The notes under the pieces are model-generated. The model did no database searches. It was given only the letters and a program-made list of their open reading frames with translations, and was not told the DNA's origin. 64,000 bases of DNA from Candidatus Poribacteria bacterium (GTDB lineage: Bacteria > Poribacteria > WGA-4E > PCPOR2b): contig OZ242326.1 of assembly GCA_965208325.1 (NCBI GenBank), positions 896,001-960,000 on the forward strand, in the 5' to 3' direction. The translations under genes and the position numbers were made by a program. This document shows positions 1-64,000 of this stretch, piece by piece. Positions within the stretch are counted from its first letter, which is position 1; every line of letters begins with the position of its first letter.

Positions 1-540
1 ATTCCACGAATTTTTAAGGCATTATATGATTTGCAGGAATTTGAAAATCACGAATCAGAAGAAATTGAATTGGTTAAGGAGCCCGAGGAGGGGTACTACA
101 CTGTTCGGGCGACGCCTAACCTTGTTTTTACAGATAACAACACTGAAGTAATACAGCACCGGCGAAAGAGTTTTCACTTGGACACCTACGCTTTTGACTC
201 CAACCCTGAAAAGGCTTTATTTTGGTCACTGCTGCGGGCTGGAAAAGTTAAAAAAGTGTATTTCACAGGAATGCTGACGCATGGGCAATCAGATTTTTAC
301 ATCCAATACATTGACCCAGAATCGCATGCAGTCAGGCGATATTATCCCGATTTCCTCATGCGGAAGGATGACGACTCATGGGTCATCGTCGAAGTAAAGG
401 GTGACAATATGGTTGACGACCAGATAGTTCAGGCAAAAGCTGCGGCTACCTATCAGCGAGCAAATGCAAGTCGCATGACATACAAAATCATTAAGGGCAG
501 CGATGCTCAGGCGGGAAGATATAGTTCATTGTTGGAATAG
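1..540 (+). CDS. 3' part of a type III restriction enzyme Res-like subunit (C-terminal PD-(D/E)XK nuclease domain); 5' end lies outside the window
   Basis: Frame is open from base 1. It carries 'FYIQYIDP...RRYYPDFL...VIVEVKG', a PD..ExK motif typical of type III Res C-termini. Confidence 0.7.
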   Translation: MPRIFKALYDLQEFENHESEEIELVKEPEEGYYTVRATPNLVFTDNNTEVIQHRRKSFHLDTYAFDSNPEKALFWSLLRAGKVKKVYFTGMLTHGQSDFYIQYIDPESHAVRRYYPDFLMRKDDDSWVIVEVKGDNMVDDQIVQAKAAATYQRANASRMTYKIIKGSDAQAGRYSSLLE

Positions 541-585
541 GGCATAATCGCAAACATTAAGAGTTCGGGGTCGTTCTTTTTGGCA

Positions 586-1422
586 ATGAGAAAGATCAAA
601 ACAGGACTACGCTGGCTCTGTGGGAAGGTCGGCAAACTTAGTTTTGAACACATACCCCCGGAAAAAGCATTCAACGACCAGAAAGTTTTCCATGACTGCG
701 TTATCAACATCCTTGAAAACCAAAAGCTTAAAACATCTCAACGAGGTGTTGGGGACCATACGCTGTGTATTACCTGCAACAATAATACAGGTACAATGTA
801 TGGGTCTGCTTTTGTAGAATTTTGCAAACGTGCTGCTGACGTGCTGTCTCAGGCGTACGGTTATCCTACGCTGCATTACGAGTATAGTACCTACCCCTTG
901 CGGGTCATTAAACAAATCGTAACGATGTTCTTTTCGACCAATAGCCCAGAATGGCGGAAATCATGTCCTGATTTGGAGAAATTCGTATTGGATAAGCAGG
1001 ATAGATACCTGCCTGAAAGATACGGCATCTTCCTCTATTACAATATTGAAGGTACGCTGCTGAAGCACACAGGCATACAACGTGTGCTTAAATTCGACCC
1101 CGACTGGATTGCTTCACCCAACCTGTCAGAATTCAGTGAAATCGTGCACCCTCCTTTCGGGTATTTGATGACAACAGACTCGGACAAACCAGATGATAGG
1201 CTGTTTGACATTTCTTGGTTCAGCAATTTCACCTTTGATGACTATCGGCGAGTGTATCTAAAAATTCCCGTGTTACCCATTTACACAATGTATGCGGGGC
1301 AATATCCGAGTCGAAAAGAAATAGACGAAATTCGACGCAAAAATCCGGCACGAGGTCTCCAAGATTACCTTGAAGACATCGTGAGTCAGTCTGTCAACAG
1401 GAAAGGCGAACAATCCAAATAG
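586..1422 (+). CDS. HNH endonuclease-like protein
   Basis: N-terminal 'RWLCG..LSFEHIPP...TLCITCNN' ββα-Me/HNH signature; ATG at 586. Confidence 0.65.
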   Translation: MRKIKTGLRWLCGKVGKLSFEHIPPEKAFNDQKVFHDCVINILENQKLKTSQRGVGDHTLCITCNNNTGTMYGSAFVEFCKRAADVLSQAYGYPTLHYEYSTYPLRVIKQIVTMFFSTNSPEWRKSCPDLEKFVLDKQDRYLPERYGIFLYYNIEGTLLKHTGIQRVLKFDPDWIASPNLSEFSEIVHPPFGYLMTTDSDKPDDRLFDISWFSNFTFDDYRRVYLKIPVLPIYTMYAGQYPSRKEIDEIRRKNPARGLQDYLEDIVSQSVNRKGEQSK

Positions 1423-1773
1423 CATTTTCTAAGCATTAATTACGAATTGCTAAGTAGAAAATATATGTATCAATTGGAGGTAATCTGTAAAATCCGTCAA
1501 ATCTTGTAAACTATTGTAAACTTGAATGATGCGACAAATGCGCGAGAAAATCGCTACATACGCTTAAGCGATTGCGACCGGCGTTTGAAGCTGCGGCTGA
1601 AGGATACAGTAACCAACTTAAATTAAATAGTAAATGGATACGGTGACTCTCAACACCCGGCAACGCCATTCGATCGCTCGTTAATCCATTCATTTGGTTG
1701 TAGTTAAAGTCACTATTCCCACGCGTTCCCTTCATCTTAACGCCCGCTTTAATTTAGCAAGGGAGAATACGAT

Positions 1774-2220
1774 ATGACAAAGCGAATTTGGGTACTTCTT
1801 GGAGTTGGAATTATCGCTATTGTCTTCATATTAATTGCTGTATTTGCAGTTCGATCTTGCGGACAGCCCCCGGCCGAGACTCCGGTCCCCGACGATGATG
1901 CAACATCAGCCGCTCCTAAGCCCACACGCGCGATAAAACCTGCGCCCGCGTATGTATCCGTTTCAATCAACGCCGTTCCGTGGGCAGAGGTTTTCATAAG
2001 GACTCCTGGAAGCGCTCGATTCGTAAAACCGGGGACTAAATACTTTAATATCAAGCCTCCTTCCAATGGAAAGGATGCCCACGTCACTCCGATTCGCGGA
2101 AAATTGAAAGTGCCGGCCGGCACAGCGATAAAGTTGGTGTATGATGGACGAGAGAAAATTTTCCCTTACGAGTCTTGGAAGACAAGGCGTTCAATCTCAC
2201 ACGATTTTCTGGGGCAATAA
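1774..2220 (+). CDS. Membrane-anchored protein with Pro-rich linker and PEGA-like domain
   Basis: N-terminal TM helix, PPAETPVP linker, 'VSINAVPWAEVFI...VTPI' PEGA-like pattern; GGGAG RBS. Confidence 0.55.
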   Translation: MTKRIWVLLGVGIIAIVFILIAVFAVRSCGQPPAETPVPDDDATSAAPKPTRAIKPAPAYVSVSINAVPWAEVFIRTPGSARFVKPGTKYFNIKPPSNGKDAHVTPIRGKLKVPAGTAIKLVYDGREKIFPYESWKTRRSISHDFLGQ

Positions 2221-2266
2221 CCTATCATTAAATAGAGTCGCTGGTAGATTTTTGGTGATACTTAAA

Positions 2267-4621
2267 ATGAGATTTTTCGTCATTTTTACGAAATTAATCC
2301 TTTTGACGGTCTGGAATTCGTCAGTCGCCATGGCCCTTACATCGGAAGAGATTGCCAAGAAAGCGTTGGACGCTACTGTACTTCTTGTCATGGTCGATGT
2401 CAATGGCAAGGTCGAATCACAAGGCAGCGGGTTTTTTGTACAATCAAATCGCATTGTGACCAATTTCCACGTTATTGATGGTTTCACTAGAGGCGACGCA
2501 AAACCTGTTGGTCGACAGACGGTGTACCCGATTGAGCATGTCTCGGCGGTGGACAGGAAGCACAATTTGGCAATTTTACAGGTGTCGGCACCCGGAATTG
2601 AACCACTTTCCATAGGGAACAGTGCGTCAGTTGCGGTTGAAGATCAGATTTATGTCGTGGGCAATCCATTAGGCGTCCTTGAGGGCACATTCTCTGAAGG
2701 GATTATCAGTGCGATCCGAGAAGTGGATTCGGTAAAGCTGTTTGAGGTTACTGCACCCATCTCTGAGGGTAACAGCGGCGGTCCAGTGCTAAACGCCCAA
2801 GGCGAAGTAATTGGAGTTTCACACGGAGCGGTCCCTGCAGGGCGGAATCTAAATTTTGCGATCCCGTCAATCCACATTCAAGTGCTCGCCAACAAATTGG
2901 GCAAAGAACTGCTAGAAAAGGGTATTCTGCAATATGAAGCTACCCAATTCAATGAGGCAATAAAATCATTGCGATTAGCCCTAACCGAGCTTAGCGATTC
3001 GAAACTGCGAGCCGTTGCCCACCTTTACCTTGGATGCTCAAAACGAGGATATGGAGAATCTGATTACCCCGTTAGCGCGGCGTTTGTAGAGGCGCTTCGA
3101 CACAATCCTGAACAGATGTTGCCGCCTAGAATAGGAGAGGACCACCCGGTTTTTAAACCGATGCTCGAAAAAGTACGGTCTGAGTCAACTGGGAAATTGA
3201 CGGTTAACTGCTCACTCCCCGAAACTGAAATCTGGATTGACGGGGAGGTAATTGACAGGAAAATGATTGGCAGCGGCAATGCCGCCGTCCGACTATTTGT
3301 GGGCGGCTACACCGCGGAGGGGGTTTTTGAAGACGTGTACCGAAAGGCCTCATTCTCTATTGTACCTGATGGGCATGAGATTCTTTATCTAGATATGCCG
3401 CCCGTATTAAGGCATGAACCCCCATCTAGAGTTTCCGTCGGTGAGGTTATCTCTCTTTCTTTGGATATAATTAGCCGCGATAAGGCGAAGCAGGTTCAGA
3501 TCCACTACACCATCTTCGACAGAAACGGGGAAGAATTGGTCCGGGGGATGCAGGACATGCTTTTGTGGAAGGAACAGCCCATACCGTCTACGTGGATTCA
3601 CCGCTCGGATTTGCCATCGCAAACCACCGTAGGAAGAATTTCATATTTCATCATGGCGGATGAAGGAAGGTCTCCTACTAGTCAGTTTCATGAAATCGCA
3701 ATTGTTGACGAGAATCTCCCAATAATTGACCTGCTAGAGCCCCCTGAAACTGCCGAATTCAGGGTCAACCAATCCATTTCGGTTAGAGCAAAAGTAACTG
3801 ATAACACCGCTATTGATGAGGTTCGTATTCATTATGCTTTCTCGAGTTCAGGCAATTCAAGACCTTCCGAGACAATTCCGTCTGAACCACTGGTGAAGGA
3901 AACCTCTGGCGACGTATATGCCGGGTTAATCCCGCCGCAAAAGAGCGGTCCCGGCTACATCTGGTATTATCTGACCGCAATTGATGAAGAAAATAACCAG
4001 CGCCGCTCCGATTTCAGACGAATAAGTATAGTAAAAATTCCCGATGAGCGGCCCATGATGCCGGCGATAATTAAACGAAGCGCCCCGGTACGCCTCCCAC
4101 ATCAGAGTGTATGGGCAAGCCTCGGGTTGTGGAACGATATTCTCAAATTACATCGACCTGATGCTTTTTCGTGGGAAAGAGGAAATGTAATCAGTCTCGG
4201 TTACTTGAGTGAAGGCAGGGGCTATCCGACACTTGGCGTAAAACTGGATTATTCGTATCAGATTCGCGAAAACATAAATGCGACAATAGAATTGGGGCCT
4301 GCAATTAGAAACGCTGCAATCACAGTAGCATTACTGGGCGGTGTTGCACGGTACAAAAAAATTTACGATGAATCGAATCCAATTACACCTTTTCTCGGTG
4401 CGAGTTTAAGGCTTTACCCAATGGATACCGTCACAATTGACATCGCAAGTTCGATTAATCTTAGGTCGTTTGACACCACTTCCATACAATTCCAGCACTA
4501 CGAAATGGGCCTGCGGATTTACCTAACGCCAACTCTGAACCTCAAGTTAAGTTACGGAAATTGGTACATAAGAGAGCACGGAAACAAAAGCGTTCAGATT
4601 GGACTGGGGATTAAATTCTGA
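2267..4621 (+). CDS. Secreted trypsin-like (S1C) serine protease-domain protein with TPR-like, PEGA/Ig-like domains and a C-terminal outer-membrane beta-barrel-like region
   Basis: Signal peptide (MRFFVIF...AMA); GSGFFV, TNFHV and GNSGGPV protease motifs; helical TPR-like segment; amphipathic beta-strands ending in 'VQIGLGIKF'. Confidence 0.75.
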   Translation: MRFFVIFTKLILLTVWNSSVAMALTSEEIAKKALDATVLLVMVDVNGKVESQGSGFFVQSNRIVTNFHVIDGFTRGDAKPVGRQTVYPIEHVSAVDRKHNLAILQVSAPGIEPLSIGNSASVAVEDQIYVVGNPLGVLEGTFSEGIISAIREVDSVKLFEVTAPISEGNSGGPVLNAQGEVIGVSHGAVPAGRNLNFAIPSIHIQVLANKLGKELLEKGILQYEATQFNEAIKSLRLALTELSDSKLRAVAHLYLGCSKRGYGESDYPVSAAFVEALRHNPEQMLPPRIGEDHPVFKPMLEKVRSESTGKLTVNCSLPETEIWIDGEVIDRKMIGSGNAAVRLFVGGYTAEGVFEDVYRKASFSIVPDGHEILYLDMPPVLRHEPPSRVSVGEVISLSLDIISRDKAKQVQIHYTIFDRNGEELVRGMQDMLLWKEQPIPSTWIHRSDLPSQTTVGRISYFIMADEGRSPTSQFHEIAIVDENLPIIDLLEPPETAEFRVNQSISVRAKVTDNTAIDEVRIHYAFSSSGNSRPSETIPSEPLVKETSGDVYAGLIPPQKSGPGYIWYYLTAIDEENNQRRSDFRRISIVKIPDERPMMPAIIKRSAPVRLPHQSVWASLGLWNDILKLHRPDAFSWERGNVISLGYLSEGRGYPTLGVKLDYSYQIRENINATIELGPAIRNAAITVALLGGVARYKKIYDESNPITPFLGASLRLYPMDTVTIDIASSINLRSFDTTSIQFQHYEMGLRIYLTPTLNLKLSYGNWYIREHGNKSVQIGLGIKF

Positions 4622-4786
4622 GCGTTCATACCTTTATTGTGACTACACTTATTATCCCCCAAATATCAATCTAAACACGTGCACGACGACACCGATATTT
4701 TTCCAACTTTACATCATCGCATTTCTCGCCCTTAACGGCGGATGCAAAGACGCAAGATGTGTCTTGGGTTGGCAACTCTTTGAATA

Positions 4787-5275
4787 TTGGAGATTCATGT
4801 GCTTCAATCAACGTTCAACCAACGCCTAGCGTCGTGCATTATTGTTGCATTGTTGATTTTTTTGAACATAGGTTGCGCTACAATTACGCGGGGTAGTAAA
4901 CAAGAGATATCAATATCTAGTGAACCACCGGGAGCATCTGTAACCATCGATAATCAGCTTTATGGGGTAACCCCTACGGCGGTGCAACTTGCTCGTTCCA
5001 AACCCCATTCGGTGTTCCTTCAACTTGAAGGTTACGAACCCGTTTTAATACAGATTCAGTCACAACCCGATGCTGCTGTCGCGGGAAACTGTCTGATGTG
5101 TTGTTGTTTGGGTGTACCTGGCATTGTAGCCTTTGCAGTAGACATAATAACGGGTTCCGGTCGAACGTTAACGCCTGAAACAATTCACGTAGTTTTAATC
5201 CCCTTTGATGTTATTCTACCACCAGAAGTTGGGCAAAAATGGTATGTACGTCGTGCCTCTAGCGGCGAAAGATAG
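4787..5275 (+). CDS. PEGA-domain lipoprotein
   Basis: Lipobox-like 'NIGC' followed by 'ISISSEPPGASVTIDNQLYGVTP...LEGYEP' PEGA motif. Confidence 0.75.
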   Translation: MEIHVLQSTFNQRLASCIIVALLIFLNIGCATITRGSKQEISISSEPPGASVTIDNQLYGVTPTAVQLARSKPHSVFLQLEGYEPVLIQIQSQPDAAVAGNCLMCCCLGVPGIVAFAVDIITGSGRTLTPETIHVVLIPFDVILPPEVGQKWYVRRASSGER

Positions 5276-5555
5276 ATGGGAGTATAAGCACCAGTGTCCA
5301 ATAGAGTATAGCGTTACGACGAAAATTACGGTTCCGACATGTCCAACTACATAATCGGCTATTCAAATAAAAAACCTGACGAGCGGCAATTAAATTTTTA
5401 GATCGATTTCAAATGCCTACTCCAGTGAGGAATTTCTAAACTTTACGTCTGAATTGCCTCGCGAATTCTTTCAACATCAGCTTCAAACAAGAAGACTGAG
5501 ACCCTGACATTCGAACTAAGTCATTGGCGAGCCTAGTTAGGTATTGGACTGTATT

Positions 5556-6167
5556 CTAATAAAACACTACACCAATTGCAAAACTGTCAATTGCCCCGGT
5601 AAACGAAAAAGCATACGTACCCGAAATTATCAAAGATGGAGAAACCGTTAGTTCTAACCCCATCGCCGCATTTACGTGGCCTTCATCGATTTCCAACTCA
5701 TCATTCAGAAACTCCCAGTTGTAATTGTATCCCACACCGAAAAAAGGCGCAAATTCCATTGGGCTTGATTCGGATTTCAGTCGTTTTAATAGACCGGCAT
5801 AGCCGCCTAAGCCAAGTCCATAGATGTGTAGGTCACTGGCAAGGTTTTGATATGAGCCCCCTCCCCCAATCGTGACAAACGAATCGAATCCCGTAGTGCC
5901 AAACGGAGCGATGTGCATAAAGTCTAGTGAGGCTGCGGGAGAGGGCGGAACATCTAATTCATCGAAAAACCGAATCGCACCGGTAAACGATGCTTTTGCG
6001 TTTGCGTCAATGCCATATTCGAGATTGGCCCAAATGGCACGATTCATTTCAGTAAAGGCTAATCCAAGTCCAAATGTGCTTTGTGTGGGCGCCAACCGTT
6101 TAAAGCTTGCAAAAGCGCTTGTGGCACACACATAAAAGCAAATTGCAATAATGAAGATTTTTTTCAT
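5556..6167 (-). CDS. Putative outer-membrane beta-barrel protein
   Basis: Signal peptide MKKIFIIAIC...AFA; alternating hydrophobic strands; C-terminal aromatic 'IGVVFY'. Confidence 0.6.
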   Translation of the reverse strand: MKKIFIIAICFYVCATSAFASFKRLAPTQSTFGLGLAFTEMNRAIWANLEYGIDANAKASFTGAIRFFDELDVPPSPAASLDFMHIAPFGTTGFDSFVTIGGGGSYQNLASDLHIYGLGLGGYAGLLKRLKSESSPMEFAPFFGVGYNYNWEFLNDELEIDEGHVNAAMGLELTVSPSLIISGTYAFSFTGAIDSFAIGVVFY

Positions 6168-6319
6168 GGTAACTGGGTTCTCCATAAAACCAAGTGAGTT
6201 GCTAGATTTTTCTAGAACTTCATGATGTAATTTTGTTGTCCGCAGTTGTAATGATTGCGGAATGTCAGATAGCGGCACGTATCAGGCCATCCCATGTAAT
6301 GCGGATTTGGGAAAAAGGG

Positions 6320-6649
6320 TTATTCACCGTATACCGTTATAGTATAGGTGGCCACAATTCCTAGAACACTCTGTGAGTGTTGCTCAACATGGTGGATCTT
6401 GGTGATACCACCATTCCTAGCCGCCGTTTGGATACTTGCATCCCCTATTGCGACCCATCCAAGAATGGATTGTGCGAATGCCGTTCCTGATTTGAGCGGT
6501 TTGACATTGTTATCTATACTTGAAGGAATTGGTGCCTTTACATCGGAGTATAGAAAACCCGTAACGGGTTGTTTAGCCTGTGCAGCACATCCTGTCAGAT
6601 ACATAACCAGCAATAACGGGATTGTAACAGTAACAACAAATTTTGACAT
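6320..6649 (-). CDS. TRL-like family lipoprotein
   Basis: Lipobox LTGC; 'SILGWVAIGDASIQTAARNGGITKIHHVE' matches the TRL-like family pattern; AAGGAG RBS. Confidence 0.8.
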   Translation of the reverse strand: MSKFVVTVTIPLLLVMYLTGCAAQAKQPVTGFLYSDVKAPIPSSIDNNVKPLKSGTAFAQSILGWVAIGDASIQTAARNGGITKIHHVEQHSQSVLGIVATYTITVYGE

Positions 6650-6944
6650 GGTAAACTCCTTTTAATTGAGCAAAATAAAATCATCACCTATAATCATAGC
6701 CGGCATCGCTGTCCTTTATCACTTAATGCCGAACTTGTAGCGGCTTTGACCCCGCCCCCAATCTCAGAAGACGGCTTTCGCGATGCCTAGCAATCGGAAT
6801 CACTAAACCCATTTGGAATTTAGCAGCAAATAACAGACAGAAATCGATGAACGCGTATCGTTTGGCAAGGAAATGATTTGCGCCGTACATCGGCATTTCA
6901 ATCTTAGATTGACGCTCTTGTTATTCTTCATTAAGTAATGATTT

Positions 6945-6973
6945 ATGATACCACAAGAAACCTTTCTCGGCAA
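6945..6973 (-). promoter_or_regulatory. Putative sigma70 promoter for the TRL/beta-barrel genes
   Basis: Minus strand reads TTGCCG-17 bp-TATCAT with an extended TG. Confidence 0.4.
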
Positions 6974-7237
6974 CGCCAAAAATCTGCGAACGCCGGTTGA
7001 CGGATACTCCTGTCCTAGTATAAAATCTTAAATTTTCACAAATTGTATTTTACCGCCACCACGCATTATATCCGATACTGTCAGTAACGCTTTTTTTAAT
7101 GAGAAAACTCATAGTTGAGAATCTACCGCCGGATGCCACATAGAAACTGAAAATCATGTAAACTTCTTTAAACTTTGTAAACTTGATCGAGAGAAAATTT
7201 CATCAAAATTTACGTCGCTACAACTTGACATACTTCG

Positions 7238-7954
7238 AGGTTTTGTCGACATCTCTTTATAAGGTTGTGGCATTATGTTAAGAATGATGCCGATAACCTT
7301 ACCTGATAACCAATGGGAAAAAATATATGAGTTTCTTCTGGGTTGTTCCAACATCTTTGTCCGCAACGAAGCCGAAACCCGACGATTCGTCGAAGCTGTC
7401 CTGTGGGTGGCTCGCAGCGGTGCGCAATGGAGATTATTGCCTACTGCTTATGGCAAGTGGAACTCCATTTACAAGCGGTTTAGTAACTGGTGCGACATAG
7501 GAATCTTCGAACATATGCACCGCCACTTTGCCTCCGACCCAGATATGGCGTCGCTTATTATTGACTCGACCATTTGCCGGGCTCACCCATGCGCACCTGG
7601 CGCCTCAAAAAAAACGGGGGTGCCGAAAACCAAGCGTTAGGACGTTCTCGCGGCGGCTTCAGCACCAAGATTCACATCACAGTTGACGCACTAGGTAATC
7701 CGCTTAGACTCCAGCTAACCCCCGGTCAGAGACACGACATAGCTGAAGCCGAATCGTTGATAGTTGGATATAACAGCCAGCATGTAATTGGAGACAAAGG
7801 ATATGACTCAGTTGAATTTATCACCGTTATTGAAGCCAATGGTGCCATTCCGGTGATACCACCACGACGTAATCGTGGTGCTCAAAGAACATTCGACCCC
7901 CATTTATACAAAGAGAGACATCTAGTCGAATGTTTCATCAAAAAAAAATACTAA
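7238..7954 (+). mobile_element. IS5-family (IS427-group-like) insertion sequence, 3'-truncated
   Basis: Two overlapping ORFs joined by an A8 slippery site at 7607-7614; probable left IR AGGTTTTGTCGACAT at 7238-7252; no right IR found. Confidence 0.85.
7275..7954 (+). pseudogene. IS5-family transposase (orfA 7275-7640 / orfB 7574-7954, -1 frameshift), C-terminally truncated
   Basis: 'FVEAVLWVARSGAQWRLLP..YGKWNSIYKRFSNW', 'IDST', 'GRSRGGFSTKIH', 'GDKGYDS', 'ERHLVECF', then a premature stop after the A9 run at 7940-7948. Confidence 0.85.
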
Positions 7955-8300
7955 TCCACGCCACATCACCAACAGCGATTCACCATCCGTGGCAACGCCG
8001 CATGATTATGTGCCCACGTAATCATAGCCCATCGTTTAATCATACAAATCACAGTTCAGACAGTCTTCTCAATAACGCAACACTACACCCGCCGCGGCAA
8101 CAATATGTAGGTTTCATTTTGTTTTTCGAGATTCCCACCGAGCGCCAAAGAATGCCCTGAATCAGAATCCAAAACAACACTGTCCCAAAATTTCCCCTTC
8201 ATACCCACCTGCAACGGCACAAACCCTTGCCCCGTCCGCATCCAAGCGATGGATTTTTCAACCCTTTCCGCCAAAAACCCCGATAACCTCGCACTCCGCC

Positions 8301-8329
8301 TTGACAATCGCTAAATCTCAAAGTATACT
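8301..8329 (+). promoter_or_regulatory. Near-consensus sigma70 promoter giving an almost leaderless transcript
   Basis: TTGACA (8301-8306), 17-bp spacer, TATACT (8324-8329); ATG at 8339 with no SD. Confidence 0.75.
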
Positions 8330-8338
8330 ACAATTATT

Positions 8339-8872
8339 ATGCCAACTACAAATGTCCAATTCGGCGAATCGGACATTGACTTCACCATTGAGCGTTTTGC
8401 TTATTATGGTGAGGGAAAAGCTAATGCGAAGCGCGTAATTCGTGATGTATGTGATTATTTTGGGATTGAAGACAATGCTAGCAATCATAAATTATTATCC
8501 AATAAAATTCGTACCTTTAATCCCAACCGAAAAGACTGCGCAGAGCATTATCGGAGTCGCTATCTCATGAAACGAAATCAGGTTCTTACACACAGACACG
8601 AACCCAACGGCATTTTTTCACAACAGCTACATGCACTTTTACTCGTTGCATTCAAAGTTCTGTCTGAAGAGATGACGCCGCCCCTCGCACTCAAGCTCAT
8701 TGAAGCCGAAATCCGATTCGCAATTGAAAACAAACACATAAATGTTCAGGAAAGAATTGAACGACAATGTTTAGCCGCCGACACGGGAGATAGTTCATTT
8801 CTAAATGGAAAGACGGAGCCGGATTTACGGAAACCACAGTCGGTTTCTGAAAATCCATCGCGCATACCATAG
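8339..8872 (+). CDS. DUF2280-like protein, putative terminase small subunit
   Basis: Pattern 'FTIERFAYY...VIRDVCDYFGI...FNP...AEHY..RY...R...LALKLIE' resembles DUF2280 proteins; lies directly upstream of terL. Confidence 0.45.
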   Translation: MPTTNVQFGESDIDFTIERFAYYGEGKANAKRVIRDVCDYFGIEDNASNHKLLSNKIRTFNPNRKDCAEHYRSRYLMKRNQVLTHRHEPNGIFSQQLHALLLVAFKVLSEEMTPPLALKLIEAEIRFAIENKHINVQERIERQCLAADTGDSSFLNGKTEPDLRKPQSVSENPSRIP

Positions 8873-10619
8873 TGTAAGCGTGCCGTCCGCCATTAAAAGA
8901 ACTGGAGAGGAACAGGACATCTATCTCCGCGGCTTCCATGATGTCCTCTTCTTTGCCAAGCATCACTTTCCCAATGTGTTTACGGTGGAGTGCGGTCCCC
9001 ATGCTTCTCCTATTCTGAATTGCATTCCTTCAGGTGAGCGCGGACAGCGCGTCAATATTATTGCGCCTAGAGGTTGCGGCAAAAGCACCTACATCGCCGT
9101 AATCTATGTGCTGCACTGCGTTTACTACAAAGACGAATACGAACGGCGCGGCTTAATGCCCGATAGCTTCATCGTTATCCTGTGCGGTACCAAAGACCTC
9201 GCTGTGGCGCGGCTGCACGACATCCGAGACAAAATCGAGGACGATCCCAACTTCCGCCATCTCAAAGGAAACGGTAAGTGGAGCGCGGACCAGCTCGATA
9301 CGGCAAACGGAGCATGCCTAATTCCCGTCGGGCGGCACGGAAGAATCCGCGGTGAACTCAAGGATCTCGCAAGACCGACGCTAATTATCCTCGACGATGT
9401 TGAAGACTGCGAGGAAGTCCAAAACCCCCGTATCCGAGATAAAAACTGGAAATGGTTCAACGAAGATGTCATGGCTGCTGGTAGAATTGACGGCAAGACT
9501 AACTTCATCCACGTCGACACCGTAAAGCACGAGGAAGCCATCTCCAAGCGTCTGCAACTTCTGCCCGACTGGTACAACCAATTCTACCGTTCTATTGAAC
9601 ATCCCCGAGACCTACGCCACCCCACCGCCGAACCGTTTTGGGAAGAGTGGCAGAAAATCTATACGGACTTGACGCTCGAAAAAGACGAGCGTGACCGCCT
9701 TGCGCATGCATTTCTTGAGGAACACAAGAATGAAATGCTGGACGGCATCCAAGAACTCTGGCCCCAAATGCTCTCGTACACCTACATCCGGCGGCTCATC
9801 TGCAACGATGGCTATATCCCCGTCATGCGTGAGCGGCAAAACTCGACACGCGACCCTTCTAAAGAAATTTTCAACATGGAAAAAGCCGTTCGCTTCAAAA
9901 TCACGCCCGACGGACTCTTGCGTAGCGACGGGCGGCTAGTCCTATGGAGCGACATCGCTGGCGGTACAGTTTTCCTCGACTGGGCTGGCGGAAAGGACGC
10001 TTACGATTCCTGCTACGCCGCCGCTGTGTTTGTCGTGTGGGAACCGCTGCCTCAAGCGACTATGAGGCGTAAGGGAGAACCGGTTGCCGCCCTCTCTAAC
10101 ACCCACGCCTACGTCCTGAACGTCTGGATGGACAAAGTCCCCGTCACGACCCAACTCGAGGAGACTTTTAAACTCATAAAGCGCAGTGTCAGCGCTGTAC
10201 CGAACATTCGATTCGATTCCATCCTGCTCGCAGTCGAGGAAATTCCGAAAGACACCGGTAACGCGTTACACACCATGATATCGCGGGCTTTTAAGGGTGC
10301 GCGGGAAAAATACGGCATGACCTCGTTAGTCCGCCTTAAATTCCACAAACGAAGTGTCCGGAAGTTGGACCGCATCGCCGCGTTGGAACCGCCAATCGCC
10401 AACGGTTGGCTCGTCTTCAATGAGACGCTGCCAGAAGTGTTTATGCGCCAGATGCGGCAATTCCCGACCGGGGATTTCTGCGACGGTCCCGACGCCCTGC
10501 AAGGCGGGACTGAGTTGCCCATCACGCGCTTCCCCGCCCATAAACTGCCGCACGGAATGCCGATGCCGTTCGACGACGATCCGGACGCGCCAATGCACGT
10601 TATAAGGAGTTATCTATGA
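8805..10619 (+). CDS. terL: Phage terminase large subunit-like ATPase/nuclease (probable start GTG 8880)
   Basis: Walker A 'IIAPRGCGKST', Walker B 'LIILDDVED', RNase H-like nuclease acidic residues 'FLDWA', 'AVEE', 'DGPDAL', and 'KLDRIAALEP..NG' / 'QFPTG' TerL motifs. Confidence 0.85.
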   Translation: MERRSRIYGNHSRFLKIHRAYHSVSVPSAIKRTGEEQDIYLRGFHDVLFFAKHHFPNVFTVECGPHASPILNCIPSGERGQRVNIIAPRGCGKSTYIAVIYVLHCVYYKDEYERRGLMPDSFIVILCGTKDLAVARLHDIRDKIEDDPNFRHLKGNGKWSADQLDTANGACLIPVGRHGRIRGELKDLARPTLIILDDVEDCEEVQNPRIRDKNWKWFNEDVMAAGRIDGKTNFIHVDTVKHEEAISKRLQLLPDWYNQFYRSIEHPRDLRHPTAEPFWEEWQKIYTDLTLEKDERDRLAHAFLEEHKNEMLDGIQELWPQMLSYTYIRRLICNDGYIPVMRERQNSTRDPSKEIFNMEKAVRFKITPDGLLRSDGRLVLWSDIAGGTVFLDWAGGKDAYDSCYAAAVFVVWEPLPQATMRRKGEPVAALSNTHAYVLNVWMDKVPVTTQLEETFKLIKRSVSAVPNIRFDSILLAVEEIPKDTGNALHTMISRAFKGAREKYGMTSLVRLKFHKRSVRKLDRIAALEPPIANGWLVFNETLPEVFMRQMRQFPTGDFCDGPDALQGGTELPITRFPAHKLPHGMPMPFDDDPDAPMHVIRSYL

Positions 10620-10874
10620 TGGCTGAATTAACCAACATGTTAGGGCCTTCAAAAATGAGCATTCTCAACTTATTTTTTCTGGCGCACAACAATGCTCAAC
10701 GCCCCAAACCCGCTCCCTGTCTAGCTTTCCACGCGTTTTGCTTATTTCACTATGTCCCAAATACTCAAAAAATAAGCAAATCCAATATCCCAAATTTACC
10801 TCGCCTCAACTTAACCAAAGTCACGCTTATTTCCCTGAACATGTGCCAAATTTCATTTGGAGAGAGGCCGAGAT

Positions 10875-11360
10875 ATGACTAAAATTGTTAGCACGCTTCT
10901 CGCGTTTGGGGCTATAGCCGCTGTCATGCTTGTTTTCATTGTTACTCTTTTGCACAGCGACTCCTTCAATATACGTACGTCATCTGAGCCCGAGAGTGTT
11001 GAACTTGATGCGGCAAATCAGTCGCCAAATAATCTGGGATTGTCTTCCGAAGTGGACTTTTTGTTTGGGAGACCTAGATGGTTGCCGGGTGGGGTGATTC
11101 AAATTATCCCAACTGTCGGCGTGGATTTTGGGTTCATCCGACCAATCGCATCCGGGTATGCTGTCGGAAGGTCATTCATGGTCGGTACGAGCACCACGCT
11201 ATCCGATGAAGAGTTAGGTTTCAGCACAAAACATCGCGTCTCCTTTGAAACGGGAATCCGCGTTTACCTATCCCCTTCGCAGTATGTGTCGATCACTTGC
11301 GGCAAACAGTACGACGAAGATAGCGTTACGACAAACTTTAAAACTGCGTTGCGGCTTTAA
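10875..11360 (+). CDS. Hypothetical exported/membrane protein with beta-strand-rich C-terminus
   Basis: N-terminal TM/signal segment; C-terminus resembles the barrel end of the 2267-4621 protein; GGAG RBS. Confidence 0.5.
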   Translation: MTKIVSTLLAFGAIAAVMLVFIVTLLHSDSFNIRTSSEPESVELDAANQSPNNLGLSSEVDFLFGRPRWLPGGVIQIIPTVGVDFGFIRPIASGYAVGRSFMVGTSTTLSDEELGFSTKHRVSFETGIRVYLSPSQYVSITCGKQYDEDSVTTNFKTALRL

Positions 11361-11405
11361 TGTTGGCGCGCGCCGGTTATATGACAACGGTGCAATGATG
11401 ATGGG

Positions 11406-12620
11406 TTGTTGGAAAGCAATCAAATAATTGTGCGATGCTCCCGCGCAAATATAACCAAGTTCTATGTCAGCTCAGCGCTCGGCGGTTTTACGCTATTTCA
11501 CGGCGTGTTGGGTTTTTACATGCGGCAGATTGGGTTTTCGTACACCCAAATCTTCTTTTTAGCCGCCCTATACGAAATCTTGGTTTTTCTCTTGGAAATT
11601 CCGACTGGCGTATTTGCCGACCGTTTCGGGCTTAAAAAGTGCGCAGTCCTAGGGCACTTCATATCCGCCGCAAGTTGTTTTCCGATTGCACTGTTCCCCA
11701 CATCTTACAGCGTGTTCCTTCTCTGGAGCGTGTTGTCAGCGATATGCACGACACTGAATTCCGGATCGGTAGAGGCGCTGCAATTCGAGTCGTTGCGAGA
11801 TATATCGCGCGAAGCAGAATACACAAAGTTGCGCGGCAGATTAGCCGCAATCGGAGGCTTGTCAATGCCGGTTGGGGCTCTTATCGGCGGCGTTCTTTGC
11901 GAGAACATCGGGTTTGGTAACGTCGTCGCGCTCGGCGGGCTGACCGGACTATTTATTACCGCAGTTTATGTCAGTATGAGCGAACCGAGCGAGGTTCAAC
12001 TAGCGCGCGAAAGTTTGACAGATCAAAGCATATTTAAGTGGATAGCCGAAAACTTTCGATTTATTAAAAAGGATAAGGAATTAACCGGAGTCATTATCGC
12101 CGGAGCGGTGGTCTATGCAGCGTATCTTCTGATTAATAACTATTCGCAGCCGTGTTTGGAAGAGGCAGGAATACAGTCGTATCGAATTGTTGGCTTGGTT
12201 AGCGGCTCCTTTATGCTCGCGTTCGCCGCAGTCTCATGGTGGGCGGGATATTTGACGCAACGCATCGGAGCGAAAGGCACATTCGTGTGGTTGTCCGGCG
12301 TGCCGATTTTGAGTTTAATAGGCTTGGGAAGACTTAACGGCATCACATTATTGGCACCGCTCTATCTCTCCAGGTTGGGCGAGGGTGTCGCCGAGCCTGT
12401 CATCTCGAACCGGTTGCTTCAGAAAAGCCCAGCGGGAAGAACCGCAACGCTCCTTTCCACGCATAGCCTTCTTACATCGCTGGTATTTTCTATATGGAGC
12501 ATGGCGAGCGGGTTTGGTCTGGACAATGTAGGTCGATTCTTCACATTTTCTGCGGGTGCCGCCTTCGCGGTTATAATATTGCTGTGGAGCGGGCGGTGGG
12601 TAGTGAGAACTGACGATTAG
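11406..12620 (+). CDS. MFS transporter
   Basis: ~12 TM helices; 'LEIPTGVFADRFGLK' MFS motif A. Confidence 0.9.
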   Translation: MLESNQIIVRCSRANITKFYVSSALGGFTLFHGVLGFYMRQIGFSYTQIFFLAALYEILVFLLEIPTGVFADRFGLKKCAVLGHFISAASCFPIALFPTSYSVFLLWSVLSAICTTLNSGSVEALQFESLRDISREAEYTKLRGRLAAIGGLSMPVGALIGGVLCENIGFGNVVALGGLTGLFITAVYVSMSEPSEVQLARESLTDQSIFKWIAENFRFIKKDKELTGVIIAGAVVYAAYLLINNYSQPCLEEAGIQSYRIVGLVSGSFMLAFAAVSWWAGYLTQRIGAKGTFVWLSGVPILSLIGLGRLNGITLLAPLYLSRLGEGVAEPVISNRLLQKSPAGRTATLLSTHSLLTSLVFSIWSMASGFGLDNVGRFFTFSAGAAFAVIILLWSGRWVVRTDD

Positions 12621-12858
12621 AACTCGTCAAACTAAGCGGGTTATTGAGATTGACTTAGGGAATATTTTTTTGCTGCGTTTTGCGAAAACACACAACGGCG
12701 TTGCCGTAAGATTTTTATCACAGCATGGACCATCATTCAATTTCAGTCCGAACAATGGTAGGAAACCGCTGCTTCCAATTTTTCTCACAATTCAATTGAC
12801 CGGTTTGATTGCTGCCGTTTTCGCGGCGGAGATATACGGGGGGCAAAAGGAGGAATCT

Positions 12859-14502
12859 ATGATGCGAAGTGAACAACTAGTGGGTACCCCCAACACCCTG
12901 GATTTGGTAGAGCGGGCGCGGTATGCGATTAACGCGATGACGCAAAGCACCAATCCGGAAGCGGAGTACGCGGTCTACTTCACCGGGGTGCTTCACCGCA
13001 ATCCGCCGACGCTATTGAGGGAAATCCCGCTGTACGGAAAATTCATGGAAGGGTTGGCTTTAATGCGCATCATGACGAGCGGCGAATTCGATACACGCGC
13101 ATCTACGCAACCCGATGATTTTAACCGGCATGTGGACCGCGTCTGGCGGGAAGCCTTTCTGCGCAAGCTAAAGAAACAGGAACTTACATTAGTTGGCGCC
13201 GAAGGCGGACGGCAGCTCGCTTGGTTGGCGATCCAATATCAACAGACCCAAGACTCAATGTGGAAAGAACTCGGCGAAACGGTGATTCAGCGGGCGCTAA
13301 AAACGACGGTCCATCAAAACGGCTACTGCTATTTCCCGACTGACGCGGAAGGCACAATGCCGACGAGTTGGGAGGCGACCTACCAAGGGTGGACGCTCCA
13401 GGGCGTAACCCAATTTTATATGGCGACCGGCTCTGAAGCGGCGCTGGAACTGGCGGGCAAACTCGCCCGCTACTTGAAAGATCACTCCGGCATGTTTGAT
13501 GCCGACGGACGCTTTCTCGCACGCCACGACGTTGATGTTCCGCTCGACCCGCCGGCTACACTTGGACCTGCGCTGCATTTCCACCACAATGGCAACACGA
13601 TGGAAGCGCTCTCGGAGTATGCGTGGGCAAGCGGCGAATCGGAATTTGGAGAATTCGCCAAGAAATGCTACGAATACGCCCGTTCACTCCCCGACTCATC
13701 GCCGCTTATCGGCTTTTTCCAAGAGTACATCGACGATTGGCCCGATAACCGCGGTGTCATAGACTGCGAAACCTGCTGTGTCGTTGACATGATGTTGACT
13801 GCGCTCTGGATGACGAAGGCGGGCGTGGAGGATTATTGGGACGATATCGACCGATATTTGCGAAACCAGTTCGCCGAGATGCAGATGACCTCCGGAGATT
13901 GGTTAACCCGGATGACAGAAGCACTGCCGTATCGGCCGCCGGGCGAGGGCGAAATTGCCATGGGGTCGCCGGACCGCTGGGTCGGCACCTTCGCCGGTTG
14001 GGCGACTGCCAATGACTTCTTCGCCATCGGCGCAGGTCCCGGCATCATGCACTGCTGCACCGGCAACGGGTCACGGGCGCTTTACTACCTTTGGGAGAAT
14101 ATGCTTGAGTTCAGCGGCGGAGAGTTACGGCTCAATCTACTGCTCAACCGGAATTCTCCGTGGGTCGAGGTCAGCAGCCGCATCCCGTATGAAGGCAAGG
14201 TTGAGTTGAAGGTCAAGGCGGGGTGTGAAAATATTTCGGTTCGCGCGCCCGAATGGGTGGAAGGCTCAAACGGCGCAATGTCGTGCCGCGTTAACGGCGC
14301 CTCCCGAAACTTCAGTTGGAAGGGCCGCTGTGTACACATCGGCAAAGCCGCACCCGGTGATAAAGTTGAAATTACATTTCCCATATCGAATCGGACGGTG
14401 GAAGAAACGGTAGGCGGTGTGCCGTACACGCTTGTAATCCGGGGCAATAACGTGATTTCCATCTCTCCGCCGGGGAAGCATTACCCTTTTTATAACCGAT
14501 AA
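12859..14502 (+). CDS. GH127/GH146-like beta-L-arabinofuranosidase-domain protein, copy 1 (in-frame upstream extension to 12670)
   Basis: 'CETCC' and 'MHCCTGN' Zn/Cys motifs; C-terminal 'PYEGKV..VRAPEW..GDKVEITFP' beta-sandwich; AAGGAGG RBS before ATG 12859. Confidence 0.75.
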   Translation: MMRSEQLVGTPNTLDLVERARYAINAMTQSTNPEAEYAVYFTGVLHRNPPTLLREIPLYGKFMEGLALMRIMTSGEFDTRASTQPDDFNRHVDRVWREAFLRKLKKQELTLVGAEGGRQLAWLAIQYQQTQDSMWKELGETVIQRALKTTVHQNGYCYFPTDAEGTMPTSWEATYQGWTLQGVTQFYMATGSEAALELAGKLARYLKDHSGMFDADGRFLARHDVDVPLDPPATLGPALHFHHNGNTMEALSEYAWASGESEFGEFAKKCYEYARSLPDSSPLIGFFQEYIDDWPDNRGVIDCETCCVVDMMLTALWMTKAGVEDYWDDIDRYLRNQFAEMQMTSGDWLTRMTEALPYRPPGEGEIAMGSPDRWVGTFAGWATANDFFAIGAGPGIMHCCTGNGSRALYYLWENMLEFSGGELRLNLLLNRNSPWVEVSSRIPYEGKVELKVKAGCENISVRAPEWVEGSNGAMSCRVNGASRNFSWKGRCVHIGKAAPGDKVEITFPISNRTVEETVGGVPYTLVIRGNNVISISPPGKHYPFYNR

Positions 14503-14673
14503 TGGATTTGCGCCTGTCTTAAGCTAACTAATCTGAACAAATGCGCCCTCAATTTGATTCGTGGTAGTTTGATATGCGCCGCACAATTCAACCTACCTAC
14601 TAATGTCAATGACGATGATATGACATATCCCAACGATTCACTAATCGGTCTTATAGAAAAAGACCCATCAACA

Positions 14674-16455
14674 ATGAGACGGCTATGCATTTTCAATCCC
14701 TCGAAACGTTGGAAACTGAGACTCCCATTATTTCGCGCGATTCTGCCGATCGGGTTAATTGCCGCCGTTTTCGTTTCGGGGGGCTACGGAAAGCTCAAGG
14801 AGGAACCAACGATGCAAAATGAACAATTAGCAGAGGCACCCAACACGCTGGATTTGGTAGAGCGGGCTGGGTATGCGATTAACGCGATGACGCGAAGCAC
14901 CAATCCGGAAGCGGAGTACGCGGTCTACTTCACCGGCGTGCTCCACCGCAACCCGCCGACCCTATCAGGGCAAATTCCACTGTACGGAAAATTCATGGAA
15001 GGGACGGCGTTGATGCGCATTATGACGAGCGGCGAATTCAACACACGCCCATCTTCCCAACCCAAGGATTTCAATCGACACGTGGACCGCGTCTGGCAAG
15101 ATGCGTTTGTGCGGTTACTGACTGAAAGTAAGCCGGTGCTTACGGGACCCGAAGGCGGACGGCAACTCGCATGGTTAGCCATTCAGTATCGGCGGACGAA
15201 TAACGAAATGTGGAAAGAACTCGGTGAATCGGCGATTCAGCGCGCGCTTGATGCGGCAGTCCATCAAGATGGCTACTGTTATTTCCCGCACGGCGCAGAA
15301 GGGACGATGCCGACGGGCTGGGGGGCGACCTACCAAGGGTGGACGCTTCAAGGGCTCAGCCAGTTTCATATTGCGACCGGTTCGGACGTTGCACTGGAAC
15401 TGGCGGGCAAACTTGCCCGCTATTTGAAGGATTACGCTGGCGTTTTTGATGCGGACGGCCGGTTTCTATCGCGCCACGGCGATTCCATTCCGCACAGCCC
15501 GCCAGCCACACTGGGACCTGCACTGCATTTCCACCACAACGGCAATGCGATGGAAGGGCTGATGGAGTACGCGTTGGCGAGCGGCGATGCGGAATATGCT
15601 GAATTCGCGAAAAAATGCTATGAATACGCCCGTTCGCTCCCCGACTCATCGCCGCTTATCGGCTTTTTTCAGGAGTACATTGACGATTGGCCCGATAACC
15701 GCGGCGTCATTGACTGCGAAACCTGCTGTGTTGTTGACATGATGCTGACGGCGCTCTGGATGACGAAGGCGGGTGTTGGCGATTATTGGGACGACATTGA
15801 CCGGTACATGCGGAACCAGTTCGCCGAGATGCAGATGACCACCGGAGATTGGCTGGAAAAAATGAATGAAGGGCTATCATATCAACCGCCGGGCGATGAT
15901 GAGATTGCGATGGGTTCACCTCAGCGTTGGATCGGCACCTTCGCCGGTTGGGCGACTGCCAATGACTTCTTCGCCATCGGTGCAGGTCCAGGTATTATGC
16001 ACTGCTGCACCGGCAACGGGTCACGGGCGCTTTACTATCTCTGGGAAAATACGCTAGAATACAACGACGGAGAGTTACGGCTCAATCTGCTTCTTAACCG
16101 GCAATCTCCATGGGTGCAAGTCAGCAGCCATATCCCGTATGAAGGCAAGGTTGAGTTGAAGGTCAAGGCAGGGTGTGAAAATATTGCCGTTCGCGCGCCC
16201 GAATGGGTGGAAGGGTCGAGCGGCGTACTGTCGTGCCGCGTCAACGGCGCCGTCCGCAAAATTAGTTGGACGGACCGCTATGTGCACATCGGTGAAGCGG
16301 CGCCTGGCGACACAGTTGAACTCGCATTTCCGATATCTGAACGGACGGTCGAGGAAACAGTTGGCGGTGTTCCTTATACGCTTGTAATCAGGGGAAATAA
16401 CGTGGTTTCCATCTCACCGCAGGGAAAGAATTATCCGTTTTACCACCGTAATTAA
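14674..16455 (+). CDS. GH127/GH146-like protein, tandem paralog copy 2 (alternative start ATG 14812)
   Basis: Highly similar to copy 1 with the same CETCC / HCCTGN motifs; signal-peptide-like N-terminus. Confidence 0.75.
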   Translation: MRRLCIFNPSKRWKLRLPLFRAILPIGLIAAVFVSGGYGKLKEEPTMQNEQLAEAPNTLDLVERAGYAINAMTRSTNPEAEYAVYFTGVLHRNPPTLSGQIPLYGKFMEGTALMRIMTSGEFNTRPSSQPKDFNRHVDRVWQDAFVRLLTESKPVLTGPEGGRQLAWLAIQYRRTNNEMWKELGESAIQRALDAAVHQDGYCYFPHGAEGTMPTGWGATYQGWTLQGLSQFHIATGSDVALELAGKLARYLKDYAGVFDADGRFLSRHGDSIPHSPPATLGPALHFHHNGNAMEGLMEYALASGDAEYAEFAKKCYEYARSLPDSSPLIGFFQEYIDDWPDNRGVIDCETCCVVDMMLTALWMTKAGVGDYWDDIDRYMRNQFAEMQMTTGDWLEKMNEGLSYQPPGDDEIAMGSPQRWIGTFAGWATANDFFAIGAGPGIMHCCTGNGSRALYYLWENTLEYNDGELRLNLLLNRQSPWVQVSSHIPYEGKVELKVKAGCENIAVRAPEWVEGSSGVLSCRVNGAVRKISWTDRYVHIGEAAPGDTVELAFPISERTVEETVGGVPYTLVIRGNNVVSISPQGKNYPFYHRN

Positions 16456-16508
16456 ATCGGTCCTGAGAACCCCCTGCACTCACCCAAATAACTAAAAAAA
16501 ACGTTCAA

Positions 16509-16814
16509 TTAGCACTTGACCTGGATTTCGCCATCCTCAACGAGAACGTCATAAGATTTCACTTGTAACCGCACATCGGTGCGGCACACGCCGGTTTCGA
16601 CATCGTATGCGTAACCGTGAACCGGACAGATTGCCAAGCCGTTTTTAATGCGTCCTCTGCCGAGTGACCCCAGGGCGTGGGCGCATGTATTATCAAGCGC
16701 GTAAAAATTCTCGCCATCGTTGAAAACCGCAATACGTTTTCCGTTTATGGTGAAGGCTTTCCCCCGCCCGACGGGAATATCCGACGTTTTTGCCACGGGC
16801 GCATAAGATGACAT
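16509..16814 (-). CDS. Rieske [2Fe-2S] ferredoxin (NirD/dioxygenase ferredoxin-like)
   Basis: CAH...CPVH Rieske ligands; GAGGAG RBS. Confidence 0.9.
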   Translation of the reverse strand: MSSYAPVAKTSDIPVGRGKAFTINGKRIAVFNDGENFYALDNTCAHALGSLGRGRIKNGLAICPVHGYAYDVETGVCRTDVRLQVKSYDVLVEDGEIQVKC

Positions 16815-16865
16815 CGCGTTTCTCCTCTTGAGTTAAACTTTCTTCAGTATAAAAAACGACACAGA

Positions 16866-17072
16866 CTAGGGCGTGTTGACATTTGGCATCCCGTAGGTTG
16901 AATTGAACGGTTAAACGGCAGTCCCTATCAAGTACAATGGAATCTTTTGTAACACAATCTGTTAGATTGTGATCCGAGCCCGCAAACTAACAGTTTGTGC
17001 TACTTATATCAGATTATCCAATGGTGACAACGTTTGCGGAATCAGTAGCCTCAAAATGTCAACAGAACCTAG
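16866..17072. mobile_element. MITE with IS5-type terminal inverted repeats inserted at CTAG
   Basis: Left end CTAGGGCGTGTTGACATTT, right end AAATGTCAACAGAACCTAG (16/19 inverted match); no ORF; a second left end follows at 17069-17084. Confidence 0.75.
16981..17003 (-). repeat. GTAG-type REP-like hairpin
   Basis: Reverse complement reads GTAG-CACAAACT-GTT-AGTTTGCG. Confidence 0.6.
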
Positions 17073-17200
17073 GGCGTGTTGACAAATTAGTCATGACAGC
17101 ACAGCTTAGTAGGAACGACAATTAAACGCATTGGCAAGTCCATTGTTTGCTGTTCCCATTTTACATTGATTCACGGCGGATTGTAAAGCGGCACGTCTGT

Positions 17201-19306
17201 TCACGCATTCTGAGCATCATCATCTTCCATCTTCTTTACCAACCGGTCAATCCTTTGAAACTGCCACGTCCAGCGGACATTGTAGAGAAATTGCCTGAGG
17301 TCAAATCGATTGTCATCAGGCGAATAGGATTCGGCATGATATGAAGGCGTCAACGTTGTCATCTTATGGCGGTTGAGTGAATAGTGGTAGAAAAAATACC
17401 TGACCTTTGCAGCCACTTCCTGGCGCGAAAGATGATGCCACTCATGAACCAATTTCTCAAACATGTTTACTGGCCCGCACCGATCTATTTTGCGGAGCCT
17501 TCCGAACCGGCTAAGTTCCTGGTAGGTCAACCCCATATCCGCTTCGTCTTCCTGCGTATACGACTCGGTGATGGGTTCTAGCTCCGCTGTCGGCGGCGCG
17601 TCCAAAACATCGTTAAGAATCGTATACCCCAGATTTTCCGCCGCCCACCGCAAAAACCGGCGGAGATCCTCCTTGCTTATTCCCCCAATCGGATTTATGT
17701 CAGCGCTGCTGCAGTCGTATTTTGTTACGTAGCCGCGCAGGCTCTCATCCACATTCGCCGTTCCCAGCACCAGCAATACCCCGCGTTTGCCGCGCACCCA
17801 CGGCAACAGTTGCGCCAATAGGTAGGAAAATACCATGCGAAGGCGTGCTTGGATGTTCTGCAGAGCGGTGTTTTCCGATGCCGTGCCGCCGTCCACCTTG
17901 AACCGCGGAGTTTTCTGGGTCAGCTTTATAAAGAGGGAGAGCATTGCAGCGACGACGGAATCAATATTGACATTCAGGTGGTACGCCCCAATCTGATCCG
18001 CCAACTCTTTTGCACGCGTGCGTGTCACCTTTGAGCTGTTCACAGTCGCCAGATAGCATGTGTGGAGAATTCGGTTGGCGAATTCACGCGCATCGGTCGG
18101 CAGATAGCCGCCCGCCTCGTCTTCTCCGGCGATGCGGCGAGCGTCTCGGATGACCGCACGATTCCCCGCCTTTGCTTCTTTGGCTACCATTTGGCACATC
18201 GATCCGACCAAGGTAGCAACCGTGGAACTATCCGCTCCCCCCGAGATTGGCAGGAAATACCCCGCTGCACCGGAGCGCCTCAGATAATCCCATAGCCAGC
18301 ATGCCGGGCCGTAAGCAATTTCGCCTTCCGGTGTGTGATAGCGAATCTCTATCGGCGGGGACGGCGCAAGTCCATAATCCTCGGCGGTAAGGTCGAAATC
18401 CACAGCAACTCTGGGAACCAATTCCGATTGGCTCGCCTGCACGCCGCGGCTAGTTTTCGCCCCGCGATACGAGCGGACATCTTCCAAATCGAGCGTGGCG
18501 GTTAACACTTCGATGTCGTTTAGCGAAAACTGTGTTCCTTGCGCCACAATCTCGCCGTTAACGGCTATCATGGCACAGCCGTCGAAGTAAAGACGTCCCC
18601 CATCGCAGCCTTGCTGGTTTGCATAGAGGTAGATCCCGCCGGCTTTTGACGTGGCGTTGCGGATGAGATTTACGCGCTGGTCGAGTTTACGAAGTTCGTG
18701 ATGCGATCCCGATGCGTTGGTGATAATCTCAACCCCGTTCAAGCTGAGGTAGATATGCGGGCTATTCGGTGCAAAAAGCCCCTCACAAGTTTCCGCCGCA
18801 AGCACAGTGTCGCGCGTCGCGACGGCGGCATCGCCGAACGGGACGGTATCCTGACCCGTGATTTCCCGAATCATGCGCGGCAGATAGAAGTCTTCTAGCG
18901 TCTTGGAATGCTGCCACGCTGCGAACCACCGCATTTCACGGTAATTTCCGTCCGCCGCGAGAATCGGCTTCGGTATAATCAGGACAATTTTTCGATCCAG
19001 CACGAGAATGCGGCAGTTGTACCGCACATTTTTGTGCATCACCGGCATCCCGATATCGCAAAGCATGCTTGTTGTCAAATCCCCACTGAGTATCTCGGCG
19101 AGGCATTCCCACGAATGAAGAAAAGTATCCTGCTCCAAAAAATGATCTTCGCATCCGTAACCGGAAATCTCTAATTCGGGACCGACGCGATACCGTGCTC
19201 CCTTTTCTTTTGCAATCTGAGTCGAGGCAACAATTCGCTCAAGATTTCCTTCGAAGTCCATCGCCCATTGATTGAGATTGCAGGTTGCGAGGGTTACTAA
19301 TTTCAT
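17201..19306 (-). CDS. nadE: Glutamine-dependent NAD+ synthetase (eukaryote-type Qns1/NADSYN1-like)
   Basis: N-terminal nitrilase-fold glutaminase ([14 protein letters not shown]), 'SGGADS' P-loop, 'QNIQARLRM', '[16 protein letters not shown]', 'PTAELEP'. Confidence 0.95.
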
Positions 19307-19717
19307 AGTTTTTCCGTTTCGTGCCAGAGTTACAGGTCCGGTCAGAAGCCAAATGCCCTACCGCCGAGATTCCTTGTTCACTCGTACCTTTATTGCATCG
19401 TGCAAGATACGGGGGTCTGGTGTTTTATGCGAGGTTGGCGGCGTAAAACGCCACACATTTTATCATAACATCGGTTTGCATGCGAAAGATAACGGTTCGC
19501 CGCAGCGTTACTGAGGTGCTGGAAGACCGGCAAAACAGCGGCCCGCACCGTGAATTTTGGAGACAAAATTTCACAGTTTTCACAGTAAACTGAAAAAACG
19601 GGAAAACGAAATATGCCCACAAACATAGGTGAGGCGCGGGTTCAGCCGACTGTTAAGAATATGTTACTGTGAAATTTTCATAGTTTTAGTGGTTAGGTGG
19701 TTGAACGTCCAAAAGCT

Positions 19718-19817
19718 CGTATTAGGGCAATTCTTTGCCCGTTATTACACATAAAATCTGGCAGACCGAGAAAGTGAATAGCCTGCCGGACGCTCAATTG
19801 ATTGCGCGACTACGAAC
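19718..19817. repeat. Inverted pair of REP-like hairpins
   Basis: CGTATTAGGGCAATTCTTTGCCCG (19718-19741, +) and, on the minus strand, CGTAGTCGCGCAATCAATTGAGCG (~19791-19814). Confidence 0.5.
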
Positions 19818-19906
19818 CTCTACCATGGTGCGCTCAAACCGTCAACCGTTTTCCACCAGCATTCCGCGAGTAGGACGACGGAGGATTGTAGTATAAGTTG
19901 GTTTGA

Positions 19907-20410
19907 TTACTTTACGGATTCATTGAAAATTGGATCCGTTGTTCGGAATCTGAGGTTGTCTTTTGCTTTGATTTCATCGATTAAGTTTCTAACGTCTGGT
20001 TGCGTCAAAATTCCACATTCCCAAAGCGCCCGTAAGGTCTCGGCTAGGTTGACGCAGTCTATTTTGATTCTCAGACAGTGATGTTTGACTCGCCGTTCGT
20101 TGCTAACAAAGACGGCGCCTAATCGTTTGCAAATTGCCATTGTCTCGCGTTCCCCCAAACCGAGTGTCCAAGGCAAAGTTTCCATGAACTGTTGGTCTGC
20201 ATCTGTCGGTTGATACGTCACGATTCGTCCTTGCGCGTGTAATGCCATGACATTTTCTACAAAATTGAACCCCTTAACGGCGCCCGTTTGTAGTTCGCGC
20301 TCCACGGCGGAAGAAATGTTGAGTAAATCCGCATTGAAGACGGTGAACAACAGCGGCAAACGGTGAACTTTAGCAAAAATCGAAAGCACATCCGTGTCAA
20401 TGAAAACCAC
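19907..20410 (-). CDS. PIN-domain toxin (VapC/DUF3368-like)
   Basis: 'FIDTDVL', 'VEREL', 'LGLGERETMA', 'FVSNE' PIN motifs. Confidence 0.8.
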   Translation of the reverse strand: MVFIDTDVLSIFAKVHRLPLLFTVFNADLLNISSAVERELQTGAVKGFNFVENVMALHAQGRIVTYQPTDADQQFMETLPWTLGLGERETMAICKRLGAVFVSNERRVKHHCLRIKIDCVNLAETLRALWECGILTQPDVRNLIDEIKAKDNLRFRTTDPIFNESVK

Positions 20411-20412
20411 GG

Positions 20413-20763
20413 TTAAGCCCCTTCGGAATTGTCGTTTGGCTTGTGAACTTGCTTGACGACCGAAACTCCCGCCTGCAATGCGTCCACCGATTCGATTTCA
20501 ATTGTCTTTGGGATACCCTTCGCGCTCAAAGCCACGTCAAACTCAAAACGGTGGATTCCAGCCAATTCCGCTGCCCTCGCAAGCGTCACTTCACCGTGTT
20601 GATAAAGCAAAATTGCGGCATCAAGACGAGATTCTTTTTTCGTAGTGACTAATTTTTCAAGTGCATCGGTCATCAACGCATGCGAATCGGCATAAAGTCC
20701 CACATCAATCAGGGCGTTCACCTCTTCTTCAAGGGTAGGTGAGTGAATTTCAATCTGGAGCAT
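20413..20763 (-). CDS. UPF0175-family antitoxin
   Basis: 'AILLYQHGEVTLARAAELAGI..FEF...L..KGI' HTH pattern; 2 bp upstream of the PIN gene. Confidence 0.8.
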   Translation of the reverse strand: MLQIEIHSPTLEEEVNALIDVGLYADSHALMTDALEKLVTTKKESRLDAAILLYQHGEVTLARAAELAGIHRFEFDVALSAKGIPKTIEIESVDALQAGVSVVKQVHKPNDNSEGA

Positions 20764-21046
20764 GGCTTTCTTTCCTTTCGATATCGAAGTTAATTACGAA
20801 AAGTCAACCTCATCGGCGTCGAGCTTGCGGAGAAAAAGATCTTGAGATTGGTGGAGGATTCGAATTTTCAAAATCATTTTCCCAATGCGAAAAGATTGGT
20901 TCGATAAATTTAGGTACGCAAGGATTATGGACAGGGTTATACCGGTACCGCAGCGGGCGAACCATCCACTCCCATGGCGTCAACTGCTTCATCTAGCGAA
21001 ATGGTTAGGTTTGCATAATGAGGCATAATCTGAATCTCATTCACGT

Positions 21047-22000
21047 TTAATTTTGCAATTCATGCAGCAAATCTACCCAACTCAGGCGTTCTCGTGCGGG
21101 GTCTACCAGCGGTTTAAGCCGTTCGCACCACCCCTTGACGGTATTGTAAAACGCCGGGTCTGTCTCAATTCGCTCTAGGAGTTTCGCCAATGCGTACGTA
21201 TCGCCTACCGGAAAGTAGCCCGGATAATCCTCGCCGAGTAGACCGATTGATCCGGATATTTGCGACGAAATGACGGGCACCGAACAGGCGATCGCCTCGC
21301 CAACCACATTCGCGCCGCCCTCCATCTGTGAAGTCAACACGAGCGCACGGCAGCGGGCTAACCGGCGAAGTGCCTTCCACCGAGGAATTTCCCCTAACCA
21401 ACGATAGCGCGGATTGGATGCTTCCTCTGCTCTTGCGGTTATTTCCGTATCTTCGCTTAAGGCGCCGCCGATATGCACCACCTGGACTCGCGAGTGGGCG
21501 CGCAGGGAGCGGGAAGCTATCGCCGTCCGGAATGGGTCCTTCACGGGACGCAAATGTCCAATCACGCACACCTCAAAGACATCCTTTTTCGGAGAAAAGG
21601 CGCGTGGCGGTTTCTTTACGGATTGGTAAATGACGCTTGCCTTGCCTCGCAAGTGTACCGGAAGTTCATCAATTCCCATCGCTTGCAGCACGATGAACCT
21701 CGACGCTATCTCCAGCGATTCTTGAGCGTACGAATCGATATGGATATCGCTGTACAGATCTGTTCCGGTCAACGCCAGGATAAGTGGTAGGTCGGGGTAT
21801 TTTCCCCGAAAGCGTTTAATGGAAACATAACTGCGGCGTGCGTGAAGCGCGACCATCAAATCGCACCGCTCGCCGCCATACGTTTGCTGAACCAGGACAC
21901 GGTGACCAAGTTCGCGCAATATGCGAGCCCAGCGCAGCGCTGTTACACGGTTTCCTTTGCGGGAGCGCGGCGGCGCCGGGGTAATCATACAAATTTTCAT
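21047..22000 (-). CDS. senB: Selenoneine biosynthesis selenosugar synthase SenB (TIGR04348-type glycosyltransferase)
   Basis: 'ITPAPPRSRKGNRVTALRWA', 'ALHARRS', 'LTGTDLY', 'GHLRPVKDP', 'MEGGANV'. Confidence 0.88.
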   Translation of the reverse strand: MKICMITPAPPRSRKGNRVTALRWARILRELGHRVLVQQTYGGERCDLMVALHARRSYVSIKRFRGKYPDLPLILALTGTDLYSDIHIDSYAQESLEIASRFIVLQAMGIDELPVHLRGKASVIYQSVKKPPRAFSPKKDVFEVCVIGHLRPVKDPFRTAIASRSLRAHSRVQVVHIGGALSEDTEITARAEEASNPRYRWLGEIPRWKALRRLARCRALVLTSQMEGGANVVGEAIACSVPVISSQISGSIGLLGEDYPGYFPVGDTYALAKLLERIETDPAFYNTVKGWCERLKPLVDPARERLSWVDLLHELQN

Positions 22001-22085
22001 GGTGTTCTCTTCAAGAGTTCAAAGTGAAAACGGCTGAAATTTCTTTTTTATATGCGCGTATCATGGCGTTAACGGTGTCTGCGCA

Positions 22086-23399
22086 TCAGTCGCACGCACA
22101 GGTGCGAAATCCAGCCAGCACATCCCGCCGATCCGGCGTGTAGAAATTGCGCCAGGTGTTGCGCAGCATCCGGGAACGCGTTGTCCAGCACCCGCCGCGC
22201 AGCACTTTTCGAGATCCAAACCAGGGGGCGGAATACTCCTTGTACAGGTCAACCTCAAAACCCGGATAAGGGTGAAAACTGCTGCTCGTCCATTCCCATA
22301 CATTGCCAATCATTTGGCGGCAGCCGAAGCCGCTGTCCCCCTCCGGTAATGCGTTTACACTGACGCAACCCATCTGATTCCAATCCAAGTTAGCCCGCTC
22401 GGGCGTATGCGGTTCGCTGCCCCAAGGGAAGCGCCGCTTCGCCGACGAAAGCCCCTCACCGCCAAGGCGCGGTTCTGCGGCGGCGGCAACCTCCCACTCA
22501 ACCTCTGTTGGGAGCCGGCGCTTCGCCCAACGGCAGTACGCTTCAACCTCATACCAGTTGACATGGATTACGGGAAGGCGGGGTTCGAGCGGCACCCATT
22601 CGCCAAAATGCCGCCGCAACCATTCGCCATCCGTGTCGCAACGCCAGTAGACGGGATGTTGCGCCGCCTCCGAGTTACGCCAATCCCATCCGTCCGAACT
22701 CCAGAGGTCTCTTCGGCGGTAACCATCATTGTCCACAAATGCAGCGAATTCGGATTGGGTGACGGCGGTAGGCGCAATCGCAAATGGTTTGACCTCGACA
22801 GGATGCGCCCATTTTTCGTTGTCAAACACGAATTCTTCATCTTGCTCGGCGCCCAACAGGAAGGTCCCGCCGGGAATTTCAACATCGCCGGGAAGCGTGT
22901 TGTCCATCCAATCTTCATTGAAAGGGTTCACACTTTCAGAGAATTGCGGCGGACGATATCCCAACGTCTGCCGTGTATACGTGAACGCCTCGGTGTGCAT
23001 GTCTTCGTGAAAAACGGTGTAGCGGACGAGATAGATTTGCTCATGACTCAATTCGCCGCTTTCAATAGTTTCGATAACCGCATCCCGCACGTTGCGCATG
23101 TACGCCAGCGTCTCTTCCCGAGATGGAATTGACAGTGCCCAGCGAGTATCATGTTCAATCGCGATCGAATCCCAGAGTGTATCAGCGTCGTCCCGAATCG
23201 GCTTCTGTTTGCAAGCGTGCCGCAGCACCCATTTTTCTTGAAACCACGCCACATGCCCGATTTCCCACAACGGCGGATTGACGATTGGCAAGTACGGACC
23301 TATTAGCTGCTCGTCATCCAGATCGGCGGCCAAATCGAAGGTTCGCTGGCGTGCATCGTAGACCCACTCAACGAGCTGTGCCGTTATATCGCATTTCAT
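22086..23399 (-). CDS. senA: Selenoneine synthase SenA (EgtB-like DinB + FGE-sulfatase domains)
   Basis: 'NPPLWEIGHVAWFQEKW', 'HEDMHTEA' iron motif, FGE-sulfatase C-terminus 'GNVWEW...RNFY..AGFR'; adjacent to senB. Confidence 0.85.
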   Translation of the reverse strand: MKCDITAQLVEWVYDARQRTFDLAADLDDEQLIGPYLPIVNPPLWEIGHVAWFQEKWVLRHACKQKPIRDDADTLWDSIAIEHDTRWALSIPSREETLAYMRNVRDAVIETIESGELSHEQIYLVRYTVFHEDMHTEAFTYTRQTLGYRPPQFSESVNPFNEDWMDNTLPGDVEIPGGTFLLGAEQDEEFVFDNEKWAHPVEVKPFAIAPTAVTQSEFAAFVDNDGYRRRDLWSSDGWDWRNSEAAQHPVYWRCDTDGEWLRRHFGEWVPLEPRLPVIHVNWYEVEAYCRWAKRRLPTEVEWEVAAAAEPRLGGEGLSSAKRRFPWGSEPHTPERANLDWNQMGCVSVNALPEGDSGFGCRQMIGNVWEWTSSSFHPYPGFEVDLYKEYSAPWFGSRKVLRGGCWTTRSRMLRNTWRNFYTPDRRDVLAGFRTCACD

Positions 23400-23610
23400 G
23401 CCTTAACCTTTTGGCTCATGTCAAAGATTTTAAACGCAAAAAGTCTAGCACAACAGAAATAGGGATGCAACTGAATTTAGTCCGCACGGGATATAACACC
23501 CCAACGGTAGATTCGGCATAGTGACGTGGGAAAACGGTTGCGTTTCAACTTGAAACTGGGTAAAATATCGGTAAGACGTGATTTGAAATGTTAGGCTAAA
23601 ATTTTCGCAC

Positions 23611-25719
23611 ATGAATGAAGGAAAACACGAACTCAGGTTAGTTGTAATGGGCGATCTTTCACATTCGCCAGAGACATCGCCCGAATTGGATGAAGCTGTC
23701 GACGACCTTAACCGGCTGCACCCAGACATCATCATGGTCACCGGCGATTTGGACGACACCCGCCAGGGTTTCGAGGCTGTCGGCAAAACACTGCGCGCCT
23801 TCGACGGGATTGTGTTGCCCGCAATGGGTAATCATGACCTTGACTTGGAGGGTTGCGAAACAGACGAGGCAAATATTAAGTTGTTTGTTGACTCATTCGG
23901 GTTGGAAAACCACTACTATGCCTATGAACATTCAGGGTTACGGTTCATTACGCTCAGCGCAGAACGGCATCGAAGCCTTCCATGGCAGCCGCATGAGGTT
24001 TTTTTGAGCGGCGAACAACTCGACTGGTTTCGCCGAACGTTGGAAGCGCACCCTGCGACACCGACAATCGTACAGTGCCATGCGCCGGTATTCGGCACGC
24101 ATATTCCTGTCCTCCCAACGGTTCACGTCCGTTCAACGAACGCCTACATCAATCATAACCATCACCCCGAGCAGATTCTTGAACTCATCGGTCGATACCC
24201 ACAGATAATCCTGTGGTTTTCCGGACACTCTCATCTCGGTCAAGGCTATCCCAATTCAATCTGTTCCCATCACGGCGTCTATTTTGTTCACGCCGGCGTC
24301 CACGGCAACCGAGCGACACGCGATGGACGCCGACACTCTCGCGTTGTGGAAATTGAAACTGACCATATCTTGATTCGGACTTTCGATCATGCGGGTCGAG
24401 CGATTGTTCCGCTTTACGACTATGTGCTGGATGAAAGCCCTATCGGATTGATGTCGTGTTGGCAGGCTTCTACACGGGCAAGCTTTTTGTCGGGGGAATT
24501 AAAGGGATTTCACCTAGGCAATGACGGTTTATCTCTAAAGCCATTGCCGACAAGCCGCTATCTGGCGTACCTTGACGCCCCCGCATCGCATGGCATCCAT
24601 GCAATTTGCCCCACCGATAAAAAAATTTATGTTGCGACGGAAGGCGGTTATGTGTGGGAATATGACCGCACCTCGGGGTTGCCGCTCGGGGCAATCTACA
24701 TGGATAAATCTCCAACGAACATCCTAGCGACCGATACACATGTGTGGATCGGCGGCGGCGACGGGTATCTGCGACGAATTGCCGTTGATCGGCCTGAACG
24801 ATTTTTACGAAAAAATAGCACTGATGTCCATGACGGCGAAATTCCTATCAAGGGAATTATCCGCACAATGCGACTAATAGAAGGAGATCGACTGCTGGTG
24901 GGAGCGGATCGGCGGCTCTATGAGGTAAACCGTCAAACCGAGGAACTATGGCCGAAGGCGATATTCAAGACGAACATCCACGCGCTGATGTCTGATCGAG
25001 AGCGTCTCTATGTGCTCACTTCGAACGGCGAACTTGAGGTTTTCTCCATTTCCGATCTTCAACTGGAACAAACACTTCAAATCCCGCCCCAACTGCGGAA
25101 GTCGGGCTTCCCGATTGGGGTTGATTTCATCCATGTTACCGAAAGAGTTTGCTTTCTTGTTTCCAAGCATCATCGCACTATTCTTCAATGTAACTTGGAC
25201 AATATGTCGGTTGCTGATCAGTTCCGTATCCCGGGAAAAATTCGAACCACTCTGTTTGATGACCGAGAGATATACCTGTTAACCGAGACTGGACTCCTTA
25301 CCTGCCTAGACGTGAAGGGAATGACCATCAAGATGCAACGAGACCTCGAGATGGAAGCCGCTTCTACCATGGCGATAGACAGCGAATTCGTTTATGTTGC
25401 GACATCAAACTCCAATAGTGCGCGGCAGGAAGTTCAAATCATTGAACGACATGCGGACATGATCGGAAAACTCGTTTATTCTGTACGCAGCGTCGAAAAC
25501 ATTTATCCCGAATTGGAACTGGACATAGAACTGACGGAGGGCAATTTTTTCCATACCGACCTCCGTGCAAAAGTCGATGAAAAGTGGGTGAAACTGACCG
25601 ACGAGGAATTGTTGAGCAGAGAGTTTGAAATACGTATGACGCTCGGGCGCGGCCGAGCAGAGGCACTGCCGTACATCTCACGCATGAAGTTGACGGGAAA
25701 GGGAAAATTCAGCAATTGA
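23611..25719 (+). CDS. Calcineurin-like metallophosphoesterase fused to a beta-propeller-like domain
   Basis: GDL, GD, GNHD, H, GHSH motifs; C-terminal repeated beta-strand blades. Confidence 0.75.
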   Translation: MNEGKHELRLVVMGDLSHSPETSPELDEAVDDLNRLHPDIIMVTGDLDDTRQGFEAVGKTLRAFDGIVLPAMGNHDLDLEGCETDEANIKLFVDSFGLENHYYAYEHSGLRFITLSAERHRSLPWQPHEVFLSGEQLDWFRRTLEAHPATPTIVQCHAPVFGTHIPVLPTVHVRSTNAYINHNHHPEQILELIGRYPQIILWFSGHSHLGQGYPNSICSHHGVYFVHAGVHGNRATRDGRRHSRVVEIETDHILIRTFDHAGRAIVPLYDYVLDESPIGLMSCWQASTRASFLSGELKGFHLGNDGLSLKPLPTSRYLAYLDAPASHGIHAICPTDKKIYVATEGGYVWEYDRTSGLPLGAIYMDKSPTNILATDTHVWIGGGDGYLRRIAVDRPERFLRKNSTDVHDGEIPIKGIIRTMRLIEGDRLLVGADRRLYEVNRQTEELWPKAIFKTNIHALMSDRERLYVLTSNGELEVFSISDLQLEQTLQIPPQLRKSGFPIGVDFIHVTERVCFLVSKHHRTILQCNLDNMSVADQFRIPGKIRTTLFDDREIYLLTETGLLTCLDVKGMTIKMQRDLEMEAASTMAIDSEFVYVATSNSNSARQEVQIIERHADMIGKLVYSVRSVENIYPELELDIELTEGNFFHTDLRAKVDEKWVKLTDEELLSREFEIRMTLGRGRAEALPYISRMKLTGKGKFSN

Positions 25720-25729
25720 GTTGCAAAGA

Positions 25730-26293
25730 CTATTTGGATGTTAAATACATCATGTCAATCAATACGTCGAGTCCTGAAGAAATAAGGTCCAAATATTCCC
25801 CTAGTTTCTCAAGGTTTAAACCTCCGTGTTTTGAGGGTATAGCTGAAGAGGATTGTGTAACCGTCGTATGAGTTCTTTGTACTAAAAACTTTTCGAGTTC
25901 GCCGGTGTCAGGATTTGGGACGTACTCCCATACTTCCTCAATTGTCTCCGAGGGAGTTTCTGAAACTATCGTATGCGTTTTGTATACTAGTAATTTTTCG
26001 AGTTCACCGGTTTCAGGATTTGGTACGTATTTCCATTCTTCCTCAATCGTCTCAGACGGAGTTTGATTAACTATCGTATGCGATTTGAGTACTGTCAGTT
26101 TTTCGAGTCCGCCGGTGTCAGGATTAAGCACGTGCTTGGTTTCTTCCACAAATGTCTCCGATGTTAACCTAGGTAAATGCCCGGTTGATTCTATTTTGGC
26201 AGCTCCCGAACATCCTTGAAGAAGTATTAACGCGAGAACAACACATGTGCAGCAACATGTTGCTAAGACGTCACCGAATCTACCCTTTATCAT
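25730..26293 (-). CDS. Lipoprotein with three ~35-aa tandem repeats
   Basis: Lipobox LQGC; repeats '(TP)SET.EE....(P)NP(D/E)TG.LEK..V...HT.V'. Confidence 0.65.
   Translation of the reverse strand: MIKGRFGDVLATCCCTCVVLALILLQGCSGAAKIESTGHLPRLTSETFVEETKHVLNPDTGGLEKLTVLKSHTIVNQTPSETIEEEWKYVPNPETGELEKLLVYKTHTIVSETPSETIEEVWEYVPNPDTGELEKFLVQRTHTTVTQSSSAIPSKHGGLNLEKLGEYLDLISSGLDVLIDMMYLTSK
25855..26165 (-). repeat. Three ~105-bp coding tandem repeats
   Basis: Recurrent TTTTCGAGTxCxCCGGTxTCAGGATT at ~105-bp spacing. Confidence 0.85.
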
Positions 26294-26562
26294 AACAGTT
26301 CTCCATTCGTCATCAGTCATTCTAGCGCTCGGCCGAGGTATTTCGTACAGCATAGGCACAGTGGATACCATCATACTCAAAAAGTCAATTTCAGGTCAAG
26401 GGAAAAGAACATGACGTTTTATTTCTGATTCTCATGCGTTGCGTATGTTGAGTTTTCAGTTGCGTTTTTGCCTGTCGGCGTGTTATGCTTTTTCAGCCAT
26501 TTCCAATTAGCCAAAGCCGTTTCGGAAGCGTTAACTTAAAAAATTGCCGATGACTGGGGCGA

Positions 26563-27387
26563 ATGCAGGCTTTTACATCCGAAAATCCCAAGAAATTCGA
26601 CCTAGCAACAAAGATTCTCGCCAACGAACAGGCCGCCCAAGACCACTATTTGCTGCGCTGCGAATGCCCGGATATTGCAGAGCGTGCGCTTCCAGGTCAA
26701 TTCATCCATGTGTTGATTTCAGATGCGTCTGCGCTGCTGCTACGCCGCCCATTCACAATCTACTCCGTTGAAGGCGATCAGATTACAATACTCTACCAGC
26801 GTGTCGGAGCAGGCACGGACTCATTGTCACACCTCCGCCCCGGCGATTCGCTCCATGTGATGGGACCGCTTGGCAACAATTTCAGTATCCCGCCAAATTT
26901 AGATCCGGCAATTATCGTTGGAGGCGGAGCCGGGATTGCATCGTTGATGCTGCACGCGGCTGCACTGCGAAAGTTAGGTACACGCACGTTAGGGCTAGTC
27001 GGATCCATTAACGCTGCTCGGGTGTTGTCCTTAGCGGATTTAGAAGCAATCGAGGTTGAAACGCACATTTCAACAGACGATGGCAGCATTGGGCATCACG
27101 GATTTGTTACGGAAGTTCTCGCGCAGATTTTAGAACAGCCACATGTTTATGACTTGCAAAACCCGGTTATCTACGCCTGCGGCCCTTACGGAATGCTTCG
27201 TGCTGTGACCAACATTTCTCGTAAGTATCGAGTACCGATGCAACTAGCGATGGAGAACCGGATGGGGTGCGCGATGGGGGTATGCCTCGGCTGCGTGTGC
27301 AAAGTTCGCACGCCGGATGACGGGTTTGAATATCAACGGGTTTGCACTGAAGGTCCGGTGTTTGATGCGGAGGACATCGTCTGGTAA
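26563..27387 (+). CDS. pyrK: Dihydroorotate dehydrogenase electron transfer subunit
   Basis: 'LRRPFT', 'GGGAGIA', 'CGP', 'MGCAMGVCLGC...VCTEGPVF'. Confidence 0.95.
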   Translation: MQAFTSENPKKFDLATKILANEQAAQDHYLLRCECPDIAERALPGQFIHVLISDASALLLRRPFTIYSVEGDQITILYQRVGAGTDSLSHLRPGDSLHVMGPLGNNFSIPPNLDPAIIVGGGAGIASLMLHAAALRKLGTRTLGLVGSINAARVLSLADLEAIEVETHISTDDGSIGHHGFVTEVLAQILEQPHVYDLQNPVIYACGPYGMLRAVTNISRKYRVPMQLAMENRMGCAMGVCLGCVCKVRTPDDGFEYQRVCTEGPVFDAEDIVW

Positions 27388-27423
27388 ATGCTGCAACTCA
27401 TCTCCAACCACAGATGAAAAACA

Positions 27424-28347
27424 ATGGAAAACGGCTCGGCTTCGCTTGAAACAAACGTAGCGGGCATCCAAATGAAAAACCCGGTCATGACGGCTTCGGG
27501 GACATTTGGCTACGGCAACGAATACAGCGACTTCATCGATCTGAATCAACTCGGCGCAACGGTTGTCAAAGGCATTACGAGCGTACCTTGGCCCGGCAAC
27601 CCGATGGAACGAATTGCCGAAACGCCGTCAGGGATGCTCAATGCAATCGGTTTACAGAACGTCGGTGTAGACGGATTCATAGAAAAAAAGCTACCCTATC
27701 TCCGGAAATTCGATGTCCCCGTTATCGTGAATATTTGCGGTGAGCGGCGGGAAGAGTACGAGGAGGTCACGGAAAAACTGAACCTCACTGATGGGGTCGC
27801 TGCGGTAGAACTCAACATCTCTTGCCCTAACCTTCATTGCGGCGGAATGAGTTTTGGCGTTGACCCCGAATTGACCCATCAGCTTGTCAAAGCCGTGCGG
27901 GAAAAAACCGCGCTGCCGCTGCTCGTGAAGCTTTCGCCCAACGTCACGGACATAACTGCCATTGCCGCCGCCGCCGAAGATGCCGGTGCTGACGGACTAT
28001 CCGTAATTAACACGGTACTGGGTATGGCGATTGACGTAAATACACGGCAGCCAATGCTACAGAATGTTACTGGCGGGCTGTCTGGCCCGGCGATAAAGCC
28101 GATCGCGTTACGCATGGTCTGGCAGGTCTATAATGCCGTTAAGATACCCATCGTCGGCATGGGCGGAATTATGACTTCTGAAGACGCGCTCGAGTTTTTC
28201 ATTGCGGGCGCTTCCGCGGTTGCAGTTGGCACAGCGAACTTCGTCAATCCACGAGCCCCATTGGACATCATCCACGGCATCCGCGCCTATTTGGAACAGA
28301 ACGGGATTAGGTCGATTGCGGACCTGGTGGGAAGTTTGCAAACGTGA
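27424..28347 (+). CDS. pyrD: Dihydroorotate dehydrogenase (class 1B)
   Basis: 'NPVMTASGTFG', 'LNISCPN', 'KLSPNVTDI', 'GGLSGPAIKP'. Confidence 0.97.
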   Translation: MENGSASLETNVAGIQMKNPVMTASGTFGYGNEYSDFIDLNQLGATVVKGITSVPWPGNPMERIAETPSGMLNAIGLQNVGVDGFIEKKLPYLRKFDVPVIVNICGERREEYEEVTEKLNLTDGVAAVELNISCPNLHCGGMSFGVDPELTHQLVKAVREKTALPLLVKLSPNVTDITAIAAAAEDAGADGLSVINTVLGMAIDVNTRQPMLQNVTGGLSGPAIKPIALRMVWQVYNAVKIPIVGMGGIMTSEDALEFFIAGASAVAVGTANFVNPRAPLDIIHGIRAYLEQNGIRSIADLVGSLQT

Positions 28348-28396
28348 ATCCCGCCGCACATAAAATCATACTTGTGCGAAAATTGAGGTTGAAGCA

Positions 28397-29485
28397 ATGC
28401 GTCATTTCATAACACTCGATGACTTATCGAATTTTGAGATTGAACAGATCTTTCGACTTGCGGATCAGATGCGGACACAGATAGCAACTTGGTCGGGGTT
28501 TTGCAAAGGCAAATTGTTGGCAACGCTTTTCTATGAGCCGAGCACCCGGACTAGGCTGTCATTTGAAAGCGCCGTGGAACGCCTCGACGGGCGGGCAATC
28601 GGCTTCGCTGATCCGCATGCCGCATCCGTCGCCAAGGGCGAAACCATCGCCGATACAGTGCGCATGGTCGCCAACTATTCGGATATCATCGTTGTTCGCC
28701 ACAACTGGGCGGGTTCCGCACGAGTCATGGCGTGTTATTCTACCGTACCGGTCATCAACGGCGGGGATGGCAGCCATCGCCACCCCACGCAGGCGCTCAC
28801 GGATTTGTATACCATACTACAGCGGAAAGGCGGCATAGAAGGCATTAAGGTAGGCATCTGCGGTGATTTGCGCTACGGCAGGTCTGCCCACTCGCTTGCA
28901 CTTGCGGTGGCGCGATTCGGCGGGCGTCTCGTCCACATTGCCCCCCATGGCTTTCAGATGCCTGAGTGGGTTCTTAGCCGGGTGAAACATCTTTACGGCC
29001 AGGAACCGCTTGAGCGGGGTCATCTCAGCGATGTAATTGGTGAGCTTGATGTCATCTATGTCAATCGGCTTCAGCAGGAACGCCTGCCTCCGGAAATTGA
29101 TCGGGAGGCGGCAAGTAAAAGCTATCTCGTGAACTCTGCGGTGATGAGCGGCGCAAAATCCGATGCCATCATCATGCATCCACTGCCGCGAGTTAATGAA
29201 TTAGCTTATGAATTAGACGCCGACGGACGCGCCGCTTATTTTGAACAGTCAGCGAACGGAGTTCCCATTCGGATGGCACTGATTGCGAGCCTGCTAGGAC
29301 TAGAACAGTTAATTTTGACCCAACCGCCAGAGAGAAAAATCGCATCTGATAATCGTTCTTGTGATAATCTCAACTGCGTCACTGCCCACGAGCACTATCT
29401 GGAACCCGAAACTGAGATGATTACAGACGATTTGACGACTGCTGTATGTGCGTATTGCGGCGCTATCAAACCTGTGACGATGTGA
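28397..29485 (+). CDS. pyrB: Aspartate carbamoyltransferase with C-terminal PyrI-like zinc domain
   Basis: 'FYEPSTRTRLSFE', 'HPTQ', 'MHPLPR'; C-terminal 'CDNLNCVT...CAYC'. Confidence 0.95.
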   Translation: MRHFITLDDLSNFEIEQIFRLADQMRTQIATWSGFCKGKLLATLFYEPSTRTRLSFESAVERLDGRAIGFADPHAASVAKGETIADTVRMVANYSDIIVVRHNWAGSARVMACYSTVPVINGGDGSHRHPTQALTDLYTILQRKGGIEGIKVGICGDLRYGRSAHSLALAVARFGGRLVHIAPHGFQMPEWVLSRVKHLYGQEPLERGHLSDVIGELDVIYVNRLQQERLPPEIDREAASKSYLVNSAVMSGAKSDAIIMHPLPRVNELAYELDADGRAAYFEQSANGVPIRMALIASLLGLEQLILTQPPERKIASDNRSCDNLNCVTAHEHYLEPETEMITDDLTTAVCAYCGAIKPVTM

Positions 29486-29509
29486 AGGGAATACTGCCGA
29501 CGCAACTCC

Positions 29510-30961
29510 ATGAACCGTGTTTTTGAAAATACTTCTGCGCTGTTTATCGCCCAACTCATTGGCCGCATCCTGTCCTTTGGCCTGATGGCTATCCTGATGC
29601 CTCGCTACTTCACAGAGGCGGCATTGGGCAGTTACATCACGGCGATGTCCCTTACCAATTTAATCGCCGTCCTTGCCGAATTGGGTATGCAATCTCCGTT
29701 AATCCGTGAGATGACATTGCATCGCAGACAGGCACGCCATTTCTTGGGGAACGCATTAATTATAAGAATTCTCTCGTCGATTATTGCCTTTGGGTTGATG
29801 GTCGGAACCGGCTATGTGATTGGTCATTTGCTTGACTTGCAGCAAAATTTTTTGCGAATGATTCTACTGCTCGGTTTAGCTGATATCATTAACTCAACCG
29901 CTCTACTCTTCCGGTATGTTTTTCGCGCGTTTGAACGGATGGGGTATGAGGCACTCACGGTAGTAGTGGAGCGTTCATTAGTTGTCTTCGTTGGAGGCGT
30001 GTTTATTGGGTTGGGGATGAATCTAGTTAATTTCTGCGCTGTGGTGTTAGTTGCAAGCATCTTCAACCTCCTCCTCAGTATCGGCATTGTTGCTAGAAGG
30101 TTCATTCCGCTGGGATTCCATGCCGATCTGGGGATTTGGAAGTCGCTGATGCGCCAGGCTTTGCCCTTTGCGGTCGGCAATATCTGCAACCTAATCTACT
30201 TTCGAATTGACAGGGTCCTACTCCCCATATTAAGTCCGCATGGGGTTACTGCCAACGCCTGGTACGGTTTAGCGTATTCACTAGTGATTGCTTTCACGAT
30301 ACTGCCGGGAGCATTCATGGGTGCAATGTTCCCGGTGATGGCGCGGACTTTTGTGGAAAAACGGAGGGAATTTGGCGGCATTTACACCGACGCCCTTCGA
30401 TGGATGTTTCTGGTAGGCGTCCCCTTCGCTGTCGGGATGGCAACTTTATCGGAAAAAATATCTTCCGTCCTATTTCCGAATTATGAATGGACCGCCATTG
30501 CCCCCGCTTTGCGCCTGTTGAGTTGGTCTGCGGGACTGAGTTTCCTTACAACTGTCGCAGTCTCAGTGCTGCGGGTTACTGACAAACGCCGCGCTTTCTC
30601 GATTTTTATGGGAACAACAGCTTTTCTCAATATTGCGTTAAATCTGATTCTCATCCCTCGCTTTAACCACGTCGGCGCAGCCATGGCGATGATCATTAGC
30701 GAGGTGTACCTCTTTATCGGGAGTTTTATTTATATAACCCTGCGAATTTCGAAATTAACCTACATCAGTTTTGCAATCAAAACGGGCATTGTTTCCGCAC
30801 TGATGGGGGCAGCCTTGATGTTTCTTCGAGACCGCTTTTCAATCTGGCTATTGATTCCGTGTGCAATGATATTTTATCTTGCCGCAATGGCCGCCGTTGG
30901 AGAACTCAGACGGGGTATAATCCCAAAAGGAATGGAACTCACGGATGAATCGTCTTTTTAA
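29510..30961 (+). CDS. Wzx-like flippase / polysaccharide biosynthesis MOP-family transporter
   Basis: ~14 TM helices; 'LIYFRIDRVLL', 'NIALNLILIPRF..VGAAMA'. Confidence 0.88.
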   Translation: MNRVFENTSALFIAQLIGRILSFGLMAILMPRYFTEAALGSYITAMSLTNLIAVLAELGMQSPLIREMTLHRRQARHFLGNALIIRILSSIIAFGLMVGTGYVIGHLLDLQQNFLRMILLLGLADIINSTALLFRYVFRAFERMGYEALTVVVERSLVVFVGGVFIGLGMNLVNFCAVVLVASIFNLLLSIGIVARRFIPLGFHADLGIWKSLMRQALPFAVGNICNLIYFRIDRVLLPILSPHGVTANAWYGLAYSLVIAFTILPGAFMGAMFPVMARTFVEKRREFGGIYTDALRWMFLVGVPFAVGMATLSEKISSVLFPNYEWTAIAPALRLLSWSAGLSFLTTVAVSVLRVTDKRRAFSIFMGTTAFLNIALNLILIPRFNHVGAAMAMIISEVYLFIGSFIYITLRISKLTYISFAIKTGIVSALMGAALMFLRDRFSIWLLIPCAMIFYLAAMAAVGELRRGIIPKGMELTDESSF

Positions 30962-30989
30962 TCTTCTCTTTTTATAGGGTGCGTTATCC

Positions 30990-31484
30990 TCAGGATTCTC
31001 TGTGAATTTCAAAGGTCTGTATCACTTCATTTGCTAGAAGCCGCTGAGAAATTATTTCCAGCTTTGCTCGATCTAAACTGCCTTGTATCCAGTATTTTTC
31101 TCCGGTCTGCGCAGCCTGAACGCCCATAATATTCGCATCACGAATTCCTTTGAGGACGCTATCGCCAACCGCATCTGTCACACCGGACTTAAATCGAATT
31201 TCTATCGCCCAGGTGTTTGTAAGTAAAGCTGAACGAACACCTTGCGAAGGCAAATTATCCTTGATTTTCCTGTAAACGTAACGCTGCGTTACCGGATCCG
31301 CAAGGAGATTGGAACAGATACACTCAACCGCTTGTGAATCGATATTTCCTTCAATCCAATAAATTTGCGCGGTACGAACCGAGGTAACACCAGCGATGCC
31401 CAAGTCGGCAATATCTTCGAGGATGCTTTTCCCAACAACATCTGGTGCATCGGACTTGCCGCAAATTTCAATCTTCCATTTCAA
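30990..31484 (-). CDS. purS: Phosphoribosylformylglycinamidine synthase PurS-like protein with two tandem PurS domains
   Basis: Two copies of 'D.VG.S....I...G...V.....Y.I.G......I...LLA(D/N).V.Q'. Confidence 0.75.
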   Translation of the reverse strand: MKWKIEICGKSDAPDVVGKSILEDIADLGIAGVTSVRTAQIYWIEGNIDSQAVECICSNLLADPVTQRYVYRKIKDNLPSQGVRSALLTNTWAIEIRFKSGVTDAVGDSVLKGIRDANIMGVQAAQTGEKYWIQGSLDRAKLEIISQRLLANEVIQTFEIHRES

Positions 31485-31579
31485 TCTTTAGGTCTCCTGA
31501 TTGAACATCCCGATCCGCCGGCTGCTTGGCTGTTGCTAGCCTCGTACATTTAATTCATTGAATCATTAAGGAGTAAAGC

Positions 31580-31855
31580 GTGCCGACCGAAAAAGCTAAC
31601 GCACGAATTCTCATGATTATTGTAAGTGTAATTGGACTAATTTTTGCCATTGTTATGGTAATCCTGTTCTTCAACGCGGCTCCCGCGCTTTCTGACCTAC
31701 CAGAACACCGCACCTACACGGACGCTCCCGCGTGTTTGAAATGCCACCTAATCGGGGATGCAAAAGAATCGCCTACCATGCCCCACATTAACGTTGGCGC
31801 CTGCCATCTCTGTCACAGTCTCGCTGAAGAACAACAGGAAGGTGTGCCGCAATAA
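31580..31855 (+). CDS. Small membrane-anchored diheme c-type cytochrome (NapB-like)
   Basis: N-terminal TM helix; CLKCH and CHLCH; AAGGAG RBS. Confidence 0.75.
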   Translation: MPTEKANARILMIIVSVIGLIFAIVMVILFFNAAPALSDLPEHRTYTDAPACLKCHLIGDAKESPTMPHINVGACHLCHSLAEEQQEGVPQ

Positions 31856-32069
31856 CCAATTGCACATTCCAAACCACATCAACAGCCGTATCCGCACTTT
31901 AGCATATTTGACCAAATAATGCAAGTGTCGGGCCGCAATTGCATCTTCGAAGGCGACACCGATAATCTACCGATTTCACAAATGGCGCGAGACATGTTGT
32001 TCATCGCACGACATAATACCCATTCTGAAACTAGACGCTGCGGCGGGGGTAAGCGCGGCGGATTTTCTG

Positions 32070-32097
32070 TTGACGCCGACTTGCAAATGGGTATAAT
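32070..32097 (+). promoter_or_regulatory. Putative sigma70 promoter of the lsrF-ADH operon
   Basis: TTGACG-16 bp-TATAAT. Confidence 0.6.
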
Positions 32098-32167
32098 GGA
32101 CTTGCGCGTTCGACTGTTTCAAATCGTTGAAGAATAAAATAACCAAAAAACCTGGAGGACACCGTAG

Positions 32168-33025
32168 ATGAATTTTGGAGCCTTGGGTTGGGGCAAAACA
32201 AACCGGTTAGCACAGATGTTCAAACCCAATCAGGACGGAGAATATCATACCGTCATGTTGGCAGTGGACCACCCGTATTTTTATGGGCCGACCGAAGGAT
32301 TAATCGATCCGAGAAAAACAATACGTCCAATTGTCCCCTATGCAGATGCTATCAGCCCTGCAAAAGGTACGCTCGAATACTGCTTGGACCCGTTCGTAAC
32401 CACACCCGTAATTTTAAGGGTAACCGGCGGCAATAGTTTGACGAGGCGCGACGAATTATCTAATGAACATATTATAACGTCCGTAGATGAGGCGGTAAGG
32501 CTGAATGCAATTGGGGTTTCGGTCTCAGTGTACATTGACAGCGATCATCAAACGCAAACCATCAAAAATCTTGGGACGTTAGCGAACCAAGCCAGTAAAT
32601 ACGGCTTATTAGTATTAGGCATCACCGCTGTGGGGGCAACATTAGAGCAGCGAATTAAAGGCGAAGGCGCTGGAGATGACACGTTTGATGCCGCCAGATA
32701 TTTTGCCCATGCGGGAAGAATTATCCAAGAAAACGGCGCGGATATTGTCAAAACATATTATTGCGACAATTTTGAGCAAGTTAGGGAGGGGATTCAAGTT
32801 CCCATTGTCATTGCAGGCGGAAAGAAGATTCCTGAACAAGAAGCGTTGGAATTCACCTATAACGCGATCAGTGCAGGTGCCAACGGCGTCGATATGGGGC
32901 GGAATATTTTTCAAGCGGAAGCGCCCGCCGAAATGATACAAGCTGTCAAGTCAATCGTCCATGAAGGAAAAACGCCTGATGAAGCAATGGTTATCTATGA
33001 TGAACTCAAACAGGGGACACCGTAA
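32168..33025 (+). CDS. lsrF: LsrF-family class I aldolase/thiolase
   Basis: 'WG..NRL', 'VMLAVDHPYF.GPT.GL', 'GADIVKTYY', 'VIAGGKK', 'GVDMGRNIFQ'. Confidence 0.85.
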   Translation: MNFGALGWGKTNRLAQMFKPNQDGEYHTVMLAVDHPYFYGPTEGLIDPRKTIRPIVPYADAISPAKGTLEYCLDPFVTTPVILRVTGGNSLTRRDELSNEHIITSVDEAVRLNAIGVSVSVYIDSDHQTQTIKNLGTLANQASKYGLLVLGITAVGATLEQRIKGEGAGDDTFDAARYFAHAGRIIQENGADIVKTYYCDNFEQVREGIQVPIVIAGGKKIPEQEALEFTYNAISAGANGVDMGRNIFQAEAPAEMIQAVKSIVHEGKTPDEAMVIYDELKQGTP

Positions 33026-33029
33026 GAAG

Positions 33030-34067
33030 ATGAAAGTCGGGATGTATTATAATAACAACGATGTACGGTTAGAAAATATGGCGGTTCCAGCCATCGGCGA
33101 CAGCGACTTGTTGATGGAGGTGAACGTGAGCGGTATTTGCGGCAGTGACATAATGGAATGGTACCGCATCCAGAAAGCGCCGTTGGTGTTAGGCCATGAG
33201 GTGACCGGTAATGTTGTCGAACTGGGAAAGAACGTCAAAGAATACCGGGTAGGTGACAGAATTTTTGCCACACACCACGTTCCGTGCGATGATTGCCATT
33301 ACTGTTTACGCGGCCATCATACCGCGTGCGAAACATTCCATTCCGAAAACAACTTTGACCCCGGCGGTTTCGCGCAGTATTTAAGAATTACAGGGAAAAG
33401 TGTAACGAAAGGGACATTAAAACTGCCCGATAGTGTCTCTTTTGAACAAGGAGCCTTTATCGAACCGCTTGGTACGGTGGTCAGGGGGAGCAGGGCTGCA
33501 GAAGTGCAACCGGGCGATAGTATGCTTATCCTTGGAAGCGGCCTAGTCGGACTGCTCCATATAAAATTAGCGCGTGCGGAGGGTGCGGGGCGAATTATCG
33601 CAACAGACATGCATGAATCACGTTTACGGTTTGCGGAGGAGATTGGTGCAGACCATACCATTGACGCTAGTGCGGATGTGCCAAGTTTGGTTCGCGAGGT
33701 CAATGAAGGGAATCTTGTTGACAAAGTTATCGTCTGTACGGGCGCATCATCAGCCGCAACTCAGGGGCTAAAATCGGTTGATAAGGGAGGAACAGTGTTG
33801 TTTTTCGCTGTTCCCAAACCGGGGGTGCCCATTGCAGTTGACATCAACGCGTTTTGGAGGGATGATATCAGTGTTAAAGTAAGTTACGGTGCGGGGCCGG
33901 CAGACAACGAACAAGCACTATCACTTATCAGCGCCGGGAAGGTCACTGTGACCGACATGATTACACATCGGTTAAGCCTTGATGCCATCGGAGAGGGTTT
34001 TAGGCTGGCAAACGAAGGCGCGGATAGCCTCAAGGTCATGATTGAACCAAACCGGAGTGGAAGCTAA
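33030..34067 (+). CDS. Zinc-dependent alcohol/polyol dehydrogenase (MDR family)
   Basis: 'GICGSD', 'LGHE', 'CDDCHYC...C', GxGxxG. Confidence 0.9.
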   Translation: MKVGMYYNNNDVRLENMAVPAIGDSDLLMEVNVSGICGSDIMEWYRIQKAPLVLGHEVTGNVVELGKNVKEYRVGDRIFATHHVPCDDCHYCLRGHHTACETFHSENNFDPGGFAQYLRITGKSVTKGTLKLPDSVSFEQGAFIEPLGTVVRGSRAAEVQPGDSMLILGSGLVGLLHIKLARAEGAGRIIATDMHESRLRFAEEIGADHTIDASADVPSLVREVNEGNLVDKVIVCTGASSAATQGLKSVDKGGTVLFFAVPKPGVPIAVDINAFWRDDISVKVSYGAGPADNEQALSLISAGKVTVTDMITHRLSLDAIGEGFRLANEGADSLKVMIEPNRSGS

Positions 34068-34178
34068 ATCACGGCGCCGAACTAAAGGTTGCTACAAGGA
34101 GGGCATAACCCAATTCAGCAAGTAACTGAAAGTCGATGGAAAAGATGCCGCATAACCCGCTTTCGAAGGGTACGGATT

Positions 34179-35417
34179 TCAAAATTCTTCCTGCAGTTTC
34201 GGATGGTTATCAAGCACTTTGATGAGCGTTCGTACGAGTTTTTCAGGGTCGTGGCGGATTACCGTTAGGGGAACTCCATTCTCAACAATAACCGTATCTC
34301 GAATAAGATCTGATTCCACAACGCGGATATCACCGAGATTGTCCTGACCGCGGTCGTAGAAGATTTGCACCTTGGAGGGATCTGCCATCTGCTTGGTCTC
34401 ATCAGAGAGTTGCGAAATATGTTTGGTGAGATTAAGCAGCGAATCCGTAACATGTTTCGGATGTTCTTGCAGCGCGGAAAGAGCTTCTTCCGTGTGCATC
34501 TTAATGCGTGTAAACTGCTCCATGAGCTCCTTTTGGACATAGTTGTTGATTAGTGTTTCAGGAGCAGGTTGATTATTCGCGATAATATAATCTATTGAAA
34601 GATTTGCATGATTGATGATTGCTTGCACGTGGTCGCTGACTGAATAACCGTCAGTTTCGCCCGGCTGAGACATCACGTTGCAGATGTAAACTTTCATCGC
34701 TTTCGACGATCGGATTGCTTCGGCGATTCCCTTGACGACAAGATTGGGCATGATGCTGGTGTATAGGCTTCCGGGGCCGATTATAATGACATCGGCATTT
34801 ACAATTGCGTCGTCAGCCTCTTGATTGGCAGTGCATTGATATGATTTGTTCGGTGGGTGATGATTCTTGCCGTTCTCGCGGGGTTCAAGAAATATCCGCC
34901 GTATTGGTTCCCGATTCTCACGCTCCGGAATTTTGGATTCTCCGCGGACTATCTCGCCATCGGCGAGTTCCGCGCACAATACGGTGTAATTCAAGCTAAC
35001 GGGGATGATTTTCCCGCGTACCGCGAGCAATTTTGATGCTGCCCGGATTGCTTTTGGGAAACTGCCGCCATTCAATTCGGTGAGGGCGGTTAAGAGTAGG
35101 TTGCCGACCGTATGTCCGCCGAGATGGCCATCATTTGAAAAGCGGTATTCAAATAGGCTGTCTAGCTCATCTGCCTCGGACAGGGCAACCAAGAGTTTAC
35201 GAATGTCACCCGGCGGCGGCACATCAAATTCCTGGATTAATCTTCCGCTGCTGCCACCGTCGTCAGAGACCGAAACTATTGCTGACAGATTGTCAATATC
35301 AATAATTCCTGTCCGCCCGGGCGTCCTGTCTGTGTATTGTTTAATCCCACTTAAGAGAGACGATAATCCTGTTCCTCCGCCTATACACACGAGCCTTAAT
35401 GCGCTTCCACCTTCCAT
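34179..35417 (-). CDS. yvcK: YvcK/GlmR family UDP-GlcNAc-binding gluconeogenesis factor
   Basis: 'IGGGTGLS', 'SDDGGSSG', 'PPGDIR', 'GPGSLYTSIMPNL', 'QPGET', 'RHDP'. Confidence 0.92.
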   Translation of the reverse strand: MEGGSALRLVCIGGGTGLSSLLSGIKQYTDRTPGRTGIIDIDNLSAIVSVSDDGGSSGRLIQEFDVPPPGDIRKLLVALSEADELDSLFEYRFSNDGHLGGHTVGNLLLTALTELNGGSFPKAIRAASKLLAVRGKIIPVSLNYTVLCAELADGEIVRGESKIPERENREPIRRIFLEPRENGKNHHPPNKSYQCTANQEADDAIVNADVIIIGPGSLYTSIMPNLVVKGIAEAIRSSKAMKVYICNVMSQPGETDGYSVSDHVQAIINHANLSIDYIIANNQPAPETLINNYVQKELMEQFTRIKMHTEEALSALQEHPKHVTDSLLNLTKHISQLSDETKQMADPSKVQIFYDRGQDNLGDIRVVESDLIRDTVIVENGVPLTVIRHDPEKLVRTLIKVLDNHPKLQEEF

Positions 35418-35622
35418 AACGCCCTCCCAAAATGAGTTTCAACGGTTTTTGCTTTTGAACCGCCGCGAAGCTACGTACCCCAAGCAAAAATTGCGGTTTC
35501 AGACCGCAAGCCCGATACGAACTTTTGAAAATCACTATTCAAAAGGGGCGTATCTGGAAGCGGTAGAATATTCAATATTATCAACGCATCAAAAGTCCTT
35601 GCGTTTCAGTGATAGGAATTCG

Positions 35623-37041
35623 TCAGATGTTCGTTACCTTGCATTCGGAAGAAGCGGACATGAAAACTTTCAATGAATTAAGTGTTGAATCACAAAGCGC
35701 TTCCGCTTGTTCGGACGTGGGCGCCTCGCTGAAAACGCGGATAACAGGCTCAGTGCCCGACTTGCGTATGATGACCCACCTATCGTTCCAAATACGCTTC
35801 AGTCCATCGGTTAAATCGAGCGAAGAACCTTGATTGTCCGGCCAATCCTGACGGTCAAGATAATTTTTTCGGGCGAGTTTCATGACCGTATCCGCGGTTC
35901 GCTGAGAAGGAACCTCCAATTTCTTTTTGCACAATGTGTAACTTGGCATGGCAGCCGCTAATTCCGATATCTTTGAATCACTTGAATCTGAAAGCAATTG
36001 AACGATTGCGGCAATTGAAGCCATACCATCTGTCGTGTATTGGAGTTCCGGATAGATTACACCGCCCGTCCCTTCACCGCCGATTATAGCGTTGGTATGT
36101 TGCATCTTTTCAACGACATAACCGACGCCTACCGCCGTTCGGTGAATTTTGACACCATGCCGATCAGCAATATCATCCAACATACGGCTCGTGGACACTG
36201 TCGCAACAATGTCCCCTTTGCGTTTGTTCAACATGAATTCGGCTGCAAATGCAAAAGTATATTCGCTGCTTAAGGGGATGCCGTCGTCTGTTACAATCAC
36301 AAGACGGTCCGCATCAACGTCGTGCGCGAATCCAATATCGGCTGCTTTAGATTTAACCGCCTGGCACAATTGATTCAATGCGTCGGGCGTTGGTTCTGCA
36401 GCGTGAGGGAAATAGCCATCGGGCACACAGTTTAGTTCGATGACCTGACAACCTAATTCTCTTAACAAGCACGGGCTGATTACGCTCCCGGCTCCGTTGC
36501 AACAATCGATGACAACTTTCACCCTGCGCGAACGCGTTCGAACGCAGCTTATCCAATCGCAATTGAGAATGTTGGCAATATGGTCATTAACTGCAGTATT
36601 GAAGGCTTCAACGCTGCCTTGTTCAGCCCAATTCGCAAGCCTGAAATCCTCGGATTCATAGATGCGCATGAGTTCCGCTAGTTCGGTACGTTTCAAAAGC
36701 CGACCGGATTCAGCCGCGAATTCGAGTCCATTCCAGTCAATAGGGTTGTGGCTCGCTGTTATGACGAGGCTGCCTTGTGCGTTTAATGACTTGGAGGTCA
36801 ACAAGGCAGTTGGCGTTGGGCAGATCCCGGCGTCAACGATTTTACAGCCGGTTGCAATTAGTCCTGCAAGCACCGCATGGCGCGCCATTAACCCAGATGT
36901 TCGCGTGTCTCTTCCGATGACGACAGTTTCGCCGCCCACAAAGGTTCCAAATGCTGCCGCGAACCGCGTCAGCGTCTCCGGATTTAATGTCTCGCCGATT
37001 ATGCCTCGCACTCCTGAGACACTAACGATGAAGTCGCGCAT
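35623..37041 (-). CDS. glmM: Phosphoglucosamine mutase / phosphohexomutase
   Basis: 'SVSGVRG', 'ITASHNP', 'DVDADR', 'GGEGTGG', 'RKSGTEP'. Confidence 0.8.
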   Translation of the reverse strand: MRDFIVSVSGVRGIIGETLNPETLTRFAAAFGTFVGGETVVIGRDTRTSGLMARHAVLAGLIATGCKIVDAGICPTPTALLTSKSLNAQGSLVITASHNPIDWNGLEFAAESGRLLKRTELAELMRIYESEDFRLANWAEQGSVEAFNTAVNDHIANILNCDWISCVRTRSRRVKVVIDCCNGAGSVISPCLLRELGCQVIELNCVPDGYFPHAAEPTPDALNQLCQAVKSKAADIGFAHDVDADRLVIVTDDGIPLSSEYTFAFAAEFMLNKRKGDIVATVSTSRMLDDIADRHGVKIHRTAVGVGYVVEKMQHTNAIIGGEGTGGVIYPELQYTTDGMASIAAIVQLLSDSSDSKISELAAAMPSYTLCKKKLEVPSQRTADTVMKLARKNYLDRQDWPDNQGSSLDLTDGLKRIWNDRWVIIRKSGTEPVIRVFSEAPTSEQAEALCDSTLNSLKVFMSASSECKVTNI

Positions 37042-37197
37042 TTAAATGCCTAACGGTTAAAATGTTGATGCATTCCGGCCGGCTGTTGCGATTGATTCTG
37101 CCGTTCCTAATGCAACAATTCTTGAAAATGATTCATACGGCTTGTAGGTTTGCAAGCTTTGATTCTAAAACTACGGGATTACAGTCACAAAAAAACG

Positions 37198-37989
37198 TCA
37201 CTTGGACATTTTCTGAGATGCTAGGACACAGCACAAGCATCCAATCAGCACCTGCCAACCGCAAACTTGATACCATGCAGGATAAACAAACAAGTACGAT
37301 GGCATGGGTGTCAATTCGTACAATGCAGGTGTTCTAAAAATATCCATTTCAAGCAGATGGCACACCGCAATCAGCGGATTGATATGCAAGAATGGTGATA
37401 TCATCGGTTGAAGATTTTCGAGATACGCTTCTAAGGGCGAAAGCAGGAAAACACCTCCAATAAGAAAAGCCCACAAAAGATACACGGTTTCAACAGCGAA
37501 GAGTGTGTGCCGGAAAAAGTTCCAAACCAGCGCGGCGATTGACGCTCCCGAAAATATGAATACGATAAACACCACGTGCAGCAATATTACCTTGTAACGC
37601 AGAATTTCGCCGGCCGAGATTGTGAAAACTACCAATGTCACGCCAATAAAACAGAGACTGTAAATCTGACTTTCAAAAAGCAAACGCGCCAGAATGGATC
37701 GAGAACGAATTGGACTCAATAAAAGAATAGTGTCCGACATCCTCAATTTATGGTGCCGGTTAAGTGTGCTGCATGCGAGGTACGGGGAGACAATCAGAAT
37801 CAGAAAGGCTTCGGCTAAAAAGATGAGATTGGCAACCTGCCCCAACTTCGCACGCATCAGTAGCTGGCAAATTACTAGAAGCATCGCGCTCTGTACAATT
37901 ACGGCGATACAAATTTTCCCAACACGCCTCCATCGGTGGCTCAACGTTAGGCTGAAAACCGGGTTCTCAAATCGCCTCGCTAAATTCAT
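37198..37989 (-). CDS. Hypothetical multi-pass membrane protein (ABC-2 permease-like)
   Basis: ~6 TM helices; 'LLLSPI....IL..L' and 'HINPL' patterns. Confidence 0.55.
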   Translation of the reverse strand: MNLARRFENPVFSLTLSHRWRRVGKICIAVIVQSAMLLVICQLLMRAKLGQVANLIFLAEAFLILIVSPYLACSTLNRHHKLRMSDTILLLSPIRSRSILARLLFESQIYSLCFIGVTLVVFTISAGEILRYKVILLHVVFIVFIFSGASIAALVWNFFRHTLFAVETVYLLWAFLIGGVFLLSPLEAYLENLQPMISPFLHINPLIAVCHLLEMDIFRTPALYELTPMPSYLFVYPAWYQVCGWQVLIGCLCCVLASQKMSK

Positions 37990-38057
37990 CCGCAAACCGT
38001 TTCAAACCAACTTAGACCTGACACATTTCTTGTCCGCTATCCGTTGGAATCAAAGCG

Positions 38058-38738
38058 TCAATTTTGCTCGCCCCCGATATGTTCCCGCAACGCGGCCTGA
38101 ATTTGAAGGATTGTGTCCGCTATTGCATACAGATTTGGATTAAGTTGCAAAGCTCGTTGATAAGCATCAATAGCTTGCCTGAGTTGCCCTAACCTGAGAT
38201 AGCAGTGCCCCATCCCAGCAAATGCGCCAAAGTGATAGGGGTTAAGTGAAATCGCACGCTCACAATCTTCAATTGACTTGTCCCATTGCTCAAGCATAAA
38301 GTAGGCAATCGCCCTCTGATTATGTCCTTCGGCGAAATTTGGGGCGGCTTGAATTGCCGCCGTCAACTTCTCAATAGCATCGTCATATCGTTTATCCTTA
38401 ATGCATCTTGCACCTTCTTTAAGTAGTGCATCGACCGATTCGTTACCGGAACGAAACCAAATCGCCCATAACGCCCGCTCGGCATTCGAGCGCAGCCCAA
38501 AATCTTCATGCTGGAGCGACTCAATCAAGGGTTTTACCGCACCCATGCCGCTGAAAATTCCAAGTGAATACGCGGCTGCGCGCCGGGTTGGGGCGACGTC
38601 GTGTGATAACATGTCAATTAGCGTCTCCTGCGTGTAATTCTTGTCCTCTAGGGCGAACTTCAAGTCTTCTTTCTGTGTTTGATTTGAATAACGCAATAAC
38701 AACTTTGCTAGTTCGGAGTGTCCGTTGCTTGCAGACAT
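38058..38738 (-). CDS. HEAT-repeat + tetratricopeptide-repeat protein
   Basis: 'RRAAAYSLG', 'AERALWAIW'; TPRs 'PNFAEGHNQRA', 'PYHFGAFAGMG'. Confidence 0.85.
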   Translation of the reverse strand: MSASNGHSELAKLLLRYSNQTQKEDLKFALEDKNYTQETLIDMLSHDVAPTRRAAAYSLGIFSGMGAVKPLIESLQHEDFGLRSNAERALWAIWFRSGNESVDALLKEGARCIKDKRYDDAIEKLTAAIQAAPNFAEGHNQRAIAYFMLEQWDKSIEDCERAISLNPYHFGAFAGMGHCYLRLGQLRQAIDAYQRALQLNPNLYAIADTILQIQAALREHIGGEQN

Positions 38739-38987
38739 TAATGATTCCTCAAGAATTTAGGTAGCGAAACTTCAGGTTGAAATTCCCCTCATGCCCGGCG
38801 TCGGCCGGTGCAAACGAGAAAAGTCAATGCCAACACGCAGATAACCACCAGATTATGGACCATCAGATCGTTATTCATCTTATCACACTGCCGAAACGAT
38901 AACAAGGTTAAAATAATTGGCGTAGCGTATGGCCCTTCTGGTCAAAAGAACTAATTCCGGTAGGGAGAACTGAAGCGGCGGTTGTGC

Positions 38988-39017
38988 TTGCCAAGACACA
39001 ATGAATTTAGATATAAT
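38988..39017 (+). promoter_or_regulatory. Putative sigma70 promoter of the GNAT gene
   Basis: TTGCCA-18 bp-TATAAT. Confidence 0.45.
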
Positions 39018-39099
39018 CAGTTGATGGAGAACTGTTTATCACTCTAATTCTCATGTCTAATCTCTTGCCCAATTCCGTAGGCATTAGCGCATAAAACTT

Positions 39100-40134
39100 A
39101 TGTATACGCTCGAATCGCTGAAAAAAGAAGACTCAGATGTATGGGATACTATGTTGCTTCATTGCCCGAACAGCACTGCTTTTCACTCAGCTACTTGGCG
39201 TGACGGGTTAGCGGATTCGTTCAATCAGTTGACTCCCGCATACTTTCTGATTCAGGAAAATGGTACGACAGTTGGCGGATTGCCTGCCTTCGTGTTCAAA
39301 CCTATTCCAGGGATCAAGTTGTTACACTCAATGCCGTGGAATCAATGCGGCGGGCTTCAACTTATCGAAGGAAATTCGGTAAAAATCAACTCCCTGTTGC
39401 AAACCGTTGAGCGTCATGTAAGTCTGTTTGCCAACGCACAAAGCCCTTGTGAAACGCTTTTCACGCTTTCGCCATGGCAGACTGAAGTCTACGGGCGGCG
39501 CTTGAACGAATTAGGATACCGTAAGTACAAAGAAAGCTTTACACACTTACTCAAAACCCATGCCGATTACGACGTCATTTGGGCGGGTTACAAGAAGTCG
39601 ATTAGAAAAGCGGTTAGAAAGGCGGAGAAATCAGGGGTATCGGTCTACGAATCGAACAGAGAGATTGATCTTGAAGCATTCTATGAAATTTACTTGGCAA
39701 CGCAAAAAAGGGTAATGAGTGTCCCGAAACCGTTGTCTCTAATGAGATTTCTCTTGCAACGCGGCCTGGCAAAATTAGTCATTGCGAAACACGACGGCTT
39801 AACTATAGCGGGTGTAATTTATCTGTACTTTAACCGCACCGTAACGCCTTGGTGCGGCGGTTCTGTCCCTGCATTCCTTGAGTATCGCCCGAACAACGCA
39901 ATCCTTCACCACATCATCAAATCGGCATGTTCAAATGGATTTGCGTGGGTGGATCTTGGGGCGTCGCCCCCGGAAAATCCTGGACTCATTGTCTATAAAG
40001 AACAATATCGAGCGAAGCGATTTGATTTCTCCAGTTATTTGAAAGTCCACTCACCCGTAAAGCGTGCGGTATGGTTAAAGTCTGAGCCAGCGCTCCGAAA
40101 AATTTACGCTTGGATACAGCGCGCGCGACGTTGA
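39100..40134 (+). CDS. FemAB-related GNAT-family acyltransferase
   Basis: 'FHSATW', 'RKAVRKAEKSGV', 'YRPNNAI', 'DLGAS....GL..YK'. Confidence 0.8.
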   Translation: MYTLESLKKEDSDVWDTMLLHCPNSTAFHSATWRDGLADSFNQLTPAYFLIQENGTTVGGLPAFVFKPIPGIKLLHSMPWNQCGGLQLIEGNSVKINSLLQTVERHVSLFANAQSPCETLFTLSPWQTEVYGRRLNELGYRKYKESFTHLLKTHADYDVIWAGYKKSIRKAVRKAEKSGVSVYESNREIDLEAFYEIYLATQKRVMSVPKPLSLMRFLLQRGLAKLVIAKHDGLTIAGVIYLYFNRTVTPWCGGSVPAFLEYRPNNAILHHIIKSACSNGFAWVDLGASPPENPGLIVYKEQYRAKRFDFSSYLKVHSPVKRAVWLKSEPALRKIYAWIQRARR

Positions 40135-40323
40135 TCGTCGGCCGTTCGATTCTACCCGTAGTATACGGCTGAGTAATTTAGAATTTACTTTAAATAATTT
40201 TATGTGCGTGCTAAAATAGTTATCGAACTACATAGAATTTCGTATTGGCTTCTCAAGCCGTGTTCCTAAAACCGAGCGAAATCCCGCAGTAATCTGAGCA
40301 ATCTGAACAAGGAGGAGTAACAA

Positions 40324-41133
40324 ATGGGAGCCGCGCTGATGAGACTAGCCTTTGCATGTATTAGTTCTAGTGTTCTAGTGCATATGGCGACGAGTCCAAG
40401 TTATTCCAAAATTGACCCTAAAACCATCGTTGGACTTTGGTTATTTGATGAAGGCCGCGGCAATATAGCCATAGACGCTTCAGGCAACGGTCATCATGCA
40501 GAGTTCATTGGACTAAAGCCGACATGGGTTGAAGGTAAGTTCGGCGAGGCGTTTGAATTTGACGGGCAGGATGATTCAGTTCTATTTAATGCAGACGAGC
40601 GACCGGAACACGCTTTCATATTCCATCAGCCGACCGACGCGACGTTTGTGTTTTGGATAAAGAGACTCACGTTACCCCATGTTGCGATATTCTGGACGAG
40701 AGGAGATGTAAACGATAACGGGAGGTTCAATGTCTATGCGGGCGCGGGTGAAAATTTTGGGTTTACTTACAAGTCGGATGATGGCATTCCGCATGGGATT
40801 TTTTCTCGAACGGTCGATCTCCCTTTGAAGGAATGGACCCACTTAGCAATAACACGAAAAGGCAATTCCTATATTGCTTACAAAGATGGAATTGTAGCGG
40901 ACAGAGCTGTTGATCCAGAACCCGACCTGCCCACGGCCAGACGTTGGATTGCTTCTGGTAGAGACGGATTTCGTTTCAACGGTATCCTCGACGAAATTGG
41001 CGCGTTCAAGGCTGTCTTGAGTGCAGAGGATATTAACATGATTATGGACAATGGACTCGAGATATCCGCACTCGCTGTGTCATCCGCTAGGAAACTGGCA
41101 ACGATTTGGGGACAGATAAAACACCTGCAATAA
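40324..41133 (+). CDS. LamG-like jellyroll domain protein (array copy 1)
   Basis: Signal peptide; 'GLWLFDEG.G..A.D.SGNG', 'GKFG.A.EFDG', 'WTHLA', 'F.G.LDE'; tail AVSSARKLATIWGQIK. Confidence 0.85.
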   Translation: MGAALMRLAFACISSSVLVHMATSPSYSKIDPKTIVGLWLFDEGRGNIAIDASGNGHHAEFIGLKPTWVEGKFGEAFEFDGQDDSVLFNADERPEHAFIFHQPTDATFVFWIKRLTLPHVAIFWTRGDVNDNGRFNVYAGAGENFGFTYKSDDGIPHGIFSRTVDLPLKEWTHLAITRKGNSYIAYKDGIVADRAVDPEPDLPTARRWIASGRDGFRFNGILDEIGAFKAVLSAEDINMIMDNGLEISALAVSSARKLATIWGQIKHLQ

Positions 41134-41387
41134 TCTTGGCTTAAGGTTTACAAAAACAGCATATTTGAAACTTGGGTAGGATTTGGGAGCCGCGATTGTG
41201 TTCTCTCAAGAGGCTACCGTGTCCGATGCCAAACGCGTAAGAACATGGGGGATAGATTGAGTTGTTCAAAAGATTGATTAGGGAACTGTCCACTGGGCGG
41301 TATTCAGCGGGACTTTCGGTAGAATAAATCAGCGTGTGTTCAAGCTGCGGCAACACTATGAATTCATAAAAATTGAAGGGGGCAATA

Positions 41388-42188
41388 ATGCACAATTCAT
41401 TATATACGAATTTGATAATTACGCTGACTGTTGTGTTTCCCTTTTTGGCAGGGGCAGTTGTCAACCCGGACGCGATAGTGCTTTCGTTGTCGTTTGACGA
41501 AGGAGCGGGTGAAAAGGCCGAGGACATTTCCCCGCTCGGGAACAACGTATTTTTCATTGATGGGCCGAAGTGGGATGAGGGAAAATTTGGAAAGGGCGTA
41601 CGGTTGAAAAAGACCGCACACCTAGAAACCGAGATGCCAAACCTTGATCTTCACGACACCGATTTGTCGATGGCAATTTGGGCAAAATTCACCGCAGAAC
41701 CCGGTTGGGTTGCACTCATGAGTCACGACGAAGGCGCGCAAATTGGCGCAAAAAAATGGGCATGGTGGTTTTCAGCCGGCGCGTTCGTGTTTTATATTGA
41801 TCACGCAGACGCGAAAGAAACGCGCGAGTGGATTCGTTCCGATTTCTTTGGGACACCAGAACTTGATAGGTGGTACCACCTTGCGATCGTCAAGCAGAAT
41901 GACCTGCATACCCATTATCTCGACGGTGAACCATTTGGCGAAGAAGAAAAAAAAGCCCCTGTGCCCGAAGCAATTATAGGTCCGCTATCCATCGGTGCGA
42001 CAGGCATCAGGTATTTTTTCCAAGGGTTTCTAGACGAAGCCATAATTGTACGCCAAGCGCTAAGCCAGAATGACATCCGGAATCACCGCGATGGCGGCAA
42101 TGTTGGGATTTTAGCGGTTGAGCCCGGCGGAAAACTAGCGACCAGATGGGGCAGCCTGAAGATGAAACGCGAATTGTCCAGTTATTAA
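41388..42188 (+). CDS. LamG-like jellyroll domain protein (copy 2)
   Basis: Same LamG motifs; tail AVEPGGKLATRWGSLK. Confidence 0.85.
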   Translation: MHNSLYTNLIITLTVVFPFLAGAVVNPDAIVLSLSFDEGAGEKAEDISPLGNNVFFIDGPKWDEGKFGKGVRLKKTAHLETEMPNLDLHDTDLSMAIWAKFTAEPGWVALMSHDEGAQIGAKKWAWWFSAGAFVFYIDHADAKETREWIRSDFFGTPELDRWYHLAIVKQNDLHTHYLDGEPFGEEEKKAPVPEAIIGPLSIGATGIRYFFQGFLDEAIIVRQALSQNDIRNHRDGGNVGILAVEPGGKLATRWGSLKMKRELSSY

Positions 42189-42278
42189 TGAAACAATCCC
42201 TCATTGATACATCAGATTTCCGGCAAAATCGAAAATCAATTTCACTATGAATGCTTATCGGCAGTTAAGGGGGTAACA

Positions 42279-43076
42279 ATGCGTTTTTCGATATCCATGT
42301 TCTTACTGATGGCTTTTGCGTGGATCTTTTCATTCGGATCAGAGGCGGAAATAAATCCGGAAGCTATAGTGCTTGCATTGCCGTTTGACGAAGGGGCAGG
42401 TAATGAAGCTAAGGACGCCTCCCCAAGCGGAAACAACCTCCTCCTCGTAGAAGAAGCAAAATGGGACGAAGGGAATATTGGCAAATGCGTGCGCTTGAAA
42501 AAGACCGCTCACTTAGAGACCGAGATGCCAAATCTTGAGCTGCACAATACCGATTTGACGCTGGCGATGTGGGTTAACTTCTCCGCAGAACCCGGTTGGG
42601 TTGCCCTTATGAGTCACGATATAGGCGCTGGACTAAATCACGAGAAATGGGCTTGGTGGCTTCAGTCCGGTACTTTCGTTTTCCACATCAATGATGGGCT
42701 AGAGAAGCGCGAATGGGTGCGTTCCGACTTTTTTGGGGCACCGGAACTCAACAGGTGGTATCACCTTGCTTTTGTTAAACAGAAGGACCTACACACGCAT
42801 TATGTTGACGGTGAACCGTTTGGAGGGGATGAAAAGAATGCACCTGTTCCCGAAGTAATCGAAGGGCCGTTCTCAATCGGTGCGACGGGTGACAGGTACT
42901 ATTTCCAAGGACTGATGGATGAAGCGTTGGTTGTCAAACAGGCATTGACCCCGAACGACATCCAAAGGCATCTTGCCGGCGGCGTTGCCCGCATTCTAGC
43001 AGTTGAGCCGGGAGGAAAACTCGCAACCCAATGGAGCCGCCTGAAGACGGGAGCTAATTTTCCTTACAGCCAATGA
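42279..43076 (+). CDS. LamG-like jellyroll domain protein (copy 3)
   Basis: Same LamG motifs; tail AVEPGGKLATQWSRLK. Confidence 0.85.
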   Translation: MRFSISMFLLMAFAWIFSFGSEAEINPEAIVLALPFDEGAGNEAKDASPSGNNLLLVEEAKWDEGNIGKCVRLKKTAHLETEMPNLELHNTDLTLAMWVNFSAEPGWVALMSHDIGAGLNHEKWAWWLQSGTFVFHINDGLEKREWVRSDFFGAPELNRWYHLAFVKQKDLHTHYVDGEPFGGDEKNAPVPEVIEGPFSIGATGDRYYFQGLMDEALVVKQALTPNDIQRHLAGGVARILAVEPGGKLATQWSRLKTGANFPYSQ

Positions 43077-43158
43077 TGCATTAGCCCAAAAATCTAATCT
43101 GCTTCAAACGACTCGGCCAATAGATTTCCAAAACATCCACGACAGTGGAGCGGTAATA

Positions 43159-43947
43159 ATGCGCGTGTCAAGATTCATATGTGCGGCAATTGTGTTATCG
43201 TGGCCGGCATCCATACATGTTAATGCGGGAATCAATGCGGACGATATTGTGCTGGCGCTGCAGTTTGATGAAGGCGAGGGAGAAAACGCCGTAGACTTGT
43301 CTTCAAACGGAAACTCCGCAACGCTGGTGCAAGACGCTAAATGGGGCGCAGGGAAGCTCGGTGCATGCTTGCGCTTGAAAAATACGGCTCACGCAGCGGT
43401 TGCGAACCACCCAAGCCTCGATTTACACGAGACAGATTTCTCACTAGCGATTTGGATGAATTTTTCTTCCGAACCCGGCTGGTACAACCTTATGGCTCAC
43501 AGTGAGGGGCCTGGAGGCGGCGACAAGAAATGGTTCTGGATGTTCTCTGGCGGAAAGTTCAAATTCCACATCTTTAACCCGGGAGGTGAGCTTGCGTGGA
43601 TTGATTCCGAATTCTTTGGCTTTCCTGAACTTGATCGCTGGTATCACCTCGCCTTGGTCAAGCGGCAGGAGCAGTACACGTTTTTTCTGGATGGCGAACC
43701 GTTTGGGGAATCAGTAAAAGACTTGCCCGTACCCGCGGAAATTAACCACGATCTCACAATTGGATGGTCTCAAGAAGATCGCTACTTTCAGGGGCTCCTA
43801 GATGAGGTGTTGATTGTGAAACAGGCGATGACTTCAAACGATGTCCAAAGGCATCTATTTGGCGGTGTCCGGGGCATATTGGCCGTTGAACCCGGTGAGA
43901 TGATTACGACCAGGTGGGGCGATTTAAAGTCAGGAATCGGCTTGTAA
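43159..43947 (+). CDS. LamG-like jellyroll domain protein (copy 4)
   Basis: Same LamG motifs; tail AVEPGEMITTRWGDLK. Confidence 0.85.
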   Translation: MRVSRFICAAIVLSWPASIHVNAGINADDIVLALQFDEGEGENAVDLSSNGNSATLVQDAKWGAGKLGACLRLKNTAHAAVANHPSLDLHETDFSLAIWMNFSSEPGWYNLMAHSEGPGGGDKKWFWMFSGGKFKFHIFNPGGELAWIDSEFFGFPELDRWYHLALVKRQEQYTFFLDGEPFGESVKDLPVPAEINHDLTIGWSQEDRYFQGLLDEVLIVKQAMTSNDVQRHLFGGVRGILAVEPGEMITTRWGDLKSGIGL

Positions 43948-44013
43948 GATGTCAGATAATTTTGCCATTCGAACAAACTGTTCAAGTTCCTGGAAGAGAG
44001 CGATCATTTACAA

Positions 44014-44808
44014 ATGGGAACAGTGGTGCACAATAAGAATTTCTCTATTTTTGTGATTGCTGTGTTGTGCGGGTACTCGTTCGCGGCGGCGATGGCAATT
44101 GACCAAGACGCTATTATATTAGCATTGCCGTTTGACGAAGGCGTAGGCAGAGAAGCTAACGACATTTCCACGCACGGGAATCACGGCGTCCTAACAGACA
44201 CCGCCAGGTGGGCACAAGGCAGAATTGGAATGTGTGTGCGCTTACAGAACGCATACGTGGAGGTTGCAAATCACCCCAGTCTCAGCTTGCATAACACCGA
44301 CTTTACGATGGCGGTGTGGATAAAATTTACCGAGGAGGCGGGCTGGTACGACCTTATGGCTCACAGTGAAGGCGGCGGAGGTGATGACAAACAGTGGATT
44401 TGGCTGCTATCCGGCGGAAAATTCAAATTTCACCTTCATAACAGAGGGGTTGATATTACGTGGATTGACTCCGATTTCTTTGGGTTTCCTGAGCTTGACC
44501 GTTGGTACCACGCCGCGCTTGTCAAACAGGGAAACCGATACACACATTATCTAGATGGCGAATCGCTCGGAGAAACGGTAAATGATACTCCAATCTCAGA
44601 CGAAATCAATAACCCGCTCACCATCGGCACGGGGCCAGGCGAATTCTTCATTCAAGGATTCGTAGATGAGGCATTCATCACACGGCAGCCGTTGACACAG
44701 AAAGACATTCGAAACCATTTTTCAGGTGGAATCGAGGGCGTTTTATCGGTGGCACCGAGCGGTAAGTTCTCTACCAGATGGGGTAGTTTAAAAACCGAAT
44801 ATAATTGA
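44014..44808 (+). CDS. LamG-like jellyroll domain protein (copy 5)
   Basis: Same LamG motifs; tail SVAPSGKFSTRWGSLK. Confidence 0.85.
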   Translation: MGTVVHNKNFSIFVIAVLCGYSFAAAMAIDQDAIILALPFDEGVGREANDISTHGNHGVLTDTARWAQGRIGMCVRLQNAYVEVANHPSLSLHNTDFTMAVWIKFTEEAGWYDLMAHSEGGGGDDKQWIWLLSGGKFKFHLHNRGVDITWIDSDFFGFPELDRWYHAALVKQGNRYTHYLDGESLGETVNDTPISDEINNPLTIGTGPGEFFIQGFVDEAFITRQPLTQKDIRNHFSGGIEGVLSVAPSGKFSTRWGSLKTEYN

Positions 44809-44896
44809 TGGACCGATGATTCATATTCAATTTTCCGCCAGCGTTAGGGAGAGGCAATGCCAATTCATAATCAATTAACGCCTATTGAGGACAATA

Positions 44897-45703
44897 ATGG
44901 GTAATCGGATATACACATCGTTTTTGATTTCGTTGTTGTGGACGATTCCAATTGGAGTCGAGGCGGGAATTGACCGAGATGCGGTAATACTGGCGATGCC
45001 GTTTGAAGAGGGAAGAGGTAGAGACGCCAAGGACATCTCCTCACGGGGAAACCACGGTGTCCTATCGGAAACCGCCAAGTGGGCGCAGGGGAAATTCGGA
45101 ACGTGCGTGCGCCTAAAGAACGCCTACGTGGAAGTGGAAAATCACCCAAGCCTCAGTCTTCACAACACTGACTTTTCGTTTGCGGTATGGATTAACTTTT
45201 CCGAAGAAAAAAATTGGTATGACCTAATGGCGCACAACGAGGCTCCAGCCATAGACGTAAAGAAATGGATTTGGATGTTTGCCGCTGCCAGGTTTAAATT
45301 CCACATAAATGACAGAGCGATTGAGATTGCGTGGGTCGAATCAGAATTCTTTGGATTTCCCGAACTCGACCGGTGGTATCAACTTGCACTTGTCAAACAA
45401 GGTAACCGATACACGCACTATTTAGATGGTGAAATCTTCGGCGAAGTCACAGACGACACGCCCATCCCCGACGAAATCAACCACCCGCTCACCATTGGAT
45501 CGGGGCCAGGCGACCGGTTTACTCAGGGATTCATGGATGAAATTTTTATCACGCGGCAGCCATTGACACAGAACAATATCCAAAACCATTTTGCTGGGGG
45601 TATTCAGGGGGTTTTGCCAGTTGAGTTAGGGAGCAAAATCGCAACTCGTTGGGGATTAATCAAGGATGCCGGAACTACATCCTTATATTCGAACATACCA
45701 TAA
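44897..45703 (+). CDS. LamG-like jellyroll domain protein (copy 6)
   Basis: Same LamG motifs; tail PVELGSKIATRWGLIK. Confidence 0.85.
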   Translation: MGNRIYTSFLISLLWTIPIGVEAGIDRDAVILAMPFEEGRGRDAKDISSRGNHGVLSETAKWAQGKFGTCVRLKNAYVEVENHPSLSLHNTDFSFAVWINFSEEKNWYDLMAHNEAPAIDVKKWIWMFAAARFKFHINDRAIEIAWVESEFFGFPELDRWYQLALVKQGNRYTHYLDGEIFGEVTDDTPIPDEINHPLTIGSGPGDRFTQGFMDEIFITRQPLTQNNIQNHFAGGIQGVLPVELGSKIATRWGLIKDAGTTSLYSNIP

Positions 45704-45957
45704 CCATAGGTGCAACACGGATTGAATCAACATGTGCGTAGTTTCGTATTTGAAATTAGAGGCTAAGCCAATTTATCTCGAATTCCATAATTTTGTTCAA
45801 CCGTCATGATCGAGGAGTATTCAGGCAGTATTCATTAAACTGCTACATAGTAAATTGGTGGTGAAAGATAGTTCACAAACGCATTGCTATCGTACATATA
45901 TTGGGTCAGCTTGAGACACGAGTTTAAGCCCCAGTTTCAATAATGGGAGAAATACAG

Positions 45958-46809
45958 ATGAGTGAATTGTTTACGGCGGAAGAGGTCGACCAGTTTCATC
46001 GGGACAGTTTTATCATGGTCGAGGACTTTCTGGATGCCGAAGAGACTCAACTCCTTTATGAGGCAGCCAAAGGAGACTATGTGATGATGCAACATGCCCA
46101 CGATGTGAAGGACATAGAGGGAAAAAACTCCAAACTGGCGCTTTGGGATCATCCCGGCGACGACATTTACGGGCTAATTGCGAGAAGCCATAAGATGGTG
46201 AACAGGATTGAGCAGTTGCTCAGTGCGGATGTGTATCACTACCATTCTACCATGATGCTCAAAGAGCCTCGCGTCGGCGGTGCTTGGGAATGGCATCAGG
46301 ACTACGGATATTGGTATTACTACGGTTGTCTCTTTCCGGATATCGCCGCTTGTATGGTCGCAATTGATGAGCAGACCAAAGAAAACGGATGTCTTCAGGT
46401 GATAAAGGGATCACACCGTTTAGGACGTTTGGATCATATAGAACAAACCTCTGCGGGCAGTACACAGACCAGTGTTGATCCAGAACGAATCGAAGCTATT
46501 TTGGCGCGCATGGAATTGGTCTATTGTGAAATGCCGCCGGGCGCCGGGATTTTCTTTCACGGCAATATTCTACACCGCTCCGAAGCAAATCTAAGCGACA
46601 AACCTCGCTGGGCTTTGAGATGCGTCTATAACACCGTTCACAACGACCCGTACAGAGATATCAAACACGCCCGCTATACACCGCTGCGAAAAGTGCCGGA
46701 TTCGGCAATTAAAGCCGGCGCCGCCAAATCCAGCGACTCCGCCAAAGAATATTACTCTGGAGAATCGCTGCGGACGCCTCGGCCTGACGACGCTGCATCG
46801 TCGTCCTGA
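45958..46809 (+). CDS. PhyH-family Fe(II)/2-oxoglutarate dioxygenase
   Basis: 'WEWHQDYGYW', 'ENGCL.VI.GSH', 'FFHGNILHRS', 'R'. Confidence 0.9.
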   Translation: MSELFTAEEVDQFHRDSFIMVEDFLDAEETQLLYEAAKGDYVMMQHAHDVKDIEGKNSKLALWDHPGDDIYGLIARSHKMVNRIEQLLSADVYHYHSTMMLKEPRVGGAWEWHQDYGYWYYYGCLFPDIAACMVAIDEQTKENGCLQVIKGSHRLGRLDHIEQTSAGSTQTSVDPERIEAILARMELVYCEMPPGAGIFFHGNILHRSEANLSDKPRWALRCVYNTVHNDPYRDIKHARYTPLRKVPDSAIKAGAAKSSDSAKEYYSGESLRTPRPDDAASSS

Positions 46810-46899
46810 CGCATTGATTTGGAGTGCCCTACAAATACAAAATTCCTGCCCATTTCGGTATCATCAAACTGAACGCAAGCACCAATTCCACGATAATAG

Positions 46900-47733
46900 A
46901 TGCTGGGATTAGAAATGCTCAATCAAGACCAAATTGATGAGTTTCGCACGAAGGGTTTTCTTCTCAGTAGATGTGTTGTAAGTCGTAGTCAGGCCAATGT
47001 GCTAAATGATGAAATTGATCGGGTGCTTGCCGCGCAAAATACAGATAAGCCGCAGCCCGTCCGGCTTGCGAATCTCGCCTCCAATCCTGACAGTGTAACT
47101 TGGCAAATTACGAACATCTGGGAAGCTAGCCAGCCTTTCCGAGAGTTGATCTTCAACTCCACGATAGTCGAAGAGGTTGTTCAACTGACCCGGGCGCAGC
47201 AATTGCGGGTCTGGCACGACCAGGTGCAGTTTAAACTAGCGGAACGAGGCGGTATCACCGACTGGCATCAAGATTCTCCCTGTTGGCCAATCCTGACCCC
47301 GAAGACATGCCAGGTGACTGCATGGGTTGCGCTAGACGATGCAGACGCATCCAATGGCTGTATGAGTATGGTCGCAGGTGCATACCATTGGGGAGACCAG
47401 ATTGAATTTTTGCGCCGTATACAAGATTTTGACGGGATGCCGACAGCTTTCCAGGATCGTAACTTGCAGGTGGAGTTGTGTCCGGTACCGGCGGGGCATG
47501 TCCACTATCATCACGGTTTAACATGGCACGGTTCTCACGCGAATACCAGTGCCCGGCCGCGCCGGGCAATCGCAATCCACTACATGACCGGCGAGACTCG
47601 TTACGACTCCAGCGGTAACCACACGATGAAACCCTTTGTAAACGTTAATGATGGCGAAGTATTGGCAGGAGAGCACTTCCCGTTAGTTTGGGATGACGGT
47701 AAACTGATGCGTCCCAATACGAACCCGCCTTGA
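46900..47733 (+). CDS. PhyH-family Fe(II)/2-oxoglutarate dioxygenase
   Basis: 'WHQD', 'WVALDDA...NGCM', 'HHGLTWHGS..N....RRA'. Confidence 0.9.
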   Translation: MLGLEMLNQDQIDEFRTKGFLLSRCVVSRSQANVLNDEIDRVLAAQNTDKPQPVRLANLASNPDSVTWQITNIWEASQPFRELIFNSTIVEEVVQLTRAQQLRVWHDQVQFKLAERGGITDWHQDSPCWPILTPKTCQVTAWVALDDADASNGCMSMVAGAYHWGDQIEFLRRIQDFDGMPTAFQDRNLQVELCPVPAGHVHYHHGLTWHGSHANTSARPRRAIAIHYMTGETRYDSSGNHTMKPFVNVNDGEVLAGEHFPLVWDDGKLMRPNTNPP

Positions 47734-48021
47734 TGCGAATACACACCGAACGTATACCCAGACGAAGCCATTTCAGATAAATGAACATGCCGAAGGACAA
47801 AATCAGAAATCTCCCCCTATCCACGTTACGATTAGGTGAACGGTGGGCTAGCCTTACCTACCGGTTTGTCGAATTGTGAAGCATTTTGGACTTGTTTCGA
47901 TTTATCTTTTACACGGCGTTATACAAATTCCTAATGTGAATGTGAAGACCGCCAGATATTGAGTAACAATACTATTAAGACAAAAAGTCCCCCAATTCCC
48001 AAATCAGATTGAGGCCTTCAG

Positions 48022-49662
48022 ATGAATCAAAGAAACATCGCGATCAAACCGGCGATGGAACTCGCTGGCCAAAATCTAATCAACATGCTCCACCCCGACT
48101 ATGATTATCTGCCCTCCTTTTTGATTGCCGTTGATCACGATTACAAAGCCGACCGACAGTTCTTTTTCATGACGCATAACATCGGACGTTGGGTCGACGC
48201 GATGTATCGGCTTGAGGCAGCCACAGGCTTCGCCGCACCCGAAGACATTCAGGAGGCCATGTTTTGCCACATAAAGGCGTTCTGTGACAACCCGGACGAC
48301 CTCTTTTTACGTCCGCTGGACAAGTTGCCCTATGGCGAGGGAGACCTTTTTTGCTTCCATTCCCTCCGGGAGCATCTAGCCGCGTTTTGCATGCTCGGGA
48401 AGGTCAAGAAGAATCAATGGGCCCTCGATAGTGCCCACCGAATGCTCGTGAAACTGGAAAGTCTTCTCCTTCCTCGTGACGAGTGGGTCGCCGAGCAACG
48501 GGTCTGGGACATTGAGAATACGAAACGATACATGCATCTCGGCCTAAAGAAGATACACCCGGGGTGGAACCTCAACTTACAGGGTTCCGAAGGCAGACTC
48601 ATTGAGCCACTGATTTGGTATTATGAGCTGACCGGCGACGTGCTGGCACTGAATCTCGCTGATCGCTTTGCCCGCTTCCACCTTGACTATTCCACGTCAC
48701 CGGATGGCGCTTTTTACGGAGGATCCCTGGCGGGCCACAATCACTCGTACATGGGGACAATTCGGGGGCTTCTCGCATATGGACGATTCAGCGGCCAGCA
48801 CGAATACGTTGATGCTGTCGCCAAGACTTATCAAGCGGCGTTCCCAACCATAATCACTCCGTCTGGATACTGCACCCACGATCTCGACAAAGAAATGGGC
48901 GGCGACATCTCGTCAGCAGGAGACGTCGCACAGATTGCGCTTTGGCTCGGGATATATCACGGGTACACAGACTACCTTGACGACGTCCAACGCATTGTGG
49001 TTTCCCGTCTACTTCCGTGCCAAATTACGGCAAGCCCGCCTTTACAGCCAAAAGATCCGGAACGAAAGCCGCGTCAAGCGTACCTCCCGGACGGCCGCTT
49101 AGCTTTTTTCGACTACCCGGAAAACATGGAACACATCATTATCGGGGCGCTCGGCGGAATATATGGTCATCCGTACGGAGCCAAGTGGTCAGTCGTGGAC
49201 GTCACTGCATCGGCATTGCACAGTCTCGTCGACGTCTACAACCACGTCGCACACGAGACGGGAAACGAGATTCGCGTCTATTTCCACTTCGACTACGACA
49301 CCGACTTCGTGAAAATCAGCAGTGAGCACAGCGAGGACGGTGAGATTGCCACGCTCACCATTGAGCCCAAGGTCCGGAAGAACCTTTGGGTGCGCATCCC
49401 CGGATGGGTGCCAAGTGATTCTCTTCGTGTCACGGTCAACGGTAATACCACCACGGCGAGGGTAAGTCAATATTTGGTCGTAAACGCCAACGACCTGCCC
49501 GGACGTGTGCAGTTGAAGTATGTACGACCCATGCGCAAGAGCGTGGAGCGCGTTGACGGAATTGACTATGAACTCACCTGGCGGGGCGATGAAGTCGTCG
49601 GTATTTGCCCAAATACTGGCTTTTACCCGTTCTATACGTCGACCTCCGGGTGCGATGGATAG
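48022..49662 (+). CDS. Divergent GH127-like (alpha/alpha)6-barrel protein lacking the Zn-binding cysteines
   Basis: Colinear with the 12.9/14.7 kb paralogs ('EGR', 'ALNLADRFAR', 'H.H', 'ALWL', 'Y.DD..R', 'VRIPGW', 'W.GDEVV.I.P...YPFY'). Confidence 0.6.
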   Translation: MNQRNIAIKPAMELAGQNLINMLHPDYDYLPSFLIAVDHDYKADRQFFFMTHNIGRWVDAMYRLEAATGFAAPEDIQEAMFCHIKAFCDNPDDLFLRPLDKLPYGEGDLFCFHSLREHLAAFCMLGKVKKNQWALDSAHRMLVKLESLLLPRDEWVAEQRVWDIENTKRYMHLGLKKIHPGWNLNLQGSEGRLIEPLIWYYELTGDVLALNLADRFARFHLDYSTSPDGAFYGGSLAGHNHSYMGTIRGLLAYGRFSGQHEYVDAVAKTYQAAFPTIITPSGYCTHDLDKEMGGDISSAGDVAQIALWLGIYHGYTDYLDDVQRIVVSRLLPCQITASPPLQPKDPERKPRQAYLPDGRLAFFDYPENMEHIIIGALGGIYGHPYGAKWSVVDVTASALHSLVDVYNHVAHETGNEIRVYFHFDYDTDFVKISSEHSEDGEIATLTIEPKVRKNLWVRIPGWVPSDSLRVTVNGNTTTARVSQYLVVNANDLPGRVQLKYVRPMRKSVERVDGIDYELTWRGDEVVGICPNTGFYPFYTSTSGCDG

Positions 49663-49955
49663 TGTGTTGTGCCGCATTGATGCCCATTGATTGTGAACAT
49701 GGACAGCGCCGTTGAGGCTATTACTTCACCACCGGCCATCTGCCAGTGCGTGAAGCTCGGTTTGATTGGCGAATCATCTTCGGCGCGGGTGGCGCGTTTT
49801 TAATCACTCTGACGCAAAAACGAGAAAAACCAATCCCGGAAATCGGTGAATAGGCAAAGTTAACCTATCCCAAGAACTGCGTCGCGCGGTGTATCGTATC
49901 CAAGAATCGTTGATTCAGGGCAGCCGACCAATAGCACATCAGGAGAGAAATCATA

Positions 49956-50056
49956 ATGGGTGAAGCTAATATCGGACTCTTCGGATTGGCTGTGACGGCG
50001 AAAACCCTACCCTGAATAATGGATAAGGGCCTTCGCTTAGCTACATTCAATCGCGC
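49956..50056 (+). pseudogene. gnd: Degenerate 5' fragment of 6-phosphogluconate dehydrogenase
   Basis: AGGAGA RBS + ATG. Across two frameshifts it reads MGEANIGLFGLAV / GENPTLN / MDKGLRLATFNR, matching the Gnd N-terminus IG.IGLAVMG.NLALN...KG...A..NR. Confidence 0.7.
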
Positions 50057-50192
50057 ACTTCCAGAGTTTTCAGGGCTTTAACGAAGGATGAGTAAGGAGG
50101 TCGGACGTTTCGGGCAAAACCACAAGAGCAAAGGAGGAAATCGCTAGTTGCTACTAATTTGAAATTAGAGCGTGCGTTGCGATGAGTTAAAT

Positions 50193-50696
50193 ATGATTTT
50201 AGAACGTTGGGTTGTATCCTTATCAAAATATAAGAAACTTACCGTAAAAATTGCCGACCGGCTGATTGATCGTATCAATCTTGAACCGATGGAAGATGAC
50301 GACGGAAATGTCGGTGTAAAAGCGGTATGGGTTGGCGAATCCGGTAAGAATAGTATTGAAGTTAACACTCAGTCTTTGAAGGGGCACATTCAAACTGACG
50401 GCGATCGTGCTCCGACCATTGAGTATTGGCAAAAAGGGGAAACACGCGGTTTCGGGTTAGGGCATCCAAAAAGCGTTTCCTGTGAACTTGATGAAAAGAC
50501 GCTGCGTAAAATTTTAACCCCCAAAGCTGCAGGAATCGCCATGGCTGCGGGTGCAGCAATTGGATTGGCGGGCTGGTTTGCTACTGCAATCGCTAGCCGG
50601 GTGACGCTCGCTAAGCAGGAATCGGAAACATCTTCGCCGTCGTTAACCGATTCTCAGACAGCCGGTATGGACGGTGAAATTGACGACGATGCATAA
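50193..50696 (+). CDS. Hypothetical protein with C-terminal hydrophobic helix
   Basis: Long ORF; Ala/Gly-rich TM segment near the C-terminus; start uncertain. Confidence 0.5.
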   Translation: MILERWVVSLSKYKKLTVKIADRLIDRINLEPMEDDDGNVGVKAVWVGESGKNSIEVNTQSLKGHIQTDGDRAPTIEYWQKGETRGFGLGHPKSVSCELDEKTLRKILTPKAAGIAMAAGAAIGLAGWFATAIASRVTLAKQESETSSPSLTDSQTAGMDGEIDDDA

Positions 50697-50774
50697 ATCA
50701 CATCTCATCGGCTCAAAGTCGAGATAGCATTTCGCGATGCGCCGAAGACGGGTTGGCTCGCCGCGCCTAATTTC

Positions 50775-51695
50775 CTACCAATTGGGATCGTATTCCCAAT
50801 CTACTTGCTGTCTTCCGTACCGCTTGTCGTTGTAAACAGTCTGATGGCAATCGAGGCACCTGTCATAGAGACTCACGCCGTGAAGCTCATGCGCAAGCTC
50901 AATTTCCGGTGTGTTGTGAACGTGGCAGGTTCGGCAGGTGTATGTTCTGTAGTTTAAATCGGTGTAGATGTTCAGTTCGGAAGCCTCTTTCCGCACGAAG
51001 TATTTCCGCCCGTTTTTTGTGTCGGTCATCAGCCACTCACTACCCTTCGTTTTCATCGAAATCCCCGTATCCTCGGATATAGGAATGCCGCGAATGTCAA
51101 ACTCCCATTGTACATCTTCCGGAAGCCTATCTGCTTTGTCAAACTCTTTCTGCAATCCCGCATCAAAACTGAACAACCGTGAATCGGCGGCGTGGCAGCG
51201 TACACAAGGCACGTCGTGAACCCGCGCCAAAGGAAAGAATTCGTCGTGATCGAGCTTTTCACGCCCGTGCACGACGATGCCAAGCATTAAGATTGGGGCA
51301 AGTGCCAGATGCACGCGAAGTAGAATTCGTCTTGCCCGCCGCGCCGTTAGACTCACCGCGATTCCTGTCCCAAGGTTGAGCAAAGCTAGAATGAACGTCA
51401 GCCAAGAGTGCCAAGCGAGAGGGTCAAACGCGGAGTGAATAACGACAAGGCACAGTCCAAAAGACGCCAGCCTTTGATGAAACTTGAGCCAGGTTTGCCG
51501 GTTACCCCACCGAATTAGTCGTGTCCTTAGAATGTAACCGCTTGCAATCAGGATAGCTATCGCACCAATGAAACTGAGTGTATGCCGTACTTCGCCGAAT
51601 CCCGATTTCCATAACCCAAAGGGTGACATTATCGACACGAACGCGACGATAACTGCTACGGCAGCTCCGTATCCAATCTGTATAAACGGGTTCAT
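50775..51695 (-). CDS. Membrane protein with cytochrome-b-like TM His residues fused to a triheme cytochrome c domain
   Basis: ~5 TM helices with conserved His (FHQ, IHS, VHL, VHG); CVRCH, CRTCH, CLDCH. Confidence 0.7.
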   Translation of the reverse strand: MNPFIQIGYGAAVAVIVAFVSIMSPFGLWKSGFGEVRHTLSFIGAIAILIASGYILRTRLIRWGNRQTWLKFHQRLASFGLCLVVIHSAFDPLAWHSWLTFILALLNLGTGIAVSLTARRARRILLRVHLALAPILMLGIVVHGREKLDHDEFFPLARVHDVPCVRCHAADSRLFSFDAGLQKEFDKADRLPEDVQWEFDIRGIPISEDTGISMKTKGSEWLMTDTKNGRKYFVRKEASELNIYTDLNYRTYTCRTCHVHNTPEIELAHELHGVSLYDRCLDCHQTVYNDKRYGRQQVDWEYDPNW

Positions 51696-51773
51696 AATGT
51701 GGAATTGCCCATTTTAGCGAACGAAGGGTCAATGATGAATGGATTATTAATAATTCATGAATTGCGCCCTGCT

Positions 51774-52721
51774 TCAATTTTCGTCAACGATTTCATCGGA
51801 GCTTGCAGGAAGCGTTAAATCCATGAATAGGTTGTCCAACCAGCGTTCGGTCTTTTGAAAACTCAAAATCGCGGCGCCTGCATGAATCAAATCCTTAAGC
51901 AGATTGGAAACTTCAATCTCTGTCATCTGTGAATCAATCAGAATCCGCGAACCCGTCACCTCACACGACATGAAATTAGACCTGTCGTGCAAGAGGGCTT
52001 CTGCTTTATCAATACCCTCCATTACATCTATTTCGATTCGATGGCTTCGTGTAATCTGACCGGCGATTTCAGCAACGTCTCCATTCAATGCAAAATTACC
52101 TTTATCCAGAATTGCCAACCGGTTGCAGGTTGCGGCTACATCTGCGGGCCGATTCGTGCTTAAGACCACTGTTTTTCCCATTGCCCCAAGCTCAACAATT
52201 AACGCCTGCATCTCAATCTGTCCCCGCACATCTAACGCCGAGAGCGTCTCATCTAGAATCCAGATTTGCGGATCGTGCAAAAATGTCTTTGCGAGGCAAA
52301 GCCTGCGTTTTTGTCCCAGAGAGAGTTGTGCGGTTTTCTGCTTGCGGAGTTCACCCAAATCCATCAGATCCAGGACATCTTTCATGCACCCAGCACGCAA
52401 CGCACGGTCTAATTTGTATGCGGAAGCGAAAAAATCAAGATACTCCCAAACAGAGAGATCGGGATAGCCGTCAAAGGTTTGAGGTACATACCCCATGAGC
52501 GGACGGACTCTATTCAGATTGGCAAATGCATCATAACCAGCGATTTCGACAACGCCAGAGGTAGGCTTGACAAGAGTCGCAAGAATCCTCAGTAGAAGCG
52601 ATTTGCCGGCACCATTTACGCCTAGCAGGGCAAACCGATCTCCTTCGGCGAGATTCAAATTGATGTCCCAAAAGATCTGCCTTTGCTGGATAGATTTGCA
52701 TAACTGTTGAACACGAATCAT
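51774..52721 (-). CDS. ABC transporter ATP-binding protein (DrrA/CcmA-like)
   Basis: GVNGAGKS, Q-loop, LSLGQ, ILDE. Confidence 0.9.
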   Translation of the reverse strand: MIRVQQLCKSIQQRQIFWDINLNLAEGDRFALLGVNGAGKSLLLRILATLVKPTSGVVEIAGYDAFANLNRVRPLMGYVPQTFDGYPDLSVWEYLDFFASAYKLDRALRAGCMKDVLDLMDLGELRKQKTAQLSLGQKRRLCLAKTFLHDPQIWILDETLSALDVRGQIEMQALIVELGAMGKTVVLSTNRPADVAATCNRLAILDKGNFALNGDVAEIAGQITRSHRIEIDVMEGIDKAEALLHDRSNFMSCEVTGSRILIDSQMTEIEVSNLLKDLIHAGAAILSFQKTERWLDNLFMDLTLPASSDEIVDEN

Positions 52722-52814
52722 GATTTGTCCATCCTAGAGACTCCGGCAAAGGGAATAAACACAATTCGAAGTGAATTCTTCATCTACTACCGTGTGTTGA
52801 TTCCGTTGCACGCT

Positions 52815-53915
52815 TTAGATTCCACGGTTGGCGTTTAGGAGTTTTGTATGGATGGGCTTCCAGTCACTCCGTCGATTACTGATGAGAATTAATCTATCTG
52901 TCGGTTGGATTTCAAATTCGGGAGGCGGGTTGATCCAGTGCTGGCTGTTTCGGATTATCCCAACTAATATGACCTGCGCGCCCAATTCCATGAGAAGAGA
53001 CTGTAGTTCGAAAAAGCGCAATCCACCAATCTCGACAGGTTCAGTATACAACTCACTTCCTTCAGCTTGAGTCAGCAGTTCCGCAATGGCGTGAGAAAGC
53101 CCATGATCTCGTACCTCTTGTGCTAATACTTTGGCTGCGATGTTACCTGTAGGTATGACCGCATCACAGTTGAACGCTCGGAAGAGTGCTAGATGTCCAA
53201 TGCTGGCGCACTCAACAATGGTTCTGACCTTGGGGTTGAGGGTTTCAATTAGGGAAACAATTGAGGAAGTGATGGCGTCTGCAGCATGTTCATCGGTCCC
53301 CGGCGTAAGAATTACCGACGCATATGCCCTTGCAATATTAGCTCTATTTAGCGATTCGTCTTGCAACGGAGATCCACGGACAAAATAGACATTCGGATTG
53401 TTGAAAGGGATTTCCTCGATGTTATCCGTCAGGATAACAACGGATCTATCGGATGTCACCGAATCCGACGCGAGCTGGTCTATAATCGCGGCGACCCTCA
53501 ATTCAGAGGGGAAATTTACGATGACGATATGATCTTCAACAAGATCCCGGCAATCAATGTGTCCGAAACGGCGGTTGTTCTGTCCTTCCACGGCAAGGTC
53601 TACAATCTGGGTAATGACATAGGGGAATGATGCTAACCCAACCAGATATATCAGTATAATTGTAGCGATTCTCCCGCCTACAGTTGCAGCAGAATAATCC
53701 CCGTACCCAACTGTTGTTATTGTCGTAAAAGTCGCCCAGACGGAATCCCAAAGCGACAGCTTACTACTCTCTGCACGTTCAAAAGAATAGAAAGTTATTG
53801 AGTGTAGAATAATACAAAGCAAAACTATGCCGAGTACCGCTGTGATACGTCGAATATGACGATTATGATACGCACGACGCATGCGGCGGTAGAACCGAAG
53901 ACTTATGGTTAGCAT
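52815..53915 (-). CDS. Potassium channel with RCK (TrkA-N/C) domains
   Basis: TTVGYGD selectivity filter; 2 TM helices + RCK. Confidence 0.92.
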   Translation of the reverse strand: MLTISLRFYRRMRRAYHNRHIRRITAVLGIVLLCIILHSITFYSFERAESSKLSLWDSVWATFTTITTVGYGDYSAATVGGRIATIILIYLVGLASFPYVITQIVDLAVEGQNNRRFGHIDCRDLVEDHIVIVNFPSELRVAAIIDQLASDSVTSDRSVVILTDNIEEIPFNNPNVYFVRGSPLQDESLNRANIARAYASVILTPGTDEHAADAITSSIVSLIETLNPKVRTIVECASIGHLALFRAFNCDAVIPTGNIAAKVLAQEVRDHGLSHAIAELLTQAEGSELYTEPVEIGGLRFFELQSLLMELGAQVILVGIIRNSQHWINPPPEFEIQPTDRLILISNRRSDWKPIHTKLLNANRGI

Positions 53916-54140
53916 TGTCTCTCCTTTACACAGGAATGCAAATACAACATGAGGTTATTCTACCACAGAAGGAATCCCTATCATAACAAAAAATCGTGCC
54001 CGATGAATTTCCGAATGGCACGTGCGCGGCAGTTGAACATCATGAGCAACACGGGGTACAATTTCCCTTTATATTTGAGATTATCTATAGTAAAATATGC
54101 GCTGTGAAAATAGAGTCATAGCTGGAATAGAGGACATGTC

Positions 54141-55835
54141 ATGCCAAAAATGACCGGTTCCAAATTTATCGCCGAGACATTAAAGGGGTACGGCGTTAGG
54201 ACGATTTTCTTCGTACCCGCGATTTTGAGAGGCGTCCTTGTAGAAGCGGAGAAGTTAGGTATAAAACGAGTGCTCTGCCATTCCGAGAAAGCCGCGGCAT
54301 ACATGGCAGACGGTTACGCTCGAGCGTCGTATGGACCGGGGGTTGCCATGGCGCAGTCCGTAGGCGCAGCTAATCTTGCCGCCGGGTTGCAGGATGCCTA
54401 TCTGGCGCTGTCACCGGTACTTGCGGTTACGGGTCGGCTACCGCCGTACTACCGGTACCGCCACGCATACCAGGAAATCGATCATTGGCCGCTATATGAA
54501 CCAGTAACAAAGTATAACGCTTTCGTTGATGCGGTTGACGAGTTGCCTGTTTTGCTGCGCCAGGCTTTTCGAGAAGCGATTTCCGGCGCGCCAGGTCCGG
54601 TTCACTTGGAATTGTTGGGATTTCAGGGCGAAATTGTTGCCGAAGCTGAAGCCGACTTAGAAGTGATAATTGAGGAAACATACACGCAATGTCCACCGTT
54701 TCGCACTGAACCTGAAGCGGAATTGGTCAAACAAGCGTCTGCGCTTCTCGCGCAAGCGGAACGGCCTGTCATAGTTGCAGGCGGCGGTGTTGCTGTGTCC
54801 AATGCGAGTTCAGAGATTGTCGAATTGGCAGAGATGCTTTCTATACCCGTGGCAACGTCTCTGAACGGCAAGGGGAGTATCCCGGAAAATCATCCTTTAT
54901 CTGTAGGCGTCGTCGGTACCTACTCCCGTTGGTGCGCCAATCAGCTAGTCTCCGAAGCAGACCTAGTGCTTTTTGTGGGAAGCCATACGGGCGGCCAAGT
55001 TTCCCACTTCTGGCAGGTGCCAAGACACGGTACTAAAGTCATTCAAATTGACATAAATCCCTCAGCAATTGGGCAAAATTATCCGGCGCAAGTGGCTATG
55101 TTCGGCGATGCCAAGGTGACCTTACGGCGCCTCATCGAGGCCATAGCGCCAACCCTCGCGCCCACCAGCCGGAGCAATCCTTGGACTGCTCGAGTAAGCC
55201 ATTTGGTAGCACAGTGGCGAAAAGAACTTGAACCGCATTTCAACTCCGAATCAGTGCCAATCCGACCTGAGCGGCTGTGCAATGAAATTTGTGAATTCCT
55301 TCCTTCCGATGCCGTTCTAGTTTCTGACACGGGACACGCCGGCATCTGGTCGGGAACGATGATTGACCTTAAAACTCCCGGCCAGCGTTATCTACGATGC
55401 GCGGGTTCTCTAGGGTGGGGTTTTCCGGCCGCCTTGGGCGCGAAATGCGCTGTCCCCGAGAAGCCTGTGATTTGCTTTACTGGTGATGGGGGTTTCTGGT
55501 ACCATCTCAGCGAGTTAGAGACTGCGGTTCGCTGCGGAATTAATACTGTGACCGTGATTAACAATAACCATTCGCTGAATCAGGACAAAGCGGGCGTGGA
55601 CCGCGCATACGGCAATGCGGCCGCAGGCAACCGCGAGGAACTTTGGGTGTTTGACGACGCGGATTTCTCGAAAATTGCGCAGTCCATGGGCGGTTTCGGG
55701 ATTCGGGTGGAGCGTCCCGCAGATATTCAGACCGCCTTGGAGCAGGCATTGGCTTCAGGCAAACCATCGGTGGTGGATATATCAAGCGATATCAACGCCT
55801 TCGCACCATTACCCCACGTTCCAGAGATTGATTAG
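54141..55835 (+). CDS. Thiamine-diphosphate-dependent enzyme (acetolactate synthase large subunit family)
   Basis: 'SEKAAAYMADGYAR', 'GSLGWGFPAALG', 'GDGG...NN'. Confidence 0.9.
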   Translation: MPKMTGSKFIAETLKGYGVRTIFFVPAILRGVLVEAEKLGIKRVLCHSEKAAAYMADGYARASYGPGVAMAQSVGAANLAAGLQDAYLALSPVLAVTGRLPPYYRYRHAYQEIDHWPLYEPVTKYNAFVDAVDELPVLLRQAFREAISGAPGPVHLELLGFQGEIVAEAEADLEVIIEETYTQCPPFRTEPEAELVKQASALLAQAERPVIVAGGGVAVSNASSEIVELAEMLSIPVATSLNGKGSIPENHPLSVGVVGTYSRWCANQLVSEADLVLFVGSHTGGQVSHFWQVPRHGTKVIQIDINPSAIGQNYPAQVAMFGDAKVTLRRLIEAIAPTLAPTSRSNPWTARVSHLVAQWRKELEPHFNSESVPIRPERLCNEICEFLPSDAVLVSDTGHAGIWSGTMIDLKTPGQRYLRCAGSLGWGFPAALGAKCAVPEKPVICFTGDGGFWYHLSELETAVRCGINTVTVINNNHSLNQDKAGVDRAYGNAAAGNREELWVFDDADFSKIAQSMGGFGIRVERPADIQTALEQALASGKPSVVDISSDINAFAPLPHVPEID

Positions 55836-55872
55836 CCCGTCGGAAGGATAGATATACCTCGTATATCTGAAA

Positions 55873-57138
55873 ATGTACAAGACTGAAATCCTATCGCGAA
55901 TACCATCCAAAATTCTAGCCGTGTTGCAGGAGATTGGGCAACTTGCCGATGAAACCGGCCTGTCTGCTTATGCTGTCGGCGGCATGGTCCGTGATTTACT
56001 GCTTATTCGTGAAAATTCGGATTTTGATGTCGTCGTGGAAGGAGATGCTATCGGCTTGGCTCAATGTCTATTCAAAAGATGGGAGGGCAAAATCCACGTG
56101 CACAGCGACTTCGGCACAGGAACATTGACCCGCAGCGATGGGCTCAAAATTGATTTTGTGAGCGCACGACGCGAAACTTATCCACGCCCGGGTGCGTTAC
56201 CCTTCATTAGATTCGGCACAATTTTGGACGACCTCCGCCGCCGCGATTTTTCGATAAATGCGCTTGCTATGTCACTCAATCCTGCCACCATCGGGGAACT
56301 TGTAGACTGCACAAGCGGGTTGAGAGACTTGCAGAGCGGAGAAATTCGCACGCTGCACGATAGAAGTTTCATAGACGATCCAACCCGCCTATTTCGGGCG
56401 ATTCGATACGAAGGACGTTATGGTTTTCAAATCGTGGACAGCGATCAGAAACACATGTTCGATGCGATTGGCAAAGGAGTTTTGGATTTAATTAGCGGCC
56501 AACGTATTCGAAACGAAATCAACCGCATTTTGCCGGAAACATCGGCGCCAAAAATTATTCGCCGAATGGAAGAATTTGACATCTTTCAAAATATTCACAC
56601 AGGGTGGCAACCGCCAGAAAACTTTGATGCACTCTGCGACGCTGCCCGCCAAGCCGCTGATTGGGCAGATAAGCATCTCGTGAAGGACTCAGTTGAAAAG
56701 GCGTCGCTGTTTTGGATGGCGTTGCTGCGTGACGGCTCTGTCATTGAATCTGTTAAAGACCGATTATCGTTGGATAATCAGTTAAGTAAAATACTTGTTG
56801 CGAAGGCGCGGTTGGGAAATGTGTTAGCTAAGTTATCGGTGCATTCCGAGCGGAGCCAAGTTTATAAATTATTGAAATCATACCCTATAGAAGCCTTGGC
56901 GTTTTCTATCGCAGAACCTGAACAGCCTCAATGGTGTGCCGCAAAAATTAAGGAATATTTGACAGATTTGAGGCTTGCCCAACCTTTGATTAACGGAGCG
57001 GATCTTATCCAATTGAATTTGACACCGGGACCAAAATTTGCAGAGATGCTGTGGAATACGTTTGCGGCGCAGTTAGATGGAAAAATACAAAGTAAACAGG
57101 AGGCTTTCCAAATTTTAGGAAGATTCAATGAGAATTGA
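55873..57138 (+). CDS. cca: tRNA nucleotidyltransferase (class II; possibly A-adding type)
   Basis: 'VGGMVRDLL', 'DFDVV', 'RRDFSINA', 'SFIDDPTR'. Confidence 0.88.
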   Translation: MYKTEILSRIPSKILAVLQEIGQLADETGLSAYAVGGMVRDLLLIRENSDFDVVVEGDAIGLAQCLFKRWEGKIHVHSDFGTGTLTRSDGLKIDFVSARRETYPRPGALPFIRFGTILDDLRRRDFSINALAMSLNPATIGELVDCTSGLRDLQSGEIRTLHDRSFIDDPTRLFRAIRYEGRYGFQIVDSDQKHMFDAIGKGVLDLISGQRIRNEINRILPETSAPKIIRRMEEFDIFQNIHTGWQPPENFDALCDAARQAADWADKHLVKDSVEKASLFWMALLRDGSVIESVKDRLSLDNQLSKILVAKARLGNVLAKLSVHSERSQVYKLLKSYPIEALAFSIAEPEQPQWCAAKIKEYLTDLRLAQPLINGADLIQLNLTPGPKFAEMLWNTFAAQLDGKIQSKQEAFQILGRFNEN

Positions 57139-57805
57139 TCCGGCTGAAGCAATCTTACGAGTAGTGCAGTTTATTATTTTACTCACTTTTCACGAATGGG
57201 GCCATGCGAAATCCGCGAACATGCTAGGCGATCCCACCGCTGAGGATGAGGGTCGAATGACATTCAATCCTGCGGCCCATATTGACATTATTGGAACCGT
57301 GATGCTGCCGTTGATTGGCACGCTCTTTGGTGGATTGTTTTTTGGTTGGGCGAAACCCGTGCCCGTTAATCCTTACAATCTGAGAAATCCCAAACGCGAC
57401 TTGATGATAATTGCAGCCGCGGGACCGATTATGAACATTCTCTGCACAATCGTGATTTTAGGATGCCTATCAATTCTGTCCTTAGCGATTGGCTTCCCTG
57501 ATAACAGTTCGGCAATACAATCTCTAATCTATGAACAGTTGGAGATTTCAGCAGTTATTAGCGTATTTTTGGCTGTATTCAATATGCTCCCAATTTTCCC
57601 GCTTGATGGATACAGCGTATTATACGGTCTATTGCCATGGAAGCAAGCCCGATCGTTCGAAAGGTCGCGCCCTTATGGCATGATGATATTAATGGGAATC
57701 ATCTTTATCCCCAGCCTATTGAGAATACCAAATCCGGTCTTTGAACTTATGAGGTTTGTTACTGCAAACATCTTTTACCTAGTTCAAATTCTTGTCAGAT
57801 TGTAA
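57128..57805 (+). CDS. Site-2 protease (M50 family)
   Basis: HEWGH and 'FNMLPIFPLDG'. Confidence 0.92.
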   Translation: MRIDPAEAILRVVQFIILLTFHEWGHAKSANMLGDPTAEDEGRMTFNPAAHIDIIGTVMLPLIGTLFGGLFFGWAKPVPVNPYNLRNPKRDLMIIAAAGPIMNILCTIVILGCLSILSLAIGFPDNSSAIQSLIYEQLEISAVISVFLAVFNMLPIFPLDGYSVLYGLLPWKQARSFERSRPYGMMILMGIIFIPSLLRIPNPVFELMRFVTANIFYLVQILVRL

Positions 57806-58809
57806 TGAGTCCGAAGGAAGCAACAATCATGCAAAAAACAAGATTAGTGAGTGGTGTCCGTCCAACCGGACTTCTACATCTTGGGCATCTGGAAGGGATG
57901 TTGAAGAACACTGCAAGCCTGCAAGACAAATACGAATGTTTTCCCTTCATCGCCGATTGGCATTCGCTCACCGATGTGACTGACACATCAAACCTTCCCC
58001 ACTATAAACTGCAGGCAGCAATAGATTGGTTGAGTGCCGGAATCGACCCGGATAAAAGCACGCTTTTCATTCAATCCCACGTGGCGGAACATGCGGAATT
58101 ATCGACGCTACTCACCATGGTTACACCGGTGTCCTGGCTAGAGCGTTGTCCAACGTATAAAGACAAGATTCAAGACATCAATCAGCGCGAGGGACCTTCA
58201 GCCGGATTGCTAGAATATCCGGTATTGATGACATCGGATGTCATCGTTTACAAAGCCGCTGTGGTGCCTGTTGGAGCGGATAATGTAGCTCACCTCGAAA
58301 TATCACGTGAAATCGTTCGCAGATTTAATCACGTCTACGGCGATGTATTCCCCGAGCCGCAGCCGCTGTTGACGAAAACCGCGGAGTTGCCTGGGCTTGA
58401 CGGCCGCAAGATGAGCAAGAGCTACGGTAATACCATTCAGCTATCCGATTCATCTGAGACCACAACGAAAAATCTTATGCAAATGGTAACAGATCCTGGC
58501 CGTGTACGCCGCAATGACCCCGGCAATCCAGAGGTATGCCCCGTATTTGCGTATCATAAAGTTTACAATCCTGATGAGGTTCCACAAATTGACCGGGATT
58601 GCCGTTCCGCTGCGATAGGGTGTGTCGATTGTAAACGCAATCTTAGCGAATATTTGATTGCTGAACTGACTCCATTCTATGAAAAACGGGCTCAATGGGC
58701 GTCAAAACCGGAAGAGGTTCGAGAAGTTCTCGGTGATGGAGCAAATCGGGCCCGCGGCGTTGCTCAAGAAACTATGGCAGAAGTCAGAGATGCTATGAAT
58801 CTAGTTTGA
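57805..58809 (+). CDS. trpS: Tryptophan--tRNA ligase (alternative start 57829)
   Basis: 'SGVRPTGLLHLGH', 'IADWH', KMSKS. Confidence 0.96.
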   Translation: MSPKEATIMQKTRLVSGVRPTGLLHLGHLEGMLKNTASLQDKYECFPFIADWHSLTDVTDTSNLPHYKLQAAIDWLSAGIDPDKSTLFIQSHVAEHAELSTLLTMVTPVSWLERCPTYKDKIQDINQREGPSAGLLEYPVLMTSDVIVYKAAVVPVGADNVAHLEISREIVRRFNHVYGDVFPEPQPLLTKTAELPGLDGRKMSKSYGNTIQLSDSSETTTKNLMQMVTDPGRVRRNDPGNPEVCPVFAYHKVYNPDEVPQIDRDCRSAAIGCVDCKRNLSEYLIAELTPFYEKRAQWASKPEEVREVLGDGANRARGVAQETMAEVRDAMNLV

Positions 58810-58847
58810 CCGCCTTTAACAGAAATTGTTAACGATAATGAGACCGC

Positions 58848-59606
58848 ATGCAAAACAGTGTTGAGATTAATGACTCTCAGGTAAAACCCGTATATGCCAT
58901 CAAACTTGATTTCTTTGAAGGCCCTTTAGATCTTCTGCTCCATCTCATTCAGAAAAATGAGATGGAGATTACGGATATCCCAATCGCCGAAATCACCGAG
59001 CAGTACCTAGAGTATCTCAACTTTATGGAACTGCTGGATCTTGATGTCGCGTCAGATTTTTTGGTGATGGCTGCGACTTTGCTTTATCTGAAATCTCAAA
59101 GCATTCTTCCAGTCCTTGAAGTAGATGATCAAAAACCGTTTAAGGATAGGGAAGATCTTGTCAGGCAACTGTTAGCGTACAAACAGTTCAAGGAAGCGGC
59201 TCAGGCATTAGATTATCATGCAGCGAAGCGTGAAAAAATCTACGGTAGGAGTGTCCATCCGGATACCGATTCCTCCGATTTGCGTGACGTCCAGATAAAG
59301 GCGACGCTGTTCGATCTGCTGTCTGCCTTCAAGCAGGTGATTGAAAGATCGGAGTTTGCAGCGGACGATGATCATTACGAAGAAATTCAAGAAGAGCCGA
59401 TTACCGTTGAGGAAAAGATGGAAATTGTGCAGCGTAAACTCAGCGATGAACCGATTAACTTCAATGAGTTGTTCTCAGAATTCGCAAGCAAGATTGAACA
59501 GATTGTGACGTTTTTAGCGATTCTGGAATTGATTCGCCTTCAGCGAATCTCCGCGGTACAATCAGGTCACCTTGAAGACATCTATATTGTGAGACTTGAC
59601 GCGTAA
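58848..59606 (+). CDS. scpA: Segregation and condensation protein A
   Basis: 'FEGPLDLLLHLI', 'FLVMAATLLYLKS', 'VTFLAILEL'. Confidence 0.96.
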   Translation: MQNSVEINDSQVKPVYAIKLDFFEGPLDLLLHLIQKNEMEITDIPIAEITEQYLEYLNFMELLDLDVASDFLVMAATLLYLKSQSILPVLEVDDQKPFKDREDLVRQLLAYKQFKEAAQALDYHAAKREKIYGRSVHPDTDSSDLRDVQIKATLFDLLSAFKQVIERSEFAADDDHYEEIQEEPITVEEKMEIVQRKLSDEPINFNELFSEFASKIEQIVTFLAILELIRLQRISAVQSGHLEDIYIVRLDA

Positions 59607-59656
59607 TGAACAAAGTCAAAGTTCGTCACCGACACCAACCAAACGAATAGAAAACC

Positions 59657-60244
59657 GTGGCTGAAGAACACTCCCTTGACATTCAGGATTCCGAGTTTAG
59701 CCCAGACGAGATAAAATCCATTCTCGAAGCGGTGCTGTTCGCCGTCAGCGAACCAATTTCCTTGAAACAGTTTAGCCTGATGCTGAATGGGGTTTCCACG
59801 AGACAGATTCACCAAGTGCTCAAGCAGTTGCGAGATGAGTATCGAAACACAAACCGTAGTTTTGAACTCATCGAAATTGCCAACGGGTTTCAAATCTGTA
59901 CACACCCCAAATATCACGGTTGGATTGAAAAATTTTACACCCGCCAAGTGCGCGTCAAACTCTCACCCGCTGCACTTGAAACCCTCACCATTGTCGCCTA
60001 TAAACAGCCTATTACCAGAAGCGAGATGGAAGAAATCCGCGGCGTTAATAGCGATAGCGTTCTCAATTCTTTAATCGAAAAGGGACTAGTGCGCATCGCG
60101 GGAAGGAACCCCGGTCCGGGCCGTTCGCTTTTGTTTGCAACGACGGACGAATTTCTGCAACTTTTCGGATTTAAAGATCTTGCTGAATTGCCTTCCATGG
60201 AAGAGATTGAACAGATTTTAAACCAAACGCAAAGCGAATCATAA
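59657..60244 (+). CDS. scpB: Segregation and condensation protein B
   Basis: 'LEAVLF', 'LSPAALETL.IVAYKQPITR..EIRGV', 'TT.EFL..FG...L..LP'. Confidence 0.96.
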   Translation: MAEEHSLDIQDSEFSPDEIKSILEAVLFAVSEPISLKQFSLMLNGVSTRQIHQVLKQLRDEYRNTNRSFELIEIANGFQICTHPKYHGWIEKFYTRQVRVKLSPAALETLTIVAYKQPITRSEMEEIRGVNSDSVLNSLIEKGLVRIAGRNPGPGRSLLFATTDEFLQLFGFKDLAELPSMEEIEQILNQTQSES

Positions 60245-60639
60245 TTCATGACGTGTTCTATTAACCGTAAATTTCCTGAGCACCCATGAACATCGGAAAT
60301 TTTTCACTAGCGATTGTGCTAAACTGTTGCATCATATCAAGCCTGTCCGAGTCTTTCTACGCGCTGCTACGCCGCTCGTCTTCGTAATCCTCCTATTCTA
60401 TTGAGAAATTCCTGTCGAGGTAAACTGACATCACACAAAGGGCGCATGTCGGCTGCACGCATTCCCTGCGCACAGGCGAACCGTAAAATGGGTCAGAATT
60501 AAGATGCCGCAAGAATCATTTGAATGGATTGGTGTTACGCTTGGAGACAAATTCGTAAGAGATTCAACCGCGCTTTCTTATGTTGACCGCCGCGTAAATT
60601 TGATGATTATCGTTTGACCAACAGTATGCAGAAATTCTA

Positions 60640-60669
60640 TTGACGACGAAACTGGTTGAGGGGTACAAT
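60640..60669 (+). promoter_or_regulatory. Putative sigma70 promoter of thrC
   Basis: TTGACG-18 bp-TACAAT; AAGGAG RBS downstream. Confidence 0.5.
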
Positions 60670-60735
60670 TGTTGTTTAAGGTCCGTGTGAGGGTTTACGC
60701 TGTTGAACAATGCCCGATTCTGAAGGAGTGCGGCG

Positions 60736-62070
60736 ATGGAGTATCATGCATGGTTTCAATGCAGTGAGGGCTGTGACGAAAAGTATCCGCTCAATGAAGT
60801 CATATACCGATGCCGGCAATGCAATGGTTTATTAGAAGTAAAACACGACATAGACCTACTTAGGCGTAGAAGCGGCGCAGCGTGGAGGGAACTGTTTAAT
60901 GAGCGGTATATGCGTACGCAATACCCTTATGGCAGCGGCGTCTGGGGAAAAAAGGAGTTGGTGTGTCCGAATATTGACAATGAAAATGTAGTATCCATGT
61001 ATGAAGGCGGCACCAATCTGTTTTGGGCTGAACGGTTTGGCAATGAGATTGGCCTTTCCAATCTCTGGATAAAGCAGTGCGGAAATAGTCATACCGGATC
61101 TTTTAAAGACTTAGGTATGACCGTATTGGTTTCCATGGTGAAGCAGGTGGTAAAACGCGGCGGCGACATCCGCGTTGTCATGTGCGCTTCTACCGGCGAC
61201 ACTTCCGCTTCACTCGCCGCATATGCCGCAGCGGCAGGCATTCCGGCTGTAATCCTTTTACCGCGGGACAAAGTATCCCACGCGCAGCTCATTCAGCCGA
61301 TAGCCAATGGCGCAATTACGCTTGCGTTAGAAACGGATTTTGATGGCTGCATGTCCGTAGTCCAGCAGCTTGCTGAAAGGAAAGATTTCTACCTAGCGAA
61401 TTCCATCAATTCGCTCCGAATTGAAGGACAAAAGACAATCTCGATTGAGTTAGTTCAGCAGTTTGACTGGGAAGCACCAGATTGGGTCATTATACCGGGC
61501 GGGAATTTGGGTAATGTAACAGCGCTCGGCTTGGGATTTTTAATCATGCGAGATTTAGGGATTATTGATCGGCTGCCCCGTATTGCTTGCGCTCAATCTG
61601 CCAAAGCGAATCCGCTGTACGAAAGTTTCCAAAACGACTTCAAGACGTTTGACCCGGTCACGGCGCGGGCAACAATTGCAACGGCAATTCGAATTGGCCA
61701 TCCAGTTTCGGTAAAAAAGGCGATAAATGTATTAAAAAAATTCGACGGAATTGTAGAGCAAGCCACCGAAGATGAGTTAGCGAATGCCGCGGCGAGTGCA
61801 GATCGGACAGGGTTGTTCAACTGCCCGCATACAGGGGTTGCACTCGCAGTGCTACTGAAAATGGTCGAAAGCAGACTTATACAACGCGATGATAGAGTAA
61901 TCGTTATCTCGACAGCTAACGGTCTCAAATTTCCGGAATTTAAGATTGACTACCACCAAAATAAATTGAAAGAAGTTCAACCTCAACATGTTAACTCGCC
62001 GATTACAGTCGAACCAAATTATGACACAGTGATGAAAACGATTACGCATCACCTGAAAACCTTGAACTGA
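60736..62070 (+). CDS. thrC: Threonine synthase (plant-like class I subtype)
   Basis: 'HTGSFKDLG' PLP lysine, 'CASTGDTS', 'PGGNLGN', 'CPHT'. Confidence 0.95.
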   Translation: MEYHAWFQCSEGCDEKYPLNEVIYRCRQCNGLLEVKHDIDLLRRRSGAAWRELFNERYMRTQYPYGSGVWGKKELVCPNIDNENVVSMYEGGTNLFWAERFGNEIGLSNLWIKQCGNSHTGSFKDLGMTVLVSMVKQVVKRGGDIRVVMCASTGDTSASLAAYAAAAGIPAVILLPRDKVSHAQLIQPIANGAITLALETDFDGCMSVVQQLAERKDFYLANSINSLRIEGQKTISIELVQQFDWEAPDWVIIPGGNLGNVTALGLGFLIMRDLGIIDRLPRIACAQSAKANPLYESFQNDFKTFDPVTARATIATAIRIGHPVSVKKAINVLKKFDGIVEQATEDELANAAASADRTGLFNCPHTGVALAVLLKMVESRLIQRDDRVIVISTANGLKFPEFKIDYHQNKLKEVQPQHVNSPITVEPNYDTVMKTITHHLKTLN

Positions 62071-62107
62071 CGGGGCGATCATCCAGATGTGCATTTTTTC
62101 GTAACGA

Positions 62108-64000
62108 CTAATTTTTCAACACGTCTTTTCCCGCTTCCAGCGTTTCGATAATAGCCTCTACGTCATAGACGCATCCTCCCCACGTTCCTCCGCCGATGCT
62201 TTGAAGCGCCGCCCAAAGGCGGGTATCTGCCGGCAGCATGTCGTCCGGGGCGAGGTCTGGACGAGGTAATCTCTCCAATAATACGCGCTCTCCTTTTTCT
62301 TGTCCAAAGACGCCGCCGCCGTGACCAACCAAATTTACACTTCCTTCCAGTCGATTCCGATCGACGACAATCTGAATAAGATCGCCGTCGATTACCTTGC
62401 CGATTGGCCCGCCAGCCAACGCTTCAGGGCCAATGTGCCCAATACACGCGCCGGTTGACACGCCGGAAAATCGGGCATCGGTAATCAGGGCGATATGTTT
62501 ACCGAAGGACAGGTGCTTAAGTGCGGCAGTTACCTGATACACCTCCTCCATGCCAGTGCCCATTGGGCCTCGGCAGCAAAGCACCATTACCTCGCCCGGC
62601 TTGATTTGGTGTTTATCTCCACGCTTTATGGCGTGAATTGCATCTCGTTCTCGAACAAAGACTCGCGCCCGGCCAGTTATGCGGTAGACGCCGTCGGAGT
62701 CAACTACGCTCGAATCAATTGCGGTACTCTTGATGACTGAACCTTCAGGCGCAAGGTTTCCGCGCGGAAATGCCAGCGTACTCGTCAGTCCACGCTCCTG
62801 CGCGGTTTCCGGACTCATGATTACGTCGTCTGGCGAGACACCGTCACTTTCCATCAGGACTTCCTTCAGGCGTTGACGCCGCTCCGACTTCTCCCACCAA
62901 TCAAGGTTCCGCCCAAAGGTTTCACCCGTTGCGGTGACAACATCTTCCTTCAGCATGCCCAATCCTCTTAGACGAAGCATGACTTCAGGAACACCGCCGG
63001 CGAGAAAGACACGAATTGTTGGATGCCCTTTAGGTCCATTTGGCAGTACGTCCACGAGCCGGGGTGTATTACGGTTGATACTCGTCCAATCTTCGATGGT
63101 AGGGCGTTTCAAACCGGCCGCGTGCGCAATCGCGGGGATGTGCAGGAGCAAGTTGGTAGAACCGCCGAAAGCGGCATGAACGACCATCGCGTTTTGAATT
63201 GATTCGCCGGTGAGGATGGATTGCATTGTGATGCCATTCGTTTCGAGGTTGACAAGGGCGCGCGCTGATCGTTTTGCCATATCCAGCCAAATCGCTTGCC
63301 CGGAAGGCGCGAGGGCTGAGTGAGTAAGGGCCATTCCCAAAGCCTCTCCGACGACCTGGGAGGTCGCAGCCGTACCTAGGAATTGACAACCGCCGCCCGG
63401 GGTCGCACACGCTCTGCAACCGAGGTCAGCGGCTTCTTGTAATGAAATTTCTCCGTGTGCGTAACGGGCACCAATCGTTTGAATTTTGCCCGCGTCCTCG
63501 CCATCATCAGGCGGCAGCGTTACGCCGCCGGGCACTAAAATACATGCCAAATTGGACATCGCTGCGAGCGCAATCATTGTCGCAGGCAAACCCTTATCGC
63601 AGGTTGCCACGCCCATCACTCCATCGCGTGTCGGCAGCGATCTGATGAGTCGGCGGAAGACCTGTGCCGCGTCGTTGCGGTATGCTAGGCTATCCATCAT
63701 TCCGACTGTGCCCTGTGTTCGCCCGTCGCACGGATCTGAGCAATAACCGGCAAATGGAATTCCGCCGAGAGATTTAAGTTCATTTGCCGCAGCTTGCATG
63801 AGCAGTCCTACTTCCCAATGCCCCGTATGATATCCTAGCGCAATCGGCGTCCCATCTGGTGCACGAATTCCGCCCTGTGTACTCAAAATAAGAAACTGTT
63901 TCCGGTTTAAGTTAGCGGGCGACCAGCCCATACCTACGTTCTGGCTTAGCGCAAAAACATCTCCACTTCCCCAATTGAGCAGCATGTCCTCCGTTAGCGG
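62108..64000 (-). CDS. yagF: YjhG/YagF-family D-xylonate dehydratase (IlvD/Edd family); 5' end lies outside the window
   Basis: 'SQNVGMGW', '[11 protein letters not shown]', 'SDPCDGR', 'CDKGLP', '[10 protein letters not shown]', 'TDARFSG', C-terminal '[10 protein letters not shown]'. Confidence 0.88.

Follow-up and report, generated by a model that had tools for sequence, protein, structure and literature searches.

The pair of terminase genes found in a 64-kb stretch of a Candidatus Poribacteria chromosome (hereafter the window, 64,000 nucleotides in full) seems to persist and to move as an independent unit instead of representing prophage debris. This view follows from two observations made across the 4.7 Mb genome of this sponge symbiont, which is contained in one contig and 95.6% complete. 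The genome holds five full-length, intact and diverged cassettes of a terS-like and a terL gene (A in the window, B-E elsewhere) along with two TerL fragments, and no capsid or portal gene could be detected in it. All five cassettes comprise exactly the same two genes, both intact. Judged from its relatives, the family is descended from phages with P22-type portals, and both of its genes are under purifying selection.

The two genes of the window cassette and their promoter

The larger gene (8805..10619, forward strand) encodes a terminase large subunit (TerL) of 604 amino acids if read from ATG 8805, or of 579 amino acids if read from GTG 8880, as in a 579-residue database entry; which start is used is uncertain. 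The protein matches the PHROGs family phrog_38, annotated as ‘terminase large subunit’, with an E-value of 2.1e-47, and phrog_4758 with 8.4e-5. Matches to the NCBIfam models TIGR01630 and NF033889 are both weak and sub-threshold. No Pfam terminase family was found at E<=0.01, the only hit being DEAD at 1.5e-4, which lies below the DEAD cut-off. Sequence searches against solved structures gave nothing at E<=1e-3, and the best deposited phage TerL is ~26% identical to the window protein. The translation contains the motifs APRGCGKST, LIILDDVED, FLDWAG, VEE and DGPDA. In an alignment of 15 sequences, G90, K93, D197, D198, D392, D560 and D563 are invariant, while E203 and E478 are nearly so. We take G90/K93, D197/D198 and E203 to be the Walker A motif, the Walker B motif and the catalytic glutamate of an N-terminal ATPase, and D392, E478 and D560/D563 to be the acidic residues of a C-terminal RNase H-like nuclease. 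The original prediction of an intact 604-codon TerL with all of its ATPase and nuclease motifs is borne out by the phrog_38 match and by these columns. On the strength of its sequence, the product of 8805-10619 is a complete TerL with predicted ATPase and nuclease activities.

The partner gene (8339..8872, forward strand; 177 codons, 177 amino acids) occupies the TerS position and overlaps the TerL reading frame, counted from ATG 8805, by 68 nt. An overlapping ORF in this position upstream of terL was found at 39 of 45 related loci, where genes were called crudely as the longest ORFs. The label ‘DUF2280-like’, originally given to the small ORF, is unsupported: none of the 32 family members matches DUF2280 or the Pfam terminase-small families at E<=1, and the window protein itself has no PHROG match and no Pfam match at E<=0.01. 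Its hhalign probability is <1% against both the TerS of a phage-like contig (L183) and the TerS of a second set of cassettes, here called C-type. The partner family is small: a search of 1.84 billion proteins yields 94 cluster representatives at E<=1e-3. An AF2 model of the window protein (mean pLDDT 74.6) is all-helical, with a confident N-terminal domain at residues ~10-86, a helical hairpin at 88-151 and a low-confidence C-terminal tail. The N-terminal domain contains an invariant NP motif (N61, P62). Fold matches are weak (Z 5.3-6.3) and fall on Myb/SANT/winged-helix DNA-binding domains; Foldseek found nothing in the PDB at E<=1e-3, a sequence profile search of the PDB returned only a chance-level coiled-coil match, and the ESM Atlas gave no usable match. 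Complex prediction of the small protein with TerL scored 0.00, below the mark, which is uninformative either way.

A predicted sigma-70-type promoter (8301..8329, forward strand) precedes the pair and consists of TTGACA (8301-8306), a 17-nt spacer and TATACT (8324-8329). It agrees with the consensus at 11 of 12 positions and is the sole 11-of-12 match between 7000 and 12000. Exactly as originally described, the -10 box ends 9 nt before ATG 8339, so the predicted mRNA would be nearly leaderless. The same arrangement is kept in four of the five copies of the subfamily to which the window cassette belongs, and also in three internally deleted mini-copies in the genomes G001 and G003 (L171-L173). 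In the genome G000, the promoter is degenerate in one copy (m2339), and the promoter region is missing from another (m1583). Near-consensus promoters are peculiar to this subfamily, as a score of at least 10/12 is reached in just 6 of 39 cassettes, compared with 8% of 768 control genes. We also considered a shared regulon and rejected it, because the cassette promoter motif was found only once in the genome.

Cassette copies, particle genes and phage relatives

None of the 54 other ORFs of >=100 aa in the window matched a portal, capsid, tail, integrase or repressor family, in agreement with the original description of a stretch without further phage genes, and no tRNA was found in it. The neighbour described there as an IS fragment is in fact a whole-looking IS copy of 709 bp (7238-7946) with DUF4096 and DDE_Tnp_1 ORFs, of which a second copy with 94% identity exists in the genome. 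Among the flanking ORFs of cassettes A-E, no integrase, regulator or replication family of Pfam was detected.

The genome-wide search for particle genes covered portal and capsid families and local HMMs. No match was obtained for phrog_156, PF04860, PF05065, PF11651, PF05133 or PF05136. Likewise, tblastn with all genes from seven portal-bearing loci gave no portal match, and HMMs of the cognate portal and of four neighbouring families gave no match at E<=1. The same picture emerges across the genus, in which four genomes contain 27 TerL matches, 24 of them full length, and no portal match. Each of these genomes carries five to eight full-length TerL copies, which fall into several subfamilies with 35-50% identity, and the closest pair within any one genome shares 78% nucleotide and 79% protein identity. 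The distribution is patchy, with a match in 16 of 41 relatives. In the genus g5, the ratio of TerL to portal is ~1:1.

These searches bear on the question whether the cassettes could supply a gene transfer agent. A gene transfer agent of the RcGTA type has one terminase along with a complete set of head and tail genes. The cassettes resemble it as phage-derived packaging genes that are kept by selection in the chromosome and inherited vertically at some loci. They differ from it in that their genomes hold many terminases and, among the portal and capsid families searched, no detectable structural genes. The split gene-transfer-agent module put forward in the original prediction finds no support in the genome, in which neither the portal and capsid families nor the HMMs found any structural gene. 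Could the capsid, portal and tail genes of a dispersed packaging module of this kind lie elsewhere, too divergent to be recognised? The g5 locus, where TerL and a portal are syntenic in five species beside a GHMP-kinase gene, does resemble a vertically kept phage-like cluster. Nevertheless, we regard such a module as very improbable, given that six portal and capsid families and the HMMs of the cognate portal and its neighbours are without match in a one-contig genome of 95.6% completeness, that none of the four genomes of the genus has a portal match, that five to eight terminases per particle system would lack precedent, and that no second site in the genome carries the cassette's promoter motif.

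The phage ancestry of the family is evident from its portal-bearing relatives. A portal lies nearby at only 7 of 45 related genome loci. TerL relatives with 35-43% identity occur on phage-like contigs with the portal downstream, and on such contigs the same TerL lineage and the same small-protein family stand beside P22-type portals. One of these contigs (L183; 40.6 kb) encodes, in order, a methyltransferase, an HNH protein, TerS, a TerL with 37% identity and a phrog_156 portal. On a metagenome contig (L181), a member of the window's small-protein family, recognised with an hhalign probability of 98.6%, precedes TerL and a portal, and the family is also found upstream of TerL with a portal nearby at L115 and L146. 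TerLs with 43-47% identity are located on contigs of ~42-43 kb, which may be phage genomes. IMG/VR viral contigs yielded only distant TerL relatives, with <=33% identity among the best 80. The partner in C-type cassettes belongs to a recognised TerS family (phrog_4102; six of six members, best 9e-24). A quick tree places portal-linked TerLs interleaved with orphan clades, with at least three changes between the two states, which suggests that orphan cassettes arose repeatedly from phages. In g5, the locus with the same TerL lineage and a portal is syntenic across five species, and the GHMP-kinase gene beside it is a host gene.

Compared with headful phages with P22-type portals (phrog_38 TerL, phrog_156 portal), the cassettes are alike in gene order, with a small gene that overlaps the start of terL, and in the domain make-up and catalytic columns of TerL. 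In contrast to phage terminase loci, the cassette is without portal, capsid, tail, lysis and integration genes in the window, with none detected in the genome, exists in five genomic copies and carries a host-type predicted promoter at its 5' end. The partner also sets it apart from phage TerS proteins, as it comes from a small family that matches no known TerS family.

Selection, chromosomal position and the 3' tail

Across 16 pairs, dN/dS ranges from 0.12 to 0.37 for TerL and from 0.10 to 0.34 for the partner, with one partner pair at 0.71. For comparison, host genes at one locus range from 0.07 to 0.46. Both genes are therefore under purifying selection. Decayed copies with stop codons do exist, and show that unselected copies rot. 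These data bear directly on the idea that the five cassettes are inert remnants of independent prophages, left behind by deletion and without present function. Such an origin would fit the phage ancestry of the lineage, the IS that adjoins cassette A and the decayed fragments. It is hard to reconcile with five copies that keep the same two genes intact, with dN/dS values far under 1 for each gene in 15 of the 16 pairs, with invariant catalytic residues, with 24 full-length copies in four genomes that have no portal, and with orthologues kept across species at host-like dS. Selection and copy number already largely refute this reading, to which we give next to no credence. The original prediction had named absence from relatives, confinement to prophages and a lack of purifying selection as marks of a recent prophage remnant. 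Instead, the pair is intact and selected, its relatives include copies in non-phage contexts, and the promoter is kept in the closest copies, which argues that it is not such a remnant.

The chromosomal positions of the cassettes point in two directions. The unit that is common to this genome and a sister species (G002) spans 8015..10816 (forward strand) and is 91% identical in nucleotides to the sister-species orthologue. The dS of the orthologous TerL, 0.21, lies within the host-gene range of 0.10-0.36. In G002, this orthologue sits in a different chromosomal context, and the G002 site that matches the flanks of the cassette in the window (7116-7184 and 10806 onward) is empty. The sister-species sites that correspond to A, B and C are all empty, while D and E are syntenic with the sister species, and a further cassette pair (L109/L110) is syntenic between species. 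The original proposal of a host-domesticated pair holds in so far as the genes are intact and selected, but this is not a single pair, as there are five cassettes here and 24 full-length TerL copies in the genus. Sister species do not carry their cassettes at the same positions throughout, so that a selfish or mobile element is as good a reading as host domestication. Contigs from three sequencing runs of one study cover the whole stretch and show neither joints nor an allele with an empty site.

At the right junction (10806..10816, unstranded) the homology ranges overlap, so that a few bases are common to the end of the G002 cassette and to the G002 empty site. Either microhomology or a target sequence could explain these bases; the IS at 7238-7946 hides the left junction. 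No inverted repeat joining the two cassette ends was found, and there is no clean target-site duplication. On its left, the segment in common with the G002 copy is bounded by a short dispersed repeat (7993..8067, unstranded; 45-75 nt), at which the contig depth is ~10x the depth of the sequence around it. The cassette is not the only place where this repeat occurs: 57 of 66 rows of a blastn search are matches of it elsewhere in the same genome, and in G002 two further copies follow the orthologous cassette at distances of 250 and 450 nt. Around the cassette, many repeat families without relation to one another form a patchwork, in a genome full of nested short repeats.

Downstream of the pair, a conserved non-coding tail of ~195 nt extends from the TerL stop codon (10614..10810, forward strand). 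It contains several almost invariant A/T-rich blocks and a short motif that is repeated three times. An alignment of 15 copies has a mean column identity of 72% and indels that are not in multiples of three. The tail is a candidate cis site for terminase recognition or recombination, and copies of it without a cassette are present in the same genome. Other readings of the tail were set aside. An 88-codon ORF (10616-10882) spans it, but was rejected as coding on account of indels of 1, 2 and 10 nt between copies. A structured RNA was dropped, as RNAalifold gave -2.3 kcal/mol on the 15 copies, with no conserved structure and no covariation; a search of 7000-12000 against Rfam was without match at E<=1. 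The tail was also rejected as the upstream region of a secreted repeat-protein family that frequently occurs in the vicinity, because such a gene is lacking from the 3 kb downstream of six of the seven tails in the genome; the seventh, at cassette B, is accompanied only by a reverse-strand fragment of one.

In the mini-copies, which this subfamily has left alongside decayed ones, the 5' part of the small gene is joined to the tail. All five share the same junction and are spread over four independent loci in three genomes. Because the genome is full of nested short repeats, tail-only and mini-copies may be general by-products of repeat shuffling rather than evidence for a function in cis. Alternatively, the cassette could be a self-mobilising selfish element, moved by the TerL nuclease and its partner, with the promoter region and the tail as its ends and the mini-copies as non-autonomous derivatives. 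In line with this, it is present or absent with an empty site, its 5' and 3' non-coding ends are conserved in the subfamily, internally deleted copies share one junction (five copies at four independent loci) and occur along with tail-only copies, and the family is multicopy and patchy among relatives (16/41). Yet the two ends share no terminal inverted repeats, there is no clean target-site duplication, and the absence of near-identical copies within a genome (the closest being 78% identical in nucleotides) means that no recent transposition is visible. Moreover, C-type copies have only the two ORFs in common between genomes, with no shared non-coding flank, and the DNA around the cassette combines numerous unrelated repeat families in a mosaic. 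To our knowledge, which includes the literature searches made here, no terminase acts as a transposase. We consider self-mobilisation quite unlikely.

Possible roles in phage infection

What might selection preserve in a terminase pair whose genome encodes no detectable capsid? One answer is a host-retained anti-phage function without packaging, in which the pair cuts or competes for phage concatemers, or poisons portals and terminases as a dominant-negative decoy or an abortive-infection nuclease. This would account for the purifying selection on both genes, for the long-term synteny of D, E and L109/L110, and for the several 35-50% identical subfamilies per genome, as would be expected of arms-race genes. 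The strong predicted promoter of the window subfamily also fits constitutive expression. Defence-related neighbours point the same way: at 7 of 45 loci, a Type ISP restriction-modification gene follows downstream at a distance of 0.4-5.5 kb, although only two such genes exist in the window's own genome, and a Uma2-family nuclease gene adjoins two further cassettes. The two window proteins themselves match none of 5027 PADLOC-DB 2.0 models at E<=0.01, and a C-type small protein gave one weak match to DrmC (5.5e-4). Besides the lack of a PADLOC match, it weighs against this function that ATPase and nuclease are both conserved in full although a simple decoy could do without them, that positions change between sister species, and that literature searches found no experimental precedent. 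An anti-phage role of this sort is therefore rather unlikely in our estimate.

We tentatively favour a different reading, though at somewhat short of an even chance: that stand-alone terminase cassettes throughout Poribacteria hijack the capsids of infecting phages, mobilise their own and nearby DNA, and interfere with the phage. With no capsid encoded in the genome, we infer that the terminase would act during infection by a related phage, which would supply procapsids for it. The small protein would bind a recognition site in or beside the cassette, for which the 195-nt tail and the 5' part of the small gene are candidates. TerL would then cut at this site and pump chromosomal DNA into the phage capsids, which would be diverted away from the phage. 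The cassette and neighbouring host genes could so be spread by transduction, making the pair a minimal satellite or a driver of lateral transduction. Within genomes, cassettes would probably relocate when the numerous short dispersed repeats that surround them recombine.

Several observations touch on capsid hijacking. The retention of promoter and tail, the mini-copies with one shared junction and the empty sites in sister species speak for it. Against it, a strong constitutive promoter is unexpected for a module that awaits a phage, the synteny of D, E and L109/L110 fits a host-retained function equally well, and C-type cassettes from different genomes have no non-coding flank in common.

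Phage-inducible chromosomal islands and other satellites redirect the packaging of a helper phage with their own terminase small subunit. The cassettes are like them in their proposed logic, being a capsid-less chromosomal element that would use a terminase to fill helper capsids and drive lateral transduction. Unlike them, they show neither an att site nor genes for an integrase, a repressor, replication or capsid remodelling, measure only 2.5-2.8 kb, encode a full TerL and not just a TerS, and occur as several units per chromosome. Papers on satellites of this kind include PMC12829572 and PMC8575950. Our full-text literature searches retrieved no paper on a stand-alone terminase cassette in Poribacteria.

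More speculatively, and with doubts that outweigh our confidence, the cassettes may constitute a new class of minimal phage parasite that consists of a terminase and a recognition site only. Through its scattered copies, any compatible infecting phage would be made, at its own cost, to take up large stretches of the symbiont genome into its particles and transduce them, nearby defence genes included. This would amount to a distributed, capsid-less form of lateral transduction combined with interference.

Terminases are treated as hallmark genes of complete phages and are routinely used for prophage calling and phage phylogenies. Here, an uncultured lineage of sponge symbionts keeps many intact, selected terminase pairs without a capsid to fill. 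Should the pairs turn out to hijack the phages that enter, no smaller satellite-like elements would be known; gene flow in a host-associated microbiome would have a new route, and phage resistance possibly one as well. If they instead act as nucleases or mobile elements, they would represent a new use of the terminase fold. In genomes of this kind, TerL counts should not be read as prophage counts.

An intact terminase gene pair among host-type genes

The large ORF at 8805-10619 (+ strand, 604 codons) encodes a terminase large subunit (TerL). In PHROG it hits phrog_38 ('terminase large subunit', E 2.1e-47), while Pfam gives a DEAD helicase as its sole, sub-threshold match and NCBIfam gives terminase matches that are likewise sub-threshold only. 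The ATPase and nuclease motifs listed in the original prediction are found in its translation. When this copy is aligned with its four paralogues and with ten relatives, the columns of G90, K93, D197, D198, E203, D392, E478, D560 and D563 are invariant or nearly so; we take these to be the Walker A/B and nuclease acidic residues. TerL overlaps by 68 nt with a small ORF of 177 codons (8339-8872, + strand), and the two constitute the cassette, of which the window holds copy A. The small ORF had been likened to DUF2280, a family that it does not match. The predicted promoter TTGACA-17-TATACT (8301-8329, + strand) is exactly as described, ends 9 nt before the ATG and is the single 11/12 match within 7000-12000.

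The absence of phage genes holds across the window. None of the 54 other ORFs of at least 100 aa matches a phage structural, integrase or repressor family, and these ORFs are host-type (proteases, pyrimidine synthesis, ScpAB, TrpRS, IlvD and others). No tRNA genes were found in the window. The insertion sequence (IS) adjoining cassette A on the left, previously called a fragment, instead looks whole: it spans 709 bp (7238-7946) and carries two overlapping ORFs, DUF4096 then DDE_Tnp_1. A second copy with 94% identity lies at 2357802-2358510 of the same genome (G000, one contig of 4,707,648 bp, of which the window is 896001-960000), and the related genome G003 has many.

Elsewhere in the window, 40324-45700 holds six tandem paralogues of ~262-290 aa that all contain a Laminin_G_3 domain (concanavalin-like lectin). 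A UPF0175-family (antitoxin-like) ORF at 20413-20760 lies beside an ORF of 166 aa that has no Pfam match, and the two could be a toxin-antitoxin pair.

Copy number, selection and chromosomal position

G000 contains five full-length TerL paralogues without stops (A to E) and two further TerL fragments with stop codons. The TerL of B is 79% identical to that of A, those of C, D and E 39-40%, and an ORF of 167-205 codons overlaps the TerL start in every full-length copy. No portal or capsid gene was found beside copies B, C, D or E. Copy B lies before planctomycete-type cytochrome genes, C after a penicillin-amidase gene, D with an HtrA-type protease gene on one side and a large invasin-like gene on the other, and E before a Type ISP restriction-modification gene.

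TerL matches occur in 16 of 41 genomes (G000 and 40 relatives). The four genomes of the genus have 6, 9, 7 and 5, of which 24 cover 500 residues or more with no stop; counts over such related genomes are not independent of one another. A profile scan of bacteria and archaea, with one genome per species, gave 58 TerL loci. Those at 37% identity or above are all labelled Candidatus Poribacteria, those at 23-35% are mostly Planctomycetota, and a single partial match, at 33%, comes from a contig of 6 kb whose label is that of an archaeal MAG. The best identity to deposited phage TerLs is only ~26%, and among the best 80 IMG/VR contigs TerL identity is at most 33%.

In 16 pairs, orthologous or paralogous, TerL has a dN/dS of 0.12-0.37 and the small partner one of 0.10-0.34, bar one partner pair at 0.71 with a dS of only 0.10. 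For 15 host genes around copy D, compared between G000 and its sister species G002, dN/dS is 0.07-0.46 and dS 0.10-0.36; the TerL dS of 0.21 for the G002 orthologue of A falls inside this range. The decayed fragments could be taken to mean that the cassettes are inert remnants, which, beside these ratios and the five stop-free copies, we regard as extremely unlikely. In one pair of loci (L109/L110) the TerL dS of 0.54 is about half that of adjacent housekeeping genes (1.0-1.35), which may reflect exchange of the cassette between the species at a later time, or additional constraint on its DNA.

The cassettes are not stable in position. G002 contains a segment with 91% identity to 8015-10816, sitting in another context, and the G002 counterpart of the window flanks (7116-7184 and 10806 onward) is contiguous save for ~160 nt. 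This means that the IS and cassette A were either inserted in G000 or lost in G002. The site of B is a 5.4-kb indel in G002. At the site of C, none of the genomes G001, G002 and G003 has a cassette, and copies of the same subfamily (C-type) lie elsewhere in G001 and G003. D and E are syntenic with G002.

The partner protein and the missing structural genes

The partner was compared over 45 loci (five from G000 and 40 from the scan), with crude ORF calls. In 39 of them, an ORF with 70 or more codons runs up to the TerL start; the other six are one truncated locus and five loci of another genus, g5. Blastp places 32 of these ORFs, including those of A, B, D and E, in one family with an invariant NP motif and six in the C-type family. 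Pfam at E<=1 gave no naming match for any member of the 32-ORF family, for which a search of 1.84 billion proteins yielded just 94 cluster representatives at E<=1e-3. The AlphaFold model of the window's partner is all-helical (mean pLDDT 74.6); residues 10-86 make up a confidently modelled domain and 88-151 a helical hairpin. Its best fold match, a weak one, is the Myb-like DNA-binding domain of an R2 protein (Z 6.3), followed by further weak matches to MukF and ISWI DNA-binding modules (Z 5.3-5.4); Foldseek returned nothing at E<=1e-3. The C-type partner is unrelated to this family and is a recognised small terminase subunit (TerS), since six of six members match phrog_4102. On metagenome contig L181, TerL is preceded by a partner of the 32-ORF family (hhalign probability 98.6%, E 1.3e-15) and followed by a portal 0.9 kb further on. 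Gene position, the recognised C-type TerS and this portal context together point to a TerS role for the partner.

Kinship with phages is also seen in other portal-linked relatives. A 40.6-kb metagenome contig (L183) carries a methyltransferase, an HNH endonuclease, TerS, a TerL with 37% identity to that of A and a portal of family phrog_156. At seven of the 45 genome loci a P22-type portal lies 1-1.5 kb downstream of TerL (PF16510 at 1.2e-10; phrog_156 at 7e-17 to 8e-15). In a quick maximum-likelihood TerL tree, with SH-aLRT as its only support values, portal-linked TerLs take at least three positions among orphan clades.

No such genes were found in G000 itself. Searches with phrog_156, PF04860, PF05133, PF05136, PF05065 and PF11651 gave no match. 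A tblastn search with the seven portal-bearing loci hit neither the portal nor four other families conserved next to TerL there; its matches were confined to TerL and to widespread host or repeat families. A six-frame translation, searched with HMMs for the cognate portal and for four of its neighbouring families, had no hit at E<=1. Phrog_156 is matched in none of the genus's four genomes, nor in G040, a genome with six TerL matches, whereas in g5 TerL and portal counts are ~1:1 in the 41-genome search. A dispersed gene transfer agent would require structural genes that escape recognition; portal-linked relatives exist, these searches used their families, and we consider this explanation very unlikely.

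The g5 loci without a small partner gene (L121-L125) have a P22-type portal ~1 kb downstream of TerL and the same neighbourhood in five species, beside a GHMP-kinase gene. They may be a vertically kept phage-like cluster.

Cassette ends, neighbours and a possible satellite role

In the subfamily of A and B, homology between copies begins at the promoter, whose -35 box, spacing and -10 box are kept in four of five copies, and stops ~195 nt past the TerL stop. This tail is non-coding, as its indels are not in threes, and is in places more conserved than the cassette genes; no conserved RNA fold was found in it. C-type copies have only the two ORFs in common between genomes. The near-consensus promoter is not general, with a match of at least 10/12 at six of 39 cassettes versus 8% of 768 control genes.

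A decayed copy in G000 retains the last 280 nt of terL and the tail, and several copies are tail only. In mini copies, ~190 nt of the small-gene 5' end are joined to the tail, with the same junction throughout (two in G000, one in G001, and two in G003, of which one is orthologous to the G001 copy). Because the neighbouring DNA is a patchwork of short repeats from many families, these mini and solo tail copies are suggestive of a cis-acting role but do not prove one. One such repeat (45-75 nt, 7993-8067) marks the left edge of the segment common with G002 and recurs downstream of the G002 copy; it accounts for 57 of 66 blastn rows, has a contig depth of ~10x, and some of its copies form arrays with periods of ~286 or 338 nt. 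A self-mobile element would agree with the shifting positions and the constant junction; no inverted repeat linking the cassette ends was found, and we judge this quite unlikely.

Just past the mini-copy tail in G001 and G003 (L171:1300-1400, L172, L173) lies a promoter that faces outward (TTGACT-17-TATAAT); L171 and L172 have this sequence exactly, L173 has it with one mismatch, and the window's copy lacks it. The small-gene 5' part (8392-8405) and the tail (10733-10746) share an exact direct repeat of 14 nt, which is not at the mini-copy deletion junction.

At seven of 45 loci (2466469-2469567 of G000 (L014), L128, L133, L136, L138, L139 and L140), which span at least two cassette subfamilies, the cassette is followed 0.4-5.5 kb downstream by a Type ISP restriction-modification gene; G000 has only two such genes. 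This association agrees alike with transduction of defence genes and with the cassette being a defence nuclease or decoy that does not package DNA, a role we think unlikely. Secreted or membrane-anchored GKDG...HGG-repeat proteins (76-613 aa, no Pfam match) flank cassettes at ten of 45 loci (ownB and ownE in G000, L107, L108, L111, L136 and L138-L141), and G000 has 13 regions encoding them.

Taken together, these loci comprise a family of phage-derived terS-like/terL cassettes that is multicopy, intact, under selection, capsid-less and positionally unstable. Full-text searches brought up no paper about terminases of Poribacteria or about terminase cassettes that stand alone; the parts are known, and their arrangement appears to be undescribed. 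A complete terminase that lacks its own capsid could do its known job only on the capsids of an infecting phage. We therefore tentatively favour, as plausible rather than probable, a minimal satellite, which would spread itself and flanking DNA at the cost of phage capsids.

Follow-up and report, generated by a model that had tools for sequence, protein, structure and literature searches.

A gene for a glutamine-dependent NAD+ synthetase of the eukaryotic type, intact and carried by a bacterium, raises the question of which way the gene has traveled: did a bacterium receive it from a eukaryote, or does the bacterial copy belong to a lineage related to the one from which eukaryotes obtained theirs? 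The gene lies in a 64,000-nucleotide stretch of the genome of a Candidatus Poribacteria bacterium (contig OZ242326.1, positions 896,001 to 960,000; hereafter the window). In the parts consulted of De Ingeniis et al. 2012 and Chuenchor et al. 2020 (PMC6946656), eukaryotic NAD synthetases are described as a compact, eukaryote-only branch with signature residues of its own. An earlier note, made from the sequence of the window, had proposed both directions, and both remain live explanations after testing; its suggestion that the donor could have been a host does not fare as well (see below).

Domains and residues of the NadE protein

The gene and its parts are located in the window as follows:

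17201..19306, minus strand: nadE, eukaryote-type (NADSYN1/Qns1-like) glutamine-dependent NAD+ synthetase, a single intact 701-aa ORF with an ATG start
17201-17203, minus strand: stop codon of nadE
18464..19291, minus strand: glutaminase (nitrilase-superfamily CN_hydrolase) domain, residues 6-281 (Pfam PF00795, 143.4 bits)
17507..18298, minus strand: NAD synthetase (PP-loop ATP pyrophosphatase) domain, residues 337-600 (Pfam PF02540, 96.5 bits)
17204..17506, minus strand: C-terminal extension, residues 601-701, aligned with 6ofb to chain residue 701

The reading frame is uninterrupted, and its translation holds both the N-terminal and the C-terminal motifs on which the earlier note had based its match to NADSYN1 and Qns1 rather than to typical bacterial NadE(Gln). 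This match was borne out. By searching solved structures, we found that the best hit is the human enzyme (6ofb_A, 939.7 bits, E 9.4e-282), with residues 3-699 of the query aligned to chain residues 5-701 and four gaps of 1-3 residues each. The nearest solved bacterial relative is the 634-aa two-domain NAD synthetase of PDB 3ILV, presumably from Cytophaga hutchinsonii; its 218 bits, spread over both domains, fall far short of the eukaryotic match, and it is shorter with a different C-terminus. Chains of the Mtb type reach 82-86 bits, over the N-terminal domain alone. Among the NCBIfam whole-protein bacterial models, every score is far under its cut-off, including NF002730 (PRK02628; Mtb type; 148.1 bits for a cut-off of 473) and NF010588 (PRK13981; 123.3 bits for a cut-off of 479). 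Pairwise identity is 53-61% to eukaryotic enzymes versus 22-24% to classical bacterial two-domain NadE.

Human NADSYN1 (hsNadE, PDB 6OFB; Chuenchor et al. 2020, PMC6946656) has the same two-domain architecture, with 706 aa compared to 701 here, is collinear over residues 3-699, and shares the Cys-Glu-Lys triad, the second glutamate, the YRE loop with its tyrosine, His203HS and the PP-loop. It differs in its eukaryotic rather than bacterial host, in overall sequence (animal enzymes are ~56% identical on kept alignment columns) and in some tunnel residues, the position of Trp54HS being a Glu in the Poribacteria enzyme. First, the glutaminase residues E44, K113 and C174 together with the second glutamate E124 align with human Glu45, Lys114, Cys175 and Glu125, are invariant in our alignment A1, and occur in 20-21 of the 21 rows of the bacterial clade. 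One variant, the P0153 lineage, lacks the glutaminase Lys and Cys. Second, the SGGxDS loop corresponds to residues 355-360, where S355, G356, G357, D359 and S360 are conserved in 50/50 rows counted (the alignment has 52 rows, two of which were left ungrouped). Third, the protein carries Y122, H202 and D119, which are the eukaryotic states of Tyr123HS, His203HS and the acidic position 120HS, reported as conserved in eukaryotes and different in prokaryotes (Chuenchor et al. 2020, PMC6946656). These states are present in 20/21 rows of the bacterial clade (17 Asp and 3 Glu at 120HS), whereas all seven classical bacterial rows differ, with Phe, Pro/Asn and Tyr, respectively. Finally, the C-terminal extension contains many invariant columns in alignment A1, and its NRHKMT...YHAE...DNRFDLR motif block is common to the eukaryotic enzymes and to the Poribacteria NadE.

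Yeast Qns1 (Bieganowski et al. 2003) belongs to the same enzyme type according to the parts consulted of PMC3376133 and PMC6946656. Its likeness to the Poribacteria protein is drawn from the literature, and the fungal rows of our tree, which come from fungi other than yeast, fall in the same eukaryote-type group and are 53-55% identical to the bacterial clade. Classical two-domain NadE enzymes, either of the Mtb type (PDB 3DLA/6OFC, NF002730) or of the PRK13981 type (NF010588), share with this protein its predicted reaction, the domain order, the triad and the PP-loop, but carry Phe in the YRE loop and Pro/Asn at the constriction, where this protein has Tyr and His.

Taking the human enzyme as a guide, the N-terminal nitrilase-type domain (Cys174-Glu44-Lys113, aided by Glu124) would hydrolyze glutamine, and the ammonia would reach the C-terminal PP-loop domain through a tunnel inside the subunit. 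In that domain, NaAD provided by NadA, NadC and NadD would be adenylated with ATP and amidated to NAD+. By analogy with 6OFB, the Poribacteria enzyme is probably a homo-octamer. NadA, NadC and NadD are present in the host genome. The earlier note had called for a check for a second, bacterial-type nadE, and we found no other NadE in this genome, the two remaining PF02540 matches being GuaA and a weak PP-loop protein.

Distribution among bacteria and phylogeny

The gene was found in 41/41 relatives and in 138 of the 139 sampled genomes of the same Poribacteria order, many of which hold it on megabase-size contigs, and members of the order differ by up to 35% in this protein. Outside the order, none of the 11 sampled Poribacteria genomes gave a strong match. 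Nine of these were tested for the classical type of NadE and all nine have kept it, as PRK13981-type fused genes above the cut-off (three genomes), adjacent split genes (two) or single-domain frames (four). Among Chloroflexota, carriers are scattered (1/251, 12/81 and 1/81 in three genome samples), and in Deinococcota one Trueperaceae has the gene (1/151 sampled genomes); every count takes in the genome or genomes that seeded the sample. By scanning 185,579 species genomes with a sequence pattern, we obtained ~200 matches; among the matches listed, carriers include MAGs with titles that indicate deep-sea water, sand or no sponge source. The nadE stretch itself was found mainly in runs labeled sponge metagenome (22 runs from 14 studies), none of the 22 being an RNA run. 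The gene is therefore not private to this genome and spans Poribacteria, Chloroflexota and Deinococcota. As a possible nearer outgroup, an Atlas look-up flagged a feature-similar 670-aa cluster that is commonest in Myxococcota. Literature listings contained no publication describing a NAD synthetase of this type from Poribacteria or Chloroflexota; branch II of De Ingeniis et al. 2012 may include a stray bacterial member.

The careful maximum-likelihood tree comprised 52 rows, 45 of the eukaryote type and 7 classical, with no sponge sequence among them. The branch that splits the two types received 100/100 support and is the longest in the tree (4.5+4.5 changes per site). The bacterial copies form one clade (100/98) with a short stem of 0.078. 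In this tree the clade lies among eukaryotes, adjoining red, green and brown algae and a plant (85/92), while animals form their own clade (99/96) apart from it. Several rows may come from either domain, among them P0130, which is the first branch. The earlier note had named clustering with a broad bacterial clade outside eukaryotes as one result that would speak against it: a robust bacterial clade does exist, but it sits inside or beside the eukaryote-type radiation and not among ordinary NadE. Together, these sequence comparisons make it well supported that the 701-aa protein functions as a eukaryote-type NAD synthetase and belongs to one single bacterial clade.

The position of this clade relative to the eukaryotes is less firm. 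Constraining eukaryotes to be monophyletic costs 5.77 lnL (AU p 0.064), meaning that monophyly is disfavored and not rejected at 0.05. In three trees the outgroup never joined the bacterial stem, and the best trees place it among eukaryotes. When four long rows were removed, the outgroup moved inside the red algae, the bacterial clade came to lie beside opisthokonts with a support of 83, and two of its rows departed from it. Hence, the backbone changes with taxon sampling and is unstable, and the attachment point of the outgroups is unreliable because they are only 22-24% identical. A post-LECA donor would predict that the bacterial copies fall firmly within a eukaryotic supergroup, but none of the supergroups sampled holds them robustly. 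The bacterial enzymes are 53-61% identical to each eukaryotic group, and the eukaryotic groups 51-58% identical among themselves; such near-equal distances would fit a lineage that split off early in the radiation, whichever way the gene moved.

Two outgroup-free rootings of the pruned careful tree were tried and set aside. Minimum-variance rooting put the root on the ciliate tip, and the midpoint fell somewhere along the line connecting a fungus with a fast row, both being uninformative because they are driven by rate differences. We also inspected eight alignment gap regions for indel signatures and found only one-residue indels with a scattered distribution, hence no usable shared derived character.

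Direction of the gene exchange

We favor, as the more parsimonious reading and with moderate confidence, a transfer from eukaryote to bacterium that replaced the native gene. The ancestor of one Poribacteria order would have gained the gene from another domain of life, with a eukaryote as the most likely donor, and the newcomer would have displaced the native bacterial NadE, a type still found in other Poribacteria. Vertical inheritance within the order would have followed, and some Anaerolineae-group Chloroflexota, a Trueperaceae and further uncultured bacteria would have received the gene sporadically. Several observations speak against this direction: eukaryote monophyly is not rejected, the backbone is unstable, the attachment of the outgroups is unreliable, the distances to the eukaryotic groups are near-equal, and the nesting in a supergroup mentioned above is not robustly seen. 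In addition, De Ingeniis et al. 2012, in the parts consulted, argue that eukaryotic NADS are of bacterial origin, with the eukaryotic branch II derived from the bacterial branch I at 97% bootstrap.

That same 97% bootstrap weighs in favor of the opposite direction, which would make the bacterial clade a sister group to the NAD synthetases of all eukaryotes, or else the survivor of the lineage that donated them. The type would then have arisen in bacteria, LECA would have taken the gene from a relative of the clade, and present carriers would owe it to descent and to bacterium-to-bacterium transfer. The AU test, which does not reject eukaryote monophyly, is compatible with this scenario, as are the shifting place of the clade among eukaryotes with sampling, its near-equal distance from all eukaryotic groups and its attachment, in the careful tree, between the algal/plant group and the opisthokont side, a point that we take to be close to one proposed eukaryotic root. 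However, every eukaryotic group sampled has this type, and yet it was found in only ~200 of the 185,579 bacterial species genomes, and Poribacteria outside one order retain the classical enzyme. Its occurrence within Chloroflexota orders is sporadic, so that vertical inheritance from before LECA could not have run through any known bacterial lineage and calls for a ghost lineage. Moreover, the bacterial clade is monophyletic instead of paraphyletic around eukaryotes, and the outgroup falls among eukaryotes in the best trees and never on the bacterial stem. We therefore regard a sister or donor lineage as possible, though not probable. More tentatively still, the clade could be the closest living relative of the bacterial enzyme adopted by the ancestor of all eukaryotes.

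A recent uptake from the sponge host, that is an animal-to-symbiont transfer, would agree with the predominance of sponge metagenomes among the runs holding the stretch and with the ~56% identity to animal enzymes. We nevertheless consider it very unlikely. In the tree, which was built without a sponge sequence, the animals stand in a clade of their own; since the bacterial copies are not close to them, a sponge-host origin is not supported. Furthermore, the gene has become fixed in an order within which the protein differs by as much as 35%, and carriers also appear to come from outside sponges, judging by the titles of the deep-sea water and sand MAGs. Codon usage is fully native too: the codon-usage distance of nadE is at the 6.7th percentile, and its GC content is 0.537 (0.508 +/- 0.031 for long ORFs of the genome), so that by composition it looks like a native, old gene. 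The host mentioned in the earlier note is thus a part of its proposal that is not supported.

Genomic neighborhood of nadE and its implications

The host genome is a single 4.7-Mb contig, in which nadE is surrounded by the following features:

16509..16814, minus strand: small Rieske [2Fe-2S] protein of 101 aa (Pfam PF00355/PF13806), downstream neighbor, not part of the enzyme
16866..17072, no strand assigned: MITE-like insertion of ~207 bp in the nadE-Rieske spacer, with imperfect terminal inverted repeats
19555..19817, no strand assigned: two dispersed repeat units upstream of nadE (~19555-19690 and 19692-19817)
19907..20763, minus strand: UPF0175 protein (116 aa, Pfam PF03683) and a 167-aa protein, upstream neighbors

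The Rieske gene adjoins nadE in three same-genus loci and in 0/77 other loci. In three other single-contig genomes of the genus, the Rieske, GH127-like and glycosyltransferase genes that flank nadE here flank it as well. On the upstream side, the 167-aa protein has no Pfam family and neither it nor the 116-aa protein was found by tblastn in any of 80 related loci; the two genes look like an inserted cassette. Scanning for promoters and terminators yielded 6 and 4 sites, respectively, which is not above the chance expectation of 3.4 +/- 1.9 and 5.2 +/- 2.4.

The flanking MITE described in the earlier note is indeed there. This short, non-coding element has terminal inverted repeats of 26 nt (77%), another copy in the genome (3161759-3161967, 95% identity) and a presence/absence pattern at orthologous sites, being missing from the corresponding spacers of three sister genomes (L010-L012), which together are the features of a MITE. 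In four metagenome runs its word depth was ~5 to 700x the flanking depth, and loose ends mark both of its boundaries (16865/16866 and 17072). The sole Rfam match in 16000-21000 is a chance-level miRNA (E 0.073) inside the MITE. As for the REP-like repeats of the same note, the upstream units are dispersed repeats, with ~8-10 copies at 72-78% identity and short matches at 93-97% in a blastn search of the own genome, and are at most putative REPs. The unit at ~19555-19690 has 13-nt perfect inverted ends (19565-19577 / 19666-19678).

The one point in favor of an artefact, either eukaryotic contamination or a chimeric join, is that short-read contigs of the four runs break at the repeats on both sides (at 19571-19600 upstream) and none bridges nadE to its neighbors; yet the single-contig assembly, the shared neighbors in three other single-contig genomes, the presence in 138/139 genomes of the order (many on megabase-size contigs), the native composition, the role of nadE as sole NadE of the genome and its detection at ~96.5% identity in a run of an independent study (2551-nt contig, 88 differences) exclude the chimera considered in the earlier note and leave an artefact with a negligible probability.

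Thus, judging from sequence, NAD synthesis throughout one bacterial order, and in scattered members of two further phyla, would depend on the eukaryote type, the bacterial type having been lost, and the NAD enzyme of animal, plant and fungal type in a sponge-associated bacterium suggests that eukaryotes and bacteria exchanged the gene long ago. The bacterial orthologs also show that "bacterial" and "human" NadE do not separate neatly, whether the aim is to design inhibitors or to annotate automatically, since no NCBIfam whole-protein model reaches its cut-off here. The intron-free, slowly evolving bacterial orthologs are handy stand-ins for human NADSYN1 in biochemical and structural work. If the transfer went from eukaryote to bacterium, it would be a rare cross-domain replacement of an essential housekeeping enzyme, followed by spread among bacteria. 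If it went the opposite way, the search for the source of the eukaryotic gene would be narrowed, and if the clade is the closest living relative of the adopted enzyme, it would offer a donor lineage for a core eukaryotic housekeeping gene and a slowly evolving, near-ancestral NADSYN1 to study.

The product of nadE and its catalytic residues

The gene encodes a two-domain protein:

17201..19306, minus strand: nadE, uninterrupted ORF with an ATG start, 701 aa
Residues 6-281: carbon-nitrogen hydrolase domain (Pfam, 143.4 bits)
Residues 337-600: NAD synthase domain (Pfam, 96.5 bits)

An earlier note had likened this protein to NADSYN1 and Qns1. Both motifs that it quoted are present in the translation, and two observations bear the likeness out. 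First, the top match among solved structures was 6ofb_A (939.7 bits, E 9.4e-282), which is the human enzyme according to PMC6946656, with residues 3-699 pairing with residues 5-701 across four gaps of one to three residues each. The second structure was 3ilv_A (218 bits), and chains of the Mtb type matched the N-terminal domain only (82-86 bits). Second, the protein reached none of the whole-protein cut-offs of the NCBI bacterial naming models, scoring 148.1 bits against a cut-off of 473 for PRK02628 and 123.3 bits against 479 for PRK13981; TIGR00552, the only NCBI model that it passed, is a domain model. The nadE product is an ordinary member of a well-known enzyme family.

By aligning the protein with 6OFB, we found that its numbering equals the human numbering minus one residue. 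The human triad Glu45/Lys114/Cys175 corresponds to Glu44/Lys113/Cys174, the essential second glutamate Glu125 corresponds to Glu124, and the PP-loop SGGxDS lies at residues 355-360. Chuenchor et al. (PMC6946656) describe Tyr123 and His203 as conserved in eukaryotes and replaced by Phe and Pro in prokaryotes, and Glu120 as conserved or chemically conserved among eukaryotes; the protein has Tyr122, His202 and Asp119 at these positions. In our 52-row alignment, eukaryote states at all three were found in 20 of the 21 rows of the bacterial clade (Poribacteria, Chloroflexota and Trueperaceae). Tyr and His are present in 21-22 of the 22 named eukaryotes and Asp or Glu at human position 120 (120HS) in 18/22; Phe, Pro/Asn and Tyr stand at these positions in all seven classical rows.

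By analogy with the human enzyme, we infer that the protein works by the textbook mechanism: glutamine would be hydrolyzed in the N-terminal domain, the ammonia would be tunnelled to the C-terminal domain, and there NaAD would be adenylated with ATP and then amidated to NAD+. The same analogy suggests that the protein probably assembles as an octamer. In one lineage inside the bacterial clade, represented by P0153 (a metagenomic cluster of 13 members, outside the window), Ala replaces the catalytic Lys of the glutaminase, Leu replaces its Cys, and the YRE residues are lost as well. The PP-loop is intact, and this enzyme may use ammonia only, its glutaminase domain being dead.

Genomic setting of nadE

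The window sits on a single contig of 4,707,648 bp. A check for a second nadE, proposed in the earlier note, returned only two other PF02540 matches in the genome, namely GMP synthase and a 301-aa PP-loop protein in which the match spans only 65 residues. Since NadA, NadC and NadD (184.8 bits, over the cut-off) are all found, the cell makes NaAD and needs the nadE product for the last step. The gene looks fully native: its GC content is 0.537 (0.508 +/- 0.031 for 1357 long ORFs), its GC3 is 0.607 (0.541 +/- 0.057), and its codon usage deviates less from the genome mean than is the case for 93% of long ORFs.

We could reject an assembly artefact, as nadE is present in 41/41 sampled relatives (65-98% identity), and in three further genomes of its genus, each a single contig, it lies, as here, between Rieske, GH127-like and glycosyltransferase genes. 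These neighbours were not found within 3 kb of nadE in the other 77 of 80 related loci. Public runs matching this stretch come from 14 studies in all: four runs of one study contain 83-97% of its sampled words, and eighteen further runs, mostly labelled sponge metagenome, contain 15-34%. One run gave a 2586-nt contig spanning 17008-19593 with zero differences, and a run from another study gave a 2551-nt contig spanning 17043-19593 with 88 differences. No contig of the four runs compared bridges nadE to its neighbour genes, all of them ending at the flanking repeats, so that contig integrity is answered by the long-read relatives with the same gene order.

The flanks of nadE contain the following elements:

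16866-17072: MITE-like element in the nadE-Rieske spacer, 207 bp, imperfect 26-nt terminal inverted repeats
~19555-19817: two dispersed repeat units upstream of nadE, ~8-10 diverged genomic copies
19907-20763: UPF0175 gene and a 167-aa gene without assigned family, just upstream of nadE, between it and the glycosyltransferase gene

The flanking MITE claimed earlier was confirmed by its terminal inverted repeats, by one second copy in the genome (95% identity) and by three sister genomes that lack it in this spacer. In four sponge-associated metagenome runs, its word depth was 122-10,847 versus roughly 12-90 for the flanking sequence; both of its boundaries showed loose ends, and many different flanks adjoin the element. 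With only two genomic copies, such a high depth indicates that the element is far commoner elsewhere in those communities. As for the REP-like repeats, the dispersed repeats themselves stood, with REPs as a candidate class only. The UPF0175 and 167-aa genes, missing from all 80 related loci, have the look of a two-gene cassette that was inserted recently and may be a toxin-antitoxin pair. The surroundings of nadE thus collect insertions, but these are young and have nothing to do with the acquisition of nadE, which is old.

Distribution in Poribacteria and other bacteria

Named matches place our genome in Candidatus Poribacteria. By surveying an even sample of 151 Poribacteria genomes, we found a strong full-length match in 138 of the 139 other genomes of the same order (families f1-f4). 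The exception, G140, belongs to the same family as our genome (95% complete, 260 contigs); it yielded no NadE of any kind by protein or PF02540 search, probably owing to an assembly gap. In nine genomes of genera g14 and g17 of this order, the match is broken in two at about residues 310-316. Seven of them (G075, G076, G077, G086, G094, G119 and G133) have both pieces in one open frame (719-779 aa), pointing to ~25-35 residues inserted into the inter-domain linker, and in G120 and G124 the halves lie on separate frames or contigs.

The best match in the 11 Poribacteria genomes outside the order had an E of 1.5e-8. Family models, applied to nine of these, identified a fused PRK13981-type NadE in three (738-750 bits, cut-off 479), adjacent separate glutaminase and synthetase genes in two (G044, C14:49250-50937; G109, C47:19394-21087), an arrangement termed "clustered" by De Ingeniis et al. 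2012, and single-domain NadE frames in four. Thus, as Poribacteria outside the order keep classical types, the eukaryote type replaced classical NadE no later than the base of the order.

When 185,579 species genomes were scanned by pattern, 200 contained a relative, and the best 80 of these comprise 53 Poribacteria, 23 Chloroflexota (Ardenticatenaceae, Promineifilaceae, Caldilineaceae and other Anaerolineae), one Trueperaceae and three unlabelled genomes. Among 251 sampled Chloroflexota, only the seed genome has the eukaryote type, and 24 others have a classical NadE of ~700 aa (26-34% identity). Two samples of Chloroflexota orders gave 12/81 and 1/81, and a Deinococcota sample 1/151. The eukaryote type is rare and patchy in these two phyla.

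Relationship to eukaryotic enzymes and direction of transfer

In an exhaustive search of representative proteins, the top matches were only 50-60% identical; 7 of the 30 looked up bear an organism name, all of them eukaryotes (a red alga, an insect, a ciliate, two fungi, a nematode and a shrimp). A reciprocal search with the enzyme of the red alga Chondrus returned red algae (55-78%), then Chloroflexota and Poribacteria proteins (57-59%), which outrank named eukaryotes of other groups, one lupin entry excepted. Over the kept alignment columns, Poribacteria are 59% identical to red algae, 61% to green algae and plants, 56% to animals and 53% to fungi, these eukaryotic groups are 51-58% identical among themselves, and classical bacterial NadE are 22-24% identical to all of these. 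Two entries may be gene-model fusions: P0029 (Lupinus, 1201 aa), with two tandem NAD synthetase copies, and P0365 (Galdieria, 1088 aa), where an NMNAT-type PF01467 and a ribosomal-protein domain precede the NAD synthetase domains.

A quick ML tree (78 rows, LG+C20+F+G4 by PMSF) placed our protein, 19/19 named bacteria and nine metagenomic rows in one clade (SH-aLRT 99), sister (92) to a group of algae (red, green and brown) and one plant, with opisthokonts and a ciliate branching deeper. For a careful tree of 52 rows, we added three PRK13981-type outgroups after dropping 26 rows (13 unnamed rows that were long, unplaced or redundant, 3 named eukaryotes that were long, 4 bacteria with near-duplicates, 4 unnamed members of the bacterial clade and 2 outgroups). 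It recovered the bacterial clade (100/98), its grouping with algae and plants (85/92) and animals (99/96), and a branch of 4.5+4.5 changes per site divides the classical types from the rest. The Poribacteria of this clade fall into two groups and are not monophyletic; beside them stands a group with weak support (87/87) made up of Chloroflexota, the Trueperaceae and unnamed rows, a branching that fits onward transfer between bacterial phyla. P0130 (719 aa, from a 14-kb contig) carries all eukaryote-state residues and branches first, beside the outgroup (98/90); if prokaryotic, it bears on the direction of transfer.

When a quick tree was rebuilt without four long rows (the ciliate, one fungus and two unnamed rows), the outgroup attached inside red algae, an obvious artefact, the bacterial clade shifted beside opisthokonts (83), and two unnamed rows left it. 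The position next to algae is therefore not robust, and the backbone is a radiation with short internodes, beyond the resolution of these data and of outgroups so distant. Neither minimum-variance rooting nor a look at indels in the alignment gave a usable signal on direction.

We lean slightly towards a eukaryote-to-bacterium transfer, because all eukaryotes seen have this type and very few bacteria do, and because the sisters of the carrier order have kept bacterial types. As it is sporadic in the other phyla, none of the known bacterial lineages could have carried it from a time before the eukaryotic radiation. Moreover, the bacterial clade is monophyletic, its stem is short (0.078), and the outgroup joined that stem in none of three trees. 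It is possible, if somewhat doubtful, that the bacterial clade is instead the sister or donor lineage of the eukaryotic enzymes: its members are about equidistant from all eukaryotic groups and not firmly nested in any supergroup, and De Ingeniis et al. 2012 trace the eukaryotic branch back to bacteria. A constraint that kept the 22 named eukaryotes together, with 21 rows of the bacterial clade and 7 outgroups on the other side, cost 5.77 log-likelihood units (AU p 0.064), a result suggestive against eukaryote monophyly and short of rejecting it, and hence short of rejecting a bacterial sister or donor. An origin from a sponge host is very improbable, since animals cluster elsewhere in a tree that holds no sponge sequence.

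The result listings of full-text literature searches held no description of a eukaryote-type NAD synthetase in Poribacteria or Chloroflexota, and the main text of De Ingeniis et al. 2012 presents the eukaryotic NAD synthetases as a compact group. What is new here is where the eukaryote-type enzyme occurs and what it replaced, not the enzyme itself.
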